A DNA stretch of 59,049 nt from a virus (IMGVR_UViG_3300027808_000032:1-59049), one strand, 5' to 3'. Positions 1-59,049 are shown, counted from the first letter of the stretch. Made by a program: numbers and translations. The notes: generated by a model from the sequence alone, not told the origin.

Positions 1-144
1 GCATCGGCTCGGCTCGGCTCGGCTCGGCTCGGCTCGGCATGGGCATCGGCATGGGCATCGGCATGGGCATCGGCATGGGCAGTGAGCAGGGCAGGGCAGG
101 GCAGGGCAGGGCAGGGCAGGGCAGGGCAGGGCAGGGAGCAGGGA
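1..144. repeat. Left terminal direct repeat / contig overlap made of microsatellites: (GGCTC)6, (GGCATGGGCATC)3, (GCAGG)10
   Basis: Matches 58916-59049 except for 10 vs 8 GCAGG units. Confidence 0.9.
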
Positions 145-351
145 GCAGGCATCGGCAGGCAGGTATGGGCAGGCAGGTATGGGCAGGCAGGTATGGGCAT
201 CCGCATGGGCATGGCAGGAAAACGCCAAAAAATCGGGAGCAGGGCAAGGCACAAGCACCCCCCTCCCTTCGCGGAACATCGGTTTCACATTGGGCCCGGC
301 AGCGTAGAACCGGGGGGGAACCCAATGACTCACATTATCTCGACCTTTTTG

Positions 352-359
352 TATCTTTG
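352..359 (+). promoter_or_regulatory. Bacteroidota sigma -7 promoter element TAnnTTTG (first of many)
   Basis: TATCTTTG just before ORF 365. Same motif at 897, 4492, 5815, 6229, 8372, 9410, 14077, 16579, 20018, 20407, 29641 and 32641, each shortly upstream of a gene start. Confidence 0.8.
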
Positions 360-364
360 CTAAA

Positions 365-619
365 ATGATTAACATGAAAAAACCTATGATAATGCGTGGA
401 TTGTCTAATGGCTTAGATGTCCGCGGAGGCCGGTTGATTAACAATCGTGCGTGCAGTACAAGTGGAATTCAGAGGGCTGCTGAATTAAAGAGTTCGATGA
501 AGAGGGAGAAGAAGGTTAGCATGATTGCTGAGGGGATTCGTCGTGCTGAGATGGAGAAGGAGATGGGCAATATGATGATTCTTGGACCTATGAAGCCCAT
601 GAAGATGAAGAAGTATTGA
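365..619 (+). CDS. Small basic hypothetical protein
   Basis: 84 aa ORF between a TAnnTTTG promoter and a terminator. Confidence 0.7.
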   Translation: MINMKKPMIMRGLSNGLDVRGGRLINNRACSTSGIQRAAELKSSMKREKKVSMIAEGIRRAEMEKEMGNMMILGPMKPMKMKKY

Positions 620-634
620 TATTGATTTTGGAGT

Positions 635-663
635 AAGGGGTCTTTGATGGCCCCTTTTTCTTT
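635..663 (+). terminator. Intrinsic terminator
   Basis: AAGGGGTC-tttgat-GGCCCCTT hairpin followed by T-run. Confidence 0.7.
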
Positions 664-711
664 ACATATACTGTTTATATTCTGTAGATATTCTTATAAT
701 AGTGTCAATTA

Positions 712-871
712 TTGTCATATTAATGTCGTTTTTATGACAGTTAAAATACTAATAATCAATAAGATGTCGAAAATGTCGAAAATAAAGGTGAAATGAAATA
801 ATAAAAAAAAGTTGCGTGTGATATTAAAATAGAGAGAGATAGGGAAAGAAGGAAATCGTCATATTCGACAT
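712..871. repeat. Origin-like element, copy 1 (homologous to 49561-49721)
   Basis: TTGTCAT..ATGACA, tandem ATGTCGA, AT-rich core, AGAGAGAG tract, inverted TCGACAT repeats. Confidence 0.7.
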
Positions 872-922
872 AGTTGTTTGGTATAATTCTTTTTCATATA
901 TTTGTCGAAAATCTATTTACAT

Positions 923-2548
923 ATGAATGAAATTGGATACTCACCCAAGGAGTTAATGTTTGGGGATGATGGTCGCAAGCGGTTGCTTAGTGGCATCAAG
1001 AAGATGGCCGGTGCTGTGAAGAGCACGTTAGGGCCAAGTGGCAACACTGTTCTTATTGAGTCGAACAATCACCTAGGCGGTATAACGGTTACCAAGGATG
1101 GTGTTACGGTTGCCAAGTCGGTTGACTTGTTGGACCCGGTAGAGAACTTGGCGGTAAAGATGATGAAGGAGGCTGCTGACCGGACAGCTACAACGGCCGG
1201 TGATGGGACTACAACTGCGATTGTTCTTACCGAGGCCATGGTTGAGAATGGCATGATGGTTTTCAGTGAGAATCCTTCTTTAAACAGGACCGAGGTCTTG
1301 CGTCATATGATGAGTATTGTTGGCGAGGTGGTGAACATCCTAAAGTCCCGGAAGAAAAAAGTAACCAAGAAGATGCTATTAGATGTTGCTACCATCTCCG
1401 CCAACAACGATAAGGAGATTGGTCGAATCATTGCTGAGGTGTATGGCAAGATTGGGGCCGATGGGATTGTCACCGTTGAGAAGTCTCAGAGTTCAGAGAC
1501 GTATGCTGACGTGTCGCATGGGTTCATGGTTGAGCGCGGTTACTTGAGCAACTTGTTTGTGAATGACCAAAAAAGGGATGAGGTGATTTACGAGGACGTG
1601 ATGATATTGGTATCTGACTCGGAGATTAGCAACATCCTTCAGATTGAGCAGGTGTTAAAGCCGGTGATATCGGAGAACAAGCGTTTGCTAATCATTGCTC
1701 CTTGCAGTACGAATGTGGTGAACACCTTGGCTGCGAACAAGATTAAGAACAACTTGAAGGTGGTTGCTATTCCTCCTCCTCAGTTTGGGTACAAGCAGCA
1801 TGAGCTTATGAGTGACATCGCGGTGAGTGTCGGTGCCACGTACTTTTCTGAGAAGACCGGGGATGATTTGTCATTGATGACATTTGCGGACTTGGGTCAT
1901 GCTAGTAAGGTGGTGGTAAGCCGGGACAATACGGTAATAGTGAACTCTCAGTTTAGAACTGATTCCGATGAGATATCTCAAAGGGTTTCTCAGCTTCGTG
2001 GTGCATATGCTGAGGCGAACAAAAAATCGGACCGGGACTTCATCTTGAGTAGGATTGCTTCTTTATCCGGTGGAGTGGGGGTGATATACGTAGGTGGAAA
2101 CACCGACATTGAGCAGAAGGAGTTGTACGACCGAGTGGACGATGCGGTGTGTGCTGTACGCAGTGCTCTTGAGGAAGGGATTCTTCCCGGGTCGGGCCGA
2201 GCCTTGCACTACATTTCTTGTGAGTTGGCAGATAGGAGTTCATTTGGCAATAGCCCGGAGTACGATGCGGCCCTTGAGATTGTTGTGGCTTCGATTTCTT
2301 CTCCATTGAAGCAGATACTTGAGAATGCCGGGTACTGCGACTTTAGTTTGTACCTTGATAAGCCTCATATGGGGGCATCTGATGGTATTTGTTTAAAGAC
2401 GATGAGGGAGGGGGACTTGTTTGCTCTTGGTGTTGTTGACCCGATGAAGGTTACGAGGAGTGCGATTCAGAATGCGGTGAGTGTGGCAACTACAATTCTT
2501 AGTACTAATGCCATCATTACAATGGCACGCTCTTATGAAACCCAATAA
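923..2548 (+). CDS. groEL: Chaperonin GroEL (Cpn60)
   Basis: Motifs STLGPSG, VTKDGVTVAK, AGDGTTTA, ISANND, RVDDAV, EEGILPG, GVVDP. ATG at 923 preferred over TTG at 902. Confidence 0.97.
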   Translation: MNEIGYSPKELMFGDDGRKRLLSGIKKMAGAVKSTLGPSGNTVLIESNNHLGGITVTKDGVTVAKSVDLLDPVENLAVKMMKEAADRTATTAGDGTTTAIVLTEAMVENGMMVFSENPSLNRTEVLRHMMSIVGEVVNILKSRKKKVTKKMLLDVATISANNDKEIGRIIAEVYGKIGADGIVTVEKSQSSETYADVSHGFMVERGYLSNLFVNDQKRDEVIYEDVMILVSDSEISNILQIEQVLKPVISENKRLLIIAPCSTNVVNTLAANKIKNNLKVVAIPPPQFGYKQHELMSDIAVSVGATYFSEKTGDDLSLMTFADLGHASKVVVSRDNTVIVNSQFRTDSDEISQRVSQLRGAYAEANKKSDRDFILSRIASLSGGVGVIYVGGNTDIEQKELYDRVDDAVCAVRSALEEGILPGSGRALHYISCELADRSSFGNSPEYDAALEIVVASISSPLKQILENAGYCDFSLYLDKPHMGASDGICLKTMREGDLFALGVVDPMKVTRSAIQNAVSVATTILSTNAIITMARSYETQ

Positions 2549-2560
2549 CACTTAAATCAT

Positions 2561-2983
2561 ATGGCAAAAATTGTAGGGTGCTGCGGCACCGGATGCCCAC
2601 TTAAGGAAACGTGCTACAGGTTCTTGGCTCCCCAAGCCGCTCGTGGCGAAAATTTTGTAGATGGACCGCCTCACTCAGAAGGTGAGTGCGAGTTTTATTG
2701 GGGGGAGGCCCCGGGATTTCTGATGAAGGAGCATGAAGATGCAACAATGTTGCAAAAAGCTGAGTACAACCATGTGAGTCCGGACCACTATCGAAGCAGT
2801 TCATCGGGCATGGAGGTATTCGAGATGATGATAGCCATATGGGGTAGGGAGAAGTACATCGCTTTTTGCGAGATGAATGCGTTCAAGTATCGGATGAGAG
2901 CCGGCAAGAAGCCCGGGCAAGCTGCGAGCTTGGACCTTGACAAAGCAAATTGGTATGAGAATCAAATAAACAAATTGAAATGA
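2561..2983 (+). CDS. DUF3310-family protein (T7 gp1.7-like nucleotide kinase family) with Cys-rich N-terminus
   Basis: HVSPDHY..F.EMNAFKYRMRAGKK..DLDKANWY pattern; N-terminal CCGTGCPLKETCYRF. Confidence 0.75.
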   Translation: MAKIVGCCGTGCPLKETCYRFLAPQAARGENFVDGPPHSEGECEFYWGEAPGFLMKEHEDATMLQKAEYNHVSPDHYRSSSSGMEVFEMMIAIWGREKYIAFCEMNAFKYRMRAGKKPGQAASLDLDKANWYENQINKLK

Positions 2984-3237
2984 AAGCAATAGGAAAGAAC
3001 ATCATTGTGCGTACAATTGAGGAGGAGGTTCGCACATCCTCCGGTCTTTTAATTAGTGGTGAGGAGGCTCAATCATTGCGGTACCGGAAGGGCCGGGTGG
3101 TGATGCCGGGCACCGAGGTTGAGAACATAAAGAAGGGGGACTTGATTTACTACGACACTCGTCAGTCCTACAAGATGTTGATAAAGGATGAGCCTTACAC
3201 CATCATTCAAGAGAGAGACGTTGTTGTTGTTGAGTAA
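2980..3237 (+). CDS. groES: Co-chaperonin GroES (Cpn10)
   Basis: MKAIG..IIV, TSSGLLI mobile loop, GRVV..G, IKKGDLIYY, ERDVVVV; 85 aa; near groEL. Confidence 0.9.
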   Translation: MKAIGKNIIVRTIEEEVRTSSGLLISGEEAQSLRYRKGRVVMPGTEVENIKKGDLIYYDTRQSYKMLIKDEPYTIIQERDVVVVE

Positions 3238-3302
3238 TCAAGTCCAATAAACCATTCATTAACCCTATTTTGTACCTTTAATGATGCAAAAATGATGCAA
3301 AA

Positions 3303-3536
3303 ATGAGCCAACTAATTCTAAAATTCAACCTTCCCGAAGAAGAAACCGAGGCAAACTTTGCATTAAAGGGTGGGGAATATTTCTTGGTACTGCATGAATT
3401 TTACCAAAAGCTGAGGGATATTACCAAATACGGACAAAACCCCTTCAACGGCAAGACAGCAACTGAGCAAGAGGTTCAACTTGCCGAGCAGATAAGGGAG
3501 TACCTTTCTGAGCAAAAGATTGATGAGTTGTGGTGA
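3303..3536 (+). CDS. Hypothetical protein
   Basis: 77 aa ORF with phage-like composition. Confidence 0.7.
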   Translation: MSQLILKFNLPEEETEANFALKGGEYFLVLHEFYQKLRDITKYGQNPFNGKTATEQEVQLAEQIREYLSEQKIDELW

Positions 3537-3542
3537 TGACCA

Positions 3543-4049
3543 TTAGATAAAAACGTACTCCAATTTCTTTCCTTTCTTTATGTTTTTTTCAGCTTCAAGG
3601 GGTTGAAGGTTTGTGTAGAACATCAGCTCTTTCACTTGTTCTTCTGTTGTTGCCAATCCAATGGGGATGATATGGTCGATGTGCCAATATGTTCCATAGT
3701 TATCCCAAGCCATCCCGGGTTTGAATTGCTTTTCAATGTGAGCTTTAAAATCTTCTACGGTGCACCCTATATACTTTAATGTGGATTTTGATTTTGTAAT
3801 TTTATGTGTTCTTAGGATTTTTGATACTTGATTCCTAAGTCTTTTCCTCATCATGTAAATTGGATTGCTTTTGTTCTTATGATAAAGTTTTCTTTGAGCA
3901 TCCCTTACCTTGTCCATGTTGTTTTTTTTCCAATATTTTTGTTTTTGTTTTTCGCATTCCTTACAATTTTTTCTTCTCGAGAGGAGATGCGGTTTTGTTT
4001 TTCTAAATCGGTCAATAGGCTTATCGGTAAGACAAGTTTTACAAGCCAT
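3543..4049 (-). CDS. HNH endonuclease with N-terminal zinc finger (probable homing endonuclease)
   Basis: CKTC..CKEC zinc finger; WHIDHIIP..YTNLQPL..N..K. Start at 4049 would couple it to the upstream gene (ORF track start 4130). Confidence 0.85.
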   Translation of the reverse strand: MACKTCLTDKPIDRFRKTKPHLLSRRKNCKECEKQKQKYWKKNNMDKVRDAQRKLYHKNKSNPIYMMRKRLRNQVSKILRTHKITKSKSTLKYIGCTVEDFKAHIEKQFKPGMAWDNYGTYWHIDHIIPIGLATTEEQVKELMFYTNLQPLEAEKNIKKGKKLEYVFI

Positions 4050-4479
4050 CGTTGGCCCCAAACTTTTTTTCTTTTCGTTTTCTATTGAGCTCATGTATGT
4101 AGTTTTTATAAACCTTTTCGGTGTATCCAACTTTTTTTGCGAACATGGGGTTGTTCTTTTGGTCTACTGAGATGTCTTCTCCGTTCAGCTTGTTGTACAA
4201 GCTGCCAATCATTCTTGATGCTTTTCTTGAGAGCTTGTAGATTTTCCCTCGGTCTTGGGGGGTGTCTCGTAGTGCTTCAATCCACCCATCTCGAAGAAGG
4301 TTGTCAAATCTTTTTTTGTCCCACGACAGCAAGCTGTTGTATTCGTGCACGTCTGAGCGCATGAAGTATTTTTCAGAGTACAAGAACAGCAGGTACTCGA
4401 GGGTTTGTTCTGACAATCCATATTTCTTCTTTATGAAAAACTTAATAGGTCTCCAATACTTAAGGTAATCGTATTTCAT
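4039..4479 (-). CDS. Hypothetical protein, possible winged-helix DNA-binding protein
   Basis: YGLS..LEYLLFL..L.RDGWIE..YKLSRKA resembles MarR-like wHTH; minus-strand TATCTTTG at 4505-4512. Confidence 0.6.
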   Translation of the reverse strand: MKYDYLKYWRPIKFFIKKKYGLSEQTLEYLLFLYSEKYFMRSDVHEYNSLLSWDKKRFDNLLRDGWIEALRDTPQDRGKIYKLSRKASRMIGSLYNKLNGEDISVDQKNNPMFAKKVGYTEKVYKNYIHELNRKRKEKKFGANDGL

Positions 4480-4491
4480 TAAATTTTTTTT

Positions 4492-4512
4492 TACCTTTGT
4501 AGTGCAAAGATA
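4492..4512. promoter_or_regulatory. Overlapping divergent promoters
   Basis: TACCTTTG on + (4492-4499) and TATCTTTG on - (4505-4512) between divergent genes. Confidence 0.65.
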
Positions 4513-4517
4513 GCAAT

Positions 4518-4727
4518 ATGGCTGAGACCAAAAAAACTTTATCGGAAGAGATTCGTTCTGTAAACGAGAAGTATGCTAAGGTGAGGGCTGAGCGTTCTAA
4601 GGTTCGCTCTGATGCTCACACGAAGCGCAAGGCTACTATTGGCACGACTAAGAGAAAACAATCTGAAGGGGGGTCCTATGGGCTTCAGCAGCTTCAGGGT
4701 TTCTCATCATATAAAAAAACCCCATAA
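4518..4727 (+). CDS. Small basic hypothetical protein
   Basis: 69 aa K/R-rich ORF after promoter. Confidence 0.65.
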   Translation: MAETKKTLSEEIRSVNEKYAKVRAERSKVRSDAHTKRKATIGTTKRKQSEGGSYGLQQLQGFSSYKKTP

Positions 4728-4738
4728 AAAATACAGAT

Positions 4739-5095
4739 ATGGCAGCAATGCGTAAACCAATGACAAAAGGCCCAATCAAGGGTGCTAAGAAACCCACAAC
4801 CGGCAAAGGAAATGGTTCACAGCCTGAGCCCACAAATAAGGGCGGCACATATATGGCATTTGATAACGGAAGGTTGGCAAGAACTTATGGAAAATATTCT
4901 CCAATGGAGTCTATTGATACAACAGGTTTTGGCAAAGGCAAAAAAGAATTTCCTTTCACAACTTCATATTTCGCAGAAAGTAAGCCAATAGTTAAATCTG
5001 TAAAAAGAGGTGATGTTTCCGAGATTATATCTAAATTGAAAAAAGGCGCAACAAGGGTTGAGGATTTTAGAAGCCCAAGTCAAAAGAAGAAGTAA
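4739..5095 (+). CDS. Small basic hypothetical protein
   Basis: 118 aa K/G-rich ORF, tightly packed. Confidence 0.65.
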   Translation: MAAMRKPMTKGPIKGAKKPTTGKGNGSQPEPTNKGGTYMAFDNGRLARTYGKYSPMESIDTTGFGKGKKEFPFTTSYFAESKPIVKSVKRGDVSEIISKLKKGATRVEDFRSPSQKKK

Positions 5096-5097
5096 TC

Positions 5098-5391
5098 ATG
5101 GCAAGAATGAAGACAGGCCGGAAATCGGGTGGTCCCGGTGATGGCAAAGGAAATGGAGATGGAAAAGCATCATCAGGCCCAACATACGAGGGATTGACGC
5201 ATTTGACAAAGTCCGGAGTAAAAGGCCCGGCTACTTTTGCTGATAGCGTTTCGTATCGTCAAGGTTTTGTTCAAGGCAAGATGGGAACCGCTGCAAAGCC
5301 TGTTTCTTCTAAGAGCAAGGTGCTTAGCACAGACTACGCTCGTATGGCCGGCCGCTCCGAAGGGATGCGTGCTCGCACTAAGAAAAAGTAA
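5098..5391 (+). CDS. Small basic hypothetical protein
   Basis: 97 aa K/G-rich ORF; TAATG coupling to next gene. Confidence 0.65.
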   Translation: MARMKTGRKSGGPGDGKGNGDGKASSGPTYEGLTHLTKSGVKGPATFADSVSYRQGFVQGKMGTAAKPVSSKSKVLSTDYARMAGRSEGMRARTKKK

Positions 5392-5786
5392 TGGCCTACA
5401 CTAAGCCCGAGCTTCGTGAGCGCTTGAAGAATCAAGTGATGAGCTCCGGTGACGGAGGTAAGCCGGGGCAGTGGTCCGCACGAAAAGCTCAGATACTTTC
5501 GAAAAAGTACGATGATGCCGGTGGGGGGTACTCCGGGTCTAAGACGAAAGCTCAAAAGAGTTTAAGTAAGTGGACAAAGGAGGATTGGGGAACCAAGAGT
5601 GGCAAGCCATCTACCCAAGGACCAAAAGCTACCGGTGAGCGTTACCTTCCGAAAGCAGCAAGGCAGTCGTTGTCCTCCAAGGAGTACGCGGCTACCTCTG
5701 CAAAGAAGCGGTCGGACACAGCAAAGGGTAAGCAGTTTAGTGAGCAGCCAAAGTCAATAGCAAAGAAAACTTCAAGGTACAGATGA
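5391..5786 (+). CDS. Conserved basic phage protein (DUF5872-like)
   Basis: YTKPELRERLK..GGKPGQWSARKAQ..LSKWTKEDW..ERYLPK pattern. Confidence 0.7.
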   Translation: MAYTKPELRERLKNQVMSSGDGGKPGQWSARKAQILSKKYDDAGGGYSGSKTKAQKSLSKWTKEDWGTKSGKPSTQGPKATGERYLPKAARQSLSSKEYAATSAKKRSDTAKGKQFSEQPKSIAKKTSRYR

Positions 5787-5804
5787 GTCTCCGACAAGAG
5801 ACTC
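5785..5804 (+). repeat. 20-bp quasi-palindrome, copy 1; followed by a T-run, so may also act as a terminator
   Basis: GAGTCTC-CGACAA-GAGACTC. Confidence 0.85.
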
Positions 5805-5841
5805 TTTTTTTTTGTAAATTTGTAATCTAAAACCTTTTGAG

Positions 5842-5934
5842 ATGAAATCAGTTCCTTGCACGAACAAAGTTAAGACCGCTACCTCTTCCAAGAAAATGGG
5901 AGGTAAGATGTCTTACGGTTCAAAGAAAAAATAA
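5842..5934 (+). CDS. 30-aa basic peptide (not in ORF track)
   Basis: MKSVPCTNKVKTATSSKKMGGKMSYGSKKK; TAAATTTG promoter at 5815; ends 3 nt before next ATG. Confidence 0.55.
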   Translation: MKSVPCTNKVKTATSSKKMGGKMSYGSKKK

Positions 5935-5937
5935 GTT

Positions 5938-6228
5938 ATGGCCGAGAAGTCAAAGATGAGCTGCAACCGGCCGGTACCATCGGACCGTCCGGGCAAGAAG
6001 CGTATGGTTAAGGCTTGTGCTAATGGCCAAGAAAAGCTCTTGCACTTTGGTGCAAAGGGTTATGGTCACAACTACTCCGCTCCGGCTCGCAAATCTTTTA
6101 AGGCACGACATGGGTGCGATGAGGCTACCAACAAGCTGACCCCTAAGTATTGGGCTTGCAAGAATCTTTGGGCCGGCCCGGGTGGGTCGACTCAGAGCAG
6201 TCCCAAGGGTAGGAAAGGAAAATATTAG
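5938..6228 (+). CDS. Conserved basic phage protein
   Basis: KK.MVKAC..EKLLHFG..ARKSFKARHGC..YWACKNLW pattern recalled from aquatic phages. Confidence 0.7.
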   Translation: MAEKSKMSCNRPVPSDRPGKKRMVKACANGQEKLLHFGAKGYGHNYSAPARKSFKARHGCDEATNKLTPKYWACKNLWAGPGGSTQSSPKGRKGKY

Positions 6229-6240
6229 TATATTTGTCGT

Positions 6241-6423
6241 ATGAAACTGAGCGAAAAGAGCAAAGGTTTTGGAGATACGGTTGACAAGTTCACCACTGTA
6301 ACAGGGATTAAGAAAGCTGTGAAAGCAGTTGCTACCTCTGTCGGTGTTGAAGACTGTGGCTGTAAGGCAAGGCAAGACTCTTTAAATCGTATGTTTCCTT
6401 ACGACGTTAAAAACCAAAAATAA
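6241..6423 (+). CDS. Hypothetical protein (GDT..DCGC motif)
   Basis: SKGFGDTV.KFT..TGIK..DCGC..RQ..LN. Confidence 0.7.
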   Translation: MKLSEKSKGFGDTVDKFTTVTGIKKAVKAVATSVGVEDCGCKARQDSLNRMFPYDVKNQK

Positions 6424-6908
6424 TGGCATACTTAAAGTTACAAGTTGGTCGGGCTCTACCGGTTGTTCTGAGCGACACCATCAATATTCCTAACCCATCT
6501 GCGCCGGTTGGTGCCGGAGCTACTACCGGTACCGGTGGTGGTGGCACCCATCTTATTGATTCAACTCAAAACTTCATTACTCAGAACGTAAGGATTGGTG
6601 ATATCATCTACAATCTTACTGATGGTACCGCTGCTACTGTTTCGAGCATTTTAAATGCAACGACCATTGTTTGTAGTGCTGCGATATTTTCTACGACTCC
6701 TAAGAGCTATAAAGTGTATCCATCGGCTGCAAATGAGAACGGATGTGTTCTTTATGTTGGCACTGCCGGGAATGTTAGGGTTTTGACGATTGGTGGAGAC
6801 ACTGTTACTTTTACTGCTGTTCCGGCCGGTACGTTTATACCTGTAAGTGTAAAGAGAGTTTACTCTACCGGCACAGTAGCTGCTGCAAGCATATTAGCTC
6901 TTTGGTAA
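6423..6908 (+). CDS. Probable virion protein, spike-base-like (Rcc01079-like C-terminus)
   Basis: LYVGTAGNVRV..G.TVTF..VPAGTFIPV.V.RV.STGT.A..I.ALW. Confidence 0.6.
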   Translation: MAYLKLQVGRALPVVLSDTINIPNPSAPVGAGATTGTGGGGTHLIDSTQNFITQNVRIGDIIYNLTDGTAATVSSILNATTIVCSAAIFSTTPKSYKVYPSAANENGCVLYVGTAGNVRVLTIGGDTVTFTAVPAGTFIPVSVKRVYSTGTVAAASILALW

Positions 6909-6909
6909 G

Positions 6910-7743
6910 GTGGCACCACCTCTTGGATTAGGAATTGGAATTGGTGCAGGAATGAGTGCACCTCCGGCTTCGGGCGTTAAATTATTACTTGATGAAAACC
7001 CCGGTGCATCTGTTGCGTATTCACTTAGGAAATTAAGTAGTACATACACCGGTTCTTCAATTCGTGTTCGTAGGTCAAGTGATAATGCGGAGCAAAATAT
7101 AGGCTTTGTAGGAGGGATTTTAGATACTGCTGCATTGCTTAGTTTTTGTGGCAGTGGTAATGGTTTTGTTACTACATTCTACGACCAAAGTGGGAATGCA
7201 AAGAACAGCGTACAAACTTCGGCAGGCGCACAACCAAGAATTGTTTTGTCGGGGAACTTGGAAACATTAAATTCAAAGCCTACAATAAATTACATTTCAG
7301 CTAGGGCAACGGGTACACCTTTACAAAATGTAACTGCACAAAGCATTTTTACTGTTGCTCAGGTAAATAGTTATAGTTCGCTTCAATCGCTTGTTTCCTT
7401 TGATGGGCCCCAATTCGGCCCTTGGATTCGCTCTTATAGCCCGAATTATTGGAGAACACCGAGTACAGCACCAACAGATACCTTTGATTTCACAAATTTA
7501 AGTAATATGTACTTTAACGGCAACCTACATATAACAGCAAACAACTTTTTAAACCCACACATTTTATCGTCTTTTGGGTTATCAGCGATTACTAAAAAGT
7601 TTGGCATAAGCGACGTTACTTATGTTGGAAGATGGTTTTTAGGTAAGATGTCTGAATGTATTGTATATCCAACAAATCAACAAAGCGGATTTAAGTCAGG
7701 AATCGAATCAAACATGAGTTCTCATTATTCAATTCCATTATGA
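6910..7743 (+). CDS. Probable spike/fibre protein with lectin/LamG-like domain
   Basis: N-terminal GLGIGIG; AYSLRKL..Y.G..IRVRRSSDNAEQ.IGF..YDQSGN; C-terminal G.MSE.IVY. Confidence 0.6.
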   Translation: MAPPLGLGIGIGAGMSAPPASGVKLLLDENPGASVAYSLRKLSSTYTGSSIRVRRSSDNAEQNIGFVGGILDTAALLSFCGSGNGFVTTFYDQSGNAKNSVQTSAGAQPRIVLSGNLETLNSKPTINYISARATGTPLQNVTAQSIFTVAQVNSYSSLQSLVSFDGPQFGPWIRSYSPNYWRTPSTAPTDTFDFTNLSNMYFNGNLHITANNFLNPHILSSFGLSAITKKFGISDVTYVGRWFLGKMSECIVYPTNQQSGFKSGIESNMSSHYSIPL

Positions 7744-7973
7744 CCATATTAGGCTATAAATACTTAACTGAGGAAGATGCTCAAAAGGCAAGGAAAGATT
7801 GCTCTGACTATTATGGCATTCCTGTTTCTCCTGAAGATACAACCCAATATTGGGTTAATTATCAATGTGCAATGTTAGATGAACCTGTTTTTTGGTTCAT
7901 ACTATTTGACGAAAGCCTTGTACCAATTTTGGGAGAACCTATTGAATTTGATATAACTCAGCCAACATTGTAA
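7740..7973 (+). CDS. Hypothetical acidic protein (possible fibre chaperone)
   Basis: 77 aa, ATGA overlap with spike gene. Confidence 0.6.
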   Translation: MTILGYKYLTEEDAQKARKDCSDYYGIPVSPEDTTQYWVNYQCAMLDEPVFWFILFDESLVPILGEPIEFDITQPTL

Positions 7974-7974
7974 C

Positions 7975-8355
7975 ATGAAACTTACAAGTAACTTTTCTTT
8001 TAGTGAGTTCGCTTGCCGGTCAGGAAGTAATTTTAGCTCGGAGGCAGTTACAAACATCATGTTGTTGGCTGAACAGCTTGAAGTTATTAGGTCTGAGGCC
8101 GGAGGGAAAACAATTAAAATTAACTCCGGGTACCGGTCACCGTCTCATAATAAAAAGATTGGTGGGGCAAAAGACTCTCAGCATCTAAGGGGAACGGCTG
8201 CTGACATTGTAATTTCAGGTATGAAGCCAAGCGAAACCGCTGACTTAATTGAGCGGTTAATTGATGAGGGTAAGATTTTGGAGGGAGGTGTTGGCCGCTA
8301 CGCAAGGTTTACTCACTACGACATCAGGGGTAAAAAGGCGCGTTGGTCTAAGTAG
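7975..8355 (+). CDS. Endolysin, peptidase M15A family
   Basis: SGYRSPSHN..IGGA..SQH..G.AAD..GVG.Y..FTHYD zinc-peptidase motifs. Confidence 0.9.
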   Translation: MKLTSNFSFSEFACRSGSNFSSEAVTNIMLLAEQLEVIRSEAGGKTIKINSGYRSPSHNKKIGGAKDSQHLRGTAADIVISGMKPSETADLIERLIDEGKILEGGVGRYARFTHYDIRGKKARWSK

Positions 8356-8383
8356 TTTCATTTTAAAGTATTACCTTTGCAAT

Positions 8384-8818
8384 ATGAGATACCTTCTGAT
8401 ACTGTTGGTTCTATCATCTTGCATTACGGAAAGGAAATGCTACGATAGATTTCCTCCCAAGACTACCGTTGATACAGTAGTTGTGGACAGTATTGCGTAT
8501 CGCGATACTTTAATATTTGTTCCCGGTGATACGATTATTTTTGAGATGCCCGACCTGTGCCCGGATATGGATACCGTTGTTGTTTTTAAAGAAGGAAAGG
8601 TCAAGGTTGTAAGAAAAGATAGCATCCTTACTTTTGACTACGAGCAAAAGGAAAAGGAGCTAACAGCAAAGCTAATGGATAAGTATAAGTCTACTGTAAT
8701 TACAAAAACAATTGTTGTCAAGGAGCCTATTAAGTTTTGGCAGATGGTGTTCTTTTGGCTTGGTGTGTTTTTTATTGTTGGACTTTTACTTTTTGTGTTA
8801 TGGATGGCAATGAGTTAA
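8384..8818 (+). CDS. Lipoprotein with C-terminal TM helix (u-spanin-like)
   Basis: MRYLLILLVLSSC lipobox; C-terminal hydrophobic helix; between endolysin and holin. Confidence 0.65.
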   Translation: MRYLLILLVLSSCITERKCYDRFPPKTTVDTVVVDSIAYRDTLIFVPGDTIIFEMPDLCPDMDTVVVFKEGKVKVVRKDSILTFDYEQKEKELTAKLMDKYKSTVITKTIVVKEPIKFWQMVFFWLGVFFIVGLLLFVLWMAMS

Positions 8819-9255
8819 AAACTATTATTGCAAGCTACCTGCTTTCTTTGGTAGCTTTTTTTACCCCCTTGGCCGGGATGGTTCTGCTGATAACATTTGC
8901 TGTTCTTATTGATACCTATGTTGGGAGGTCATACGCAAAGTGGTCGGGAAAGGTTGTGACATCCGGAAAAACAAGGGTTGGGTTTATTCGAAAGATGGTG
9001 ACCTACTCGATATCGATTTTATTTTCATTCCTTCTTGACCACTTTATACTGAACGATTTTATCAAGATGATAATTGACAAGGATTATGTTTTCAGCACAA
9101 TTGCTACCCTCTTCTTGATTCATCTTGAGTACACAAGCATAGATGAAAAAGTAAAGTGGCGTACCGGGAAGAGTATTACAGAAAGGATAGGTGATTTTGT
9201 TAGGAGATTGAAGGATGTAATTATAAAAGCAAAAGACATTAAATCAGAACTGTAA
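8800..9255 (+). CDS. Holin (phage holin 4-like)
   Basis: Three hydrophobic segments; D..G..S..R.G..RK..Y and E.TSIDE pattern. Confidence 0.75.
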   Translation: MDGNELKTIIASYLLSLVAFFTPLAGMVLLITFAVLIDTYVGRSYAKWSGKVVTSGKTRVGFIRKMVTYSISILFSFLLDHFILNDFIKMIIDKDYVFSTIATLFLIHLEYTSIDEKVKWRTGKSITERIGDFVRRLKDVIIKAKDIKSEL

Positions 9256-9401
9256 TGGCAGCTAAAAAGACATCGGATGCTAAGTCATCCTTTTTAAAGA
9301 AGCCCGAGGTAAATCGTCCGGGGGTACACGCAAAGTCTAAGACATCAAAAATAAAAGGTTCTAAGAACTATAAAAAGCCGTACAATCGTCAAGGTAAATA
9401 A
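9255..9401 (+). CDS. 48-aa basic protein (not in ORF track)
   Basis: MAAKK..RPGVHAKSKTS..SKNYKKPYNRQGK; TAATG coupling to holin. Confidence 0.65.
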   Translation: MAAKKTSDAKSSFLKKPEVNRPGVHAKSKTSKIKGSKNYKKPYNRQGK

Positions 9402-9432
9402 AAAAATTCTATCTTTGTAAAAATTAAATCAT

Positions 9433-9690
9433 ATGTCACAAATTATTTCGTTAAATGTTACTCAAGAAGAGCTTCAAATGCTTCAAGCAATGAATACTCA
9501 GTACTCGCGCATGAAGATGATGATTGCAGACTTGGAGCTTCAAAAACTTTCTGTGCTCAAAGAGATTGAGGTTTTAAAACAGGACTTCTCTCGTAATGAG
9601 TCAGAGCTTGTTTCTAAATATGGTCGCAATGCTATTATCGACATTAAGACCGGCATGATTACATACTCAAAAGAAGAATTACCTAACTGA
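9433..9690 (+). CDS. Coiled-coil hypothetical protein
   Basis: 85 aa with heptad pattern; promoter at 9410. Confidence 0.7.
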   Translation: MSQIISLNVTQEELQMLQAMNTQYSRMKMMIADLELQKLSVLKEIEVLKQDFSRNESELVSKYGRNAIIDIKTGMITYSKEELPN

Positions 9691-9692
9691 TT

Positions 9693-10319
9693 ATGGCAAA
9701 GATATCAACATATCCAAATGCGACTCCTTCGTTAAGTGACAAGGTAATTGGGACAAATGTTACTCCCTCAAATGAGACTGAGAACTTTTTGCTTTCTGAT
9801 GTCCTTTCGTTATTTGTTGCGAACCTTCCTCCTACTCTATTGCAGTACTCATTGGTTCTTAATGCCAAGGAGACTATAGCATTGGCTCCATCGGGACTTG
9901 ATGCTCCACTTCAGTTGACGATTGGACCGGCACAGCTTGGCCCATCGGACCCTGTTCAGTTGTTGTCTAGCGGAGAGATTCGTTTCAATCAAGCAGGGCA
10001 GTATTGGGTTTCGGCCCAAGGATTGTTTGAAAGGCTTGGTAGTTCCGTCGGGGTTGCACTTTTGCATTTTCGTGCTTTGATAAATGGAGTTCAGTCCGGC
10101 ACCACACAGTCCATTGAGATTGATAATGTAGGGACTTGGACTCCATATGAAAGGTCTATTCCTATTTACATTTCAACTCCCGGGACTGAATTGTCATTTC
10201 AGATTGTCAGAGACAGCACCGGTGTTAATGCCGGGGGCTTGTATCCGGCAGCAGTATCTACTCCGGGATGGACATCAACTCCTAGCTTTGCGATTCAAGT
10301 TTACAAATCATCTCTATAA
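9693..10319 (+). CDS. Probable virion/fibre protein
   Basis: MAKISTYP..DKVIGT N-terminus; beta-rich C-terminus. Confidence 0.55.
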   Translation: MAKISTYPNATPSLSDKVIGTNVTPSNETENFLLSDVLSLFVANLPPTLLQYSLVLNAKETIALAPSGLDAPLQLTIGPAQLGPSDPVQLLSSGEIRFNQAGQYWVSAQGLFERLGSSVGVALLHFRALINGVQSGTTQSIEIDNVGTWTPYERSIPIYISTPGTELSFQIVRDSTGVNAGGLYPAAVSTPGWTSTPSFAIQVYKSSL

Positions 10320-10582
10320 TGAATCCTTGGGTTACATCAGAAGTGGATTACAGCTTAATGTATGAGATAAGGAAGATTTCCGTTGGCTCAGACTACAAGA
10401 CTGCCATGCATTATATCTTGGGTCAGCCTGTACTAAATGATTCTCATAAAATAAACGGATTCACTCGCGACATCACAGGCCAACATTTTGTGTGGATTAT
10501 TAATGATAAGCAAGAGGTTCTTTTGTGGAAATCATTCGGAAGCAATATGCCCATTTCAATTGAATACAACATCAATATTTAA
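10319..10582 (+). CDS. Hypothetical protein
   Basis: IRKISVG.DYK.AMHY..GQ; tightly packed. Confidence 0.7.
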   Translation: MNPWVTSEVDYSLMYEIRKISVGSDYKTAMHYILGQPVLNDSHKINGFTRDITGQHFVWIINDKQEVLLWKSFGSNMPISIEYNINI

Positions 10583-10584
10583 AA

Positions 10585-11148
10585 ATGCAATCACCATTCC
10601 ACTTCATTGCAAAGCCGCATGAGGGGAAGCGATACAACAACACAAAGAGCGTAGAGGGGATAGAGCTCATCATTAGTACATCAGAGGAAGACCATCGCTT
10701 CTCAAACAGATATGCGGAAGTAGTAGCACTTCCATTGGGATACTCCGGGCCAATACAGGTCGGTGACATTCTTTTGGTTCACCACAATGTGTTTAAGTTT
10801 TACAACGACATGAAAGGCCGCAGGCAGTCGGGCCGCAGCTTTTTAAAGGATGATTTGTTTTTGATTGAGGAGGACCAATACTTTGCTTACAAGCGAGATA
10901 GTGTTTGGCACGCATACGGAAGGTACTGTTTTGTAATCCCGGCTCCGGTTATTGATTCTTTCATAAAGAAGCCGGGGAGTGAGGAGCCTCTTGTTGGAAT
11001 TATGGAGCTTCCTAACGAAAGGATGCTGAGCCTTGGAGTAAACAAGGGAGACACAATATGTTTTAAGCCTGAGAGTGAGTATGAGTTTAACGTGGATGGG
11101 CAGAAGATGTACCGTATGTTTGACCATCAAATAACAATTAAGCTATGA
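10585..11148 (+). CDS. GroES-like protein, probably two tandem Cpn10-like domains
   Basis: AEVVALP..IQVGDILLV and G.M..GVNKGDTICF..YEFNVDGQKMYRM both resemble the Cpn10 beta-barrel. Confidence 0.55.
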   Translation: MQSPFHFIAKPHEGKRYNNTKSVEGIELIISTSEEDHRFSNRYAEVVALPLGYSGPIQVGDILLVHHNVFKFYNDMKGRRQSGRSFLKDDLFLIEEDQYFAYKRDSVWHAYGRYCFVIPAPVIDSFIKKPGSEEPLVGIMELPNERMLSLGVNKGDTICFKPESEYEFNVDGQKMYRMFDHQITIKL

Positions 11149-11636
11149 ATGCATTTGTTTACGACGATGTTATAAAGGACCCTATAGCTTACAAGAAGAA
11201 CATCTTGTCAGGTGTATTTCAAAATGCATTTGATGGTGTGAACTTGTTCAAGAATGTTCAGCCATTGACACCTAGGGATGAGTTCGTTGATTTTTTAATG
11301 AATGAGTTTTCTTCTGTGGATTTGGTTGTTTCTTGGAACTTTGCAAGGAAGTCTCCATATATGCAAGATGAGCCCAACTTTGTTCATTCGGATGAAATGA
11401 TGGGGAATCTTACTGCGATTCTTTATTTGAATGAATCACCACCGGAAGGAGATGGAACCACGCTATATGATGAAGATGGTAAAATTATGATTGTGTCTCA
11501 GTCAAAGTTTAATAGAGCATTTGTGTTCAACTCAGATTGCTTGCACTCTCGAAATATTTATCATAACTTCGGAAAAGGAGACGATGCAAGATTGATACAG
11601 GTTGTGTATTTAAAACTAAAAGATGAAAAGCTCTAA
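11145..11636 (+). CDS. 2OG-Fe(II) oxygenase
   Basis: HSD..TAILYLN..GTTLY..KFNRAFVF..LHS..R.IQV (HxD..H..R). Confidence 0.8.
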   Translation: MNAFVYDDVIKDPIAYKKNILSGVFQNAFDGVNLFKNVQPLTPRDEFVDFLMNEFSSVDLVVSWNFARKSPYMQDEPNFVHSDEMMGNLTAILYLNESPPEGDGTTLYDEDGKIMIVSQSKFNRAFVFNSDCLHSRNIYHNFGKGDDARLIQVVYLKLKDEKL

Positions 11637-11901
11637 AGAAATAAAGCTCAGAATTATTCAAGCCGGGCACCGGGCGGTAGAGCAACTAATTAAGGTTGCC
11701 GAGGAAGAGATTGTTGGTGGGGATGATGAGCTTTCTGCTGACAAACTAAAGAGTGCAGCTCAAGCCAAGAAGATGGCTATCTTTGATGCATTCGAGATTC
11801 TGTCAAGAATAGAAGCAGAAAAAGAAGTTCTAGAGCAGATGGAGAATGGTTCAATGAAAACAGACAGTAAGCAAGGTTTTGCAGAACGAAGGTCAAAATA
11901 G
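11623..11901 (+). CDS. Probable terminase small subunit
   Basis: Small helical protein overlapping the terL start; position-based call. Confidence 0.45.
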   Translation: MKSSKEIKLRIIQAGHRAVEQLIKVAEEEIVGGDDELSADKLKSAAQAKKMAIFDAFEILSRIEAEKEVLEQMENGSMKTDSKQGFAERRSK

Positions 11902-14128
11902 TTTGTATCGGGTTCTTGATGGGTACATCCCTAGCAAGATTTACTCTACAAAAAACAAGAGTAAAGGGTGGGCCTATGGCTACAACGAAGAGCACGATAT
12001 GGTTGTGATATCTCGCACCGGTCAGATAGGTGAGATAGTAATGATAGAGGGATTGGCTATAGCGTTACCGGCGGTTCCGGAATACGTGTACTCAAGAAGT
12101 AATATCGTATGTGAGCAGTACTTTGAAAGGGAAAACTACCCATCTGAGTTGGCAAAGATTCAAACCATCTTTCAGTGGAATGAAAGGCCAAAGGAATTTA
12201 AGGACCATTGGATTGATTACATAGAGTCTCAGTTTGATTACAGGGAGAATGGTTATTGGTTTATGAACAATGGGTCCCCTACCTACATTACCGGGGCACA
12301 TTGGATGTATCTTCAGTGTTCAAAGATTGACATTGGCTATGCAGATTATCGGGAGGCAAATAGAATCTTGTATTTGTTTTGGGAAGGGTGTAAGGCTGAT
12401 GATAGGTCATTTGGCATGATATACTTAAAGATTCGTCGGTCCGGATTCTCCTATATGTCATCATCAGAGTGCATCAACATAGGAACCTTGGCCAACAATG
12501 CCCGAATAGGTATACTGTCCAAGACCGGTAGTGATGCTAAGAAAATGTTCACTGACAAGGTAGTTCCCATTAGCACGAACCTCCCATTTTTCTTCAAACC
12601 TATTCAAGATGGTATGGACCGGCCCAAGACAGAGTTGGCGTACAGGATTCCGGCATCGAAGATTACGAAGAACAATATGCACAAGGTGAGTGAGGAGGAT
12701 GAGTTAAAAGGCTTGAACACTACAATCGATTGGAAGAACACTGAGGACAACTCTTATGATGGAGAAAAGTTGATGCTTCTTGTTCATGATGAGAGTGGGA
12801 AATGGATAAAGCCAAACAACATCCTAAACAATTGGAGGGTTACAAAGACCTGCTTGAGATTGGGCAGAAAGATAATAGGGAAGTGCATGATGGGTTCTAC
12901 CTGTAATGCATTGGAGAAAGGTGGTGGGAACTTCAAGAGTATGTACTTTGATTCTGACATAAAAAATCGTAATAAAAACGGTCAGACTAAAAGTGGATTG
13001 TATCGATTGTTTATTCCCATGGAGTGGAACCTTGAAGGGTTTATTGACCGTTATGGTATGCCGGTGTTTCGGAAGCCAACGGAAAAAATAATGGGAGTTG
13101 ATGGTCAATTCATAAACAATGGAGCCATAGATTATTGGGAGGCGGAGGTTGATTCTCTTAAGAACGATGCTGATGCTTTGAATGAATATTACCGTCAGTA
13201 TCCGAGAACTGAGTCTCATGCTTTTAGGGATGAGAGTAAGGCATCTCTTTTCAATCTGACGAAGATATATCAGCAGATTGACTACAACGATTCAATGATT
13301 AAGGGCCATATGTTGACAAGGGGTTCTTTTCATTGGAAGGATGGCATAAAGGATACCAAGGTTATATGGGCTCCCGACAGTCGGGGCAGGTTTCTTGTAA
13401 GTTGGCTTCCGCCTAAAGAGTTGCAGAATAGGTTTATTGAAAGGAATGGAATAAGGTATCCTCTAAACGAGCACATTGGTGCGTTTGGATGCGATAGCTA
13501 TGACATCTCAGGCGTTGTTTCGGGGAGTGGCTCAAATGGGTCTCTCCATGGGTTGACCAAATTCAATATGGAAAACGCTCCATCCAATGAGTTTTTTCTT
13601 GAGTACATTGCCCGGCCTCAAACGGCGGAGATATTTTTTGAGGAGGTACTGATGGCTTGTATGTTTTATGGTATGCCGATTCTTGCCGAGAACAACAAGC
13701 CTAGGTTGTTGTACCATTTTAAAAATCGGGGGTATCGTGGGTTTAGCTTGAACCGGCCGGACAAAAACATATCAAAACTTTCAAAAACAGAAAGAGAGCT
13801 TGGAGGTATACCAAACTCTTCAGAGGATGTAAAGCAAGCACACGCTGCCGCGGTAGAGTCATACATTGAGAAGCACGTTGGATTAGATTTCGAGGGAGTG
13901 TATAGGGATTCTGAGGAGATGGGCACTATGCCATTTAATCGTACTATTGAGGATTGGGCAAAGTTTGATATTAACAATAGAACGAAGCATGATGCGACGA
14001 TTAGTTCGGGATTGGCTATCATGGCGAATCAAAAGCACTTATATCAACCGGAGGTAAAACAATCGAAAATTAGCGTTAACTTTGCAACGTATAACAATTC
14101 CGGAGTTTTTAGTAAGATTAATCAATGA
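11879..14128 (+). CDS. terL: Terminase large subunit
   Basis: KIRRSGFS Walker A variant, LLVHDESGK Walker B, GST coupling motif, FGCDSYD nuclease motif, HDATISSG. Confidence 0.9.
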   Translation: MQNEGQNSLYRVLDGYIPSKIYSTKNKSKGWAYGYNEEHDMVVISRTGQIGEIVMIEGLAIALPAVPEYVYSRSNIVCEQYFERENYPSELAKIQTIFQWNERPKEFKDHWIDYIESQFDYRENGYWFMNNGSPTYITGAHWMYLQCSKIDIGYADYREANRILYLFWEGCKADDRSFGMIYLKIRRSGFSYMSSSECINIGTLANNARIGILSKTGSDAKKMFTDKVVPISTNLPFFFKPIQDGMDRPKTELAYRIPASKITKNNMHKVSEEDELKGLNTTIDWKNTEDNSYDGEKLMLLVHDESGKWIKPNNILNNWRVTKTCLRLGRKIIGKCMMGSTCNALEKGGGNFKSMYFDSDIKNRNKNGQTKSGLYRLFIPMEWNLEGFIDRYGMPVFRKPTEKIMGVDGQFINNGAIDYWEAEVDSLKNDADALNEYYRQYPRTESHAFRDESKASLFNLTKIYQQIDYNDSMIKGHMLTRGSFHWKDGIKDTKVIWAPDSRGRFLVSWLPPKELQNRFIERNGIRYPLNEHIGAFGCDSYDISGVVSGSGSNGSLHGLTKFNMENAPSNEFFLEYIARPQTAEIFFEEVLMACMFYGMPILAENNKPRLLYHFKNRGYRGFSLNRPDKNISKLSKTERELGGIPNSSEDVKQAHAAAVESYIEKHVGLDFEGVYRDSEEMGTMPFNRTIEDWAKFDINNRTKHDATISSGLAIMANQKHLYQPEVKQSKISVNFATYNNSGVFSKINQ

Positions 14129-16560
14129 AGGACATCAAGGTCAACATAAGTGCCGCCGGTTTCCCGAGTCAGTTTGTTTCGGATGCTGATAAAGCATCAG
14201 ATGAGTTTGGGTTGCAGATTGGACAAGCTATTCAATACGAGTGGTTCCGAAAGGATGGAAACCAATGTAGGTACTACAGTCAATGGAGAGACTTTCACCG
14301 GCTTCGGCTGTATGCTCGAGGAGAGCAGTCTACTGAGAAATATAAAAATGAGATTTCTGTAAACGGAGACTTGTCGTATTTGAACTTGGATTGGACACCG
14401 GTCCCTATTATTCCAAAGTTTGTTGACATCGTTGTAAACGGTATGTCAGACCGGTTGTTTAAGGTAAAGGCGTTTGCTCAAGATGCAATGTCCCAAGAGC
14501 GTAGGAGTGTGTATCAAGATATGATTGAGGGGCAGATGGTGGCTAAGGACATCTTGATGAAGATTAAAGAGAAGACCGGTGCCGACCCATTTACGATGAA
14601 TCCCGATGAGCTTCCTAGCACAGATGAGGGGCTTTCGTTGTATATGCAACTGAACTATAAGCCTGCTATTGAGATTGCGGAAGAGGAGGCCATCAATACT
14701 CTTCTTGAGGAGAATCACTACTACGACTTAAGAAAGAGGTTGGACTATGACCTTGCGACTATAGGTATTTCTGTGTGTAAGCATGAGTTTTTGCCGGGGG
14801 CCGGCGTTGAGATATCATATGTTGACCCGGCCAATATTGTTTACAGCTACACTGAAGACCCACACTTTAAAGATTGTTTTTATTGGGGAGAGATTAAGAC
14901 TCTTCCGATTACGGAGCTGTACAAGATTGACCCATCTCTTACCAATGAGAAGTTGGAGGAGATATCAAAGTACAGTCAGTCTTGGTATGACTACTTTAAT
15001 GTAGCTCAGTTCTATGAGAACAGCATATTTAACCGAGATACTTGCACTCTTCTTTATTTCAACTACAAGACCACCAAGCGTATTGTATACAAGAAAAAGA
15101 TTTCTGATGGTGGAGGTTCCCGGGTGATTGAGAAGGACGATACCTTTAATCCTCCGGCAGAGATGATGGAGGAAGGTCGTTTTGAAAAAATTGAAAAGGT
15201 TGTGGATGTTTGGTACAATGGCGTTATGGTCATGGGTACCAATATCATATTGAAGTGGGAGATGGCGGAGAACATGGTTAGGCCAAAGTCCTCATCTCAG
15301 CACGCACTTCCAAACTATATTGCGGTGGCACCTAGGATGTACAAGGGTGTTATTGAGTCTTTGGTCCGCAGGATGATTCCATTTGCTGACTTGATTCAGA
15401 TTACCCATTTGAAGCTACAGCAAGTTATTTCCCGGTTGGTTCCGGACGGTGTGTTTATTGATGCCGATGGGTTGAACGAGGTTGACCTTGGAACCGGTGC
15501 CGCATACAATCCCGAGGATGCTTTACGATTGTATTTCCAAACCGGTAGCGTCATAGGCCGCAGCTTCACTCAAGAAGGAGACTACAACAATGCCCGAATT
15601 CCTATTCAGGAGCTTAACTCAAACTCGGGAAGTGGAAAGACTCAGATGTTGCTTGCAAACTACAACCACTACCTTGACATGATTCGAACTGTCACCGGTT
15701 TGAATGAGGCAAGGGATGGCTCCACTCCGGACCCAAGAGGGTTGGTTGGATTGCAGAAGTTGGCAGCTTTAAACTCAAACACAGCTACTCGTCATATTCT
15801 TGATGGAGCGCTTTATATGTTCCGAACATTGGCGGAGGGGCTTACCTATCGGGTGTCTGACATTTTGCAGTATGCTGACTTTAGGGATGACTTTGCAAAC
15901 AAGATTGGAAAGTATAATGTTGGCGTTCTTGACCAAATCAAGGACTTGTACATTTATGACTTTGGCATTTTCATTGAGGTATCTCCGGATGAAGAGGAGA
16001 AAGCTCAGCTTGAAGCCAACATTCAAATGGCCCTATCAAAAGGTGACATCAACTTGGAGGATGCCATTGATATCCGGGAGGTGAAGAACTTAAAGCTCGC
16101 GAATCAGTTACTCAAGGTCAAGAGGATTAAGAAGCAAGAGCGAGAAGAGAAGATGCAGATGCAAATGCAAGCTATGCAAGCTCAGCAGAATCTTAAGGCC
16201 CAAGAGATGTCGAATGTGTTGGCGGTTCAAAAGATTCAAATGGAGACCGAGAAGGACATCAAGATTGAGCAAGCTCGCGTTGCTTTTGCTATTGAGAAGA
16301 TGAATGCTGAAGCTGAGCTGAAGAGCAAATTAATGGCTGAAGAGTTTGATTATAAAATAAGGATTGTTGAGATGACTGAGGCACAATTGGCTAATAGAGA
16401 TGACATGAAGGAGGAAGGTAAGTCAAAGAGAATTAGTCAGCAGAACACAGAGCAATCAAGATTGATTAATCAGCGAAAGTTGAATCTTCCTCCACAGAAC
16501 TTTGAATCAAACGAGGATTCCTTGGATGGGTTTGACCTAGCCGAGTTCGAGGTTCGATAA
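14125..16560 (+). CDS. Portal protein
   Basis: 811 aa after terL; PIIPKFVDIV, TGLNEARDG, C-terminal coiled coil. Confidence 0.8.
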   Translation: MKDIKVNISAAGFPSQFVSDADKASDEFGLQIGQAIQYEWFRKDGNQCRYYSQWRDFHRLRLYARGEQSTEKYKNEISVNGDLSYLNLDWTPVPIIPKFVDIVVNGMSDRLFKVKAFAQDAMSQERRSVYQDMIEGQMVAKDILMKIKEKTGADPFTMNPDELPSTDEGLSLYMQLNYKPAIEIAEEEAINTLLEENHYYDLRKRLDYDLATIGISVCKHEFLPGAGVEISYVDPANIVYSYTEDPHFKDCFYWGEIKTLPITELYKIDPSLTNEKLEEISKYSQSWYDYFNVAQFYENSIFNRDTCTLLYFNYKTTKRIVYKKKISDGGGSRVIEKDDTFNPPAEMMEEGRFEKIEKVVDVWYNGVMVMGTNIILKWEMAENMVRPKSSSQHALPNYIAVAPRMYKGVIESLVRRMIPFADLIQITHLKLQQVISRLVPDGVFIDADGLNEVDLGTGAAYNPEDALRLYFQTGSVIGRSFTQEGDYNNARIPIQELNSNSGSGKTQMLLANYNHYLDMIRTVTGLNEARDGSTPDPRGLVGLQKLAALNSNTATRHILDGALYMFRTLAEGLTYRVSDILQYADFRDDFANKIGKYNVGVLDQIKDLYIYDFGIFIEVSPDEEEKAQLEANIQMALSKGDINLEDAIDIREVKNLKLANQLLKVKRIKKQEREEKMQMQMQAMQAQQNLKAQEMSNVLAVQKIQMETEKDIKIEQARVAFAIEKMNAEAELKSKLMAEEFDYKIRIVEMTEAQLANRDDMKEEGKSKRISQQNTEQSRLINQRKLNLPPQNFESNEDSLDGFDLAEFEVR

Positions 16561-16602
16561 AGTTAAAAAAATGTTTATTAACTTTGTACAAATTATAATC
16601 TT

Positions 16603-17679
16603 ATGGACATTCAAGTAAAAGAGGTTTCGTTTAAGGAAGAGAAGTCGGTTCAAGAAATTGAGAAAGAGTTACTCGATAAGCACGAGCAACAGCATCAAGA
16701 CCCGGCACCAACACCGGACCCGGTGCCACCTTCTGAAGACGAGCTCTTAGAAAAAGAGAAGGACGTTCTTTCATATATTGGCAAAAGGTACAACAAGGAG
16801 ATTAATTCCTTGGATGAGCTATTCACTGCTCGTGAGCAGAATGAAGAGTTGCCCGAGGATGTTGCATCTTTCTTGAAGTACAAAAAAGAAACAGGTCGTG
16901 GGATTCAAGATTTCCTGAAGTTACAACAGGATTTTGATTCCATGGATGAAAATAATTTGCTACGCGAGTACTTCTTGCAGACAGAAGAAGGAATCGATTC
17001 CGAAGACGTAGATGCAATGCTCTCTGAGTATTCCTACGATGCGGAGCTCGATGACGAATCTGATGTTAAGAAAGCTCGTTTGGCAAAGAAAAAGGCTCTT
17101 CATAAGGCCAAGACATACTTCAACAATCTGAAGGAGCAATACAAACAACCCCTTGAGTCAAGGTCGGTTGGTATTCCGGATGAAGAAAGGGAAATGTATG
17201 AGTCTTATAAAGAGTCTGTCGAAAAGTCAAAGACCGAAAGGGAGGCTACACAAAAGAAGCGAGACTTCTTTACCAAGAGGACTGACGAGCTCTTTTCAAG
17301 TGAATTCAAAGGTTTTGAGTTTGACTTGGATGGAAGGAAATTAGTTTTCGCTCCCGGTGAATCTGAGGCTTTAAAGAAATCTCAGGAAAGTCCAATGAAC
17401 TTTATCAATAAGTACTTGGACGAGAATGGAATGATTAAAGACGCAGCAGGATACCACAAGGCTTTGTCAATGGCAATGAACCCCGAGCGGTATGCTAAGT
17501 TCTTTTATGAGCAAGGCAAATCCGATGCAGTAGATGGGCTAGACCGCAAGCTAAAAAATGTAAACATGAGCGAGCGGAGAGCACCGGAATCTGTAAACAA
17601 GGGGGGAATGCAAGTGCGAGCGGTCAACGACGATTCAGGTCGTGGTCTTCGCATACGAAGTGTTAACAAGAAACAATAA
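16603..17679 (+). CDS. Probable capsid scaffolding protein
   Basis: Acidic helical protein between portal and capsid genes. Confidence 0.6.
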   Translation: MDIQVKEVSFKEEKSVQEIEKELLDKHEQQHQDPAPTPDPVPPSEDELLEKEKDVLSYIGKRYNKEINSLDELFTAREQNEELPEDVASFLKYKKETGRGIQDFLKLQQDFDSMDENNLLREYFLQTEEGIDSEDVDAMLSEYSYDAELDDESDVKKARLAKKKALHKAKTYFNNLKEQYKQPLESRSVGIPDEEREMYESYKESVEKSKTEREATQKKRDFFTKRTDELFSSEFKGFEFDLDGRKLVFAPGESEALKKSQESPMNFINKYLDENGMIKDAAGYHKALSMAMNPERYAKFFYEQGKSDAVDGLDRKLKNVNMSERRAPESVNKGGMQVRAVNDDSGRGLRIRSVNKKQ

Positions 17680-17699
17680 CCTTTTAAAACCTAAAAATC

Positions 17700-19127
17700 A
17701 TGGCAGGTTCATTACTAGCGTCACCTACATTCGCTTTGCAGCCATCTGCTGAGCAGGTAGTGTTGAGCACAAACTACATCACGAACTTTAACTTTTTGAA
17801 TCAGTATCTTCCTGATACTTACGAAAAGGAGTTCGAGCGTTACGGCAATCGTACCGTAGCATCTTTCTTACGTATGGTAGGTGCAGAGATGCCCTCCAAT
17901 TCTGACCTCATCAAGTGGGCTGAGCAAGGCCGTCTGCACACCAAGTATGTGTCAGTTGGTACCGGTGCATTAGTAAATGCCCCAAGTGCAGCTTTCCAAG
18001 TGAATGACACCGGCGTAACCGGCGTTGCTTTCCGTCCCGGTCAAACCGTTATGGTTGTTCAAAACAATGGGAGCGGATTTAACAAAGGTATCGTTACCGC
18101 TATTACTTTGCCTAACACATTTACTGTTGCTTTCTATGAAAGCACCGGTTTGGTAACTGCAGGTACAGGTGCAGGTAATTCTGATGTAACCGTTTTCGTT
18201 TATGGTTCTGAATTCAAAAAAGGAACTGTTGGAATGGTTGGTTCTTTGGAAGCTGAAGACTCAATCTTCCAAAACAGCCCAATCATCCTAAAGGATAAGT
18301 ACGCTGTTAGCGGTTCAGACATGGCCCAAATTGGTTGGGTTGAGGTTACCACCGAAAACGGAGCAAGCGGTTACCTATGGTACTTGAAGAGTGAGCACGA
18401 AACTCGTTTACGTTTTGAGGATTACCTTGAGACTTCAATGATTGAGGCTGTTCCTGCTCAAGTTGGTTCCGGTGTTTTAAACACAGGTCTTAACCCCACC
18501 TTTGGTAACAAGGGTTCTGAAGGAATCTTTTATGTTGTTGAGAACCGCGGAAACGTATGGGCCGGTGGCAATCCTTCTACCTTGTCAGATTTTGACTCCA
18601 TCATCTCTCGTCTTGACCGTCAAGGTTCTATTGAAGAGAACGTACTCTTCTTGAACCGCGAGTTTGGTTTTGACATTGACGATATGTTGGCAGCTCAAAA
18701 CTCCTACGGTGTTGGTGGAACCTCTTACGGTTTGTTCGACAATGACCAACAAATGGCTTTGAATCTTGGCTTCACCGGTTTCCGTCGTGGCTATGATTTC
18801 TACAAGTCTGATTGGAAGTATTTGAACGACCCCACCATGCGTGGCGGATTGTCAGCGAACCCCGGTTCAGGCCGCGTAAACGGCTTGTTGGTTCCTGCCG
18901 GTTCTACCACCGTATACGACCAAATCCTTGGCAAAAACGCTAAGCGTCCTTTCCTACACGTCCGGTACCGCGCTTCAGAAACTGAAGACCGTCGCTACAA
19001 GACTTGGATTACCGGTTCTGCCGGAGGTGCTGCCAACAGCGACCTTGATGCCATGGAGGTACACTTCCTATCTGAGCGTGCTGTTTGCACCTTGGGAGCC
19101 AACAACTTCGTATTGTTCGAGCAATAA
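17700..19127 (+). CDS. Major capsid protein
   Basis: 475 aa, strong codon bias, WAEQGRLH motif, followed by terminator. Confidence 0.8.
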   Translation: MAGSLLASPTFALQPSAEQVVLSTNYITNFNFLNQYLPDTYEKEFERYGNRTVASFLRMVGAEMPSNSDLIKWAEQGRLHTKYVSVGTGALVNAPSAAFQVNDTGVTGVAFRPGQTVMVVQNNGSGFNKGIVTAITLPNTFTVAFYESTGLVTAGTGAGNSDVTVFVYGSEFKKGTVGMVGSLEAEDSIFQNSPIILKDKYAVSGSDMAQIGWVEVTTENGASGYLWYLKSEHETRLRFEDYLETSMIEAVPAQVGSGVLNTGLNPTFGNKGSEGIFYVVENRGNVWAGGNPSTLSDFDSIISRLDRQGSIEENVLFLNREFGFDIDDMLAAQNSYGVGGTSYGLFDNDQQMALNLGFTGFRRGYDFYKSDWKYLNDPTMRGGLSANPGSGRVNGLLVPAGSTTVYDQILGKNAKRPFLHVRYRASETEDRRYKTWITGSAGGAANSDLDAMEVHFLSERAVCTLGANNFVLFEQ

Positions 19128-19149
19128 GAAGAAAGGCAAAAACTAAGAT

Positions 19150-19181
19150 GGGGGTCGCAGTTGAGCGGCCCCCTCTTTTTT
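19150..19181 (+). terminator. Intrinsic terminator after capsid gene
   Basis: GGGGGTCGC-agttga-GCGGCCCCC plus T-run. Confidence 0.8.
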
Positions 19182-19212
19182 ATCTTTCAGTAAACCCTTT
19201 AATTCAAATACA

Positions 19213-19962
19213 ATGAAAACAAAGTTAGAATCCAAAGACCGTATCTACCGGTTAAAAAAGAATGCTGCTCCTTTGACATACAGCATCCCTGTCCGCAATT
19301 CCAAGAGTATGCCATTGCTGTACTTTGATGAGGACCAAAACATAAACCGCGCTCTGCGTTATGCGCGAAATCAAAAAAGCCCTTTTGAGGATGAGCAGGA
19401 TGGAAATGCCATCATTGAACCCATCGTTTTTGAGAACGGATTCCTTTTTGTTCCTCGTACAAACCCTGTCCTTCAGCAGTTCTTGAACTACCACCCACTA
19501 AATGGTGTTTCCTTTGAGGAAGTTAACCACGAGAAAGATGCTCAGAAAGAGATGGAGCAATTATCAATTGAGGCTGACGCTTTGATTGAAGCTCGTCAGA
19601 TGTCTGTTGAGCAGTTGGAGCTTGTTGGCCGGGTGCTATTGGGCAAGGATGTAACTCGAATGACTACCGCCGAACTTCGCCGGGACATTCTTGTGTATGC
19701 TAAGCAAGACCCCTTTGGTTTTATGAACATCATCAATGACCCATCATTGCAAGCGAGCTCTTCTGTTCGTATGTTCTTTGACAAGGGGTTATTGACCATG
19801 CGGAACAACAACAAGGAGGTGTGGTATAGCACTCCGTCGAACAAGAAGAAGATGTTGAATGTTCCATATGGAGAGGACCCATACGATATGGTCACCAACT
19901 ACTTGCACTCCGGTGATGGTATTGAGGACTTGAAGATGTTGGAGAATTTCTTAGAGCAATAA
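19213..19962 (+). CDS. Conserved hypothetical protein
   Basis: 249 aa ORF after capsid gene. Confidence 0.75.
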   Translation: MKTKLESKDRIYRLKKNAAPLTYSIPVRNSKSMPLLYFDEDQNINRALRYARNQKSPFEDEQDGNAIIEPIVFENGFLFVPRTNPVLQQFLNYHPLNGVSFEEVNHEKDAQKEMEQLSIEADALIEARQMSVEQLELVGRVLLGKDVTRMTTAELRRDILVYAKQDPFGFMNIINDPSLQASSSVRMFFDKGLLTMRNNNKEVWYSTPSNKKKMLNVPYGEDPYDMVTNYLHSGDGIEDLKMLENFLEQ

Positions 19963-19982
19963 GCGTCTCTTCTCGGAGACTC
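19963..19982 (-). repeat. 20-bp quasi-palindrome, copy 2
   Basis: GCGTCTC-TTCTCG-GAGACTC on + strand. Confidence 0.85.
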
Positions 19983-19987
19983 AAATC

Positions 19988-20016
19988 AAGGTCGCAATTC
20001 GCGACCTTTTTTTTTT
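19988..20016 (+). terminator. Intrinsic terminator
   Basis: AAGGTCGC-aattc-GCGACCTT plus T-run. Confidence 0.75.
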
Positions 20017-20056
20017 GTACATTTGTGTTATTGTTTAACCCCATAATTTTTTTTGT

Positions 20057-20350
20057 ATGCAAAAGTTTTTAAGAATCCCTGTTACAAACGAGCAAACTCA
20101 GCTTGTTGGAATTAATGGAATTGTTTTAGTAGAGCAAGCATCTACCACCACAGTTACCATCTCTTATGAGTCAAGCCTAAATGCTTCGGCTAGAAATGTC
20201 GTTTTAACTCATGCTGCTCTTTCAGCAGGAAGTGAGGCGGTTCGTGATGCCATTCAAACCGCAATTGTTGCTGCTCTTCAAGAGCCTTGGTACAATGTTG
20301 TTTTTGATGTGGTTCCTCCTGTCGCAGTATCGGGCATTGCAATTGCCTAA
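20057..20350 (+). CDS. Small hypothetical protein, possibly virion
   Basis: 97 aa with its own promoter and terminator. Confidence 0.7.
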   Translation: MQKFLRIPVTNEQTQLVGINGIVLVEQASTTTVTISYESSLNASARNVVLTHAALSAGSEAVRDAIQTAIVAALQEPWYNVVFDVVPPVAVSGIAIA

Positions 20351-20368
20351 TCAATTATTAATTGTTCT

Positions 20369-20403
20369 AAAAAAGCACTCTCGTAAGGGGGTGCTTTTTT
20401 TTT
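20369..20403. terminator. Intrinsic terminator, possibly bidirectional
   Basis: AAAAAGCACTC-tcgtaa..GGGTGCTTTTTT. Confidence 0.7.
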
Positions 20404-20430
20404 GTCTATCTTTGTAAAAAAAGTATTCAG

Positions 20431-21387
20431 ATGATAAATTCGGTAAGAAACACCGTACTGACAATACTGAACAAAAACAACTACGGATACATCTCCCCTT
20501 CTGACTTTAACCTTATGGCTAAGCAGGCTCAGATGGAGATATTCGAAGAGTATTTTGCTGACTATAACGATACCATTAATCGCGAGAACGTGCGTCCATC
20601 AAACGCACCAAGTGCTGTGGTTCTTGCATCAAATGCCGGATATGCTGACAAAAAGAAAGCCATTGAGGAAGCCATTGAACTTTTTTCTACTACCAAGTTC
20701 CTATCTCATAGCTCGGGTAATTTATTTTTCCTCCCAAGCCTCACGACTACAGGAGATGATTACTACCTTCTCAATAAGGTGTTATGTTACCCTATCCTTT
20801 TGGATTCAGGAAACAATACGAGTGTTCTCGCGAACAACCTAGTTGATGCCGGAGCGAACTTCATCTCTCTTGGTATCGTTGCCGGGGATATTGTAACCAA
20901 CACCACAACCGGAGCTACAGCAATTGCCACCGTTGTCACCGCAACGACAATCACTTTGAGTGCCGATATCTTTTTGGTATCACCGCAGTCATATTCAATA
21001 TTCGATGAGTCTGTGGTAAACGAAGTTGAGAAGGTGAATCACAGCAAGATAACGATGTTGAACAACTCGCTTCTGACATCTCCAAACACACACTTCCCGG
21101 CTTACACCCAAGAATCAGAATTTATGTCTGTGTTCCCAAGAACAATATCAACCAAGGGGCAGATACAGTGTCAGTACATACGTTATCCAAAGGACCCCAA
21201 GTGGACGTTTGTTTCGCTTACAAATGGGGAACCATCATTTAACCAATCTCAGCCCGACTATCAGGATTTTGAGATTCCATTTGAGGATGAGCCTAAATTG
21301 GTTTACAAGATTCTTCAATTGGCCGGAGTTACAATCAGGGAGGCAGCGGTAGTTACCGCAATCAAAAGTGAAGAGCAAGAACTATAA
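20431..21387 (+). CDS. Tail ring / adaptor protein
   Basis: INSVRNTVL.ILNK..GYI.P..FN..A.QAQ; YIRYPKDPKW; position in tail module. Confidence 0.6.
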   Translation: MINSVRNTVLTILNKNNYGYISPSDFNLMAKQAQMEIFEEYFADYNDTINRENVRPSNAPSAVVLASNAGYADKKKAIEEAIELFSTTKFLSHSSGNLFFLPSLTTTGDDYYLLNKVLCYPILLDSGNNTSVLANNLVDAGANFISLGIVAGDIVTNTTTGATAIATVVTATTITLSADIFLVSPQSYSIFDESVVNEVEKVNHSKITMLNNSLLTSPNTHFPAYTQESEFMSVFPRTISTKGQIQCQYIRYPKDPKWTFVSLTNGEPSFNQSQPDYQDFEIPFEDEPKLVYKILQLAGVTIREAAVVTAIKSEEQEL

Positions 21388-21396
21388 AAGTAAGAC

Positions 21397-22320
21397 ATGG
21401 CTTTTTTATCCGCATTTGAATACTATACCAACAATGGTAACGCTCCACAAGACAAAAATTGGGGGTCATATCAGTACGTTAGCCTGAAGGATATTGTCAA
21501 TAACTTCATGCTTATGTACTCCGGCAACAACTCTGTTATCAACAACGAGGAGCGGTACAAGGTTTTGTTTCATTCAAAGAGGGCTATTCAAGAGTTGAAC
21601 TACGATGCGTTCAAAGAGATAAAGGCTCTTGAGCTTAATGTGTGCGATTCGCTTCGCTTTGTTCTTCCGCACGACTACGTAAATTGGGTAAGGATATCTT
21701 TGTACAAGGATGGCTACTTGCGTCCATTAACAGAGAACATTCAAATTAACTCAGCCAAAGCGTACCTGCAAGGCAACAACTGTGAGATTCTGTTTGACCA
21801 AAACGGAAACATATTGGAGCCACAGAACTCAACCATTGACAAGGATAGGTTTGATGGTGCACTGAAGAGCATTTACTTAAATCCCGGGAATCCATTCCAT
21901 GGACAACAGGGGTGGTGCGTAGATGGCAATTGGTACTTTCAGTATGGCATTGGGGCCCGGTTCGGATTGAATACTGAGACTGCCAATAGGAATCCAACCT
22001 TTACAATTGACAAGAAAGCCGGTGTGATAAACTTCAGCTCTGAGATGTCAGGCGAGTTGTGCATCCTTGAGTACATATCAGATGGAATGGAGGGCAATGA
22101 CGATTCGCTTATTTCTGTAAACAAGCTATTTGAGAAGTACGTGTACGCGTACATTTCTTTTGAGATTTTGAGCAACAAGGCCGGCGTTCAAGAGTACATT
22201 ATTGCTCGGGCCCGAAAGGAGAAATCAGCTTTGCTTCGTAACGCTAAGATTAGAATCAGCAACATTCACCCCGGAAGACTTCTTATGAATCTACGTGGGC
22301 AAGATAAGTGGATAAAGTAA
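21397..22320 (+). CDS. Tail ring / structural protein
   Basis: RAIQELNYD, LPHDYVNWVR, LEYISDG; position in tail module. Confidence 0.6.
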   Translation: MAFLSAFEYYTNNGNAPQDKNWGSYQYVSLKDIVNNFMLMYSGNNSVINNEERYKVLFHSKRAIQELNYDAFKEIKALELNVCDSLRFVLPHDYVNWVRISLYKDGYLRPLTENIQINSAKAYLQGNNCEILFDQNGNILEPQNSTIDKDRFDGALKSIYLNPGNPFHGQQGWCVDGNWYFQYGIGARFGLNTETANRNPTFTIDKKAGVINFSSEMSGELCILEYISDGMEGNDDSLISVNKLFEKYVYAYISFEILSNKAGVQEYIIARARKEKSALLRNAKIRISNIHPGRLLMNLRGQDKWIK

Positions 22321-22321
22321 T

Positions 22322-25300
22322 ATGACCAACATCTCGAGAAATTTTATTGCAGGCAAAATGAATAAGACCGTCGATGAACGGCTTATTCCTGATGGAGAGT
22401 ACATCGATGCTTTAAACTGTAGATTGGGTTCGAGCGAAAAGTCAGAGGTTGGTGCTGTTGAAAACACCAAGGGGAACATAGCTCTTACGTCACTGACCTA
22501 CATTAATGGGGCTCCGCTTTCTTCTCAGGCACGATGCATTGGTGCGTATGAGGATGGTGCCAACGAGACGTTGTATTGGTTTGTTCACGACCCGGTATTT
22601 ACGGCAGCAGGTGCCACCGGCAAGTTGGACATGATTGTTTCTTACAACACAACCACTACTGCCTTGACGTATCACGTTGTAAGTATTGATGATGGCGGTG
22701 GGGTAAATACTACGTTGAACTTCAATCCAATCTACTTGATTACAGGTGTGAATTTGGTTGAGGTAAATCCGCAAGGAAACTTCATGCTGTTTTTTACTGA
22801 CAACTACAATGCTCCTCGGTTTATCAACACCGGCCGGACGTATGCTCAGCCTGTTGCAAACATAGACCAATTTGATGAGGAGTCCATCCTTGTTGTTAAG
22901 CGTCCACCTAGACAGTCTCCGGGATTGATTCTTCAGGATACCGGTGGCGAGGAAAACTACATGAAGGATAGGTTCCTTTGTTTTGCGTACCGGTATCGGT
23001 ATGAAGATGGCGAGTACTCTGCGATATCTCAGTTTTCTGCCCCGGCTTTCTCGCCAAAGCAGTTTAACATATCTCCGGACAGCTACCTAAACATTGGCAT
23101 GGAGAACATGTACAATTCAGTTGTGGTAACCTATAACACAGGTGGTCCATTGGTGAAGGGCATTGACCTTTTGTACAAGGACATGGAGAGCAATGTGATT
23201 CGGGTGATTGAGAAGTTGGATAAGGCCAAGCTCGGATTCCCTAACAACACTCTTCAGTTCTATTCATTTACAAACAGCAAGATATTTACTGTCCTTACGG
23301 AGTCGGAGATATTTAGGCTGTATGACAACGTACCAAGGTTTGCCAAGGCTCAGACTATAATGGGTAACCGGTTGATGTACGGAAACTATATCGAAGGATA
23401 CGACCTTGTTGATTTGAATGGGAATGAGGTTCGCTTTGATTATTACACTGACCCTGTGTCAACTGTTCTTGGTCAAGTTGAGCTACCTACAGTTAGAGGC
23501 TTTGGCTTATATGATTTGCCACAATCGGGGCCTACTAATTCATTCCCCAACACAAAGTTCACTGTTGACCTTTCGAGTGTATCAACAAAACTTTTTAAGG
23601 GTGGTGTTCTTAGGTTTGAGCTAAAGATATCCCACAATTCGGTTCCGCCATCATATCCTTTTGGGTGGAGTCCCGGTACTCCTGTTTTTCCTTCAGGAGT
23701 AAATGCATTTAGTGTTAATTTTGAGTTTGTTTTGCCAAAGGATTATGCTAACGTGCCTGCTTTATTTGCAAGCACTGAGTTTAAGAATGCAATAGGGGTA
23801 GCTTCTCCTCCAAACTTTCAGCCGCTTTTCCCTCTTTTTTTAGCATCAAATGGTAAGACATTTACGGACTGCTATAACGCAGAGCTTTTGCCTGTGCTTC
23901 CTTCTATGTCCGGCAACTTTTCTTTGCTGAGGTCTGCTATAGGTGTTTCGGGCCCCATACCAACTATTGGTGAACCTATCCCTGTTGGCAACCCAACAAC
24001 AAATGAGTTGGACTTCAAGATACTGTTTCCTTTGTATGAAATAACTACTGCACCTCCGGGGACAGAAGAATGGGAGATATTGAAGATTGATAGTGCAAAG
24101 GCGTACTTTACTCCGGCGTTTGGCGAGCGGTCACTGCATAGCAATCGTGGGTATGAGGTTGGCATTGTTTACATGGATGAGTTTGCACGCTCTTCTACAG
24201 CTCTTGTGAGCAACAACAATACTGTGTTCTTTGATTGCGGACAGTCTGTAAATAAAAATCAGATTAAGGTAACAATTCCGACAACACAAAGAGCACCATC
24301 TTGGGCTACAAGGTATAAGTTTGTTCTTAAGCCTGACAAGACAACCTATGAGACCATCTACTCTAACCTTTACTTTGTTGATAATCCAACCAATACGTTA
24401 TGGGCGTTATTGGAAGGGGAGAATGCTCGTAAATTTGAGTCGGGGGATAGGCTTATTTTAAAAGCTGACGCATCCGGTGCCAAGACTTCTTGTGCTTATG
24501 TGACAATATTAGAGAAGGAAGCAAAACCTGCTGACTTTGTTGCCATACCAAATCAGCTTGACCCATCTCAAAACATACCGGTACCATCGGGGGTGTATGC
24601 TAAGATAAGCACTACGAATCCAAAACTTGATGTGTCGGCAAGTCAGTTTAAAAATATTTCTTTCGGAACCAAAACGGTAATTCAAGATAATAATGGATTG
24701 GTCCCTGTTATGGACTACACTGTAAATATTCCGGACCCCCTTACTCCGGGTGACTACATAGACAATCCCGGTGGTGAGCCATTAATACCTGTGGGTAGTC
24801 GTGTGATTTTAAGTTTCAAGTTTGAGCGTAAAGGCCCCGGCGATGGAGGTGGAGCTTGCGAAAGAAGGATATACACCTTAGAGCAAGAATACATATCTAC
24901 AGCAAACTATGCTGATTTTAAGGCTTGGTTTGATGGGGATAACATAGATGGATACTTAGATTTGGGAATAAAAGATGTTGGAGGCCCTGTACCGCCAAAT
25001 CTACCAATAAACAATAGGTACGATGCTAGTATTTACAATAGTCCTCCAAATTCTACAAGTATTTGTAATGGGTTTTTGGGGTGTAACTTTATTGCATACA
25101 ATTTTTATAGGTTCTTTAGGGATTTGGGAACCAACCGGCTAGCCTTGACCATGACCGGTCCTCCTTCTTGCGGTTGGGATAATGATTCTCAATCAAGCAT
25201 TACTGTTAGCATCAGTATATTGAGAGCAGGAGGGACCTTGATTTTTGAGACCGAGCCGGTGGATGCATCTCCCGACATATTCTTTGAGAATGAGTTTTCG

Positions 25301-27139
25301 TATCCTATTGATACAACAACCGGAAACCACCTATCAGGAACCATGGTAGGAGATGTGAATCAAAATATTGCCTTGGGTATTCCCGGGGTTGTGTATCCAT
25401 CTTTCTTCAACTGCTTTACTTTTGGAAATGGTGCCGAGAGTTATCGGGTACGAGATTCTTTAAAAGGTCAAACATTCTTGTTGGGCAATCGCGTTACTGC
25501 GGTATCTACTCAAAACTACAAGCAGGCCCATCGATTTGCAGATATAACCTACAGTGGAATCTACAACGATGAGTCGAATGTAAATAAGCTAAACGAGTTT
25601 AACCTTGGTCTTTTGAACTACAAGACGTTGGAGGACTCCTTCGGTCCCATTATGATATTGGATGGCCGGGAGACAGACGTGTTGGTTCTTCAAGAGGATA
25701 AGGTAAGCTATGTGCTTGCCGGCAAGAACTTGCTATCGGATTCCGCGGCCGGTGGTGCCATCACATCTGTGCCCGAGGTTTTAGGGACTCAGATTGCAAG
25801 GATTGAGAAAAATGGGATTAGCTTCCATCCGGAGAGCTACACAAAATGGGGGCCTAGTAAGTTCTTCACCGATGCCAAGAGGGGTGCTGTTATTCAGCTT
25901 TCTGGAGGTTCTTACAACAGCGAGCAGATGGGATTGATTTCATTGACCGGTATGCGTTCATGGTTCCGGGACCTGTTCATAGATTCTATGTACACTCAAA
26001 AGCTCGGTGGCTATGACCCATACATGGACGAGTACGTGCTCAGTTCAAACGAAACCTCAATTCCCATAATTGATGATTGTATTGATTGCGGAACAACTCA
26101 GAAGTTCACGCTTCCGTTTCGTGGTGGTGGTGCAATACCATACTCATACTGCGTAAACTTGGGATTGCCTATCGGTTCTGTTGATGTGGACTACACGATA
26201 TCAATCGTTAGTGGCACGCCTACTGTTAACATATCTGCGACATTTAATGGTAGCACGTCATCTACAGGTGCTGTGAACACTAGCGGAACGCTGACATTTT
26301 CAAAGTCAACGAATAACACCAACGGCACGATATCACTTCAGTATGGTGGAAGCGGAGAAATGATGTTGGAAATCACTGTTCGTTGCCCCGAGTCTATCCC
26401 ATTGACCTTGGTTGAGGTTTGCGTATCGGATAACGCAGATGCCGGCAAGTTTATTCACAATGAGTTCAGATACCAAAGTGGAGCGTACATCTCTCCGACT
26501 TCATCAGACCTTGTGACTCTTGCTTCGGGATTTTCGTACCCATTGATTTCAAACTACAACCTTACTTCAGGGTTCCAAGGAACAGGGTATTTCCCGGTCA
26601 ATGGTTCTACGGTTCGAATAATTTCAAACAAGATACTATTCGACAACTACAACTTTGATAGCGTCAACAACAGGCTGATGTACTTTAGGACCAACGTGTT
26701 CTATCCAAACACCCCGGTTGGCGTTCAGAACCTTCTATTGGCTGCAACCAATGCGACTCCTCTTGTGAATGTGGGGTCTGCTTGGTACGCTGAGTTTATT
26801 ATGCCGGGGGGGATGCCGAATGACTATTTGTACCTGATATGGGACTACAGAACTAAGGTGTCTCAAGAGCTGTGCTACTCATCTGTTAGTGCAGAGGATG
26901 CGTGTTGCAATTGCGAGCAGTGCGAAGAGCTATGTTCTTCTTGGTCTGCTACGGCAGGTCCGGCCGGGGCGTTGTTGGTCTACAACGATTGCTCAGAGGC
27001 TCAGTTCCCAACCATTGTTTATGTAGACCCCGAGGATACTATTATAATCTGTGCATCAAATGAACCAAGCGTTGTAGAAGGATTAGCTGAGATTAGCTTT
27101 GCTGACTGCGGATGCGTATCAATTCCTCTTGAAACATAA
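22322..27139 (+). CDS. Tail stabilisation/nozzle protein (P22 gp10-like), N-terminal part
   Basis: F.AGKMNK..DERL.P.GEY.DALN, GAVEN..GN, FAYRYRY.DGEYS, GNRLMYGNY, YFTD-like FFTDAKRG. Confidence 0.7.
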   Translation: MTNISRNFIAGKMNKTVDERLIPDGEYIDALNCRLGSSEKSEVGAVENTKGNIALTSLTYINGAPLSSQARCIGAYEDGANETLYWFVHDPVFTAAGATGKLDMIVSYNTTTTALTYHVVSIDDGGGVNTTLNFNPIYLITGVNLVEVNPQGNFMLFFTDNYNAPRFINTGRTYAQPVANIDQFDEESILVVKRPPRQSPGLILQDTGGEENYMKDRFLCFAYRYRYEDGEYSAISQFSAPAFSPKQFNISPDSYLNIGMENMYNSVVVTYNTGGPLVKGIDLLYKDMESNVIRVIEKLDKAKLGFPNNTLQFYSFTNSKIFTVLTESEIFRLYDNVPRFAKAQTIMGNRLMYGNYIEGYDLVDLNGNEVRFDYYTDPVSTVLGQVELPTVRGFGLYDLPQSGPTNSFPNTKFTVDLSSVSTKLFKGGVLRFELKISHNSVPPSYPFGWSPGTPVFPSGVNAFSVNFEFVLPKDYANVPALFASTEFKNAIGVASPPNFQPLFPLFLASNGKTFTDCYNAELLPVLPSMSGNFSLLRSAIGVSGPIPTIGEPIPVGNPTTNELDFKILFPLYEITTAPPGTEEWEILKIDSAKAYFTPAFGERSLHSNRGYEVGIVYMDEFARSSTALVSNNNTVFFDCGQSVNKNQIKVTIPTTQRAPSWATRYKFVLKPDKTTYETIYSNLYFVDNPTNTLWALLEGENARKFESGDRLILKADASGAKTSCAYVTILEKEAKPADFVAIPNQLDPSQNIPVPSGVYAKISTTNPKLDVSASQFKNISFGTKTVIQDNNGLVPVMDYTVNIPDPLTPGDYIDNPGGEPLIPVGSRVILSFKFERKGPGDGGGACERRIYTLEQEYISTANYADFKAWFDGDNIDGYLDLGIKDVGGPVPPNLPINNRYDASIYNSPPNSTSICNGFLGCNFIAYNFYRFFRDLGTNRLALTMTGPPSCGWDNDSQSSITVSISILRAGGTLIFETEPVDASPDIFFENEFSYPIDTTTGNHLSGTMVGDVNQNIALGIPGVVYPSFFNCFTFGNGAESYRVRDSLKGQTFLLGNRVTAVSTQNYKQAHRFADITYSGIYNDESNVNKLNEFNLGLLNYKTLEDSFGPIMILDGRETDVLVLQEDKVSYVLAGKNLLSDSAAGGAITSVPEVLGTQIARIEKNGISFHPESYTKWGPSKFFTDAKRGAVIQLSGGSYNSEQMGLISLTGMRSWFRDLFIDSMYTQKLGGYDPYMDEYVLSSNETSIPIIDDCIDCGTTQKFTLPFRGGGAIPYSYCVNLGLPIGSVDVDYTISIVSGTPTVNISATFNGSTSSTGAVNTSGTLTFSKSTNNTNGTISLQYGGSGEMMLEITVRCPESIPLTLVEVCVSDNADAGKFIHNEFRYQSGAYISPTSSDLVTLASGFSYPLISNYNLTSGFQGTGYFPVNGSTVRIISNKILFDNYNFDSVNNRLMYFRTNVFYPNTPVGVQNLLLAATNATPLVNVGSAWYAEFIMPGGMPNDYLYLIWDYRTKVSQELCYSSVSAEDACCNCEQCEELCSSWSATAGPAGALLVYNDCSEAQFPTIVYVDPEDTIIICASNEPSVVEGLAEISFADCGCVSIPLET

Positions 27140-27142
27140 GAC

Positions 27143-28828
27143 ATGGCAACATCATCACTTTACTATTTGAACTCATCATCGTTTGCTTCTGCAACTGCTG
27201 TGTTTACGAATTCTGCTCTTACCACCTTGGCACCGGATGGGTGGTTTTCATTTGGTGGTATCGTAAGGGAGCAGGTAGGGGGTGTGCTACAGCCGGCAGT
27301 TCCTTGTCCATCGTGCTTCATTGATTGCGACAATCAGTTGGAACATTCGGGGGACAATGGTATCTACAATGTTACCTTCAACACAGGGTTTAATGTCGGT
27401 GCCATCATCATTAGGTTCAATCCCAATAACGTGCCGGATGGTTTCTTGGCAACGTATGATGGAGTAGACTACAACGGACTTGTGTCTCCGGCGTATGGTT
27501 GGGTGCAAGGCGGTGTGGCCGGGGAGCCATCGTACATTGGCAGAGCGGCGGATGACTGTGGTATATCGGGGACTACGTATGTTCTTGACAACTATCGGTT
27601 CCAAGGAGGCAGCTTTATTTTTGATGGCACCACTCCGAGTGTTACTGTCAACCCATTGGCTGTGGATACCACAGTGGGGAATCCCGGCAACTGTGTGATG
27701 GTGATACCAAAGGTAAACGCATCTCCTTCTTCTTTGTATCTTCAGATTGTATCTCCTTGTCCCTCCGGGGCTTTTACTGTTGAGGTTGAGTGCCCGGCTC
27801 TATTGCAGGGGTTTGCATCAAGCAATGTAAATGGCTCTTCTACTGCTGCGTGCAATGATATCTTGGACCAAACGTACTACGTTGCTCACGTCAATGGGTC
27901 GGGAGGTGTGCTATATCTGTACGACTATGTGTTTGCTGATGCCTATGGTCAGACTCCATTATCGGCAGGATTCTACAATGTGTCAGGGATGAGTCCCTTT
28001 TATGATTGGATTCAAGTGGATGCGAATGGTGTTGTAATAGCTTTTGGAAGCTGCTCATATAGCAATAACTATTTGGTTCGCAGGTGTGGAGACAATCTTG
28101 AGATTGTTGTGTACTCTGCATCAGCACGTACTCCCGGCCAACTGATAAGCGTGAATGAGGCTATCTATGCCGGATGTCGGTTTATAGTGGTAGGGCCACA
28201 AGCTACTCAAGCCGATGCCACCTTCAATGCGGTTGTGCCGGGGACTTGCGAGAACGTATGTGTGTATTGGGAAGCGACAAGCAACTTGGAGGTTGGAAGT
28301 GTGAACTTAAACTTTGTTGATTGCTTGGGTGTGCCACAGGTTTATTCCTTGGGGCCCGAAGAAACATACAAGTTCTGTGCGAGGTCTACGAGCTACGTGT
28401 CTCCGGAGGGCGTGACAAGCGTTATCGATAGCTGCCAATGCCCTTCTGTTTTCTACTATCGAGTAACGCGTTGTGGAGATGGCCTTTCTGTCATTATTGA
28501 TTCGACTACAGTGTTGAATCCGGGGGATGTGGTATCCATTACAGGATACTCAGGGTGCTACTTTCAAGTGATATCATCTTCGGCCCTTGCTCCTACCGAG
28601 TCGTTTGTTTCTCTTGAGCCAACAACTTGCAGTGAGGTGTGTGTGCTGATGTCGTTTCAGAATGTTAGCGGTGGTCCATCTTCAATTACTTGGACCGGAT
28701 GTGATGACCTTCCGTATGCTTACACGCTGTCCGATGGGCAAACCATATTGAGATGTGTAAAGGGTGGGGCCTACACTGTACCCGGAGGAATTGTTGTAAC
28801 TTTGTCAAACTGTAACTGCGGAGTATAA
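27143..28828 (+). CDS. Cys-rich tail-associated protein
   Basis: About 25 Cys; internal repeats Y.V.RCGD.L..PG..IS..GC.F..TC..VCV. Confidence 0.6.
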   Translation: MATSSLYYLNSSSFASATAVFTNSALTTLAPDGWFSFGGIVREQVGGVLQPAVPCPSCFIDCDNQLEHSGDNGIYNVTFNTGFNVGAIIIRFNPNNVPDGFLATYDGVDYNGLVSPAYGWVQGGVAGEPSYIGRAADDCGISGTTYVLDNYRFQGGSFIFDGTTPSVTVNPLAVDTTVGNPGNCVMVIPKVNASPSSLYLQIVSPCPSGAFTVEVECPALLQGFASSNVNGSSTAACNDILDQTYYVAHVNGSGGVLYLYDYVFADAYGQTPLSAGFYNVSGMSPFYDWIQVDANGVVIAFGSCSYSNNYLVRRCGDNLEIVVYSASARTPGQLISVNEAIYAGCRFIVVGPQATQADATFNAVVPGTCENVCVYWEATSNLEVGSVNLNFVDCLGVPQVYSLGPEETYKFCARSTSYVSPEGVTSVIDSCQCPSVFYYRVTRCGDGLSVIIDSTTVLNPGDVVSITGYSGCYFQVISSSALAPTESFVSLEPTTCSEVCVLMSFQNVSGGPSSITWTGCDDLPYAYTLSDGQTILRCVKGGAYTVPGGIVVTLSNCNCGV

Positions 28829-29634
28829 TGCCTACATACACTCTTTCATATGACCCCGGGGTACAAGGATGGCCATCCTTTTACTCGTTTGAGCCTGATT
28901 GGATGATTGGGATGAACAACTATTTCTATACCTTCAAGGGTGGGAATTTGTACCGACACAGTGTAAACGCAGTAAGGAATAACTTCTATGGTGTTCAGTA
29001 CACCTCAAAGATTAAGAGCGTTTTCAATGTTGAGGTATTGAAGAACAAGCTGTTCAAGACCTTGTCATTGCAAGGTGATGACAGTTGGTCCGCAGAGTTG
29101 GACACCGACATTCAGGACACAGGCTTCATTCAGAAGTCTTGGTTTGAGAAGAAGGAGCAAACATATTTTGCTTTTGTTCGCAACTCGGGAACTATCCCGG
29201 CGAATCCGTCTCAGAACTATCCCTTGCGGTCATTAAATGGCATTGGTAGGAGCGTTACGGTTTCGGGTCCTCCCGGGGCTACGGTGATATCGTTTTCGAT
29301 TAACCCATTGATTTCTATTGGAGGAATCATCAGCATTGGAGATGCTTTGTACTTTGCTTTGCCTCCCACGTACTCAACTCCGTTGTTGGCCGGCGAGGTT
29401 ACTGCTGTCAATGTCAACCTTCCAAACGGAATCAATCAGATTGTTATTAATACCACGATACCGGGGACTACTCCAATTGGCATTCAAACCCCATACTTCT
29501 TGTTCATTAAGAATGCTGTTGCCGAGTCCCATGGGGTGTTGGGTCATTACTGCATATTTAGCCTTGAGAACAACTCAACTTCTGCTGTAGAATTGTTTCA
29601 AGCGGAGAGTGATATTATGTTTAGCTATCCATAA
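28828..29634 (+). CDS. Tail stabilisation protein, C-terminal part encoded as a separate gene
   Basis: TLSY..GWPSFYSF.P..NNYFYTFK..NNFYG..K.FKTL..FEKKE. Confidence 0.55.
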   Translation: MPTYTLSYDPGVQGWPSFYSFEPDWMIGMNNYFYTFKGGNLYRHSVNAVRNNFYGVQYTSKIKSVFNVEVLKNKLFKTLSLQGDDSWSAELDTDIQDTGFIQKSWFEKKEQTYFAFVRNSGTIPANPSQNYPLRSLNGIGRSVTVSGPPGATVISFSINPLISIGGIISIGDALYFALPPTYSTPLLAGEVTAVNVNLPNGINQIVINTTIPGTTPIGIQTPYFLFIKNAVAESHGVLGHYCIFSLENNSTSAVELFQAESDIMFSYP

Positions 29635-29656
29635 AAAAGCTATCTTTGTGGTAACT

Positions 29657-30058
29657 ATGCTTGATATTAGAGCTATAACTCATGAAGACTATGACAGCAC
29701 TCTTGTCAATTGGTGGAAAGATTGGGGGTGGACTCCGCCCACAAGGGATTTCTTGCCTTTAAACGGCACAGGGGGCCTGATGGTTTTTGATGGTGACACT
29801 CCGGTGTGTGCCGGATTTATATATGCCACCAACTCGGCGGTTGCTTGGGTTGATTGGATTATCTCCAACAAGAACTATCGGGACAAGAGGGCCGAGGCCA
29901 TTGAGCTGTTGTTGTCATCTCTTACGAGTGTGGCTCAAGGCTCGGGTGCCAAGATTGCATACGCTCTCATAAAGCATCAAGGTTTGATATCATCATACGA
30001 GAAGTTTGGATACATAAAGGGAGATGCATACAATACAGAAATGATAAAAGTATTTTGA
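29657..30058 (+). CDS. GNAT-like protein
   Basis: AGFIY..AWVDWIISN..YEKFGY; lies between tail and ejection genes. Confidence 0.55.
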   Translation: MLDIRAITHEDYDSTLVNWWKDWGWTPPTRDFLPLNGTGGLMVFDGDTPVCAGFIYATNSAVAWVDWIISNKNYRDKRAEAIELLLSSLTSVAQGSGAKIAYALIKHQGLISSYEKFGYIKGDAYNTEMIKVF

Positions 30059-30059
30059 T

Positions 30060-30875
30060 ATGGCAGCATTTACATCAATAGCGGCAGGTATTGGGTTGGC
30101 AGCTACGGCGGCTTCTACTGCAATGTCTTTTTCTCAGGCCGCTCAGCAAAACAGCATTAAGAACAAGGCTGAGGCTGAGGCTGAAAAGGCTTTGGCTGAG
30201 GCTAAGAAGCGTCTTGATGTTAACGTGTACGAGGCATTGGATGTAAACTTGGATGCATTCCGCAGACAGCAAGAGGGATTGTTGTCGGCTGCGGCCCAAG
30301 CTACTGCTGCCGGTGTCGAGTCTGAGAGGGGTGTTGCGGCCACTGCCGGCCGGGTTCAAGCCGGTGTTAATGATGCCATGGCCGGGATTCGGGAGGCTGA
30401 GGTTTCTAAGTTGGAGGAGTTGGAGCAATTGACTGCCGGGGAGGAGAGTAGGCTTAAGGACATTGGTGCACAGATTAATCTTGATGAAGCTGCCGGTGCT
30501 CAGGCGGCGGCTGCAAATGCTGCCGAGATGGAGCAGATGGCTTTGGCTCAGGGCATGGAGGGTGTTGTTTCTGCTGTTGGTCAGGCTGCTGAGATGGCTC
30601 CATTGTTTTCTAAGACGAAGGGTGCGAGGCAAGCATCACGATTGGAGCGTCAGTTTAACCGGGCCGATACTACGGGGACTTTTGCTGAGAATGTTATGAG
30701 TAAGGTTACTGCTCCAACTTTTGACACCACACCTGAAGGTATAAAAGCACAACAGGCTTATAATGCTCTTAGCAAAGGTGGAGCTCCATTTCAAGATTAT
30801 TTAATTCAAAGAACCCCGGACGAGTTTAACGATTTGATGTTTAAGTTAGGGTTAAGCGGACCAAAATTTAGATAA
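30060..30875 (+). CDS. Internal virion (ejection) protein
   Basis: Ala/Gly-rich hydrophobic N-terminus followed by coiled coil. Confidence 0.6.
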   Translation: MAAFTSIAAGIGLAATAASTAMSFSQAAQQNSIKNKAEAEAEKALAEAKKRLDVNVYEALDVNLDAFRRQQEGLLSAAAQATAAGVESERGVAATAGRVQAGVNDAMAGIREAEVSKLEELEQLTAGEESRLKDIGAQINLDEAAGAQAAAANAAEMEQMALAQGMEGVVSAVGQAAEMAPLFSKTKGARQASRLERQFNRADTTGTFAENVMSKVTAPTFDTTPEGIKAQQAYNALSKGGAPFQDYLIQRTPDEFNDLMFKLGLSGPKFR

Positions 30876-30878
30876 TAA

Positions 30879-32624
30879 ATGGCAACATTCTATAAGTACG
30901 CAGAAAGGAACGCTCAGTCGCAAATAAATTGGGCGGAGGTTGGTCGCAATATCACAGACACCTTAAGAGAGGAGGCGAAGCTGCGTGAAGAAAAGATTGC
31001 AGCTATTGATGAGAACACAAGGCAGGTTGGTCTTACCCTTCAAAATAACCCACAAGGGGAGCATGAAGGGCTGAACCAATGGTCATTGGAATACGCCGCA
31101 AACGCTCAGCAGATGAGGTTGATTCAAGATAGGCTTCTGAAGTCGGGACAACTCAAGGTTAACGACTACACCAAGATGAGGCAGAACCTGTCGGATGGCA
31201 CAGATGGTATCTTTGCTGCACTTGAGGAGTATCAGACGGAGTACGCAGACAAGATGGAGCGTTATAGAAATGGGGACTCTCAACCATTAGAGCAGTGGAC
31301 CATGGCTCAAGCTGAAGGGCTTGCTAATTTTAGCACACACAAGCCGGTGATTGATTCGATGTCAAGCGAGGTGTTTATAGCAAAAATGACAGATGGTAAG
31401 ATTGACAAAAACCCCAACAACTACGTTTCTGTGAGCACTCTTCGCAATAGGATTAAGGGTAAGTTTGACCGGTTCAAGACCGATGACTATGCTGAGAAGA
31501 TTGCTTCGGGGTTTGGTGTTGAAATCCTTGAGGTTGCAAAAAAAATGGGAACAACTTGGGGTAAGATTATTACTAGAGAAGGAGTAAGGGGAGCTATAAA
31601 CCCAAGAGACCAAGCTGCTATTGATTCTTATAATATAGCGGAAAATGCTGCTGTATCATCTGCTCTTACGAATCCATACAACTTTACATCTATCCTTAGC
31701 GACAATGGATATAGCTTTACTTTTGACCCAACAGAAGCAACTAATAACAATAAGCTAATTCTTTTGAAGAACGACCCTAAGAATGGGTATCCGGTGCCGA
31801 ATACAGAAGGTAAGAATTACAAAGCTCAAATGGGTGAAGCCGACAAGCTCTTAAGAAACATCATCCGCTCGAAGATGGATAAGAAGACAGAGGAAAAGAC
31901 ATTTGGAATTACTCAAGTTACTCCTCGGCAGGCCGCCACAAGAACACAAGGAGAAATAACAGCAGATGCCAATACAAGTATGATTGGAAGGTTGTACACA
32001 GGCAAAGGGGATTTAAAAACAGCATTGGAATATTTTAGGGGTAGATTGCCGGCAGGAAGTACAATAACAAGAAATGAAAAAGGCATTACAATAACAGATG
32101 CAAATAATAAATCGACAGATATATCATTTAAAAATGATGATGGAAGCATAAAGAACCAAGCACAATTTATAGAGTCAGCATCATCAGCACTTTTAAGTCC
32201 TGATGATAGTGCAAATGTTATTGGCCTTGTAAAAACAGGTGGTTACAGCAAAGGGGAGTTTGACCCTACAGGAAAAGGGTCTGCTACTGTGCAAAAACCA
32301 AAGAATATTACTGAAAAGCATAGGTCTCGTGTAGGTGGAATTCAAATTCCTCAAGACAGTGAAGCAGCATCTGTTTCTTATTTACAAAAACAATTTGGTG
32401 CAGCAGGATTTACATTTAAACAAGCAGGAGTTGATTACCCGGGGGGTCCTAATAAAATAGAAATAACTGATGTCGATGGAAACTCACAAGATTTTGAAAC
32501 AACTGATGCCGCAGGAATAAAAGCATTCCTTAGTAATAAATTTAATCCAACAAAGGCTAATGTAGCGTCGTATTCCGAGGATTTGAATGAAAGTCAGAAC
32601 GTAGATTATAGCACTTATAATTAA
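30879..32624 (+). CDS. Internal virion (ejection) protein
   Basis: 581 aa helical protein preceding the giant gene. Confidence 0.55.
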   Translation: MATFYKYAERNAQSQINWAEVGRNITDTLREEAKLREEKIAAIDENTRQVGLTLQNNPQGEHEGLNQWSLEYAANAQQMRLIQDRLLKSGQLKVNDYTKMRQNLSDGTDGIFAALEEYQTEYADKMERYRNGDSQPLEQWTMAQAEGLANFSTHKPVIDSMSSEVFIAKMTDGKIDKNPNNYVSVSTLRNRIKGKFDRFKTDDYAEKIASGFGVEILEVAKKMGTTWGKIITREGVRGAINPRDQAAIDSYNIAENAAVSSALTNPYNFTSILSDNGYSFTFDPTEATNNNKLILLKNDPKNGYPVPNTEGKNYKAQMGEADKLLRNIIRSKMDKKTEEKTFGITQVTPRQAATRTQGEITADANTSMIGRLYTGKGDLKTALEYFRGRLPAGSTITRNEKGITITDANNKSTDISFKNDDGSIKNQAQFIESASSALLSPDDSANVIGLVKTGGYSKGEFDPTGKGSATVQKPKNITEKHRSRVGGIQIPQDSEAASVSYLQKQFGAAGFTFKQAGVDYPGGPNKIEITDVDGNSQDFETTDAAGIKAFLSNKFNPTKANVASYSEDLNESQNVDYSTYN

Positions 32625-32652
32625 TCAAACACAATTTTAGTAACTTTGTAGT

Positions 32653-35600
32653 ATGGATGAACAGGTGCTACAGGACCTTTATGCAAGGGCCCAATCATTA
32701 GGATACAAAAAAGGAATAGAAGACTTTCGTACTCTAATCCAAACAGACCAAAAGGTCCAAGACGATAACTTCGCCTACGTACAAAGCAGAGGATACAAGA
32801 AAACAAAAGAAGATTTCTTTGGCCTATTGGGGATGAACCAATCCACAAGCACCATCCCATTAAAAAAAAAAGAGTCACCCCAAAGTACGGAATCGTTATC
32901 GGACGATGGTTCATTGGGGCAATCTATGCCGGAGGTTACAAAGAAGACTCTCAGTAAAGTTGGCATAGAGCCACAACCAAAGCCAAAAGAAGACCCTCTT
33001 CGATTCAACCAAATGCCCCCTCAAATGCAGGTTGAGGAGGCGTTTAAAATTATACAAGGGAAAGGATACCAAGGCACAAGGGAAGACTTCATTTCCGAAT
33101 ACGGAATCCAAGTTCCCCAAACCCAAGAAGAGGAGTATAAGAACAAGGACATCTTTGCTCAGAATATCAGGAATGCCTACAGCGGTGCACTTCGATACTC
33201 TCCTCAGAAGAAAGAGGTGGTTGCTCCGGCCAAGGCCGAGCCAACGCCCATGGAGCAATCCAAGGAGCAGTTTGCCGAGCAGTTCCCAAAGACCATAGAG
33301 AGAATAAAGCAAGCACCCGAAGAAGCTAGGAAAGCCGGAGAGTATTTAGAAAATGTTCGAAAGGGTGAGCGCGAGGCTGAGTTAGCTCAGATGCAATCCA
33401 ATCAACAAGACGAAGAGTTTTTGCGTTTGGTATCCGGGGTTGACAACCTATACATAAAGGGGGCATCAGAGGAGAAAGCAGAAAGGGAGCTCAACGAAAG
33501 ATTCAAGAAGTACGGAATAGTGTTTGCCCAATCTAAGGCCGGCCACGACGTTCTTATTGCTCGCACAGCAGATGGAAAGAAGAGCATTGAGATTCCTCTT
33601 GCGGTGTCCACTGCTGATTCAAACTCAAAAAGACTCAGAGACTTTATCATACAAAACGGAAAGGCTCAGACGGAGTCTATGTCCGAGGACCTTATCACCA
33701 AATCATTGCGTGCACAGAATATGCGCCGGGTGGGTAGACTCAACAAGGATGGCAGCACATCAACGGTTGAGTTCATGTCCTTTGAGCAGGACGGAAAATT
33801 CCTTGTAGCTCCTACATTATTTCCAAAGGACAAGCTGAACTATGGTGCAGACCCAAGAGGATGGATGAAGCTAGAGCCGGCCAAAGCAATCGAAGAGGCC
33901 CGGGCGAGAGGTGAGCTGTTTGAGTTTAAGACCAAGGCCGAGGCAGAACGATTTTCAAAGGGGGCTTGGAAGGATGTTACGATGTCAGACTTGGAGGGGC
34001 AAAAGTTCTTTCAAGAGCGTGGCTTAGACTACTTCGACTACAAGAACAGAAGGGACGAGCTGTTGTCTATCGACAAGGAGCAGTCCCTAATTGAGAATGT
34101 AAGTGCCGCCATTAAGAGGGGTGAAATCACAAACGCGAAGCAGTACTTTTCAAAGAAACTTTCTCCGGAAGAGGCCACGAGGTACTCCTACCTTTTGAAT
34201 GGAAACAATCTTCGCCCCGACTTGGAGTCATACGTTCAGAAGCGTCAGCAACAAAAGAACGAGCTTTACGCCCAAGTGGAGGACCGCACTTTCTTTAACG
34301 ATGGAAAGGCTCAAACAACATTTGAGGACTTCGATGTTTACCTTAATAAGAAGTCTGATGAGTCAAAGAAAAAGGCTGAAGAAACAAACAAGATAGCAAA
34401 GCAGAAGTACGAAGAGCTAAATGCTGTCTCATTGGAGGCTTTTGGCATACCGGCAACACAGTTGATGACGTACAAGCCGAAGACCCAAGATGAGGTGAAC
34501 GTGATAAACGACATCAAGCAAAGGATGTCAGCCGTTGTTGAGCTGCAAAAAGTATCTGCTGAACGATACTATGCTTCATCTACATTTTTTAATTCAAAGC
34601 TGAACAAGGCTGCTCGCAATGAGTACGATGAGAACATGGCTGCTTGGTGGAGTGAGTTTAACTCTGCTTGGGACCGAGGTGAGGCCGGGGCACAGTTGAT
34701 GAAGACAATCATGGGTGTAAACTCTATTGAAGAGGGAGGTCAGTTGATTTCAGAGGCTATGCAAGATGCCGAGGGGGGTACTCGTAGCCGAGCTTTCCAA
34801 ACGTATATGTCTTCCGGTGCTTTACTTGCCGGGGACGAAAGGGCTACAAAGGCTTTTTGGTCTGACCCATTTGAGATAACGGCAAACCTAGTAGCTACGA
34901 GTCTTGCTCAGCTTCTTCCTATAGGGCTGAGGATTGTTCCTGCTACAACATTGTCAGGTGCCGGTATAGGTGCCGGAATTTCTGCTGCATCAACAGGTGG
35001 TTTAGGAACCATTGGAGGTGCAGTTTCGGGGGGTAAGTATGGTTTCCAAACCGGCATGGAGATGGCAAACTTTGCCATGGAGTACACGAACTCATTCTTT
35101 GAGGCAGCTCAAGAAAGAGGTTACGACGTGAAGGACCCCGAGCAGTTTGTCAATGCTTACGCTGACGAAGCAGTTTGGAATGAGACCAACAACATTGGTA
35201 TTCGAAGAGGCTTAGCCATTGGCGGAGTTGGCTTGATGTCGAGCAGTCTTGCCGGCAAGGTATTCAAGGTTAGCAAGCTCGCATCTAAGGCTCAGAAGGT
35301 AGGTACATTTGTTGCTGAGCGTGCTGTTTTTGACCCATTAATGGAGGGTGCCGGAGAGCTGTTAGCTCAAGAGTGGTCTACCGGAACCTATGACCTAAAG
35401 GAGATTGAGGGTGAGATGATGGGTGGTATTGGTAACAACGCCATTTCAGCAGGATTTAACATGGCTACTTCGGCATTGAAGAACACCAACATTGACTATG
35501 CCAATACGCTTACTGATATCTCTGCTGTTGCCGAGGAGTCTGCGAGTGATGAGCGCATATCAAATTGGGCATCGAATATGAAGAGGCTTGGTCAGATTGA

Positions 35601-38600
35601 TGCAGAGACTGAGCAGAGGATACAGCGGAATGTTGGATTGCGTAGGGAGTCTAAGGACTTGTTGTCTGTTGGTGACAACGGAAAGATAGCTTCAAGGGAT
35701 TCCAAGCTACAAGCAAGGATGATGGAGCTGATGGCTGCACGCGATGAGATGTCATCCACAAACAATCGGCGTGAGGTGTACCGAAACTACATAGCTCAGG
35801 TGAACGAGGAGCTGAGGGAGATTGCAGAGACCAAGAAACTCCGGTCCCCGGAGAATTCTGTCAACTTGTCTACCATGAATGCTCCTACGTCAGCCCCCGG
35901 AATGCCTAAGTACAGCATCAATGGTCGCTCTATGACCAAGGAGAACTTTATGGATTCTGTTGCCAAGATGTCGAAGTCAAGGTATATGCGTTCTCGCATT
36001 GTTGTTGACAATGACGAAGTGGCCATGGGTGAGCTTAACCAAAAACTGACAGACAAAGGATTCATAACTAAACCAAAGACAGATGCCGTTCAAGAGCAAA
36101 GCACAGCGCAGTTATCTCCACAAGTTTCAGCCACAGTTGGCGAAGGAGTGGGAGAGCAAGTACCCGGTCAAGAAGAAGTTGCCGGAGAAGTTGACCAAGA
36201 GCGTCTCCGAGAAGAGACGCAACAGCAAGTAGAGCAAAGTCGTGGCAGGCTGAGTGAGTTAGAGGATGCTATTCCGGCGGTGATGGAGGTTACTCCGGAG
36301 GTTCTTGTTCAGGCCACCAACAATGAGTTGGCACCCGAGCAGTTGGATGGGGTGTTGTCCTCTATTGCTGACGATATCATATCTGAGACTGAGCTAAGTC
36401 CTGAGCAGGAGACATTGGTATCTGCGAACAAGGCCCGGGTTGATGAGTTGGTTTCATTAAAGTCTGAGCAGGAGGCATTGAGCTCCGAGGTGAACGACTT
36501 AGAAAGTATGTTGGGTGAAAGTGGTGGCGTTCAATTTAGAGCTGAAGAGGGTGTAACCACCACAAGGGATGCGGATTGGGATTCTAAGGCTAAGGCGGAG
36601 CTTCCGGCTTCGAGCTTTGAGAGTGACGAGGCTTTTAAATCTACGGTTCGCGATGGTCAGTGGGGGATGCTTACTGCGGAGAATCCTGATGCAACCCAAG
36701 TATCTGATGCGGTGAATAAACAAGTAAATGAGCGTGCGGAGGAGTGGTTACGTAGCCGGGGATATACCCCCCAACCTATTTTTGGAAAGTATGGGAACTC
36801 TGAAAACAGCTTTTTTGTTGAGGGGTTAACCACAGAGGATGCTGTTGAGTTTGCCCGGGAGTTTTCTCAAGAGAACGTAGCTACGGACAAGGGTCTTGTG
36901 TATCAAGATGGCAAGATGAATCCAAGGCAGAAGGGTCAAGAGACCTTTGCTGCGGCCGATGATTTTTACAGCACCATTAAGATTGGAGATAAGCAGACAG
37001 ACTTCTCTGTTTCTTATGCTGACAACAAGGTTGACAGTGGCGCTAAGGTTGAGACAAAAAAACCTGCTGAAAAAACACAAGCTCGGAAGACCGGAACGCA
37101 GTTCCGGGCCGGGGAGAATCCCTTGCAAGATGTAGAGAGTACGGCCAAGGCGTTGGATGGGGTTGATGGAGATGGCTTAAATAAAATAAAAAGTAATTTT
37201 ATTATAAGAAAAGCCGAAGAGATTTCAAAAAAATTAGAATACTTAAACTGCGATGCATTCTGCCATAAACTTGTAAACAACAGATTATTTAAAGATGTTT
37301 TTGATAAGGTAAACTTTAAAATTAAATTTGGAGGAAAAACTGAAAAAGTTGTATCCGAATTGCAAAAAATATTAAAGGTTGGTGACATTATAGCATTTGG
37401 AGATAAGAATGATGCAAGGCACTACGCAGTTTATTTAGGGGATGATTCTGTGTACGAAGTTGAAGGGTGGGGAGAAAAGCCAAGAAAGTATAGTCTATCT
37501 AAAAACATAGATACATACACAGGTTTAAATAACATCTACAGGGACAACGAATTAAATAAAGAAATCTCCGAAGCCTACCACAAGGCGAAGGAGGACGGAA
37601 GCAATCCCGAGTTGGTTAAGGCGGTAGAGGATTTGTTGGGAGCGCCAAAAGCCGGACCGCAGACGCGCATTGACACAAAAAGGGGAAAGAAAATAGGGAA
37701 GTTTGATGCACTCGAAGGTGCACCTAAAACTAAAGGGCTAGTAGGACCCGACCCCAACCTTGTAGCAGTAGCAGAAGAGTACGCAAAGAAAAACGGAATC
37801 CCATTTGCACGACAAGGAGAATACGTACAAGCTAATGAGAAAAGAGGGAAAAGGATAGCACTTGCTTTTGATAGAATGAAGCATGACCCATCTAACCCTA
37901 AAGTAAAAGAGGCATACGCTGACCTTATTCGGCAAACAAAGATGCAGTACCAAGCATTGGTCGATGCAGGATATGAATTCACATTCTTTGATTCCAACTC
38001 AGACCCCTACCAAGGGAACCCATCAAATGCGATGCGCGACCTTCGTGAAAATAAAAAGATGGCTGTGTATGGAACATACGATGGATATGGTACGGCCGGG
38101 ATAACAGCCACTGCCCAAGCAGAAAACCCTCTGTTAGAAGACACCGGTTTTAAATGGAAAGACATAAATGGCGTAGAGCATTCTGTTACAGCAAACGACC
38201 TTTTTAGAGCAGTTCATGATGCATTTGGCCATGGATTGGAAGGAGCCGGATTCCGAGCAAGGGGAGAAGAAAATGCTTGGCAGGCCCACGTAAGATTGTT
38301 TACAGGCCCTGCCGTTGGAGCCATCACATCAGAAACAAGAGGCCAAAATAGTTGGTTGAACTTCGGTCCTTACGGAGAACAAAACAAAAAAGCAAGTGTT
38401 TTTGAGACTGTATTTGCTGAGCAAAAAATTGGCTTAATGCCGGAGTGGACTTGGACTGAAGGTCGGGCTATGGATATGCCATCTGAAGAAACTTCAGTAA
38501 CAGAAGAGGTCCAAGAGATTGATGAGGATGCTGAGGTTGAAAGAATCGTTAGTGAAATGAACGAGTTGGAGAGCCCACTCGTAGACACATCTGCCCAAAT

Positions 38601-41600
38601 TGAATCAACAGAAGGTGTGTCAACAGATGTGGAGGAACTAAACAGCAGGCTTGACGCTCCACTCGATGTGGTAAACATTCAAATTCTTGATGGGGTACCG
38701 GTGCTTATCACAATCTCAGACCAACTTGTCGCATCCAATAAGGGTGTTAAAGACAATGTAACAGGCAAAAAGATTACCAATCTTTTCGGTGGCTTAGGAT
38801 TCAACGGAATTAAAAAGTTCTTGAATGCAGCTTGGGCAAATATAGGTGAGAATGAAGCTAAATCTCAACACAAAAAAGCTCTTGAAATATACGAAAACAA
38901 CAAAGCAATCATTGAAAAGTTTTGGGCAGACAACCCTAAGTACGATGGGCACGTCCCCATGTTGGTTGTAAAAATGGGGGAGAACTCAATACTTTCAAAC
39001 GAGGCCGTATCAAGATTGCTTATTGAAAGGATTAAGTCTTTAAATCTTTCAGAAGATACAAAGAAAGAAGCATTTTCAAATTTACAAGAGAGGCTAAACA
39101 AATTTGTAGAAAAATACAATGCAAAATTAAAAGAAGGTAAAAAAGCAAAAGATATAGATGCAAGCATAAAGAACCCTTATACTTTAGCTAAGTTTATTAG
39201 TGACAAAAAAATAAAGGATTTTAATGGTGTTTTAAAAAGCATATCTAAAATGCCTACTACTGCAAAGGCTGAGCTTATTAAATTATTAACATCAGGCGAA
39301 GCGAGAAAAGCCGGGGACCCTGCAAAAAATCCGAACCCCCCCAAGAAAGATAGTATAGCAAACATACTTCTTGGAGACAACAAAAATTATTCTTTGCTAA
39401 GCATACAATCTATAACTGATGTATTAACAGAGCCATCGATATCTAATGTTCCCATTGGAAGCGTTATATCTGTGGTGGGTGTTAAGGTTGCAGAGAAGCA
39501 AGCCGATGGAACATACAAGCAGGCCGGTGGTCCCATATCAGTTGACCACCCAAACTATAAGCATGGAGCCGAGGGGATGTCTTTTGGTGTTGTGAAAAGC
39601 CCTATGACAATCCAAAGCATAATGCCTGCCGCATATGATGCTGTAGTATCAAAAAACATTGAGAAGGTAAGAAAAGGAGCAAATCCTATTGGTGCAAGCT
39701 ACGCTACAGCGATTGGTTTTGGGGCACCAAGTTTAGTAGGAAGAACCATCAGCACCAACCCTCCCAAGATGATGGCCTTGATATCACTTATCAATAAGGC
39801 TTTCCCAAATGTTTCAGTGTACACCACATCCGCCGCGTTTAACCGGATACTTGAAAACTCTGAAACAAAGCTGACGATGAAAGGAGACGCAGTTCTCTAT
39901 GGAGTCACAGCCAACGGTGATATCTACATCAACCCCGAGGTGCACAACACAGAGTCTGAGCTTTTCAACACAATCATCCACGAGTTCGGGCACGTTTGGC
40001 TTAATATGCTTTTGACTTCTCCTGAAGGAAGTAAAGGAAGAAAGCTGTATCAACAAGGGATAAACATCATAAGAGAAGGAATCAAGACGGACCCTAAGCT
40101 AAAAGCTCTATACGACCGTCAGATGAAGTTGTTTAACAACAATGAAGCCGATGCCATCAACGAGATGTTGGCAATCTTGATTGGTAACCGGGGAGAGATG
40201 ATATCAAAGGCGAGCACCGACATCAGAAACAAGTTCAATGACTTCTTGCTTGCTATGTGGGAGTACGTCCGCGCTACATTCAAGATGTCCAAGGACATTA
40301 GCGTAGATGAAATCTCTAACATGAGCCTTGATGATTTCTTGGGTACAGCCATGGCAGACCTACTCAGTGGGCAGGACATGAAGATATCCGATGCTCAGCT
40401 CACAAAGATGAGGAACCTAACCTCTATGGCTCGCCAAGATGACTCAATGCAGAGCATCATTGACTTGGGCCGGGAGAACGGATTCTCAGACCAATCCATC
40501 AAAGAGATTCTAATGCGGCGTGGCTTTAAAGCTGCCGACATAGATACCGCCATGGAGGTCCGCGTAGACCTAATGACTGAACTGCCCGATGCGTTTACCA
40601 ACGTAGAAGGTGGCGTGAAGCAAGGTATGAAGCTATTCGCGGATGTACGTCAGCAGCTCAGCAAGTATGCCAAGAAGAAAGTAAAGGAGGCCGATGGCAC
40701 CACTCGTACTCGGACCATGTCAGAGATACGTCAGAAAGCCTTAGAGCTTCTCAAGGAGCACCCCATATTCAATGCCCAAGCAACCATAACAAAAGATGAA
40801 CTCATCTTGGCTTTCGATAGGTCAATGTCAACTCGGGCAAACAGGGGTGTCGATGCTCAGATTGCAGAGATAAGGAAGGGCCTCAAATCAAAGAAGATGG
40901 GCGTGAAGGAGTTGGCTGAAGCTCAAAATAAGCTCATCAATTTTGTATCAAGCGTACTTCCTCAATCAAAGGGATATAGCACAGCAAGGATTGAGCGTAT
41001 AGTTCGATTGATTGGAAGCACAAACATAAACAACTTCGATGCTCAAGCCGAGCGCGTGATGAAGATTGTTGAGGCTCAGAAGGATTTGATGGCCAAGAAG
41101 GATATTGCTGACGCTGTTGCAAGGCAAAGACAAGAGATGCGCGACCGCCGGGCCGGACAAAAAGAGCTTCGTGCAATTCAGATTACACTGAAGAACTTCA
41201 TCAGAACCAACCTGCCAAAGTCCAAAGGCTATAGCCAACTTATGGTGAACCGATTGGTTGCTGCTGTCGCAAACACCACAACACAAAATTACGTAGCGCA
41301 AGCTGTAAGGGTTCTGAATATAGTTGATAAGCAGCGCAAACTGATGTCCAACCAAAGGATAAGGGAGATTGCAAATGTCATAGTCAAGTCATCTAGGATA
41401 GCCAAGACCGGCTCAAATAAACGTCGGGCCGGCCGGGTGGATGCCGACACTCAGTCTCTGTTCGCAACAATGAAGCAGACCATGAGGGCATTGGCAATGG
41501 CAAAGAAGGGTGACTCATCCATGCTTGACAGGATTTCAGCATCTGTGGACCCTGCGATATTGGCCGGCAAGGGCATTGACCTTGATGATGTACAACAGAA

Positions 41601-44097
41601 AATAGACAACGGAGAGGAGCTCACCGCAGCAGAACGCGATGCGTTCAACACAACTGTCGCACTGCAAGAGTTGGGTGGAATCTTCTCCATGTCTCTTGAA
41701 GAGTTGGACTCCCTATTGGAAAGAACCAAGGAGATGGGGACAGAAGGAATCGCACGCCTAAAGGCAGACAAACTTGTCTTGAGTGCCGAGATATCTTCAA
41801 TGAAGACACAAGCAGAGGCTCAGATAAAATCTGACTTTGGATTCTTGTACGATGAAAACGGAGACCTTAAGAGTAAGAACAGGCTTGACTCTGAGTTCCG
41901 GCAGATATGGGAGAACTTCCGCAAGCTAAAGGTTTGGGACGGAATCAAGGGTTGGGTTCAGACAATCGACTTCCAATCTCTCACCGGGTTCCAAGACTTT
42001 ATGCGGAAGAAAATATACCACCTTGGCACGCTGATGAATGTGTTGGACAAGGGTGGTGACTTCTTCAAGAAAAACGTGTACGACGTTCTCAACAGAATGG
42101 ATGAGAAGAGTAAGCGCGGATTCCAAATTGAGATGGCGAACCTAGACTCTTTCGCACGTGCGTTTGGATTCAAGAACTACAAGCAGTTTGCTCGTAGCTT
42201 GAACGGACCTCCGGTTAATATCAACGGAAAGCTACTCACCATCGACCAAATGATTAGGGTGTATGCCCTAAGCAAGAACCCCATACAGCGAAACAAGCTG
42301 ATTGATATGGGTATTGACATCGATAGGGTTGAGTCGTTTCTTACAGATGAGCAAATTGGATTCGCTGACATGGTTGTTGACTACCTATCCAACAGCTACT
42401 TCGATGACGTGAACAGCATCTACTCTTATGTAAACAATGTCAACCTTGGATACGTAGAAAACTACTTCCCAACAAAGACAATTCAAACTAAGATTGATGG
42501 GAACATCTTGGAGTCCGGAGACTTCGGCTCTGTGTTCAATGCAGAGACAGCACCTGCACTAAAGGAGCGTACTGATACTAAGGGAGAGATTGACTTGTCT
42601 TCAGACTTTACTGCTGTTCTTGAGAATCACTTCCGGTCCATGGAAAGGTACAAGGCCATGGCCATTGGTGTTCGCAAGATGGTTCAGATTTTCAAGATGG
42701 AGGATGTCAAGACTTTGCTTGAGCGTACCGGAACCAAGGACATGATAATGCGCGGCCTTAACTTCGCCATCAACCCCGACTCCATGACCCGGGAGCCAAC
42801 GACCATTGTCGGAAAGCTGTCATCTAAGTTCACAGGATTTGCTCTTTCTTTTAAGGCCATTCAGATTCTGAAGCAAGGCTCCTCTTTTGTTCAGGCTTTT
42901 GAGGACTACACCGTAAGGAAGGGGAAGCCCACACCGGTATTGGACCATTTAATGTTCATGCTTGACATGACTTACATTGTTGCCACACTTCCAAAGCAGA
43001 TTAAAAAGGCTTACGATATGTCGGCTAATGTCAAGGAGCGTCTTGACCAAGGATTGGAGGGGGATGTTTATGGATTGGAGTCCGGCACCGGAGTGTTCCG
43101 GCCGATATCAAAGTCATCAAGTGCATGGTCAAAAGCAAGAAGGGCTTTCCAAACCGGAGCCGCGGCTCCTACTGTTCTTGGTGATATCATTGGTGTTCTT
43201 GGGTACATGGCTGTATACAACAGAATGATAAAGCAAGGTTTTACTCATGCTGAGTCTTTAGATGCATTCAACAAATACAATGCTACGCAGCAGTCTCGTC
43301 GGGCAACTGAGAAGTCACCAATACAGATGAGCAACAATGAGTTTCAAAGGTTGTTCACAATGTTTGGAAGTTCAGTGTTCTTGATGATGAACAAGATTGC
43401 TCAGACATCAACCAACATTATGCGCGATGCTAAGAAAGGCAAGATGCCAAAGGCCAAGGATGTACGAGGATTGATGTTGAACCTTGCCATCTCTAACGTG
43501 TTGTTCGTTGGTGCTGCTAACATTGCCAAATTTATAAAGGGTGATGATGAGGATAAGGAAGAGGCTTTGAAAGCCATGCGTAATGCAATGCTTGGCCTCA
43601 ACGTGATTTACTCTATACCTATTTTTGGTTCTGCTCTTGAATCAATGATTGCGTATGCTGAGGGGGAGCCTGACAGGGCTGATGATACCATCAATGTGTT
43701 TCAGAATCTATTCAGAAAGTACAAGAAAGCAGAAGAGGGATTGTCTGAAGGGAACATTTGGGCTGCTACACAGCCTTTAGTTGAGATTGTTATTGGAGCT
43801 CAGCTAGACCCATTCATTGGTATGTACAACTACTTTGGAGGAGACAAAGATATGCAAGAGGGCTCGGCTTATGATATGCTTGGAATTACTCCATCGTATA
43901 GGCCAAGCAATGATGAGAAGCCTGTATCAACTATGGGTAAGGAGGACATGAAGCGTTACTTCCCTGACCTGTATGATGAGACATACGGACCGAACTCTCC
44001 CGGCTATGACATTGAGCAAGAGATAAAGGAGATGGAGAAAGAGATTGAGAAGGAGCAGCAGCAGTTGAAGGATGAAGCCTACGGCTACTCCGAATAG
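32653..44097 (+). CDS. Giant polyvalent / ejection protein (3814 aa) with DUF3293-like, NlpC/P60-like, HDxFGH and HExxH metallopeptidase-like domains
   Basis: WGMLTAENP..GKYG..ENSFFV (~36650-36900); NCDAF..VGDIIAF..HYAVYLGD (~37240-37470); FRAVHDAFGH..GEENAW (~38200-38290); IIHEFGHVW (39973-39999). Confidence 0.8.
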   Translation: MDEQVLQDLYARAQSLGYKKGIEDFRTLIQTDQKVQDDNFAYVQSRGYKKTKEDFFGLLGMNQSTSTIPLKKKESPQSTESLSDDGSLGQSMPEVTKKTLSKVGIEPQPKPKEDPLRFNQMPPQMQVEEAFKIIQGKGYQGTREDFISEYGIQVPQTQEEEYKNKDIFAQNIRNAYSGALRYSPQKKEVVAPAKAEPTPMEQSKEQFAEQFPKTIERIKQAPEEARKAGEYLENVRKGEREAELAQMQSNQQDEEFLRLVSGVDNLYIKGASEEKAERELNERFKKYGIVFAQSKAGHDVLIARTADGKKSIEIPLAVSTADSNSKRLRDFIIQNGKAQTESMSEDLITKSLRAQNMRRVGRLNKDGSTSTVEFMSFEQDGKFLVAPTLFPKDKLNYGADPRGWMKLEPAKAIEEARARGELFEFKTKAEAERFSKGAWKDVTMSDLEGQKFFQERGLDYFDYKNRRDELLSIDKEQSLIENVSAAIKRGEITNAKQYFSKKLSPEEATRYSYLLNGNNLRPDLESYVQKRQQQKNELYAQVEDRTFFNDGKAQTTFEDFDVYLNKKSDESKKKAEETNKIAKQKYEELNAVSLEAFGIPATQLMTYKPKTQDEVNVINDIKQRMSAVVELQKVSAERYYASSTFFNSKLNKAARNEYDENMAAWWSEFNSAWDRGEAGAQLMKTIMGVNSIEEGGQLISEAMQDAEGGTRSRAFQTYMSSGALLAGDERATKAFWSDPFEITANLVATSLAQLLPIGLRIVPATTLSGAGIGAGISAASTGGLGTIGGAVSGGKYGFQTGMEMANFAMEYTNSFFEAAQERGYDVKDPEQFVNAYADEAVWNETNNIGIRRGLAIGGVGLMSSSLAGKVFKVSKLASKAQKVGTFVAERAVFDPLMEGAGELLAQEWSTGTYDLKEIEGEMMGGIGNNAISAGFNMATSALKNTNIDYANTLTDISAVAEESASDERISNWASNMKRLGQIDAETEQRIQRNVGLRRESKDLLSVGDNGKIASRDSKLQARMMELMAARDEMSSTNNRREVYRNYIAQVNEELREIAETKKLRSPENSVNLSTMNAPTSAPGMPKYSINGRSMTKENFMDSVAKMSKSRYMRSRIVVDNDEVAMGELNQKLTDKGFITKPKTDAVQEQSTAQLSPQVSATVGEGVGEQVPGQEEVAGEVDQERLREETQQQVEQSRGRLSELEDAIPAVMEVTPEVLVQATNNELAPEQLDGVLSSIADDIISETELSPEQETLVSANKARVDELVSLKSEQEALSSEVNDLESMLGESGGVQFRAEEGVTTTRDADWDSKAKAELPASSFESDEAFKSTVRDGQWGMLTAENPDATQVSDAVNKQVNERAEEWLRSRGYTPQPIFGKYGNSENSFFVEGLTTEDAVEFAREFSQENVATDKGLVYQDGKMNPRQKGQETFAAADDFYSTIKIGDKQTDFSVSYADNKVDSGAKVETKKPAEKTQARKTGTQFRAGENPLQDVESTAKALDGVDGDGLNKIKSNFIIRKAEEISKKLEYLNCDAFCHKLVNNRLFKDVFDKVNFKIKFGGKTEKVVSELQKILKVGDIIAFGDKNDARHYAVYLGDDSVYEVEGWGEKPRKYSLSKNIDTYTGLNNIYRDNELNKEISEAYHKAKEDGSNPELVKAVEDLLGAPKAGPQTRIDTKRGKKIGKFDALEGAPKTKGLVGPDPNLVAVAEEYAKKNGIPFARQGEYVQANEKRGKRIALAFDRMKHDPSNPKVKEAYADLIRQTKMQYQALVDAGYEFTFFDSNSDPYQGNPSNAMRDLRENKKMAVYGTYDGYGTAGITATAQAENPLLEDTGFKWKDINGVEHSVTANDLFRAVHDAFGHGLEGAGFRARGEENAWQAHVRLFTGPAVGAITSETRGQNSWLNFGPYGEQNKKASVFETVFAEQKIGLMPEWTWTEGRAMDMPSEETSVTEEVQEIDEDAEVERIVSEMNELESPLVDTSAQIESTEGVSTDVEELNSRLDAPLDVVNIQILDGVPVLITISDQLVASNKGVKDNVTGKKITNLFGGLGFNGIKKFLNAAWANIGENEAKSQHKKALEIYENNKAIIEKFWADNPKYDGHVPMLVVKMGENSILSNEAVSRLLIERIKSLNLSEDTKKEAFSNLQERLNKFVEKYNAKLKEGKKAKDIDASIKNPYTLAKFISDKKIKDFNGVLKSISKMPTTAKAELIKLLTSGEARKAGDPAKNPNPPKKDSIANILLGDNKNYSLLSIQSITDVLTEPSISNVPIGSVISVVGVKVAEKQADGTYKQAGGPISVDHPNYKHGAEGMSFGVVKSPMTIQSIMPAAYDAVVSKNIEKVRKGANPIGASYATAIGFGAPSLVGRTISTNPPKMMALISLINKAFPNVSVYTTSAAFNRILENSETKLTMKGDAVLYGVTANGDIYINPEVHNTESELFNTIIHEFGHVWLNMLLTSPEGSKGRKLYQQGINIIREGIKTDPKLKALYDRQMKLFNNNEADAINEMLAILIGNRGEMISKASTDIRNKFNDFLLAMWEYVRATFKMSKDISVDEISNMSLDDFLGTAMADLLSGQDMKISDAQLTKMRNLTSMARQDDSMQSIIDLGRENGFSDQSIKEILMRRGFKAADIDTAMEVRVDLMTELPDAFTNVEGGVKQGMKLFADVRQQLSKYAKKKVKEADGTTRTRTMSEIRQKALELLKEHPIFNAQATITKDELILAFDRSMSTRANRGVDAQIAEIRKGLKSKKMGVKELAEAQNKLINFVSSVLPQSKGYSTARIERIVRLIGSTNINNFDAQAERVMKIVEAQKDLMAKKDIADAVARQRQEMRDRRAGQKELRAIQITLKNFIRTNLPKSKGYSQLMVNRLVAAVANTTTQNYVAQAVRVLNIVDKQRKLMSNQRIREIANVIVKSSRIAKTGSNKRRAGRVDADTQSLFATMKQTMRALAMAKKGDSSMLDRISASVDPAILAGKGIDLDDVQQKIDNGEELTAAERDAFNTTVALQELGGIFSMSLEELDSLLERTKEMGTEGIARLKADKLVLSAEISSMKTQAEAQIKSDFGFLYDENGDLKSKNRLDSEFRQIWENFRKLKVWDGIKGWVQTIDFQSLTGFQDFMRKKIYHLGTLMNVLDKGGDFFKKNVYDVLNRMDEKSKRGFQIEMANLDSFARAFGFKNYKQFARSLNGPPVNINGKLLTIDQMIRVYALSKNPIQRNKLIDMGIDIDRVESFLTDEQIGFADMVVDYLSNSYFDDVNSIYSYVNNVNLGYVENYFPTKTIQTKIDGNILESGDFGSVFNAETAPALKERTDTKGEIDLSSDFTAVLENHFRSMERYKAMAIGVRKMVQIFKMEDVKTLLERTGTKDMIMRGLNFAINPDSMTREPTTIVGKLSSKFTGFALSFKAIQILKQGSSFVQAFEDYTVRKGKPTPVLDHLMFMLDMTYIVATLPKQIKKAYDMSANVKERLDQGLEGDVYGLESGTGVFRPISKSSSAWSKARRAFQTGAAAPTVLGDIIGVLGYMAVYNRMIKQGFTHAESLDAFNKYNATQQSRRATEKSPIQMSNNEFQRLFTMFGSSVFLMMNKIAQTSTNIMRDAKKGKMPKAKDVRGLMLNLAISNVLFVGAANIAKFIKGDDEDKEEALKAMRNAMLGLNVIYSIPIFGSALESMIAYAEGEPDRADDTINVFQNLFRKYKKAEEGLSEGNIWAATQPLVEIVIGAQLDPFIGMYNYFGGDKDMQEGSAYDMLGITPSYRPSNDEKPVSTMGKEDMKRYFPDLYDETYGPNSPGYDIEQEIKEMEKEIEKEQQQLKDEAYGYSE
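36083..36232 (+). CDS. Probable nested 49-aa basic protein in the +1 frame of the giant gene
   Basis: MPFKSKAQRSYLHKFQPQLAKEWESKYPVKKKLPEKL..; A-rich leader. Confidence 0.5.
   Translation: MPFKSKAQRSYLHKFQPQLAKEWESKYPVKKKLPEKLTKSVSEKRRNSK
36201..36220 (+). repeat. 20-bp quasi-palindrome, copy 3 (intragenic)
   Basis: GCGTCTC-CGAGAA-GAGACGC. Confidence 0.85.
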
Positions 44098-44519
44098 TCG
44101 GGCTCTTGCTTGTACCTAACGTACTTGAGTCCTCTCTGCTTGTCATAGTAGGCCATAAGTTCGTTGTCGTTTGCTGCACCTTCCCTTGGCTTTCTTCCTC
44201 CCATCTTAATGATGCCGGAGATGTCTGCCGGCCGGCCGAAGATGATGCCATCGTCACACGCCCATATCACCAATGGGTTGAGCATCTTCATCTGAAGTTT
44301 TGATATCTTGTTCAAAGATATTGGTAGTGGGTATGCATCTCTGATGTACCGGTTTCTTCCTTTTACCTCTGCATATGCCACGAGCTTACCCTCCTTGTTG
44401 AATACTTTGTAGTCGATATCGTCGGGGCCTAGCTTTTTAAATGAGCCGCCGAATACATTTACGTATGTTTCGATTGCTCTTCGCTCGCGTATCAAATTAT
44501 CTTCAGTTTCAAAGCGCAT
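44085..44519 (-). CDS. PD-(D/E)xK-family nuclease
   Basis: DIDY..YAEVKGR motif. Confidence 0.65.
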   Translation of the reverse strand: MRFETEDNLIRERRAIETYVNVFGGSFKKLGPDDIDYKVFNKEGKLVAYAEVKGRNRYIRDAYPLPISLNKISKLQMKMLNPLVIWACDDGIIFGRPADISGIIKMGGRKPREGAANDNELMAYYDKQRGLKYVRYKQEPDYSE

Positions 44520-44700
44520 CTCTTCCTTTTTGAATGATTATGTTTAGGTCATCTATAATTGCTTGAGCTTCCAATTTTGCCTTGGGCCAATCTTTGTCTA
44601 CCATGTGCTCATAGAGCTCGTTCAGGTAGTCGTGAAGGGTATTGGTGAAATTCATCACTTTCATAACCCTTTCTTTTTCTTTCGGTGATTGCTTTGTCAT
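44509..44700 (-). CDS. Hypothetical protein
   Basis: 63 aa, overlaps both neighbours. Confidence 0.65.
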   Translation of the reverse strand: MTKQSPKEKERVMKVMNFTNTLHDYLNELYEHMVDKDWPKAKLEAQAIIDDLNIIIQKGRDAL

Positions 44701-45200
44701 AGTCCGTTTAGTATTCGGTTTATTTTTGATAGGAATTCTTCTTCTTTCCCGGGATAAACTCGGGCTCGTATCGTTGCAAAGATATCATCAAACCTTGAAT
44801 ATTTTGCATTTTCTTGTTCGATTTTTTCTCTGAGGTCTTTGTTTTCTTTTTCTATGGCATTGATGTGGTCTACGATGTTCTCTACATCTTCTGTGTACCA
44901 TTTTATTTTCGAATCGTTCTCAAGTATTTCTTTGCAGGTCAGATATTTTTCTTGAATTGACTTTATTTTAAGGTCATGTTCTGCACTGCGGATGTAGTGG
45001 ATTACGTTTGCGTGTCCCACGCCTAGGATTTTACCTATGTGTATGTAGGTGTATCCTCTTTCTCTCAAGATTGTTGAGAATACCTGACGTGCTGAGACGT
45101 AGTCTTGTTTTCGTGTTCGCTTCTTTATTGAGTCTATGCTGAACACTTTCTCCACAATTTGAATCAGTAACGTATCGTCAAAAAAAACTTCATTGTTCAT
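44697..45200 (-). CDS. DnaA domain IV-like HTH protein with coiled coil
   Basis: RTRKQDYVSARQV..YTY.HIG..LG..HANVIHY. Confidence 0.7.
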   Translation of the reverse strand: MNNEVFFDDTLLIQIVEKVFSIDSIKKRTRKQDYVSARQVFSTILRERGYTYIHIGKILGVGHANVIHYIRSAEHDLKIKSIQEKYLTCKEILENDSKIKWYTEDVENIVDHINAIEKENKDLREKIEQENAKYSRFDDIFATIRARVYPGKEEEFLSKINRILNGL

Positions 45201-45445
45201 TCTCCTGTGTATATTTCTGTTCGTATTCCTTTTTTAGATAGCTCTTCCATTCTGTACTTTTGGAGAGCACTTGGTTTCCCCCCGGGCCTTTTCACTTCCA
45301 CAAAGAATGTGTCGGTGTTTGGGGGCAGGACCAAGAGGTCGGGGATTCCATTCTTGTTTGTCTTCATTAGTTTGATGACGTAGAATCCTTGAGCCTCGAG
45401 GTCCTTTATTTTATTGGCTTGTATTTGCTGTTCTGTTTTCGGCAT
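45197..45445 (-). CDS. VRR-NUC domain nuclease
   Basis: TEQQIQ..GIPDLLVL..FVEVKRPGGKPSALQ. Confidence 0.85.
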   Translation of the reverse strand: MPKTEQQIQANKIKDLEAQGFYVIKLMKTNKNGIPDLLVLPPNTDTFFVEVKRPGGKPSALQKYRMEELSKKGIRTEIYTGE

Positions 45446-45680
45446 CTTTGTTTACTATTTCTACGTGTCCCGAAGTTTCAATCCACACTTTTGCACCGCA
45501 TGAAAGCGGCTTATCGTGGGAGTAGATTATTCTTGCTGCTTCTTTCCCATCTTGCCCATATATTATGGCTTCGTGTGCGTAGTCATTACTTTTGTATGTC
45601 TTACAGGTAAGCACAGGTCTGTTGGCACCATCTTTATTTGCTTTGATGTTATGCTGATTTACATGAATTATTGTTCTCAT
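45411..45680 (-). CDS. Conserved hypothetical phage protein
   Basis: IIHVNQH.IK.N..P.LTCK..KPLSCGAKVWIET. Confidence 0.7.
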   Translation of the reverse strand: MRTIIHVNQHNIKANKDGANRPVLTCKTYKSNDYAHEAIIYGQDGKEAARIIYSHDKPLSCGAKVWIETSGHVEIVNKDAENRTANTSQ

Positions 45681-45707
45681 GGGTTTGTGGTATTATAGGT
45701 ATGTTTT

Positions 45708-47180
45708 TTATAATTCTGATTTTAGAAATTGTTTTTTGAAATGAGAAATTGTGTAGTCTTTTTTCTTGCTTACAGCTTTGTAGATTTCATCCTCAATGCC
45801 ATCCTCAGAAAAAATCCAATAGATGTCGCTCTCCAATCTATCCTTCGTTGTCATCCTGTCTCGGCTCTGCCAATAACTCGTGGCACTGAAGTCAATGTTG
45901 AAGTAAACTAAAGCGTCAGCCTGCCTCAAGGATATGCCCTCCCTACCACTTACAATCTGAAGAGCTATCGACTTTTCAGTCTCCGAGAAGAGACTCAAAT
46001 CTGTGGTCAGCTCCTCGCCAAACACTTGAGTCAAAGCACTCAGCTCCTCCTTGAACTTGTAGAAGATGCCAATCTTCTTCCCGGCAAAGTAATTCTTTAT
46101 GAACTCCGCTTTGCTTAGGTCAAAGGTCATAGACTTTCCGCTCTCAAACTTTACCGTTCCGGAGTACATCTGATGTAACTTCTGCATCAACTTCACCGGA
46201 GTGTCAGCTAAGATTACCTCATCCTTACCTTGAAGAACCAAGTCCTTCTTGAGCTTGGCAATCATGGCACAAGTCGAGTCCTTCATCCTAACCCTCAGAA
46301 CGTGCTCCTTTGTTTCAACAACAAAGCCGGCTTGCTTCTGACTATAGTTGATGGTGTATGGCTCCATTGCCTTTATGATTTCCTCCTTGCCCCGGCTGTA
46401 GTCCTTTATCATCACAGAGTTTATCATCTTGGTCTTAACATCAATGTACGCGTCAGCAAAACGATAGAATGACTTGAAAGAAGAGAATGGATTCCCGGGG
46501 ATTCCGTACACCTGATGGTACATCTGAGAGTACGACTCCGGTGTCGGTGTTCCACTCAAGAGAATCACACGAGGTCTGTTCTCTGCAATCAAATCACATA
46601 CGTCCTTCGCTCTGTTGCTTGGCTTTGGGAAAGCACCAAGGCTGTGGGCCTCATCGCAGATGATAACATCCCATCTCTTAGGCTCAACTTTGTGAAGACT
46701 CTCGTAGTTGATGGTCTCCATAAAGAACTCCGGAGAAAGCGTGGCGTAGTCGCTCTCAATGCTGCTGATGGCTTTCTTCTTTGTTATGAACAGAACAGAC
46801 TTAGCACCAATCTTCCGGCAGATGCCGAGGCTTGTGAGAGTCTTGCCGGTTCTAACCTCCATAGCCAAGTACAAGAAGTCATGCTCAAAAAGAATCTGAG
46901 CACCCTTCTCAATGATGCTTAGCTGATAGTCTCTGTACTCAAATGAGTTTTCTTTCATCTCGGGTAGGTTTTGATAGTGCTCAATGCTTGCACGTATTGA
47001 TTCAATTGTATGTGTAGGTACACTATGCTTGAGAGCCACGACCTCAACCATTTTCCGGCCTTGCTTGACCTTCTTTGTTATGGTTTTGGTCGCGACACCA
47101 AGCAGTAGCCGGAGCAGCTCCACCATCATTGTGTTGCTGTATCCGGCCCTCCTCTCTATTATCTTAATATCGTTCATCAC
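45708..47180 (-). CDS. SF2 (SNF2-like) helicase
   Basis: EVRTGKT, INYESL, IICDEAH, LSGTP, GREGISL, QSRDR. Confidence 0.9.
   Translation of the reverse strand: MMNDIKIIERRAGYSNTMMVELLRLLLGVATKTITKKVKQGRKMVEVVALKHSVPTHTIESIRASIEHYQNLPEMKENSFEYRDYQLSIIEKGAQILFEHDFLYLAMEVRTGKTLTSLGICRKIGAKSVLFITKKKAISSIESDYATLSPEFFMETINYESLHKVEPKRWDVIICDEAHSLGAFPKPSNRAKDVCDLIAENRPRVILLSGTPTPESYSQMYHQVYGIPGNPFSSFKSFYRFADAYIDVKTKMINSVMIKDYSRGKEEIIKAMEPYTINYSQKQAGFVVETKEHVLRVRMKDSTCAMIAKLKKDLVLQGKDEVILADTPVKLMQKLHQMYSGTVKFESGKSMTFDLSKAEFIKNYFAGKKIGIFYKFKEELSALTQVFGEELTTDLSLFSETEKSIALQIVSGREGISLRQADALVYFNIDFSATSYWQSRDRMTTKDRLESDIYWIFSEDGIEDEIYKAVSKKKDYTISHFKKQFLKSEL
45977..45996 (+). repeat. 20-bp quasi-palindrome, copy 4 (inside helicase gene)
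   Basis: CAGTCTC-CGAGAA-GAGACTC. Confidence 0.8.
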
Positions 47181-49567
47181 TCGTTTGTTTTAAAGCATAT
47201 CCAACGTCCACCAAAGTCTCGACCTTCCTCCGGAATGATTCCGTACTTGAACAATCCGTATGAAACAAGCCACTTGTAGAACTTTGTCCTTGAGATTGTC
47301 ATTCGACTCTTCGGGCCGTAGTCCGGATACTCGCTGATGAACTCGAAGTAGAGCTCTTGCTTGTAAACCTTGATTCCCGGCTCTAGCATCTTGGCCGGCT
47401 CTGCGTTGTCTACCAATCCGCACCACTCAATAAAATCGTGGGTGGTCTCAGCAGATAGCTGACGAATCTTAAGGTTTACAAACTTGCTCTTTACAAGACC
47501 TGTTGTCAAGTAGTTCTTCAAGCAAGACACCATGTAGTTGTCGAACTCGCACCAATCATCATCGTTCCAATCACCGAAGAACAGCTTTCCGAACTCATCA
47601 AATGGAGTGAAGTCCTTGGAGTAGTACTGATGTAGCTCCAACTCCCACTTCCTACGAGCAAATGAGTTGCCTGCTCCCTTGATGGCGTAGTTCGTGGTGA
47701 TGGCAATCTTCGGAGACTTGGAGAATGGAATCTTGATGGCATCCTTGTTCTTCTTCTCAAGAGTAATACCCTCGGTAACAACACTGAACAGCCGCTCAAA
47801 ATCAAAGTGCCTCTTCACGTCATCGAAGACAAGAATCTGCGTATCTGCAGACACCAACTGATATGCAAAAGACCGCTCGAATGCAAACGACTTGCCATCT
47901 ATGGTTACAACCTTCTTCATTTGACTCAGTGCACTCATAACGATTCCCTTTCCGGTTCCTCCCTCCGGATTGTCGGAGATGACCTCATCGTTTAAGATTA
48001 TGGCCGGGCAGTATGAGAAGTTCTTGTAGCCATGCATCATGAACCCAATCGTGCTCCGCATAGACTCAATCCGCTCCGGCTCTGTGTGACAGATGTTCTC
48101 AATGAACCTCTTGAAAGCAAAGGATGGAGATGTCTTGCACTGAATGAAGTTTCTGTCAATGACTTGGTCTTTCCATACGTATCCTCCAAGGTCAAGATAG
48201 TCAATCGGCATCACTTCAGACTTTGTAATCTTTACAGCACAGTTCCGGTAGTACAGATACGCAGTGTCCTTGGTGTCCTCGATGAAGTAAATGTCAATGG
48301 TGTTCAACATCGATAAGAACTCATCCTTAAAGAACCGAGTTTGGTCAGCGAAGTAGTTGTACACGTTGATGTCATCCAACTCAAGGAGATGGTTCAGAAC
48401 GAAGTCCTTTATCTCCTTCTCAGATGCATGGTCAATCAAGTTGTTGGTCACCTTAACGAAGACGTAGTTCTTACTTCCCTCGGGGCAGAACTTGTAGAAC
48501 CCATTGTCCTCCAAGAACTGCTTGAAAAGGATGTGTACAATCTTTACAGAACCCTTGTCGTTCTTAGTCCAAAAGGTTAGCTTGGTGTTCTCATCCTCAA
48601 TTCTATTTAGGAGAGCGTCCACAGCATCCCCATCCAAGTCTGACTCCAATAGCTGAGACCGAACCTCTTTCTTGGAGACACCTCTGCGTATCTTGGCTTT
48701 GACCTGATTCACTCGCTCTTCATCCTCGTAGTACTTCGTTCCGAAGTTTCTAGTGTTCTGATATGCTGAGTCTATGGTTCGGATAATCTCCGACTCGGTG
48801 AAGTCTCCTGTTGAGTATTGGTTCAAGACGTATCCGGCCAAGCTCTTGTTTACACCGAAGTCATTAAATGCCATGGCCAAGACAAAAGCATTTTGGTTTC
48901 TCTGTCCCTCAATCATCGGGTACTTATTTGTCCACCACTTCACGAGTATGTCCACAATCTTGTTCTCATCTGTGATGGGGATGGTTGGGGCATCCCGATA
49001 CTTTATGACCTCGTTGTAGGATGCCTCCTCAATCTTGTCCCAAACGAATGAGTTGTTGTTGATGTATATGAGTGGGTCATATGACTCGTAGCAAACTCGG
49101 CTTATGTTCTTCGTTGCTTTGTCGAAGTATGGAGAGTTGAAGTGAGACTGAAGTGAGTTGAAGTAGTTGATGTGGTTCTCGGGGTCGGCAGGAATCTTTA
49201 CCAAAACCTTGAGTCCGTTTCCGGATGGAGAGATGAATACCGAGTACACGTACTTATCTTTGCTTAGGCTCTCCTTGTCGGATAGCAATTCCTTTTGCTT
49301 CTCGTATCCATCGAAGTCCAAGCAGATGATTCCGCTATGCTCTAGTATGGATGCATCGTTCCTTTTGTTGAACGTGCCGGAGAAACATATGGCCGGAAGC
49401 ATCTTCTTCATCTCTTGACGCTCAGGCTTCCTCTTCTCATTGCGTATCTTCTTGACCAACTCCTTTGATGCTCCCTCGCGAATGCGATTGATGATAGAGT
49501 CTACCGGCCGGAAGAAGGGGGCTGAGGTATCCTTGATGTTCTGAAATATTGTGACGTTTGTTGTCAT
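47177..49567 (-). CDS. Primase-helicase (BT4734/VirE-N primase, PriCT, SF3-like helicase)
   Basis: LPAICFSG, ICLDFD, SPSGNGLK, SRVCYESYDP, EGQRN, GGTGKG, VFDD, ITTN. Confidence 0.88.
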   Translation of the reverse strand: MTTNVTIFQNIKDTSAPFFRPVDSIINRIREGASKELVKKIRNEKRKPERQEMKKMLPAICFSGTFNKRNDASILEHSGIICLDFDGYEKQKELLSDKESLSKDKYVYSVFISPSGNGLKVLVKIPADPENHINYFNSLQSHFNSPYFDKATKNISRVCYESYDPLIYINNNSFVWDKIEEASYNEVIKYRDAPTIPITDENKIVDILVKWWTNKYPMIEGQRNQNAFVLAMAFNDFGVNKSLAGYVLNQYSTGDFTESEIIRTIDSAYQNTRNFGTKYYEDEERVNQVKAKIRRGVSKKEVRSQLLESDLDGDAVDALLNRIEDENTKLTFWTKNDKGSVKIVHILFKQFLEDNGFYKFCPEGSKNYVFVKVTNNLIDHASEKEIKDFVLNHLLELDDINVYNYFADQTRFFKDEFLSMLNTIDIYFIEDTKDTAYLYYRNCAVKITKSEVMPIDYLDLGGYVWKDQVIDRNFIQCKTSPSFAFKRFIENICHTEPERIESMRSTIGFMMHGYKNFSYCPAIILNDEVISDNPEGGTGKGIVMSALSQMKKVVTIDGKSFAFERSFAYQLVSADTQILVFDDVKRHFDFERLFSVVTEGITLEKKNKDAIKIPFSKSPKIAITTNYAIKGAGNSFARRKWELELHQYYSKDFTPFDEFGKLFFGDWNDDDWCEFDNYMVSCLKNYLTTGLVKSKFVNLKIRQLSAETTHDFIEWCGLVDNAEPAKMLEPGIKVYKQELYFEFISEYPDYGPKSRMTISRTKFYKWLVSYGLFKYGIIPEEGRDFGGRWICFKTNE

Positions 49568-49721
49568 TTTAATGATGTTTTTATGACACTTAAGTTATTG
49601 ATTATTAATTATATGTCGATTATGTCGATTTTAAAGTAAAAGTATATTTAAAAAATACTATTACATAGAAAGAAAATAAGAGAGAGAGTAGGAGAGTTTA
49701 TATTTTCGACATTTCCGACAT
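49561..49721. repeat. Origin-like element, copy 2, directly upstream of the primase gene
   Basis: Same motif order as 712-871. Confidence 0.7.
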
Positions 49722-49778
49722 GAGAAAAGAATGGGGGAACGAATCCGCTCCCCCTATCCCTTTTTGATTTGGCTTCAG

Positions 49779-50081
49779 TTAGAACGGAAGTGCATCTCCA
49801 TCCACATCAGGAGAATGAACAGGGTCATTTGCAGGTGCAGGTGCTGACCGAGTTGTTGCTTGGTCTCCACCCTTCGGTTGCCACGTGTCGAGCTCGACAT
49901 AGTAGTTGCCGCTGCGTGCTTGCTTAATCTGAAGGTTCACCCATCCCTTCCGCTCATTGTCCCTCATGAATTGAATGGCCTCATCGACCTTCATGGATAG
50001 GCTTCCAACAACGAAGTTGGGTGATGACTCTTGACGCTTAAATGAAAAGCCGTCCGCGAAAACTTTTTCTTGTTCGCTCAT
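49779..50081 (-). CDS. Probable single-stranded DNA-binding protein
   Basis: OB-fold-like sequence with C-terminal DGDALPF tail. Confidence 0.7.
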   Translation of the reverse strand: MSEQEKVFADGFSFKRQESSPNFVVGSLSMKVDEAIQFMRDNERKGWVNLQIKQARSGNYYVELDTWQPKGGDQATTRSAPAPANDPVHSPDVDGDALPF

Positions 50082-50170
50082 AAAAAAATGGTATTTGTTT
50101 TCCCCTCAGATAAATTTTAATTGTTCTCCTCTCTTGGGCCCGAGGGGTTCGCCCAATTGATTTGATTTTT

Positions 50171-50190
50171 GCGTCTCCTCCAAGAGACTC
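50171..50190 (+). repeat. 20-bp quasi-palindrome, copy 5 (variant spacer)
   Basis: GCGTCTC-CTCCAA-GAGACTC. Confidence 0.7.
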
Positions 50191-50937
50191 TTAGAGCAGC
50201 TCCATTTCAATGTAGTGGTTGTCCACACTATCGAATGCTATCGGCCCGAAGTATCTGTTGTAGACCTCTATGGCCTGCTCAACCTTATGCTTTCCGAACA
50301 TAAGGAACTCCTCTGTTGGCCGGAACACACCGAGCTGTGCTGTCTCCTTGTCAATGACGTAGAACACCAATGGCTTACCGAATAGCTGTCCGTAGAGCCA
50401 AGCCTGAGAGTCGTAGTTGTACGCTCTTGCAGAGTACTTGAATCGGTGGATGTCTCCGGTGGTCTTTAGGTCAATGAGAATGTGCTCAGAGACAATGTCT
50501 GCCTTGCCCTTCCAAAGTTGACCAAGAACATCCTTCACCTCCGGAACTTCGAACTTATTCCCGGGCCGATAGATTTCATCGTAGAAGTGGATGTTGGATT
50601 TCATGACCGACACAAGGTGCTCGATGTTCTCCTTCTCATGCTGAAGAAGTGCTATCTCAAGTCCGCTCTCTGCGATGAACTGCTTGTAGATGTTGGTGTT
50701 CCTTGTGGATGCATCAACAAATGGAACTGACTCAGCCTTGTCAGGCTCAATGAGTAGCTGATGAAAGTATCTGCCCTCCAACAAAGCCTTGGAGTCCTCG
50801 CGACGCTTGCGGTAGTCCTTCGGGTTGGCGAGAAGAACTCCTATGTCGGAGTTCGACAGGAATTTCCTGCCGAACTCTCCATAGTAGTCAGAATCATCTT
50901 GGAGTCTTTGGATGATTTGATTTTTGTTCTTCATCAC
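50191..50937 (-). CDS. PD-(D/E)xK exonuclease (RecE/DUF3799-like)
   Basis: LSNSD..G..FH..LIEP; KGKAD..IDLKTT..Y.YD.QA.LY. Confidence 0.85.
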   Translation of the reverse strand: MMKNKNQIIQRLQDDSDYYGEFGRKFLSNSDIGVLLANPKDYRKRREDSKALLEGRYFHQLLIEPDKAESVPFVDASTRNTNIYKQFIAESGLEIALLQHEKENIEHLVSVMKSNIHFYDEIYRPGNKFEVPEVKDVLGQLWKGKADIVSEHILIDLKTTGDIHRFKYSARAYNYDSQAWLYGQLFGKPLVFYVIDKETAQLGVFRPTEEFLMFGKHKVEQAIEVYNRYFGPIAFDSVDNHYIEMELL

Positions 50938-51566
50938 AATAGCTCCTTGATTTTGTTTGCAACGGCCGGAGCAATGGTGTACTTCCGCTTCAACTGAGCC
51001 ACAATCTTATCGTATCCCGACTCCTTGTTGGCATTGACGTAGGACAAAACTCGCTCCCAATTCTCTGTGCCGGTCTTCAGTGACTCAAGGGCAGCAGCAC
51101 CACCTGTTGGGGTTGATTGGACATTTGAAGAGGTGCGTGGGTTGCCCATGGTCGGGGCAGCAGCCGGCTCACCGGGGATGTCCTCTCCGCTCCATAGTTG
51201 GATGCCGAGTCCATGCATGGCAATTGCCTTGGCTGTTGAACGCTGAATGGACTTGTTAACATCGGTTGCGGTAATCTTATCAACGAGGATAGGATTGTTC
51301 CGAAAGTCCATGATTGGCAAGTAGTCGATGTGCTCAAGTCCATTAATGGTGATTCCCACCTTGACGTATCCTGTTCTGCCATCGGTGAAGAAGTTCATCC
51401 CTGTTGAGGGGTCTTCATACACGTTCCGATTTGCATTCGGATAGCTTGACTTTAGCATAGACCATGCCCATGCCCATGAGAGGTAGTCCAATCCACCTTT
51501 GTTCTCGATTTTGTCCCTGAAAGGAACGCTGTTTAAGGTCTCGAAGACCGATTTGGTTGTTTCCAT
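50934..51566 (-). CDS. Single-strand annealing protein (Sak3/DUF1071)
   Basis: LDYLSWAWAW..LPIMDFRN..DVNKSIQR..KAIAMHGLG.QLW.GED. Confidence 0.85.
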   Translation of the reverse strand: METTKSVFETLNSVPFRDKIENKGGLDYLSWAWAWSMLKSSYPNANRNVYEDPSTGMNFFTDGRTGYVKVGITINGLEHIDYLPIMDFRNNPILVDKITATDVNKSIQRSTAKAIAMHGLGIQLWSGEDIPGEPAAAPTMGNPRTSSNVQSTPTGGAAALESLKTGTENWERVLSYVNANKESGYDKIVAQLKRKYTIAPAVANKIKELL

Positions 51567-51578
51567 ATGAATGGTTTG

Positions 51579-51878
51579 TTAAATGGTTACTGAATTGATT
51601 ACGTCATCTAAGAAAGAACGGAACTCTTTTTGGTGCGATGACTTTGACACCTTGTTGATTCCATGGATGATTGTTGTGTGAGCCACGTTTATGCCTGCGT
51701 ATTGCATTAGCATTACCTTTATGTCGCACACTCGGAGTCCTTTCCTTTTACACAGATAGAAGATTGTTTGTCGAGCATCTGATGAGTACCTGCTTCTGCT
51801 GTTGACCAAATCGTCTTGGCTCAGTTCGTACATCTCTTTTACACGCTCAACGATTGACTTTAAAACCTTTGAGTTCAT
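51579..51878 (-). CDS. DnaA domain IV-like HTH protein
   Basis: SRSR..DARQ.IFYLC..HTTIIHG. Confidence 0.65.
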   Translation of the reverse strand: MNSKVLKSIVERVKEMYELSQDDLVNSRSRYSSDARQTIFYLCKRKGLRVCDIKVMLMQYAGINVAHTTIIHGINKVSKSSHQKEFRSFLDDVINSVTI

Positions 51879-51959
51879 TTGATTTTATAGATTGTGCGGA
51901 TATCAAAGGGCGTATCCGCTTCGCCACCAAAGATAGGCAATATGGTGGTAATCACCAAA

Positions 51960-52331
51960 TTATCCGTAAACTATTTCACCGAGAATCATGTACTGAAAAA
52001 CAACGTCGGCCTCTTCTGCATCGCAGTATCCATTTACAATGTTGTGCATTGAGATGTTGGCGTACTGCATAAATTTTGATAAGTTTTTCATCGCAATGCT
52101 CTTACAAAGAAGTCCTATTTTTTCTGTTGGCTCTTCTGCATCAATTACTTCGAGGAAATTGCCATCACAGAAGTTCCGATAGACTCTAATTGAGAATGGG
52201 ACATCAGGATATTTTGTCTTCAGGGTTTCATAGGTTGTTTCACTGACATCAAACCAATGGTTTGAACCACCTTCAATTGCTGTAACAAAGATAGACTCAA
52301 GGTCTATTTCTAATTCGATTGTTGCTTTCAT
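51960..52331 (-). CDS. Hypothetical protein
   Basis: TAIEGGSNHW..DA..AD..FQ..GEIVYG conserved-looking ORF. Confidence 0.75.
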   Translation of the reverse strand: MKATIELEIDLESIFVTAIEGGSNHWFDVSETTYETLKTKYPDVPFSIRVYRNFCDGNFLEVIDAEEPTEKIGLLCKSIAMKNLSKFMQYANISMHNIVNGYCDAEEADVVFQYMILGEIVYG

Positions 52332-52358
52332 GTTATGTGTATTTGATTAATTGTTAAA

Positions 52359-52414
52359 CAAAGTTTGCAATAAACTTTGACATATGCAAATGCCAAATGT
52401 TAATTAAATGTTAA
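52359..52414 (-). promoter_or_regulatory. Probable promoter with upstream TTAACA pair
   Basis: Near-consensus -7 (AAACTTTG), 20-nt spacer, TTTG; block shared with 57539-57604. Confidence 0.5.
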
Positions 52415-52687
52415 TATTTCAAAAAAGATTATTTTCTACCCTGAACTCCGTTGAATTTACTCATGGTATTTGTTTTTAATTGTTAATTCGTACCCTATCG
52501 GTAGTTGGATGCTTGGTTTCTAATGCAGCCGTACCCTATCGGGGGCTGTTTGGATTGTGCATTGGTTTGCCCCATTTATTGCCAATATTTGGGACGATAA
52601 TCGAGATAAAACCGATTACGATAACATAACGTAACAACTTGTCGTAAAAGGGATAAAACGCTTTGTTTTTGCGTCTTTAATGACAAG

Positions 52688-52716
52688 TTAGTAGTCAGGA
52701 CAGGACTCGAACCTGT
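52688..52716 (-). ncRNA. tRNA 3'-half-like element (T-arm plus 3' acceptor strand only)
   Basis: ACAGG-TTCGAGT-CCTGT-CCTGACT-ACTAA on - strand; 5' half replaced by AT-rich sequence. Confidence 0.5.
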
Positions 52717-52745
52717 AAAGATATTAAATATAAATTAAATTACAA

Positions 52746-53228
52746 CTATAGATGATATTTAACCTTCATCCAATATGACTCAGTTGATACCTTAGACATC
52801 CCCCTAGGGCCTCCGTTCCAACACCGAGCAATTGACTCGTAGTCCAAGTCCTTGTGGTGCTTCTCCACAATCACCATCAGCATATCCACAGACTTGTCGC
52901 AGTCCCACCTGTCATTCATGGTGTATAATTCAGAACCTAAAAGCCTGTTGACCTCCCTGACCATGATTGGTCTTATCTGCAAGCAGCCAACTGCATCCTC
53001 CCTTCCATTGTATGCACAATCGTTGCCTCTGCTCTCAACCTGAATCATGCTCGCAACCAAGCTATTCAAAGAGTCCGCAATCCATCTCGTTTCTGCATCA
53101 GTCATCATTGTAGAGTCTCTTGTCGGAGACTCTAAGTTGATTTGATTGTCGATGCAAGTGCTAGGAATCACAACGAATCCCAAGTAGCTGCCAATAATTG
53201 CGGCAATGATAAAAGAAATTGTCTTCAT
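52746..53228 (-). CDS. Lysozyme-like protein (SLT / i-type destabilase-like) with N-terminal signal or TM segment
   Basis: MIQVES.G..A.GCLQIRP..ARCWNGGP.G..T..YW.KV. Confidence 0.75.
   Translation of the reverse strand: MKTISFIIAAIIGSYLGFVVIPSTCIDNQINLESPTRDSTMMTDAETRWIADSLNSLVASMIQVESRGNDCAYNGREDAVGCLQIRPIMVREVNRLLGSELYTMNDRWDCDKSVDMLMVIVEKHHKDLDYESIARCWNGGPRGMSKVSTESYWMKVKYHL
53113..53132 (-). repeat. 20-bp quasi-palindrome, copy 6 (intragenic)
   Basis: GAGTCTC-TTGTCG-GAGACTC on + strand. Confidence 0.85.
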
Positions 53229-53246
53229 GTCAATTGGTATAAAAGG

Positions 53247-53450
53247 TTAATAGGATGAAAGAACCTCTACAATGGTGGTTACTCTCTGAACTAACTGCTT
53301 CCTTTCCCTCCAATAAGGATGGGGAGAATTGACGTACTCAGATTCGATAACTGCACGAGCCTCAGCCTCAGTTTCAAATGTCTCTGAATGATACATAGGA
53401 TGCAATGCATCTACGATTTGATAACGAACAGATTTACTTGGGGTGTTCAT
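53247..53450 (-). CDS. Hypothetical early protein
   Basis: 67 aa, overlap-coupled. Confidence 0.6.
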   Translation of the reverse strand: MNTPSKSVRYQIVDALHPMYHSETFETEAEARAVIESEYVNSPHPYWRERKQLVQRVTTIVEVLSSY

Positions 53451-53710
53451 GGTCTTGTGAATTTAATGGTTAATGAATTGGTGCTTGAGCCAACAAGTAT
53501 GGCTACATCTGATGATGGGTGAGTCTCGTGATAAAGGTCATACGTCCTGACCTTCTGCTCCAAGTCCATGGAATGCCAAAGCCGAAGGATGCTGCCCATA
53601 CCCATACTCTCATCTAAGTCCAAGATGTCTCGCTTGTCAGCCATGCTCAGGCTGAAGAACCACCTGTCAATTTGACCTATCAGTGGCTCAATTACGTTAC
53701 GAAAAATCAT
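53447..53710 (-). CDS. Hypothetical early protein
   Basis: 87 aa, overlap-coupled. Confidence 0.6.
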   Translation of the reverse strand: MIFRNVIEPLIGQIDRWFFSLSMADKRDILDLDESMGMGSILRLWHSMDLEQKVRTYDLYHETHPSSDVAILVGSSTNSLTIKFTRP

Positions 53711-54212
53711 GGCTCATCAATACTAAATGTCCATTGTAATCCTGACCTCTGTTGAGAACCCAAGAGTACTCGACAATAGAGATGTTTTCTGTGTCCGTCA
53801 GACACAAAAAGTCAATGGCACGTTTCAATGCCTCATAGCGAACTAGTGCGTCATAAAAGTTGTTGAACACCTCATACACGTCATTGTCTGCGAAGATGTA
53901 GTAGTAGTGGATGATGTCTGACTCATCATCCAAGTGAAAAATGTTCGACCAATCGGCCAAGTCCTGCTCTGTTAATGGATAGTAGGACTTCCTTCCATAT
54001 AGGCCACAGATAGCATTCCAAAACTTCCGACCTTCATCAGATGCTGACCATGGGAATCCGCCAAAAAGGATTTGGTTGCCTCCAATCCACCGAGGATTGT
54101 CTTCATTGAGCCAATCTAACCCTGCTTGCACTCCCCTCCATTTTAATGTGTTTCGGACAAATGACTCAGCAATTGTCTCTTCTAGCTGCGAAATAAAATC
54201 AATCGGTCTCAT
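53697..54212 (-). CDS. Hypothetical early protein
   Basis: 171 aa; F.W..S.EG.KFW motif. Confidence 0.65.
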   Translation of the reverse strand: MRPIDFISQLEETIAESFVRNTLKWRGVQAGLDWLNEDNPRWIGGNQILFGGFPWSASDEGRKFWNAICGLYGRKSYYPLTEQDLADWSNIFHLDDESDIIHYYYIFADNDVYEVFNNFYDALVRYEALKRAIDFLCLTDTENISIVEYSWVLNRGQDYNGHLVLMSHDFS

Positions 54213-54445
54213 AGGTTTCTAATTATGTTTTGAATTTGAATGAATGAAAGGTTTACCTCATCTTCCGATAAGTAGTAGGCAATGCCCATGTCTATGCTGT
54301 AGGCTTCGTCAGAAACGAATGCTCCACTTCGATTCATAAGAGCATCAGCAAGAGCCACAACGGACAAGTGATACTCAATGCCATCTACGTAGACCAAGTA
54401 CAGGGGATAGGCTTTGCCTCTGAAAATAATTTTCTCTGTGGTCAT
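54209..54445 (-). CDS. Hypothetical early protein
   Basis: 78 aa, ATGA overlaps at both ends. Confidence 0.65.
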   Translation of the reverse strand: MTTEKIIFRGKAYPLYLVYVDGIEYHLSVVALADALMNRSGAFVSDEAYSIDMGIAYYLSEDEVNLSFIQIQNIIRNL

Positions 54446-54936
54446 GATTGTTTATTGAAGTGATTGTTAAAGATTTCTTCTGCAATGTAGTTCCCCGAAT
54501 TAAGGTGTCCGCGAAGAACCCGAATCGAACTGACTACCCTATCACCAACAATCTTGTCGGCTGTGTCTGTGAATATCATGCGATTCGCAAAATGTAGGAT
54601 TCGCAAGGTCTCTTCGTTGTGGTCTGTGCAGTCCCATCTTCCATTGTCTATGTAGTAGATAGGCTCAGAAACGTATCCACAGACCTCAACAAATGCTCCA
54701 TGCAAGCTGCATTCCAATGGCTCGTATCCTCCGAAGGAGTAGTCTCTGCCATCAAAGATAAACTTGAATCCGCGACCTACAACACCCATGGCAGGTAAGG
54801 AATCCTCGTGAGACCATTCATCACCATTGATGTTTACTTTGAAAATCGGAAGGATGTCCCGACCATCTTCTGCGTCAGCCAACACTAAGGATTGGTAGTT
54901 AGACTCGATGCTGTGCTCAATTACTAGCTTTCTCAT
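54442..54936 (-). CDS. Hypothetical early protein
   Basis: 164 aa, immediately downstream of a tRNA-like element. Confidence 0.65.
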   Translation of the reverse strand: MRKLVIEHSIESNYQSLVLADAEDGRDILPIFKVNINGDEWSHEDSLPAMGVVGRGFKFIFDGRDYSFGGYEPLECSLHGAFVEVCGYVSEPIYYIDNGRWDCTDHNEETLRILHFANRMIFTDTADKIVGDRVVSSIRVLRGHLNSGNYIAEEIFNNHFNKQS

Positions 54937-54956
54937 TTTGATTTGGTATTAAAAGT

Positions 54957-55043
54957 TAGTGTGGCTTTCGGACTCGAACCGAAGGAAGAGTCTCTTCTCG
55001 GAGACTCAAATTGCTGCTAAGCATTCCGACCATCAACCACTAG
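54957..55043 (-). ncRNA. tRNA-like element C (contains palindrome copy 7 at 54988-55007)
   Basis: GTGGTT-gatggtc-..hairpin..-TTCGG-TTCGAGT-CCGAA-AGCCAC-ACTA. Confidence 0.65.
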
Positions 55044-55124
55044 ACAAAGGTTGGGAATGTATGGGACATTAGCAATAGCTAAATGCCCCATAATTCTTAA
55101 GAATTGTTAATTAACAGCTCCGTT

Positions 55125-55520
55125 TCAGTCTTGAGACCTTTCCCATACTTCATGGCCTATCCGCTCATTTATCTGCTCCATTGTCAAACCATTTTCAAGA
55201 ACTGAAGACAAAATGTCTTGGCATTCATCATCGGGAATGGTTGTGTCGAAGCACTTAACATCATCAACATGCCAAAGATTCCGAGTAAAATAGCCGTTAT
55301 CATCCAACACATTTTTTGCTTCGTCTATGGATATGTGTCCAACCTCAATACCAATGTCTAGGCCATTACCTAGAGCCTCGTTAAGGTCTTCAAAGGTTTC
55401 GATTAGAGCCTCGCTGTCATCATCGTATAGGGTGTAGAGCTCAAACAATTCAGAGCTAAAGATTTCTTTTGCTTTGTCGGTTACAACCAACCAAACAAAG
55501 CCATTTACATTTTTTGTCAT
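55125..55520 (-). CDS. Acidic hypothetical early protein
   Basis: 131 aa D/E-rich with conserved early leader. Confidence 0.7.
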   Translation of the reverse strand: MTKNVNGFVWLVVTDKAKEIFSSELFELYTLYDDDSEALIETFEDLNEALGNGLDIGIEVGHISIDEAKNVLDDNGYFTRNLWHVDDVKCFDTTIPDDECQDILSSVLENGLTMEQINERIGHEVWERSQD

Positions 55521-55831
55521 AATTGATAGGTGTTTAATGGTTATTGTAATTAAATTGAAATGGTTTCGATGTCTTCAGCAGAGGGAATAAAGCTAATGTG
55601 AGCATTCGGATAGCGCTTCCAAAGAGCTTCGACCAATGACTCATTGTCATACTCTTCGTATCCATCTCGCTCTTGGTTGACCAATGGATTGATTACTTCG
55701 ATAATGTCCTGCTCGCTCAGGTCTGTCAAAAGATAGAAGTTTTCTTCTTCGAATGCTGTGGTGTTGATTCTGAAAATGTTCATAATTGATAGGTGTTTAA
55801 TGGTTATTGTAATTAAATTGAAATGGTTTCG
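55517..55831. repeat. 52-bp perfect direct repeat (55517-55568 and 55780-55831)
   Basis: TCATAATTGATAGGTGTTTAATGGTTATTGTAATTAAATTGAAATGGTTTCG occurs twice. Confidence 0.9.
55550..55783 (-). CDS. Acidic hypothetical early protein
   Basis: 77 aa between the 52-bp repeats. Confidence 0.7.
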   Translation of the reverse strand: MNIFRINTTAFEEENFYLLTDLSEQDIIEVINPLVNQERDGYEEYDNESLVEALWKRYPNAHISFIPSAEDIETISI

Positions 55832-55853
55832 GTGTTTCTAAGATATTAAGTGA

Positions 55854-56423
55854 TTATTCTTTTTCGTAAATTGCCTCGCCATTGGAGAATCTGCCGACAC
55901 ACCTTAGTGCTGCACTGCTATGCTCCCGAAATACCTTCTCGGTTTCTTCAGCAAGACTAGACATCATGTCGACGATTCTCTGCCTGATTAGGGATGCCAA
56001 TAGGTCAAGAACATCCGAATCGGTCTCGCCTGATACGGCATACGAATTCCTGTCCAATAACTCCTTGATGTAGTCTTCATCGGGAACGGATTGTATGTCC
56101 AATTCACCATATCCATCCAAGGAATAGCCAATCTCCCAATCTAAATTAGCATCCGAATAGTAACCTGACCGAATGCAAGTTTTAATGTGGACATCAAAGT
56201 CAATTGGCTTCCCATTCTCAGGATTCCAAACGCATCCGTTTATAAACTTCTCGGTCATGTATCGGCCATCGTACTTGTCCCATGACTCTCTCGTAGATTC
56301 ATGGCCAATATCGATAAGGGATGCAGTCAAATTGGCAGCAGCATCATCGAAATCAAATTCTTCTTGAATCGGAATGACAAAGACTCTGCTTGCATTGTTG
56401 GTGATAAAATTAGATGTAGCCAT
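55854..56423 (-). CDS. Acidic hypothetical early protein
   Basis: MATSNF..RSGYY..ANLD..RFSNGEAIYE. Confidence 0.75.
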   Translation of the reverse strand: MATSNFITNNASRVFVIPIQEEFDFDDAAANLTASLIDIGHESTRESWDKYDGRYMTEKFINGCVWNPENGKPIDFDVHIKTCIRSGYYSDANLDWEIGYSLDGYGELDIQSVPDEDYIKELLDRNSYAVSGETDSDVLDLLASLIRQRIVDMMSSLAEETEKVFREHSSAALRCVGRFSNGEAIYEKE

Positions 56424-56461
56424 AGCTGATAAGTGATTAAATGGTTAATGATTAAAAAAGT

Positions 56462-56528
56462 TAGCTGTGGCATCGGAATCGAACCGATTTTGAGTCTCCG
56501 AGAAGAGACGCAAACACCATGGCCACAA
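56462..56528 (-). ncRNA. tRNA-like element B (contains palindrome copy 8 at 56492-56511)
   Basis: TTGTGGC-catggtg-hairpin-ATCGG-TTCGATT-CCGAT-GCCACAG-CTA. Confidence 0.7.
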
Positions 56529-56542
56529 TACCAATGAGCATC

Positions 56543-56935
56543 TTATCCCTGAGAAGGGAATTTGAAGTACTGAAGGTCAAACGGATGTCTTTCGCCATCC
56601 CAACCATCCACATACACAAGATGTCCTTCCCATGTTTCATCTACCTGATAAGCAAATGATATGGCATCCTGCGTAGTGTAGGCAATTAAGGAAGACATGA
56701 ATCTAATGACATTCAAGTTAAAAGCAATGGTTTTCGGGGATGTGCTGCTGATAAAGGTAAGCACAAAGGTCTCTTCAGGTTTGCCATCCCATTCGCCTAA
56801 GTGCGTCTCTACCTTTGCATCCGACAGGCCAAAAATACTTCCTGCCAATTCCATTACTCTGCTGAATTCAGCATTCGAAAATGCTCCAAAGGGATTGTTC
56901 TCCTTCCCGATGTTAAAAATTACACGATTGCTCAT
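56543..56935 (-). CDS. Hypothetical early protein
   Basis: 130 aa with conserved early leader. Confidence 0.7.
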   Translation of the reverse strand: MSNRVIFNIGKENNPFGAFSNAEFSRVMELAGSIFGLSDAKVETHLGEWDGKPEETFVLTFISSTSPKTIAFNLNVIRFMSSLIAYTTQDAISFAYQVDETWEGHLVYVDGWDGERHPFDLQYFKFPSQG

Positions 56936-56955
56936 AACTGATAGGTATTAAATGA

Positions 56956-57231
56956 TTATGGAAATGAGTCATACTCTACAAGACTCGCCAAAACACTGAC
57001 ATCTCCTGAGAATCTTTGAACGTAATCAAATAGGTTCTCAAGACGATATCCATCGGCATCAATCTCTACATGAGAGACACGTATTACATACACGTCATTC
57101 CTTGAAATGTCCAATGGAATAGAACTTGAGACACCTTTGAATCTGCCAATGAAACTAGCAAATTCCTGTGCTGTCATGTGAGATTGGTGATTACCATCTC
57201 TGTCAATTAAAAAAACTATTTCTCGCTTCAT
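56956..57231 (-). CDS. Hypothetical early protein
   Basis: 91 aa, downstream of tRNA-like element A. Confidence 0.65.
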   Translation of the reverse strand: MKREIVFLIDRDGNHQSHMTAQEFASFIGRFKGVSSSIPLDISRNDVYVIRVSHVEIDADGYRLENLFDYVQRFSGDVSVLASLVEYDSFP

Positions 57232-57262
57232 GGCTGATAAGTGATTAAGTGATTAAAAAAGT

Positions 57263-57328
57263 TAGCAGCAGCATTGGAGTCGAACCAATTTAGAGTCTCC
57301 GAGAAGAGACTATAAGACCTTCACTGCT
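57263..57328 (-). ncRNA. tRNA-like element A (contains palindrome copy 9 at 57293-57312)
   Basis: AGCAGT-gaaggtc-hairpin-ATTGG-TTCGACT-CCAAT-GCTGCT-GCTA. Confidence 0.7.
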
Positions 57329-57329
57329 T

Positions 57330-57349
57330 GCGTCTCCGACAAGAGACTC
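57330..57349 (+). repeat. 20-bp quasi-palindrome, copy 10
   Basis: GCGTCTC-CGACAA-GAGACTC. Confidence 0.85.
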
Positions 57350-57498
57350 TAGGCAAGAAAATGCAGCATTAGAAAGCTATAGGCAAAGCCTGTCAGAATG
57401 ACTCCCATGCCTATAAGGTAGGATTGGATTGTTGACCTGCGATTCTCAGCGCGGAGTCTAGCTTGCTCGCGCTCGATGTCAAAAAATTGATTGCTCAT
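57349..57498 (-). CDS. Small membrane protein (49 aa)
   Basis: MSNQFF.. with C-terminal TM helix; ATG at 57498 has the early leader. Confidence 0.6.
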   Translation of the reverse strand: MSNQFFDIEREQARLRAENRRSTIQSYLIGMGVILTGFAYSFLMLHFLA

Positions 57499-57538
57499 GG
57501 TGAATTGAATTAAATGGTTAACGATTAAAAGGTATACA

Positions 57539-57604
57539 CAAAAGTACTTCAGAACTTCGACATATGCAACAGGCAAAGATGCCGATTTTGTTAAAGAATG
57601 TTAA
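57539..57604 (-). promoter_or_regulatory. Early promoter (-7 TACTTTTG, -33 TTG, 20-nt spacer) with upstream TTAACA pair
   Basis: Matches the Bacteroidota housekeeping promoter consensus. Confidence 0.7.
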
Positions 57605-57613
57605 AAGATAGCA

Positions 57614-57633
57614 GAGTCTCCGATAAGAGACTC
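57614..57633 (+). repeat. 20-bp quasi-palindrome, copy 11
   Basis: GAGTCTC-CGATAA-GAGACTC. Confidence 0.85.
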
Positions 57634-57653
57634 CGCATACCTTCCCACATTCA

Positions 57654-58592
57654 TTACTTGGCAGCTACATAAAAGTGAGCAGGAGACTCGGCCTGATAGC
57701 TGTAGCCAACCCTAGCAATTAGCTTGCTCACAGATTCGCTAATTTTACCTTCGTCTCCGAAAACTAACTGACCTTTGTGCTCCACATACTGCAAATTGTC
57801 GGTGAAAAGCACATTCCCTTTGCCGACCTTGGTCTCTACTCCAATGGCATTCAAGACCTTCTGTAGCTCCTTGGCAGATACCTTGGCTGCTGTAGGCTTG
57901 GCAGTCTCCTTGGCTTTGGCCTTGGCATCAGCAATGGCCTGTGCCTGTGCTTTGGCCTGCTCCTTGGCCTGTGAATCAGCAAGAGCCTTGGCATTTCGCT
58001 CATCTACAATCGGCAGCAAAGCAGTCAATTGCTCAATAACTTGCTGAAGGTCAGCAGAAGTAAATTCGCTGCGGATTGTGGCACTGCCATCTGAATTGGC
58101 TTGCACCTTCACAGATACATTGGCCAAATGCCATGTCAACGAGCCAACAATGGTAGTCTTGGTCTCACCTTCACCTTCACCTTCACCTTCACCTTCACCT
58201 TCACCTTCACCTTCAGTCTCCGACAGGAGACTCCTTTTGGCGAATTCCAACAGGTTATTCACCGACCTTTCCACAGCAATCCCCGACTCTGACTCCCGAA
58301 GGTTCGCCCAATCGTTAAATTGCTCCAAGGTATCACCTTCCAAAGATGCTGCCTGAATTAGCTTGTAAGCCCAAGACTTACTAAAGCCATACAAAGGGAA
58401 CAGGTCGGCCTTTTTCAAGCCTTCAGATTTCAGGGCAGCCTTACCTTCCTTGGTGTCTGCCCAATTAGTTCCTTGGCGGATAACTTCGCCAATCTTCAGG
58501 TGAATAGCCAACACAGACTCTTCACCTTTCTTTAGCTGTGCAGTTAGCTTCTCTACAGCAGCGACGTTCAGATTCTTTTTTAAATTGCTCAT
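57654..58592 (-). CDS. First gene of the minus arm: hypothetical protein with possible HTH, (GE)n linker and A/K-rich segment
   Basis: 312 aa; YGFSKSWAYKLIQ helix; (TCACCT)n at ~58166-58213; contains palindrome copy 12 at 58214-58233. Confidence 0.75.
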   Translation of the reverse strand: MSNLKKNLNVAAVEKLTAQLKKGEESVLAIHLKIGEVIRQGTNWADTKEGKAALKSEGLKKADLFPLYGFSKSWAYKLIQAASLEGDTLEQFNDWANLRESESGIAVERSVNNLLEFAKRSLLSETEGEGEGEGEGEGEGEGETKTTIVGSLTWHLANVSVKVQANSDGSATIRSEFTSADLQQVIEQLTALLPIVDERNAKALADSQAKEQAKAQAQAIADAKAKAKETAKPTAAKVSAKELQKVLNAIGVETKVGKGNVLFTDNLQYVEHKGQLVFGDEGKISESVSKLIARVGYSYQAESPAHFYVAAK

Positions 58593-58792
58593 GGTATGTA
58601 GGTATTAAATTCTGCGACATCGTTTGGTCAATCGCTCCGCTAAGGTCTGTAGAAGTTTTGTGTAAAGCAAATTTTGGAATGTTAAAATTTGTTAAAGCCT
58701 TTGATAGCAAGGGTTTCAGGAGCTCGCAAAATGATATTGGTTAGAATGGGGCAGTTCAGGGTCAGGGAGAACGCCTGCCTTTGTGTCATGTC

Positions 58793-58841
58793 TCTGCCAT
58801 TTTGTCTGCCATTTTGTCAGCATAACATCTGCCATTTTGTC
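58793..58841. repeat. Three TCTGCCATTTTGTC direct repeats
   Basis: 58793-58806, 58805-58818, 58828-58841. Confidence 0.8.
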
Positions 58842-58915
58842 AGGTTTGGCAGTCATTCCGTAACAGCATGCAGCACAGCACAGCACAGCACAGGGCATGG
58901 GCAGGCATGGAGCAG

Positions 58916-59049
58916 GCATCGGCTCGGCTCGGCTCGGCTCGGCTCGGCTCGGCATGGGCATCGGCATGGGCATCGGCATGGGCATCGGCATGGGCAGTGA
59001 GCAGGGCAGGGCAGGGCAGGGCAGGGCAGGGCAGGGCAGGGAGCAGGGA
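58916..59049. repeat. Right terminal direct repeat / contig overlap
   Basis: Matches 1-144 apart from two fewer GCAGG units. Confidence 0.9.

Follow-up and report, generated by a model that had tools for sequence, protein, structure and literature searches.

The window, which is the whole 59,049-bp stretch of DNA that was analysed, constitutes an entire virus record with a CheckV completeness of 97%. Its genes lie in two arms. The plus arm carries GroEL/GroES, terminase, portal, and structural genes together with the gene for a 3,814-aa protein, and the genome encodes crAss-muzzle-like tail proteins. The distal part of the minus arm contains the replication and recombination genes; upstream of these lie about 15 small ORFs, most of which have no family match. 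The features needed for what follows are:

58593 to 59049, continuing through 1 to 360, no strand: inter-arm non-coding region with short G-rich tandem repeats (Tandem Repeats Finder)
57654 to 58592, minus strand: first early-arm ORF, 312 aa, with a (GE)n linker and weak Pfam/PHROG matches only
51579 to 57576, minus strand: fourteen small early ORFs of 67-189 aa, nine of them with a calculated pI of 4.0-5.0
52746 to 53228, minus strand: early ORF for an SLT transglycosylase with an N-terminal hydrophobic stretch
51579 to 51878, minus strand: early ORF for a DnaA_C-like HTH protein
50934 to 51566, minus strand: gene for a Sak-type single-strand annealing protein (SSAP; Pfam PF06378, 1.4e-31; phrog_659)
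53113 to 58233, no strand: seven copies of the hairpin GAGTCTC-N6-GAGACTC between early ORFs
51176 to 59049, continuing into 1 to 295, no strand: CCGG-free arc
1 to 295, no strand: remainder of that arc, inside the non-coding repeat region that separates the two gene arms
296 to 51172, no strand: CCGG-rich remainder of the genome, 325 sites

The repeat arrays of the inter-arm region are (TCGGC)7, (GCATGGGCATCG)n, and (GGCAG)n, and this region is a candidate for the genome-end site. The 312-aa ORF and the HTH protein are the only early-arm ORFs with a tblastn match in all five of the first-fetched relatives; for the former, protein atlas matches are viral clusters without names, and a PDB sequence search gave no match. 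The hairpin occurs 12 times in the window versus 0.14 expected, with copies in the arc at 53113, 54988, 56492, 57293, 57330, 57614, and 58214 and five more outside it. These hairpins may be early transcription signals.

The original prediction, made by eye, held that CCGG is missing from 51176 to the right end and from 1-295, and counting confirms this: there are no sites in these two stretches and 325 in the rest, the first at 296 (followed by 310 and 430) and the last at 51172. The estimate of roughly a dozen sites in groEL was also accurate (13 were counted), and the CCGG-free zone does coincide with the small, probable early genes. Because the ends of the record overlap (1-131 matches 58916-59048 at 98%), both empty stretches belong to a single 8,173-bp arc on a circular map. 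The second-largest gap between CCGG sites in the window is 1,085 bp. Avoidance is thus confined to 14% of the genome, with the word over-represented in the remainder, and the absence of a recognition word from one segment of a genome that contains it elsewhere is the pattern of leading-region avoidance. The GC content is 0.439 in the arc and 0.441 in the remainder. The border of the arc lies inside the SSAP gene, of which codons 1-130 lack CCGG and the subsequent sequence has sites at 51172, 51164, 51070, and 50966; a PDDEXK exonuclease is also encoded right at this border. The border is also spanned, with no differing letters, by a contig from a different metagenome run (X5 record 14, 49982-52402), and the record is therefore not a mis-join at this point.

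A background-level count in the arc would have countered the claim of depletion, but the expectations range from 6.1 to 52. Base composition gives 18.9 sites, a second-order Markov model gives 14.3, and the density of the remaining genome gives 52; if 325 sites were placed uniformly, the probability that a given arc of this size would be empty is 9e-22. Synonymous shuffling of the 15 ORFs in the arc, which keeps each gene's own codons, yields an expectation of 6.1 and gives zero in 0.1% of 1000 shuffles. When the words that are purged from the whole genome are also forbidden, the expectation is 7.9 and none of 60 shuffles has fewer than 4, and when codon choices from outside the arc are applied at matching dipeptide contexts, it is 18.7, with a probability of zero of 1.4e-11. 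The individual contexts show the same effect. At NCN-Gly, NCC is used in 155/264 cases outside the arc versus 0/9 inside; CCG is used for Pro before a G-starting codon in 100/210 versus 0/8; and CGG is used for Arg after an NNC codon in 60/169 versus 0/27. In addition, the approximately 1.9 kb of non-coding DNA in the arc is likewise without CCGG. Pro and Gly are less frequent in the early-arm proteins, and this alone lowers the opportunity for CCGG about threefold: the dipeptide contexts that are prone to CCGG are 3-3.5 times less common in the arc (4.6 versus 16.3 and 4.1 versus 12.9 per 1000 codons), and the dipeptide Pro-Gly occurs 0 times in the 1,969 residues of the arc ORFs versus 44 times in 16,233 residues outside. 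The scarcity of these contexts and the missing Pro-Gly may themselves be products of avoidance. Local codon usage and amino acid content, which had been named as a potential full explanation, thus cut the expectation about threefold and leave the zero unexplained; avoidance of CCGG in the arc operates at synonymous sites.

Outside the arc, the ORFs contain 315 CCGG sites, a 2.2-fold excess over the 140.3±8.1 expected by synonymous shuffling. This excess must be viewed together with the words that the genome lacks throughout. In the window as a whole, CCAG/CTGG is found once versus 353 expected and GATC is found 0 times versus 224 expected; by synonymous shuffling, the figures are 1 versus 285 outside the arc and 0 versus 27 inside it for CCAG/CTGG, and 0 versus 145 and 0 versus 16, respectively, for GATC. 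Both words therefore show genome-wide avoidance of restriction sites at synonymous positions. CACGG/CCGTG, CCCGC/GCGGG, AACGTT, and AAGCTT are also purged throughout. A ban on CCAG/CTGG, GCGGG, and similar words would channel Pro, Ala, Thr, and Ser codons before Gly, as well as Arg codons, into CCGG. When the purged words are also forbidden in the shuffling, 215-235 sites are expected versus the 315 observed; this constrained model forbade seven words only, so that further excess may be a by-product as well. Roughly half of the CCGG excess follows from the genome-wide purge of CCAG/CTGG, GATC, and other words, and the residual surplus might additionally be selected.

Comparison with a sister genome, G001, indicates how the arc has behaved since the two diverged. 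The arc has 1,110 mismatches with only 2 private CCGG sites, both of them in G001, while the aligned blocks outside the arc have 62 private sites per 2,391 mismatches. Avoidance of CCGG in the arc is still being maintained. In the equivalent arm, G001 has 3 CCGG sites in 8.85 kb and another relative, G002, has 6 in 9.4 kb, versus about 5-6 per kb in the flanks, and in both of these genomes, as in the window, the border falls at +391 from the SSAP ATG. Amino acid identity of the early arm to G002 is 35-89%.

The relatives also show that arm-specific avoidance in this family is not special to CCGG. In G002, GATC is found 3 times in the early arm versus 33 expected but 220 times in the rest versus 201 expected, and CTAG and CCAG are missing from early arm and rest alike. 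Using within-gene synonymous shuffling, the observed/expected values for GATC in the early arm and in the rest are 1/27.6 and 201/172 in G002, 8/25.3 and 209/202 in G003, and 4/17.5 and 132/177 in G006; those for GTAC are 0/10.2 and 90/146 in G008 and 0/9.6 and 79/142 in G009; and those for CTAG are 4/13.9 and 124/138 in G010. An unbiased scan for gaps in 12 whole Elemovirus-like genomes (1,584 word-by-genome tests, cut-off log10P < -6) found 25 significant 4-mer gaps, and for 21 of these at least 80% of the gap falls within the early arm, upstream of the SSAP gene; this arm makes up about 18% of a genome in the scan. Of the other four, three are gaps of AAAA, and the last, of GTAC, has 79% of its length in the arm. 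The words concerned (GATC, GTAC, AGCT) differ by lineage. Across 41 loci of the family, CCGG is the most asymmetric of 136 words, with an observed/expected ratio of 0.21 upstream of the SSAP gene and 0.58 downstream, and it is lower upstream in 35/41 loci; these family tests share ancestry and are hence not independent. There are exceptions to the pattern, as G003 has no CCGG zone and the whole minus arm of G005 is CCGG-poor. Given the GATC pattern of G002, the blocker of CCGG-targeting defence that had been proposed is not the most economical interpretation.

The arc corresponds to the early arm of a podophage that is Elemovirus-like and whose host is probably a freshwater member of the Bacteroidota. 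An avoidance that is confined to one region, acts at synonymous sites, is still maintained, and recurs, with other palindromes, in the corresponding arm of relatives is best explained, with a probability of roughly 55%, by a selection that removes host restriction sites from a leading early arm, whose products then rescue the remaining genome. According to this explanation, the early arm would have to survive host restriction unaided prior to the expression of its genes, and selection would strip from it every word that local hosts cut, CCGG included. Once the early products had been made, the rest of the genome would be safe from some enzymes, here the one that cuts CCGG, either because it enters later or because it is shielded or rescued, and CCGG outside the arm would be free to accumulate. 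Restriction enzymes would thus be the selecting agent, the arm would be the leading end of a non-permuted genome, and an early protein would protect the remainder. Since GATC, CCAG/CTGG, CACGG, and CCCGC are purged genome-wide, any such protection is enzyme-specific at best. A broader proposal, which we put forward tentatively and regard as having the odds somewhat against it, is that Elemovirus-like podophages of aquatic Bacteroidota expose or deliver a fixed arm of about 8 kb first and that its product neutralises several unrelated Type II enzymes (cutters of CCGG, GATC, GTAC, CTAG, or AGCT, depending on the lineage). If this is true, word gaps that are limited to the arm would provide a computational map of leading ends in uncultured phages and would reveal both the restriction repertoire of unknown hosts and new anti-restriction genes.

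Other explanations differ considerably in how well they accommodate these data. The main rival holds that the early arm is a fast-exchanging cassette from a family pool that mostly purges CCGG everywhere, so that the CCGG-free state was inherited from donors. CCGG is indeed scarce throughout the genomes of many relatives: G004 has 23 sites in 62 kb, several family loci have 0-2, and the cultured relative elemoF, which grows on Flavobacterium, has 0 versus 38 expected and also lacks GGCC and CGCG throughout. The early arm is also more diverged from G001 at the nucleotide level than the rest (16.7% versus 6-9%), with replaced stretches at 50-68% identity, and its border, in a conserved gene, is a plausible crossover point. 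However, identity to G001 drops only mildly across that border, from 0.963 to 0.897, and the asymmetry in the family is directional, not only in the loci and gaps described above but also in the strict cases, in which 11 early-only purges are set against 3 reverse ones (one example is L073, where all 18 copies of CCAG/CTGG are upstream and none is downstream). Furthermore, the early arm always carries a superset of its own genome's purged words, genome-wide purges included; the GATC pattern of G002 would need continued selection or else repeated imports from GATC-free donors only; and residual sites show a polarity along the arm, since in 32 early-depleted cases (among which L024 duplicates G004) the 4 kb far from the SSAP gene have 66 sites versus 406.8 expected and the near 4 kb have 127 versus 393.7. 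Exchange of a cassette therefore appears unlikely as the source of the gap. Still less likely, in our estimate, is a rescue without ordered entry, in which the whole genome enters together, cuts in the early arm are fatal because early expression is blocked, and other cuts are tolerated through early products (recombination/repair proteins, nuclease inhibitors, or DNA-coating proteins) or through host methylation. This would fit all of the sequence statistics that favour a leading arm, the SSAP and the exonuclease are encoded at the border, and a preprint, in the part available, reports that PhiKMV-like phages mitigate DNA-targeting nucleases through a repair that depends on ligase. Yet annealing repair would find no template if a single genome had been cut at many of the 325 sites, the polarity of the residual sites is more natural with ordered entry, and neither a ligase nor a nuclease inhibitor was identified among the genes of the window.

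The two remaining possibilities concern the word itself. CCGG might have a positive function outside the arc, as binding sites or as modification targets that trigger methyl-dependent restriction, with the early arm merely lacking this function. The surplus that persists under constrained shuffling is in line with this, as are 52 apparent gains versus 10 losses of CCGG since the split from G001, a polarisation that is weak because the outgroup keeps only 49% of the shared sites. Nevertheless, the sites in the window show no flanking-base preference, a six-frame search found no DNA methyltransferase family, the palindromes that are avoided by early arms in relatives are different ones, whose density elsewhere is normal rather than enriched, and the null model's seven forbidden words leave room for more of the surplus to be a by-product; such a function is improbable. 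Most improbable of all is an artefact of composition, in which the arc has no CCGG by chance, as its proteins offer few contexts with Pro, Gly, and Arg and its codon usage differs. The rarity of prone contexts and the expectation of only 6.1 from own-codon shuffling lean in this direction, but the shuffles almost never reach zero (none of the 60 constrained ones do), outside codon choices make zero exceedingly improbable, the GC content is equal in both parts, and the non-coding DNA of the arc is empty too.

Phages are known to exclude cut sites from the DNA that has to survive before the rest, and the window fits this strategy. The precedents that had been cited, T5 and T7-type phages, proved to be real, and the leading-arm explanation may be likened to both. 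In the available part of one report, T5 and BF23 resist Type I and Type II systems unless sites lie in the first-step-transfer (FST) region, while the rest of the genome bears sites and still resists in vivo through a protecting function given as unknown (PMC10644984). The FST, as presented in that part, is a terminal segment of about 8-10 kb with small pre-early genes, and the window shows a matching sequence footprint (PMC10644984). The differences are also clear. T5 is a siphovirus of E. coli, whereas the window is the genome of an uncultured, Elemovirus-like phage with crAss-muzzle-like tail proteins. T5 duplicates the FST as a terminal repeat of about 10 kb, whereas the ends of the window overlap by 131 bp only; a search of the arc against the record found this overlap and repeats of at most 35 bp, and no long terminal repeat of the T5 type. 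The T5 injection stop is a long, non-coding, repeat-rich region, whereas the border in the window lies inside the Sak ORF, which counts against the leading-arm explanation; the closest long stretch of non-coding DNA, 52332-52745, belongs to the arc. Given the overlap of the record's ends and a break in the G001 record that falls within the first early gene, these are circular assemblies and thus uninformative on termini. Headful, permuted packaging would make a leading region impossible.

A second precedent comes from T7-like Murciavirus phages of Marinomonas, which, according to the accessible part of the paper, escape a Type I system if its motif is missing from the leading region; a motif at any other position does no harm, and the leading region, which is variable, is believed to harbour anti-defence genes (PMC12455610). 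That work, in the same part, concerns one Type I motif and is experimental, whereas the window involves 4-bp Type II-like palindromes and compositional evidence only. The leading regions of conjugative plasmids are described there as first-entering DNA with a reduced number of restriction targets and with genes for anti-defence (PMC12455610), although these are a different kind of element with single-stranded entry. The genome-wide avoidance seen in virulent phages resembles the GATC and CCAG/CTGG purges of the window, unlike the CCGG gap, which is confined to the arc.

Searches for a protecting function have covered the early arm by Pfam, PHROG, and PDB sequence comparison, which found no known anti-restriction family, and searches of the window found no RNA polymerase gene and no Ocr-like protein. 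A SAM-lyase identity for one early protein was considered and dropped, as the match was weak (E 0.75) and disappeared with a profile search; fold models of early proteins, with pLDDT values of 31 and 36, were too poor for use. Because the six-frame search yielded no DNA methyltransferase family, self-methylation is unlikely. On the host side, two observations indicate that CCGG restriction is present in the likely host group: elemoF, which grows on Flavobacterium, has a genome free of CCGG, and among 301 genomes sampled from the class to which a Bacteroidetes MAG belongs, 15 contain an HpaII-family endonuclease.

The 325 copies of CCGG in the window all lie within 296-51172, and none is found in the 8,173-bp arc made up of 51176-59049 and 1-295; the next-largest gap between copies is 1,085 bp. 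The original prediction, that CCGG is missing from the last ~8 kb and from bases 1-295 and abundant elsewhere, is thus confirmed. The arc and the rest have equal GC content (0.439 and 0.441), and 18.9 copies are expected in the arc from base composition and 14.3 from a Markov model. Within-gene synonymous shuffling gives an expectation of 6.1, with zero copies in 0.1% of 1000 shuffles; when the purged words discussed below are also forbidden in the shuffling, the expectation is 7.9, with a minimum of 4 in 60 shuffles. Codon choices made outside the arc, applied to the same contexts inside it, would generate 18.7 copies (P of zero 1.4e-11). NCC is used before Gly in 155 of 264 cases outside the arc vs 0 of 9 inside, CCG for Pro before a codon starting with G in 100 of 210 vs 0 of 8, and CGG for Arg after an NNC codon in 60 of 169 vs 0 of 27. 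The dipeptide Pro-Gly, whose encoding always creates CCGG, CCAG, or CTGG, does not occur in the 1,969 residues of the translated arc ORFs, vs 44 occurrences in 16,233 residues outside. When all canonical 4-6-mers are compared between arc and rest, CCGG and the 5-mers containing it are the most depleted. Taken together, the synonymous shuffling, the constrained shuffling, and the codon-context expectation rule out a composition artefact, and local codon usage does not fully explain the depletion: the absence of CCGG is real, very sharp, and statistically secure. Among 40 listed single-letter variants from four metagenome runs, none makes or breaks a CCGG (222 further variants lie beyond these), which is uninformative on this point.

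The window is a complete virus record (CheckV 97%). Bases 1-131 repeat 58916-59048 at 98%, within arrays of short G-rich tandem repeats, and because the record ends overlap in this way, the two CCGG-free stretches form one arc on a circular map. The genes lie in two diverging arms:

~0.36-44.1 kb, + strand: plus arm, with GroEL, two GroES-like genes, a peptidase, terminase large subunit, portal, virion proteins, crAss-muzzle-like proteins, and a DUF3293 protein
902-2548, plus arm: GroEL
2980-3237, plus arm: Cpn10 GroES
10585-11148: second GroES-like protein (PHROG match)
32653-44097, plus arm: 3,814-aa DUF3293 protein
58.6 kb down to 44.1 kb, - strand: minus arm, beginning with ~15 small ORFs, mostly without family matches
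distal part of the minus arm: Sak-type single-strand annealing protein (SSAP; 50934-51566), PDDEXK exonuclease, primase/D5-type helicase, SNF2 helicase, PDDEXK endonuclease

The set of GroEL, two GroES-like proteins, and a giant DUF3293 protein is also annotated in Elemovirus, and the annotated layout of Flavobacterium phage elemoF (NC_055853, genus Elemovirus, host Flavobacterium sp. BAL314) matches that of the window. The 3,814-aa protein was considered as a virion RNA polymerase; its sole matches are DUF3293 and a PHROG of unknown function, and a PDB sequence search gave nothing. IMG/VR contains 285 confirmed SSAP relatives, many of them on ~60-kb contigs, in a family that is both freshwater and marine, and contigs of several freshwater metagenomes carry the same phage. 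Searches of the phage collection returned no near-identical record, either with the arc or with 1-20000, which gave one 179-bp match at 82%. A terminase search of bacterial genome contigs found only six loci, all in metagenome-assembled genomes (MAGs) with mixed labels that are probably mis-binned, and gave no host call. One ORF of low GC (0.345), at 3543-4130, lies on the minus strand inside the plus arm and could be a homing-type insertion; it hits a PHROG for endonuclease VII (1.4e-19) and, more weakly (5e-4), one for Lar-like restriction alleviation.

No 4-mer outside the arc is more strongly over-represented than CCGG, which has 315 copies in ORFs vs 140.3±8.1 by synonymous shuffling (z ~22, 2.2-fold). 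Several other words are purged from the entire genome. GATC is absent (224 expected; 145 outside the arc by synonymous shuffling), and CCAG/CTGG is present once, as CTGG at 25902, vs 353 expected (285 by synonymous shuffling). Also missing genome-wide are CACGG/CCGTG (78 expected by composition), CCCGC/GCGGG (61 expected), and AACGTT and AAGCTT (17.6 expected each). CCCGC/GCGGG is the site of FauI, an enzyme of a Flavobacterium. CCAG/CTGG is purged on both sides of the SSAP gene in 26 of 38 family loci, over a GC range of 30-50%; elemoF is an exception (188 observed vs 164 expected). We know of no enzyme with this 4-bp asymmetric site, and a literature search for one that cuts it showed nothing relevant among the matches listed. 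GATG/CATC is enriched 1.5-fold in the window, probably as a substitute for GATC.

These bans bear directly on the CCGG surplus. With CTGG banned, NCT is barred before Gly; with CCAG banned, CCA is barred before G; and with GCGGG banned, GCG is barred in Ala-Gly, so that the codons left produce CCGG. Forbidding only the seven purged words in the shuffler raises the CCGG expectation from 140 to 215-235 (six runs), so that the purges account for about half of the surplus as a by-product. A palindrome can thus be strongly over-represented because neighboring words are banned, and such an excess should be read with caution. The remaining surplus may reflect further avoided words or a genome that is still filling with CCGG; a positive role for CCGG outside the arc, covering the unexplained part, seems improbable. 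Private CCGG sites within 296-51172, relative to the sister genome G001 and polarized with the next relative G002, comprise 52 apparent gains vs 10 losses, a weak polarity given that the outgroup keeps only 49% of the shared sites. The sister states of private sites are mostly the transversion neighbors CCTG/CAGG and CCCG/CGGG, because the transition neighbors CCAG/CTGG are banned. Outside the early arm, the number of CCGG sites may still be rising.

The same arm was compared in ten fetched whole genomes and elemoF. G001, with ~91-94% nucleotide identity to the window outside the arc, has 3 CCGG in its 8.85-kb arm, and G002, mostly at ~75-90% amino-acid identity outside the arc, has 6 in 9.4 kb; the flanks of both carry ~5-6 per kb. 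The borders of the CCGG-poor zone in these two genomes are those of the window, the inter-arm region and position +391 of the SSAP gene, with an additional CCGG at SSAP +156 in G002. (A search with the first early gene as a second anchor, at the other border, found only G001.) Of the three arm sites in G001, one lies in an insertion and two are single substitutions where the window reads GCGG and CAGG. Between the window and G001, the arc has accumulated 1,110 mismatches and 2 private CCGG, vs 62 per 2,391 mismatches in two blocks outside; avoidance has consequently been kept up since the two split. Elsewhere in the family the pattern varies: the zone is absent from G003, G005 is CCGG-poor across its entire minus arm, and CCGG is purged genome-wide in G004 and in elemoF, which has none.

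The avoidance in the arm is not about CCGG as such, and the extra words differ among lineages. In G002, GATC occurs 3 times in the arm vs 33 expected (rest, 220 vs 201) and AGCT 13 times vs 33 (rest, 218 vs 201), and comparable depletions are seen in other whole relatives.

Words depleted in the early arm of relatives, as observed/expected by within-gene synonymous shuffling
G002, GATC: early arm 1/27.6; rest 201/172
G003, GATC: early arm 8/25.3; rest 209/202
G006, GATC: early arm 4/17.5; rest 132/177
G008, GTAC: early arm 0/10.2; rest 90/146
G009, GTAC: early arm 0/9.6; rest 79/142
G010, CTAG: early arm 4/13.9; rest 124/138

An unbiased scan measured the largest circular gap for each of the 136 canonical 4-mers in every one of 12 genomes; requiring at least 40 occurrences gave 1,584 tests, in which 25 gaps reached log10P < -6. 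The interval from -9.5 to +1.7 kb around the SSAP start codon (~18% of a genome) holds at least 80% of each of 21 gaps; three AAAA gaps and one GTAC gap, with 79% of its length there, make up the remaining four. Among 41 loci with at least 5 kb on either side of the SSAP gene, no word is as asymmetric as CCGG (observed/expected 0.21 upstream vs 0.58 downstream), which is lower upstream in 35. Strict thresholds applied to 38 non-duplicate loci yield 11 early-only purges, 3 reverse cases, and 126 purges on both sides. Residual sites in the early-depleted cases are rarer in the distal 4 kb of the arm (66 vs 406.8 expected) than in the 4 kb next to the SSAP gene (127 vs 393.7 expected), using a fixed 8-kb arm and cases that are related by descent, with G004 counted twice via locus L024. 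In the reverse case L073, compared over 7 kb upstream and 9 kb downstream of the SSAP gene, CCAG/CTGG occurs 18 times in the early arm and not at all downstream, which suggests occasional exchange of early arms among lineages whose purges differ. In G008, 3.4 kb of the early arm, between -8.1 and -4.65 kb relative to the SSAP start, lacks many AGC/GCT or GCA/TGC words, including AAGC, AGCA, AGCT, CAGC, GCTA, GCAA, and ATGC simultaneously; this may reflect a shorter avoided word or odd composition.

Position-dependent avoidance of this kind has experimental precedents. Restriction of T5/BF23 (PMC10644984) and of the T7-like murciaviruses (PMC12455610) is reported to be effective only at sites in the first-exposed DNA, the remainder being made safe by early products; in T5-like phages, the protection of late-entering DNA from Type II enzymes is described as still unexplained (PMC10644984). 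In the Discussion of the murciavirus report, surveys of restriction-site avoidance are said to have ignored site location (PMC12455610). A similar account would be the simplest for the window. The early arm would have to avoid all words cut by local hosts, and the rest of the genome only those that the early function cannot neutralize. Such an arrangement would cover an arm that always carries a superset of its own genome's purges, the differences in extra words among lineages, and the pile-up of CCGG outside the arm. Entry could be stepwise, as in T5, paced by transcription, as in T7, or simultaneous with later rescue. CCGG restriction in the host group is plausible: elemoF lacks CCGG, and of 301 genomes sampled from the class to which a Bacteroidetes MAG belongs, 15 have an HpaII-family endonuclease. 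Three DNA methyltransferase families have no match in six frames of the window, making self-methylation unlikely. The original prediction, in which the right end enters first and an early protein blocks a CCGG-targeting defense, is right in kind but too specific, since the same arm avoids other words (GATC and AGCT in G002) in relatives, and its mechanistic steps are conjectural.

Selection against restriction sites on a leading early arm, whose products then rescue the rest, is the reading that we favor at slightly better than even odds (about 0.55). It has also been considered that the early arm is a mosaic cassette, exchanged among relatives and CCGG-free because its donors were. The arm does diverge faster and has replaced stretches, its border falls within a conserved gene, many CCGG-free relatives could have served as donors, and three reverse cases exist; however, the direction of the asymmetry, the superset rule, and the polarity of the residual sites are hard to account for by exchange, as is the G002 arm, still GATC-free while the slower-evolving rest has full GATC density. 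We think this origin unlikely. Rescue without ordered entry, which from sequence alone would give the same picture as a leading arm, seems less probable again.

Selection on a leading arm would differ from the T5 case in that the window has no long terminal duplication of the arm, its border cuts the SSAP ORF, where T5 has a non-coding stop region, and several words are purged even genome-wide. Since those purges remain, protection would be at best selective, and given these differences the window is classed as working like leading-region avoidance and not like T5-type two-step injection. T5-like and T7-like phages already exhibit the phenomenon; what is new is its recognition as a family-wide compositional footprint among uncultured Elemovirus-like phages. 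It is an unusually clean case of position-dependent avoidance, detected from sequence alone, in an unrelated and abundant freshwater and marine family. If the favored reading is correct, it predicts the packaging mode, with fixed, non-permuted ends located inside the repeat region (58.6-59.05/0-0.3 kb) and the early arm as the leading end. A literature search found no description of Elemovirus genome ends, and the word 'elemo' has 0 occurrences in a Flavobacterium phage paper (PMC7077304).

The ~15 early ORFs would likewise become a short list for a broad anti-restriction activity. Nine are acidic (pI 4.0-5.0), which we take as suggestive of DNA mimics; these have no match to known families, PDB sequences, or named atlas clusters, and the protein atlas gave unnamed clusters only, for two early proteins. 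PDB sequence searches with six early-arm queries found nothing except a weak SAM-lyase match for ORF 54442-54936 (E 0.75-0.82), which was rejected because it was lost with a three-sequence profile, the top match then being neurofibromin (E 0.36). Two AlphaFold models made in search of a protecting protein are unusable (pLDDT 31.4 and 36.5), homologues being too few: an exhaustive search found five proteins, two of them usable, and word-index searches 8 and 1.

The non-coding region between the arms (58860-59049 and 1-240) contains arrays of (CAGCA)n, (TCGGC)7, (GCATGGGCATCG)n, ~10 (GGGCA), and (GCAGGTATGGGCAG)4, of which the GGGCA array conforms to a G-quadruplex motif. Repeat copy number in these arrays differs between the two ends of the record, and this difference probably broke the assembly. 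A perfect hairpin, GAGTCTC-N6-GAGACTC, is present in 12 copies vs 0.14 expected (at 5785, 19963, 36201, 45977, 50171, 53113, 54988, 56492, 57293, 57330, 57614, and 58214), seven of which lie between early ORFs. In several cases the hairpin is followed by GGTTCGAnTCC, a sequence like a tRNA T-arm; a tRNA-like identity was rejected, as ARAGORN found 0 tRNAs and Rfam, searched over 51000-59049, had 0 matches at E ≤ 1. Across 49000-59049, predicted promoters and terminators were no more numerous than in shuffles; the hairpins may be early promoters, terminators, or processing sites. Identical stretches of ~50 nt (55521-55570 and 55784-55833) precede the two most acidic early ORFs, 55125-55520 and 55550-55783, and a related motif (TAACCATTTAA ... 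ATCA) lies upstream of many early ORFs; it looks like a shared early leader or promoter element.
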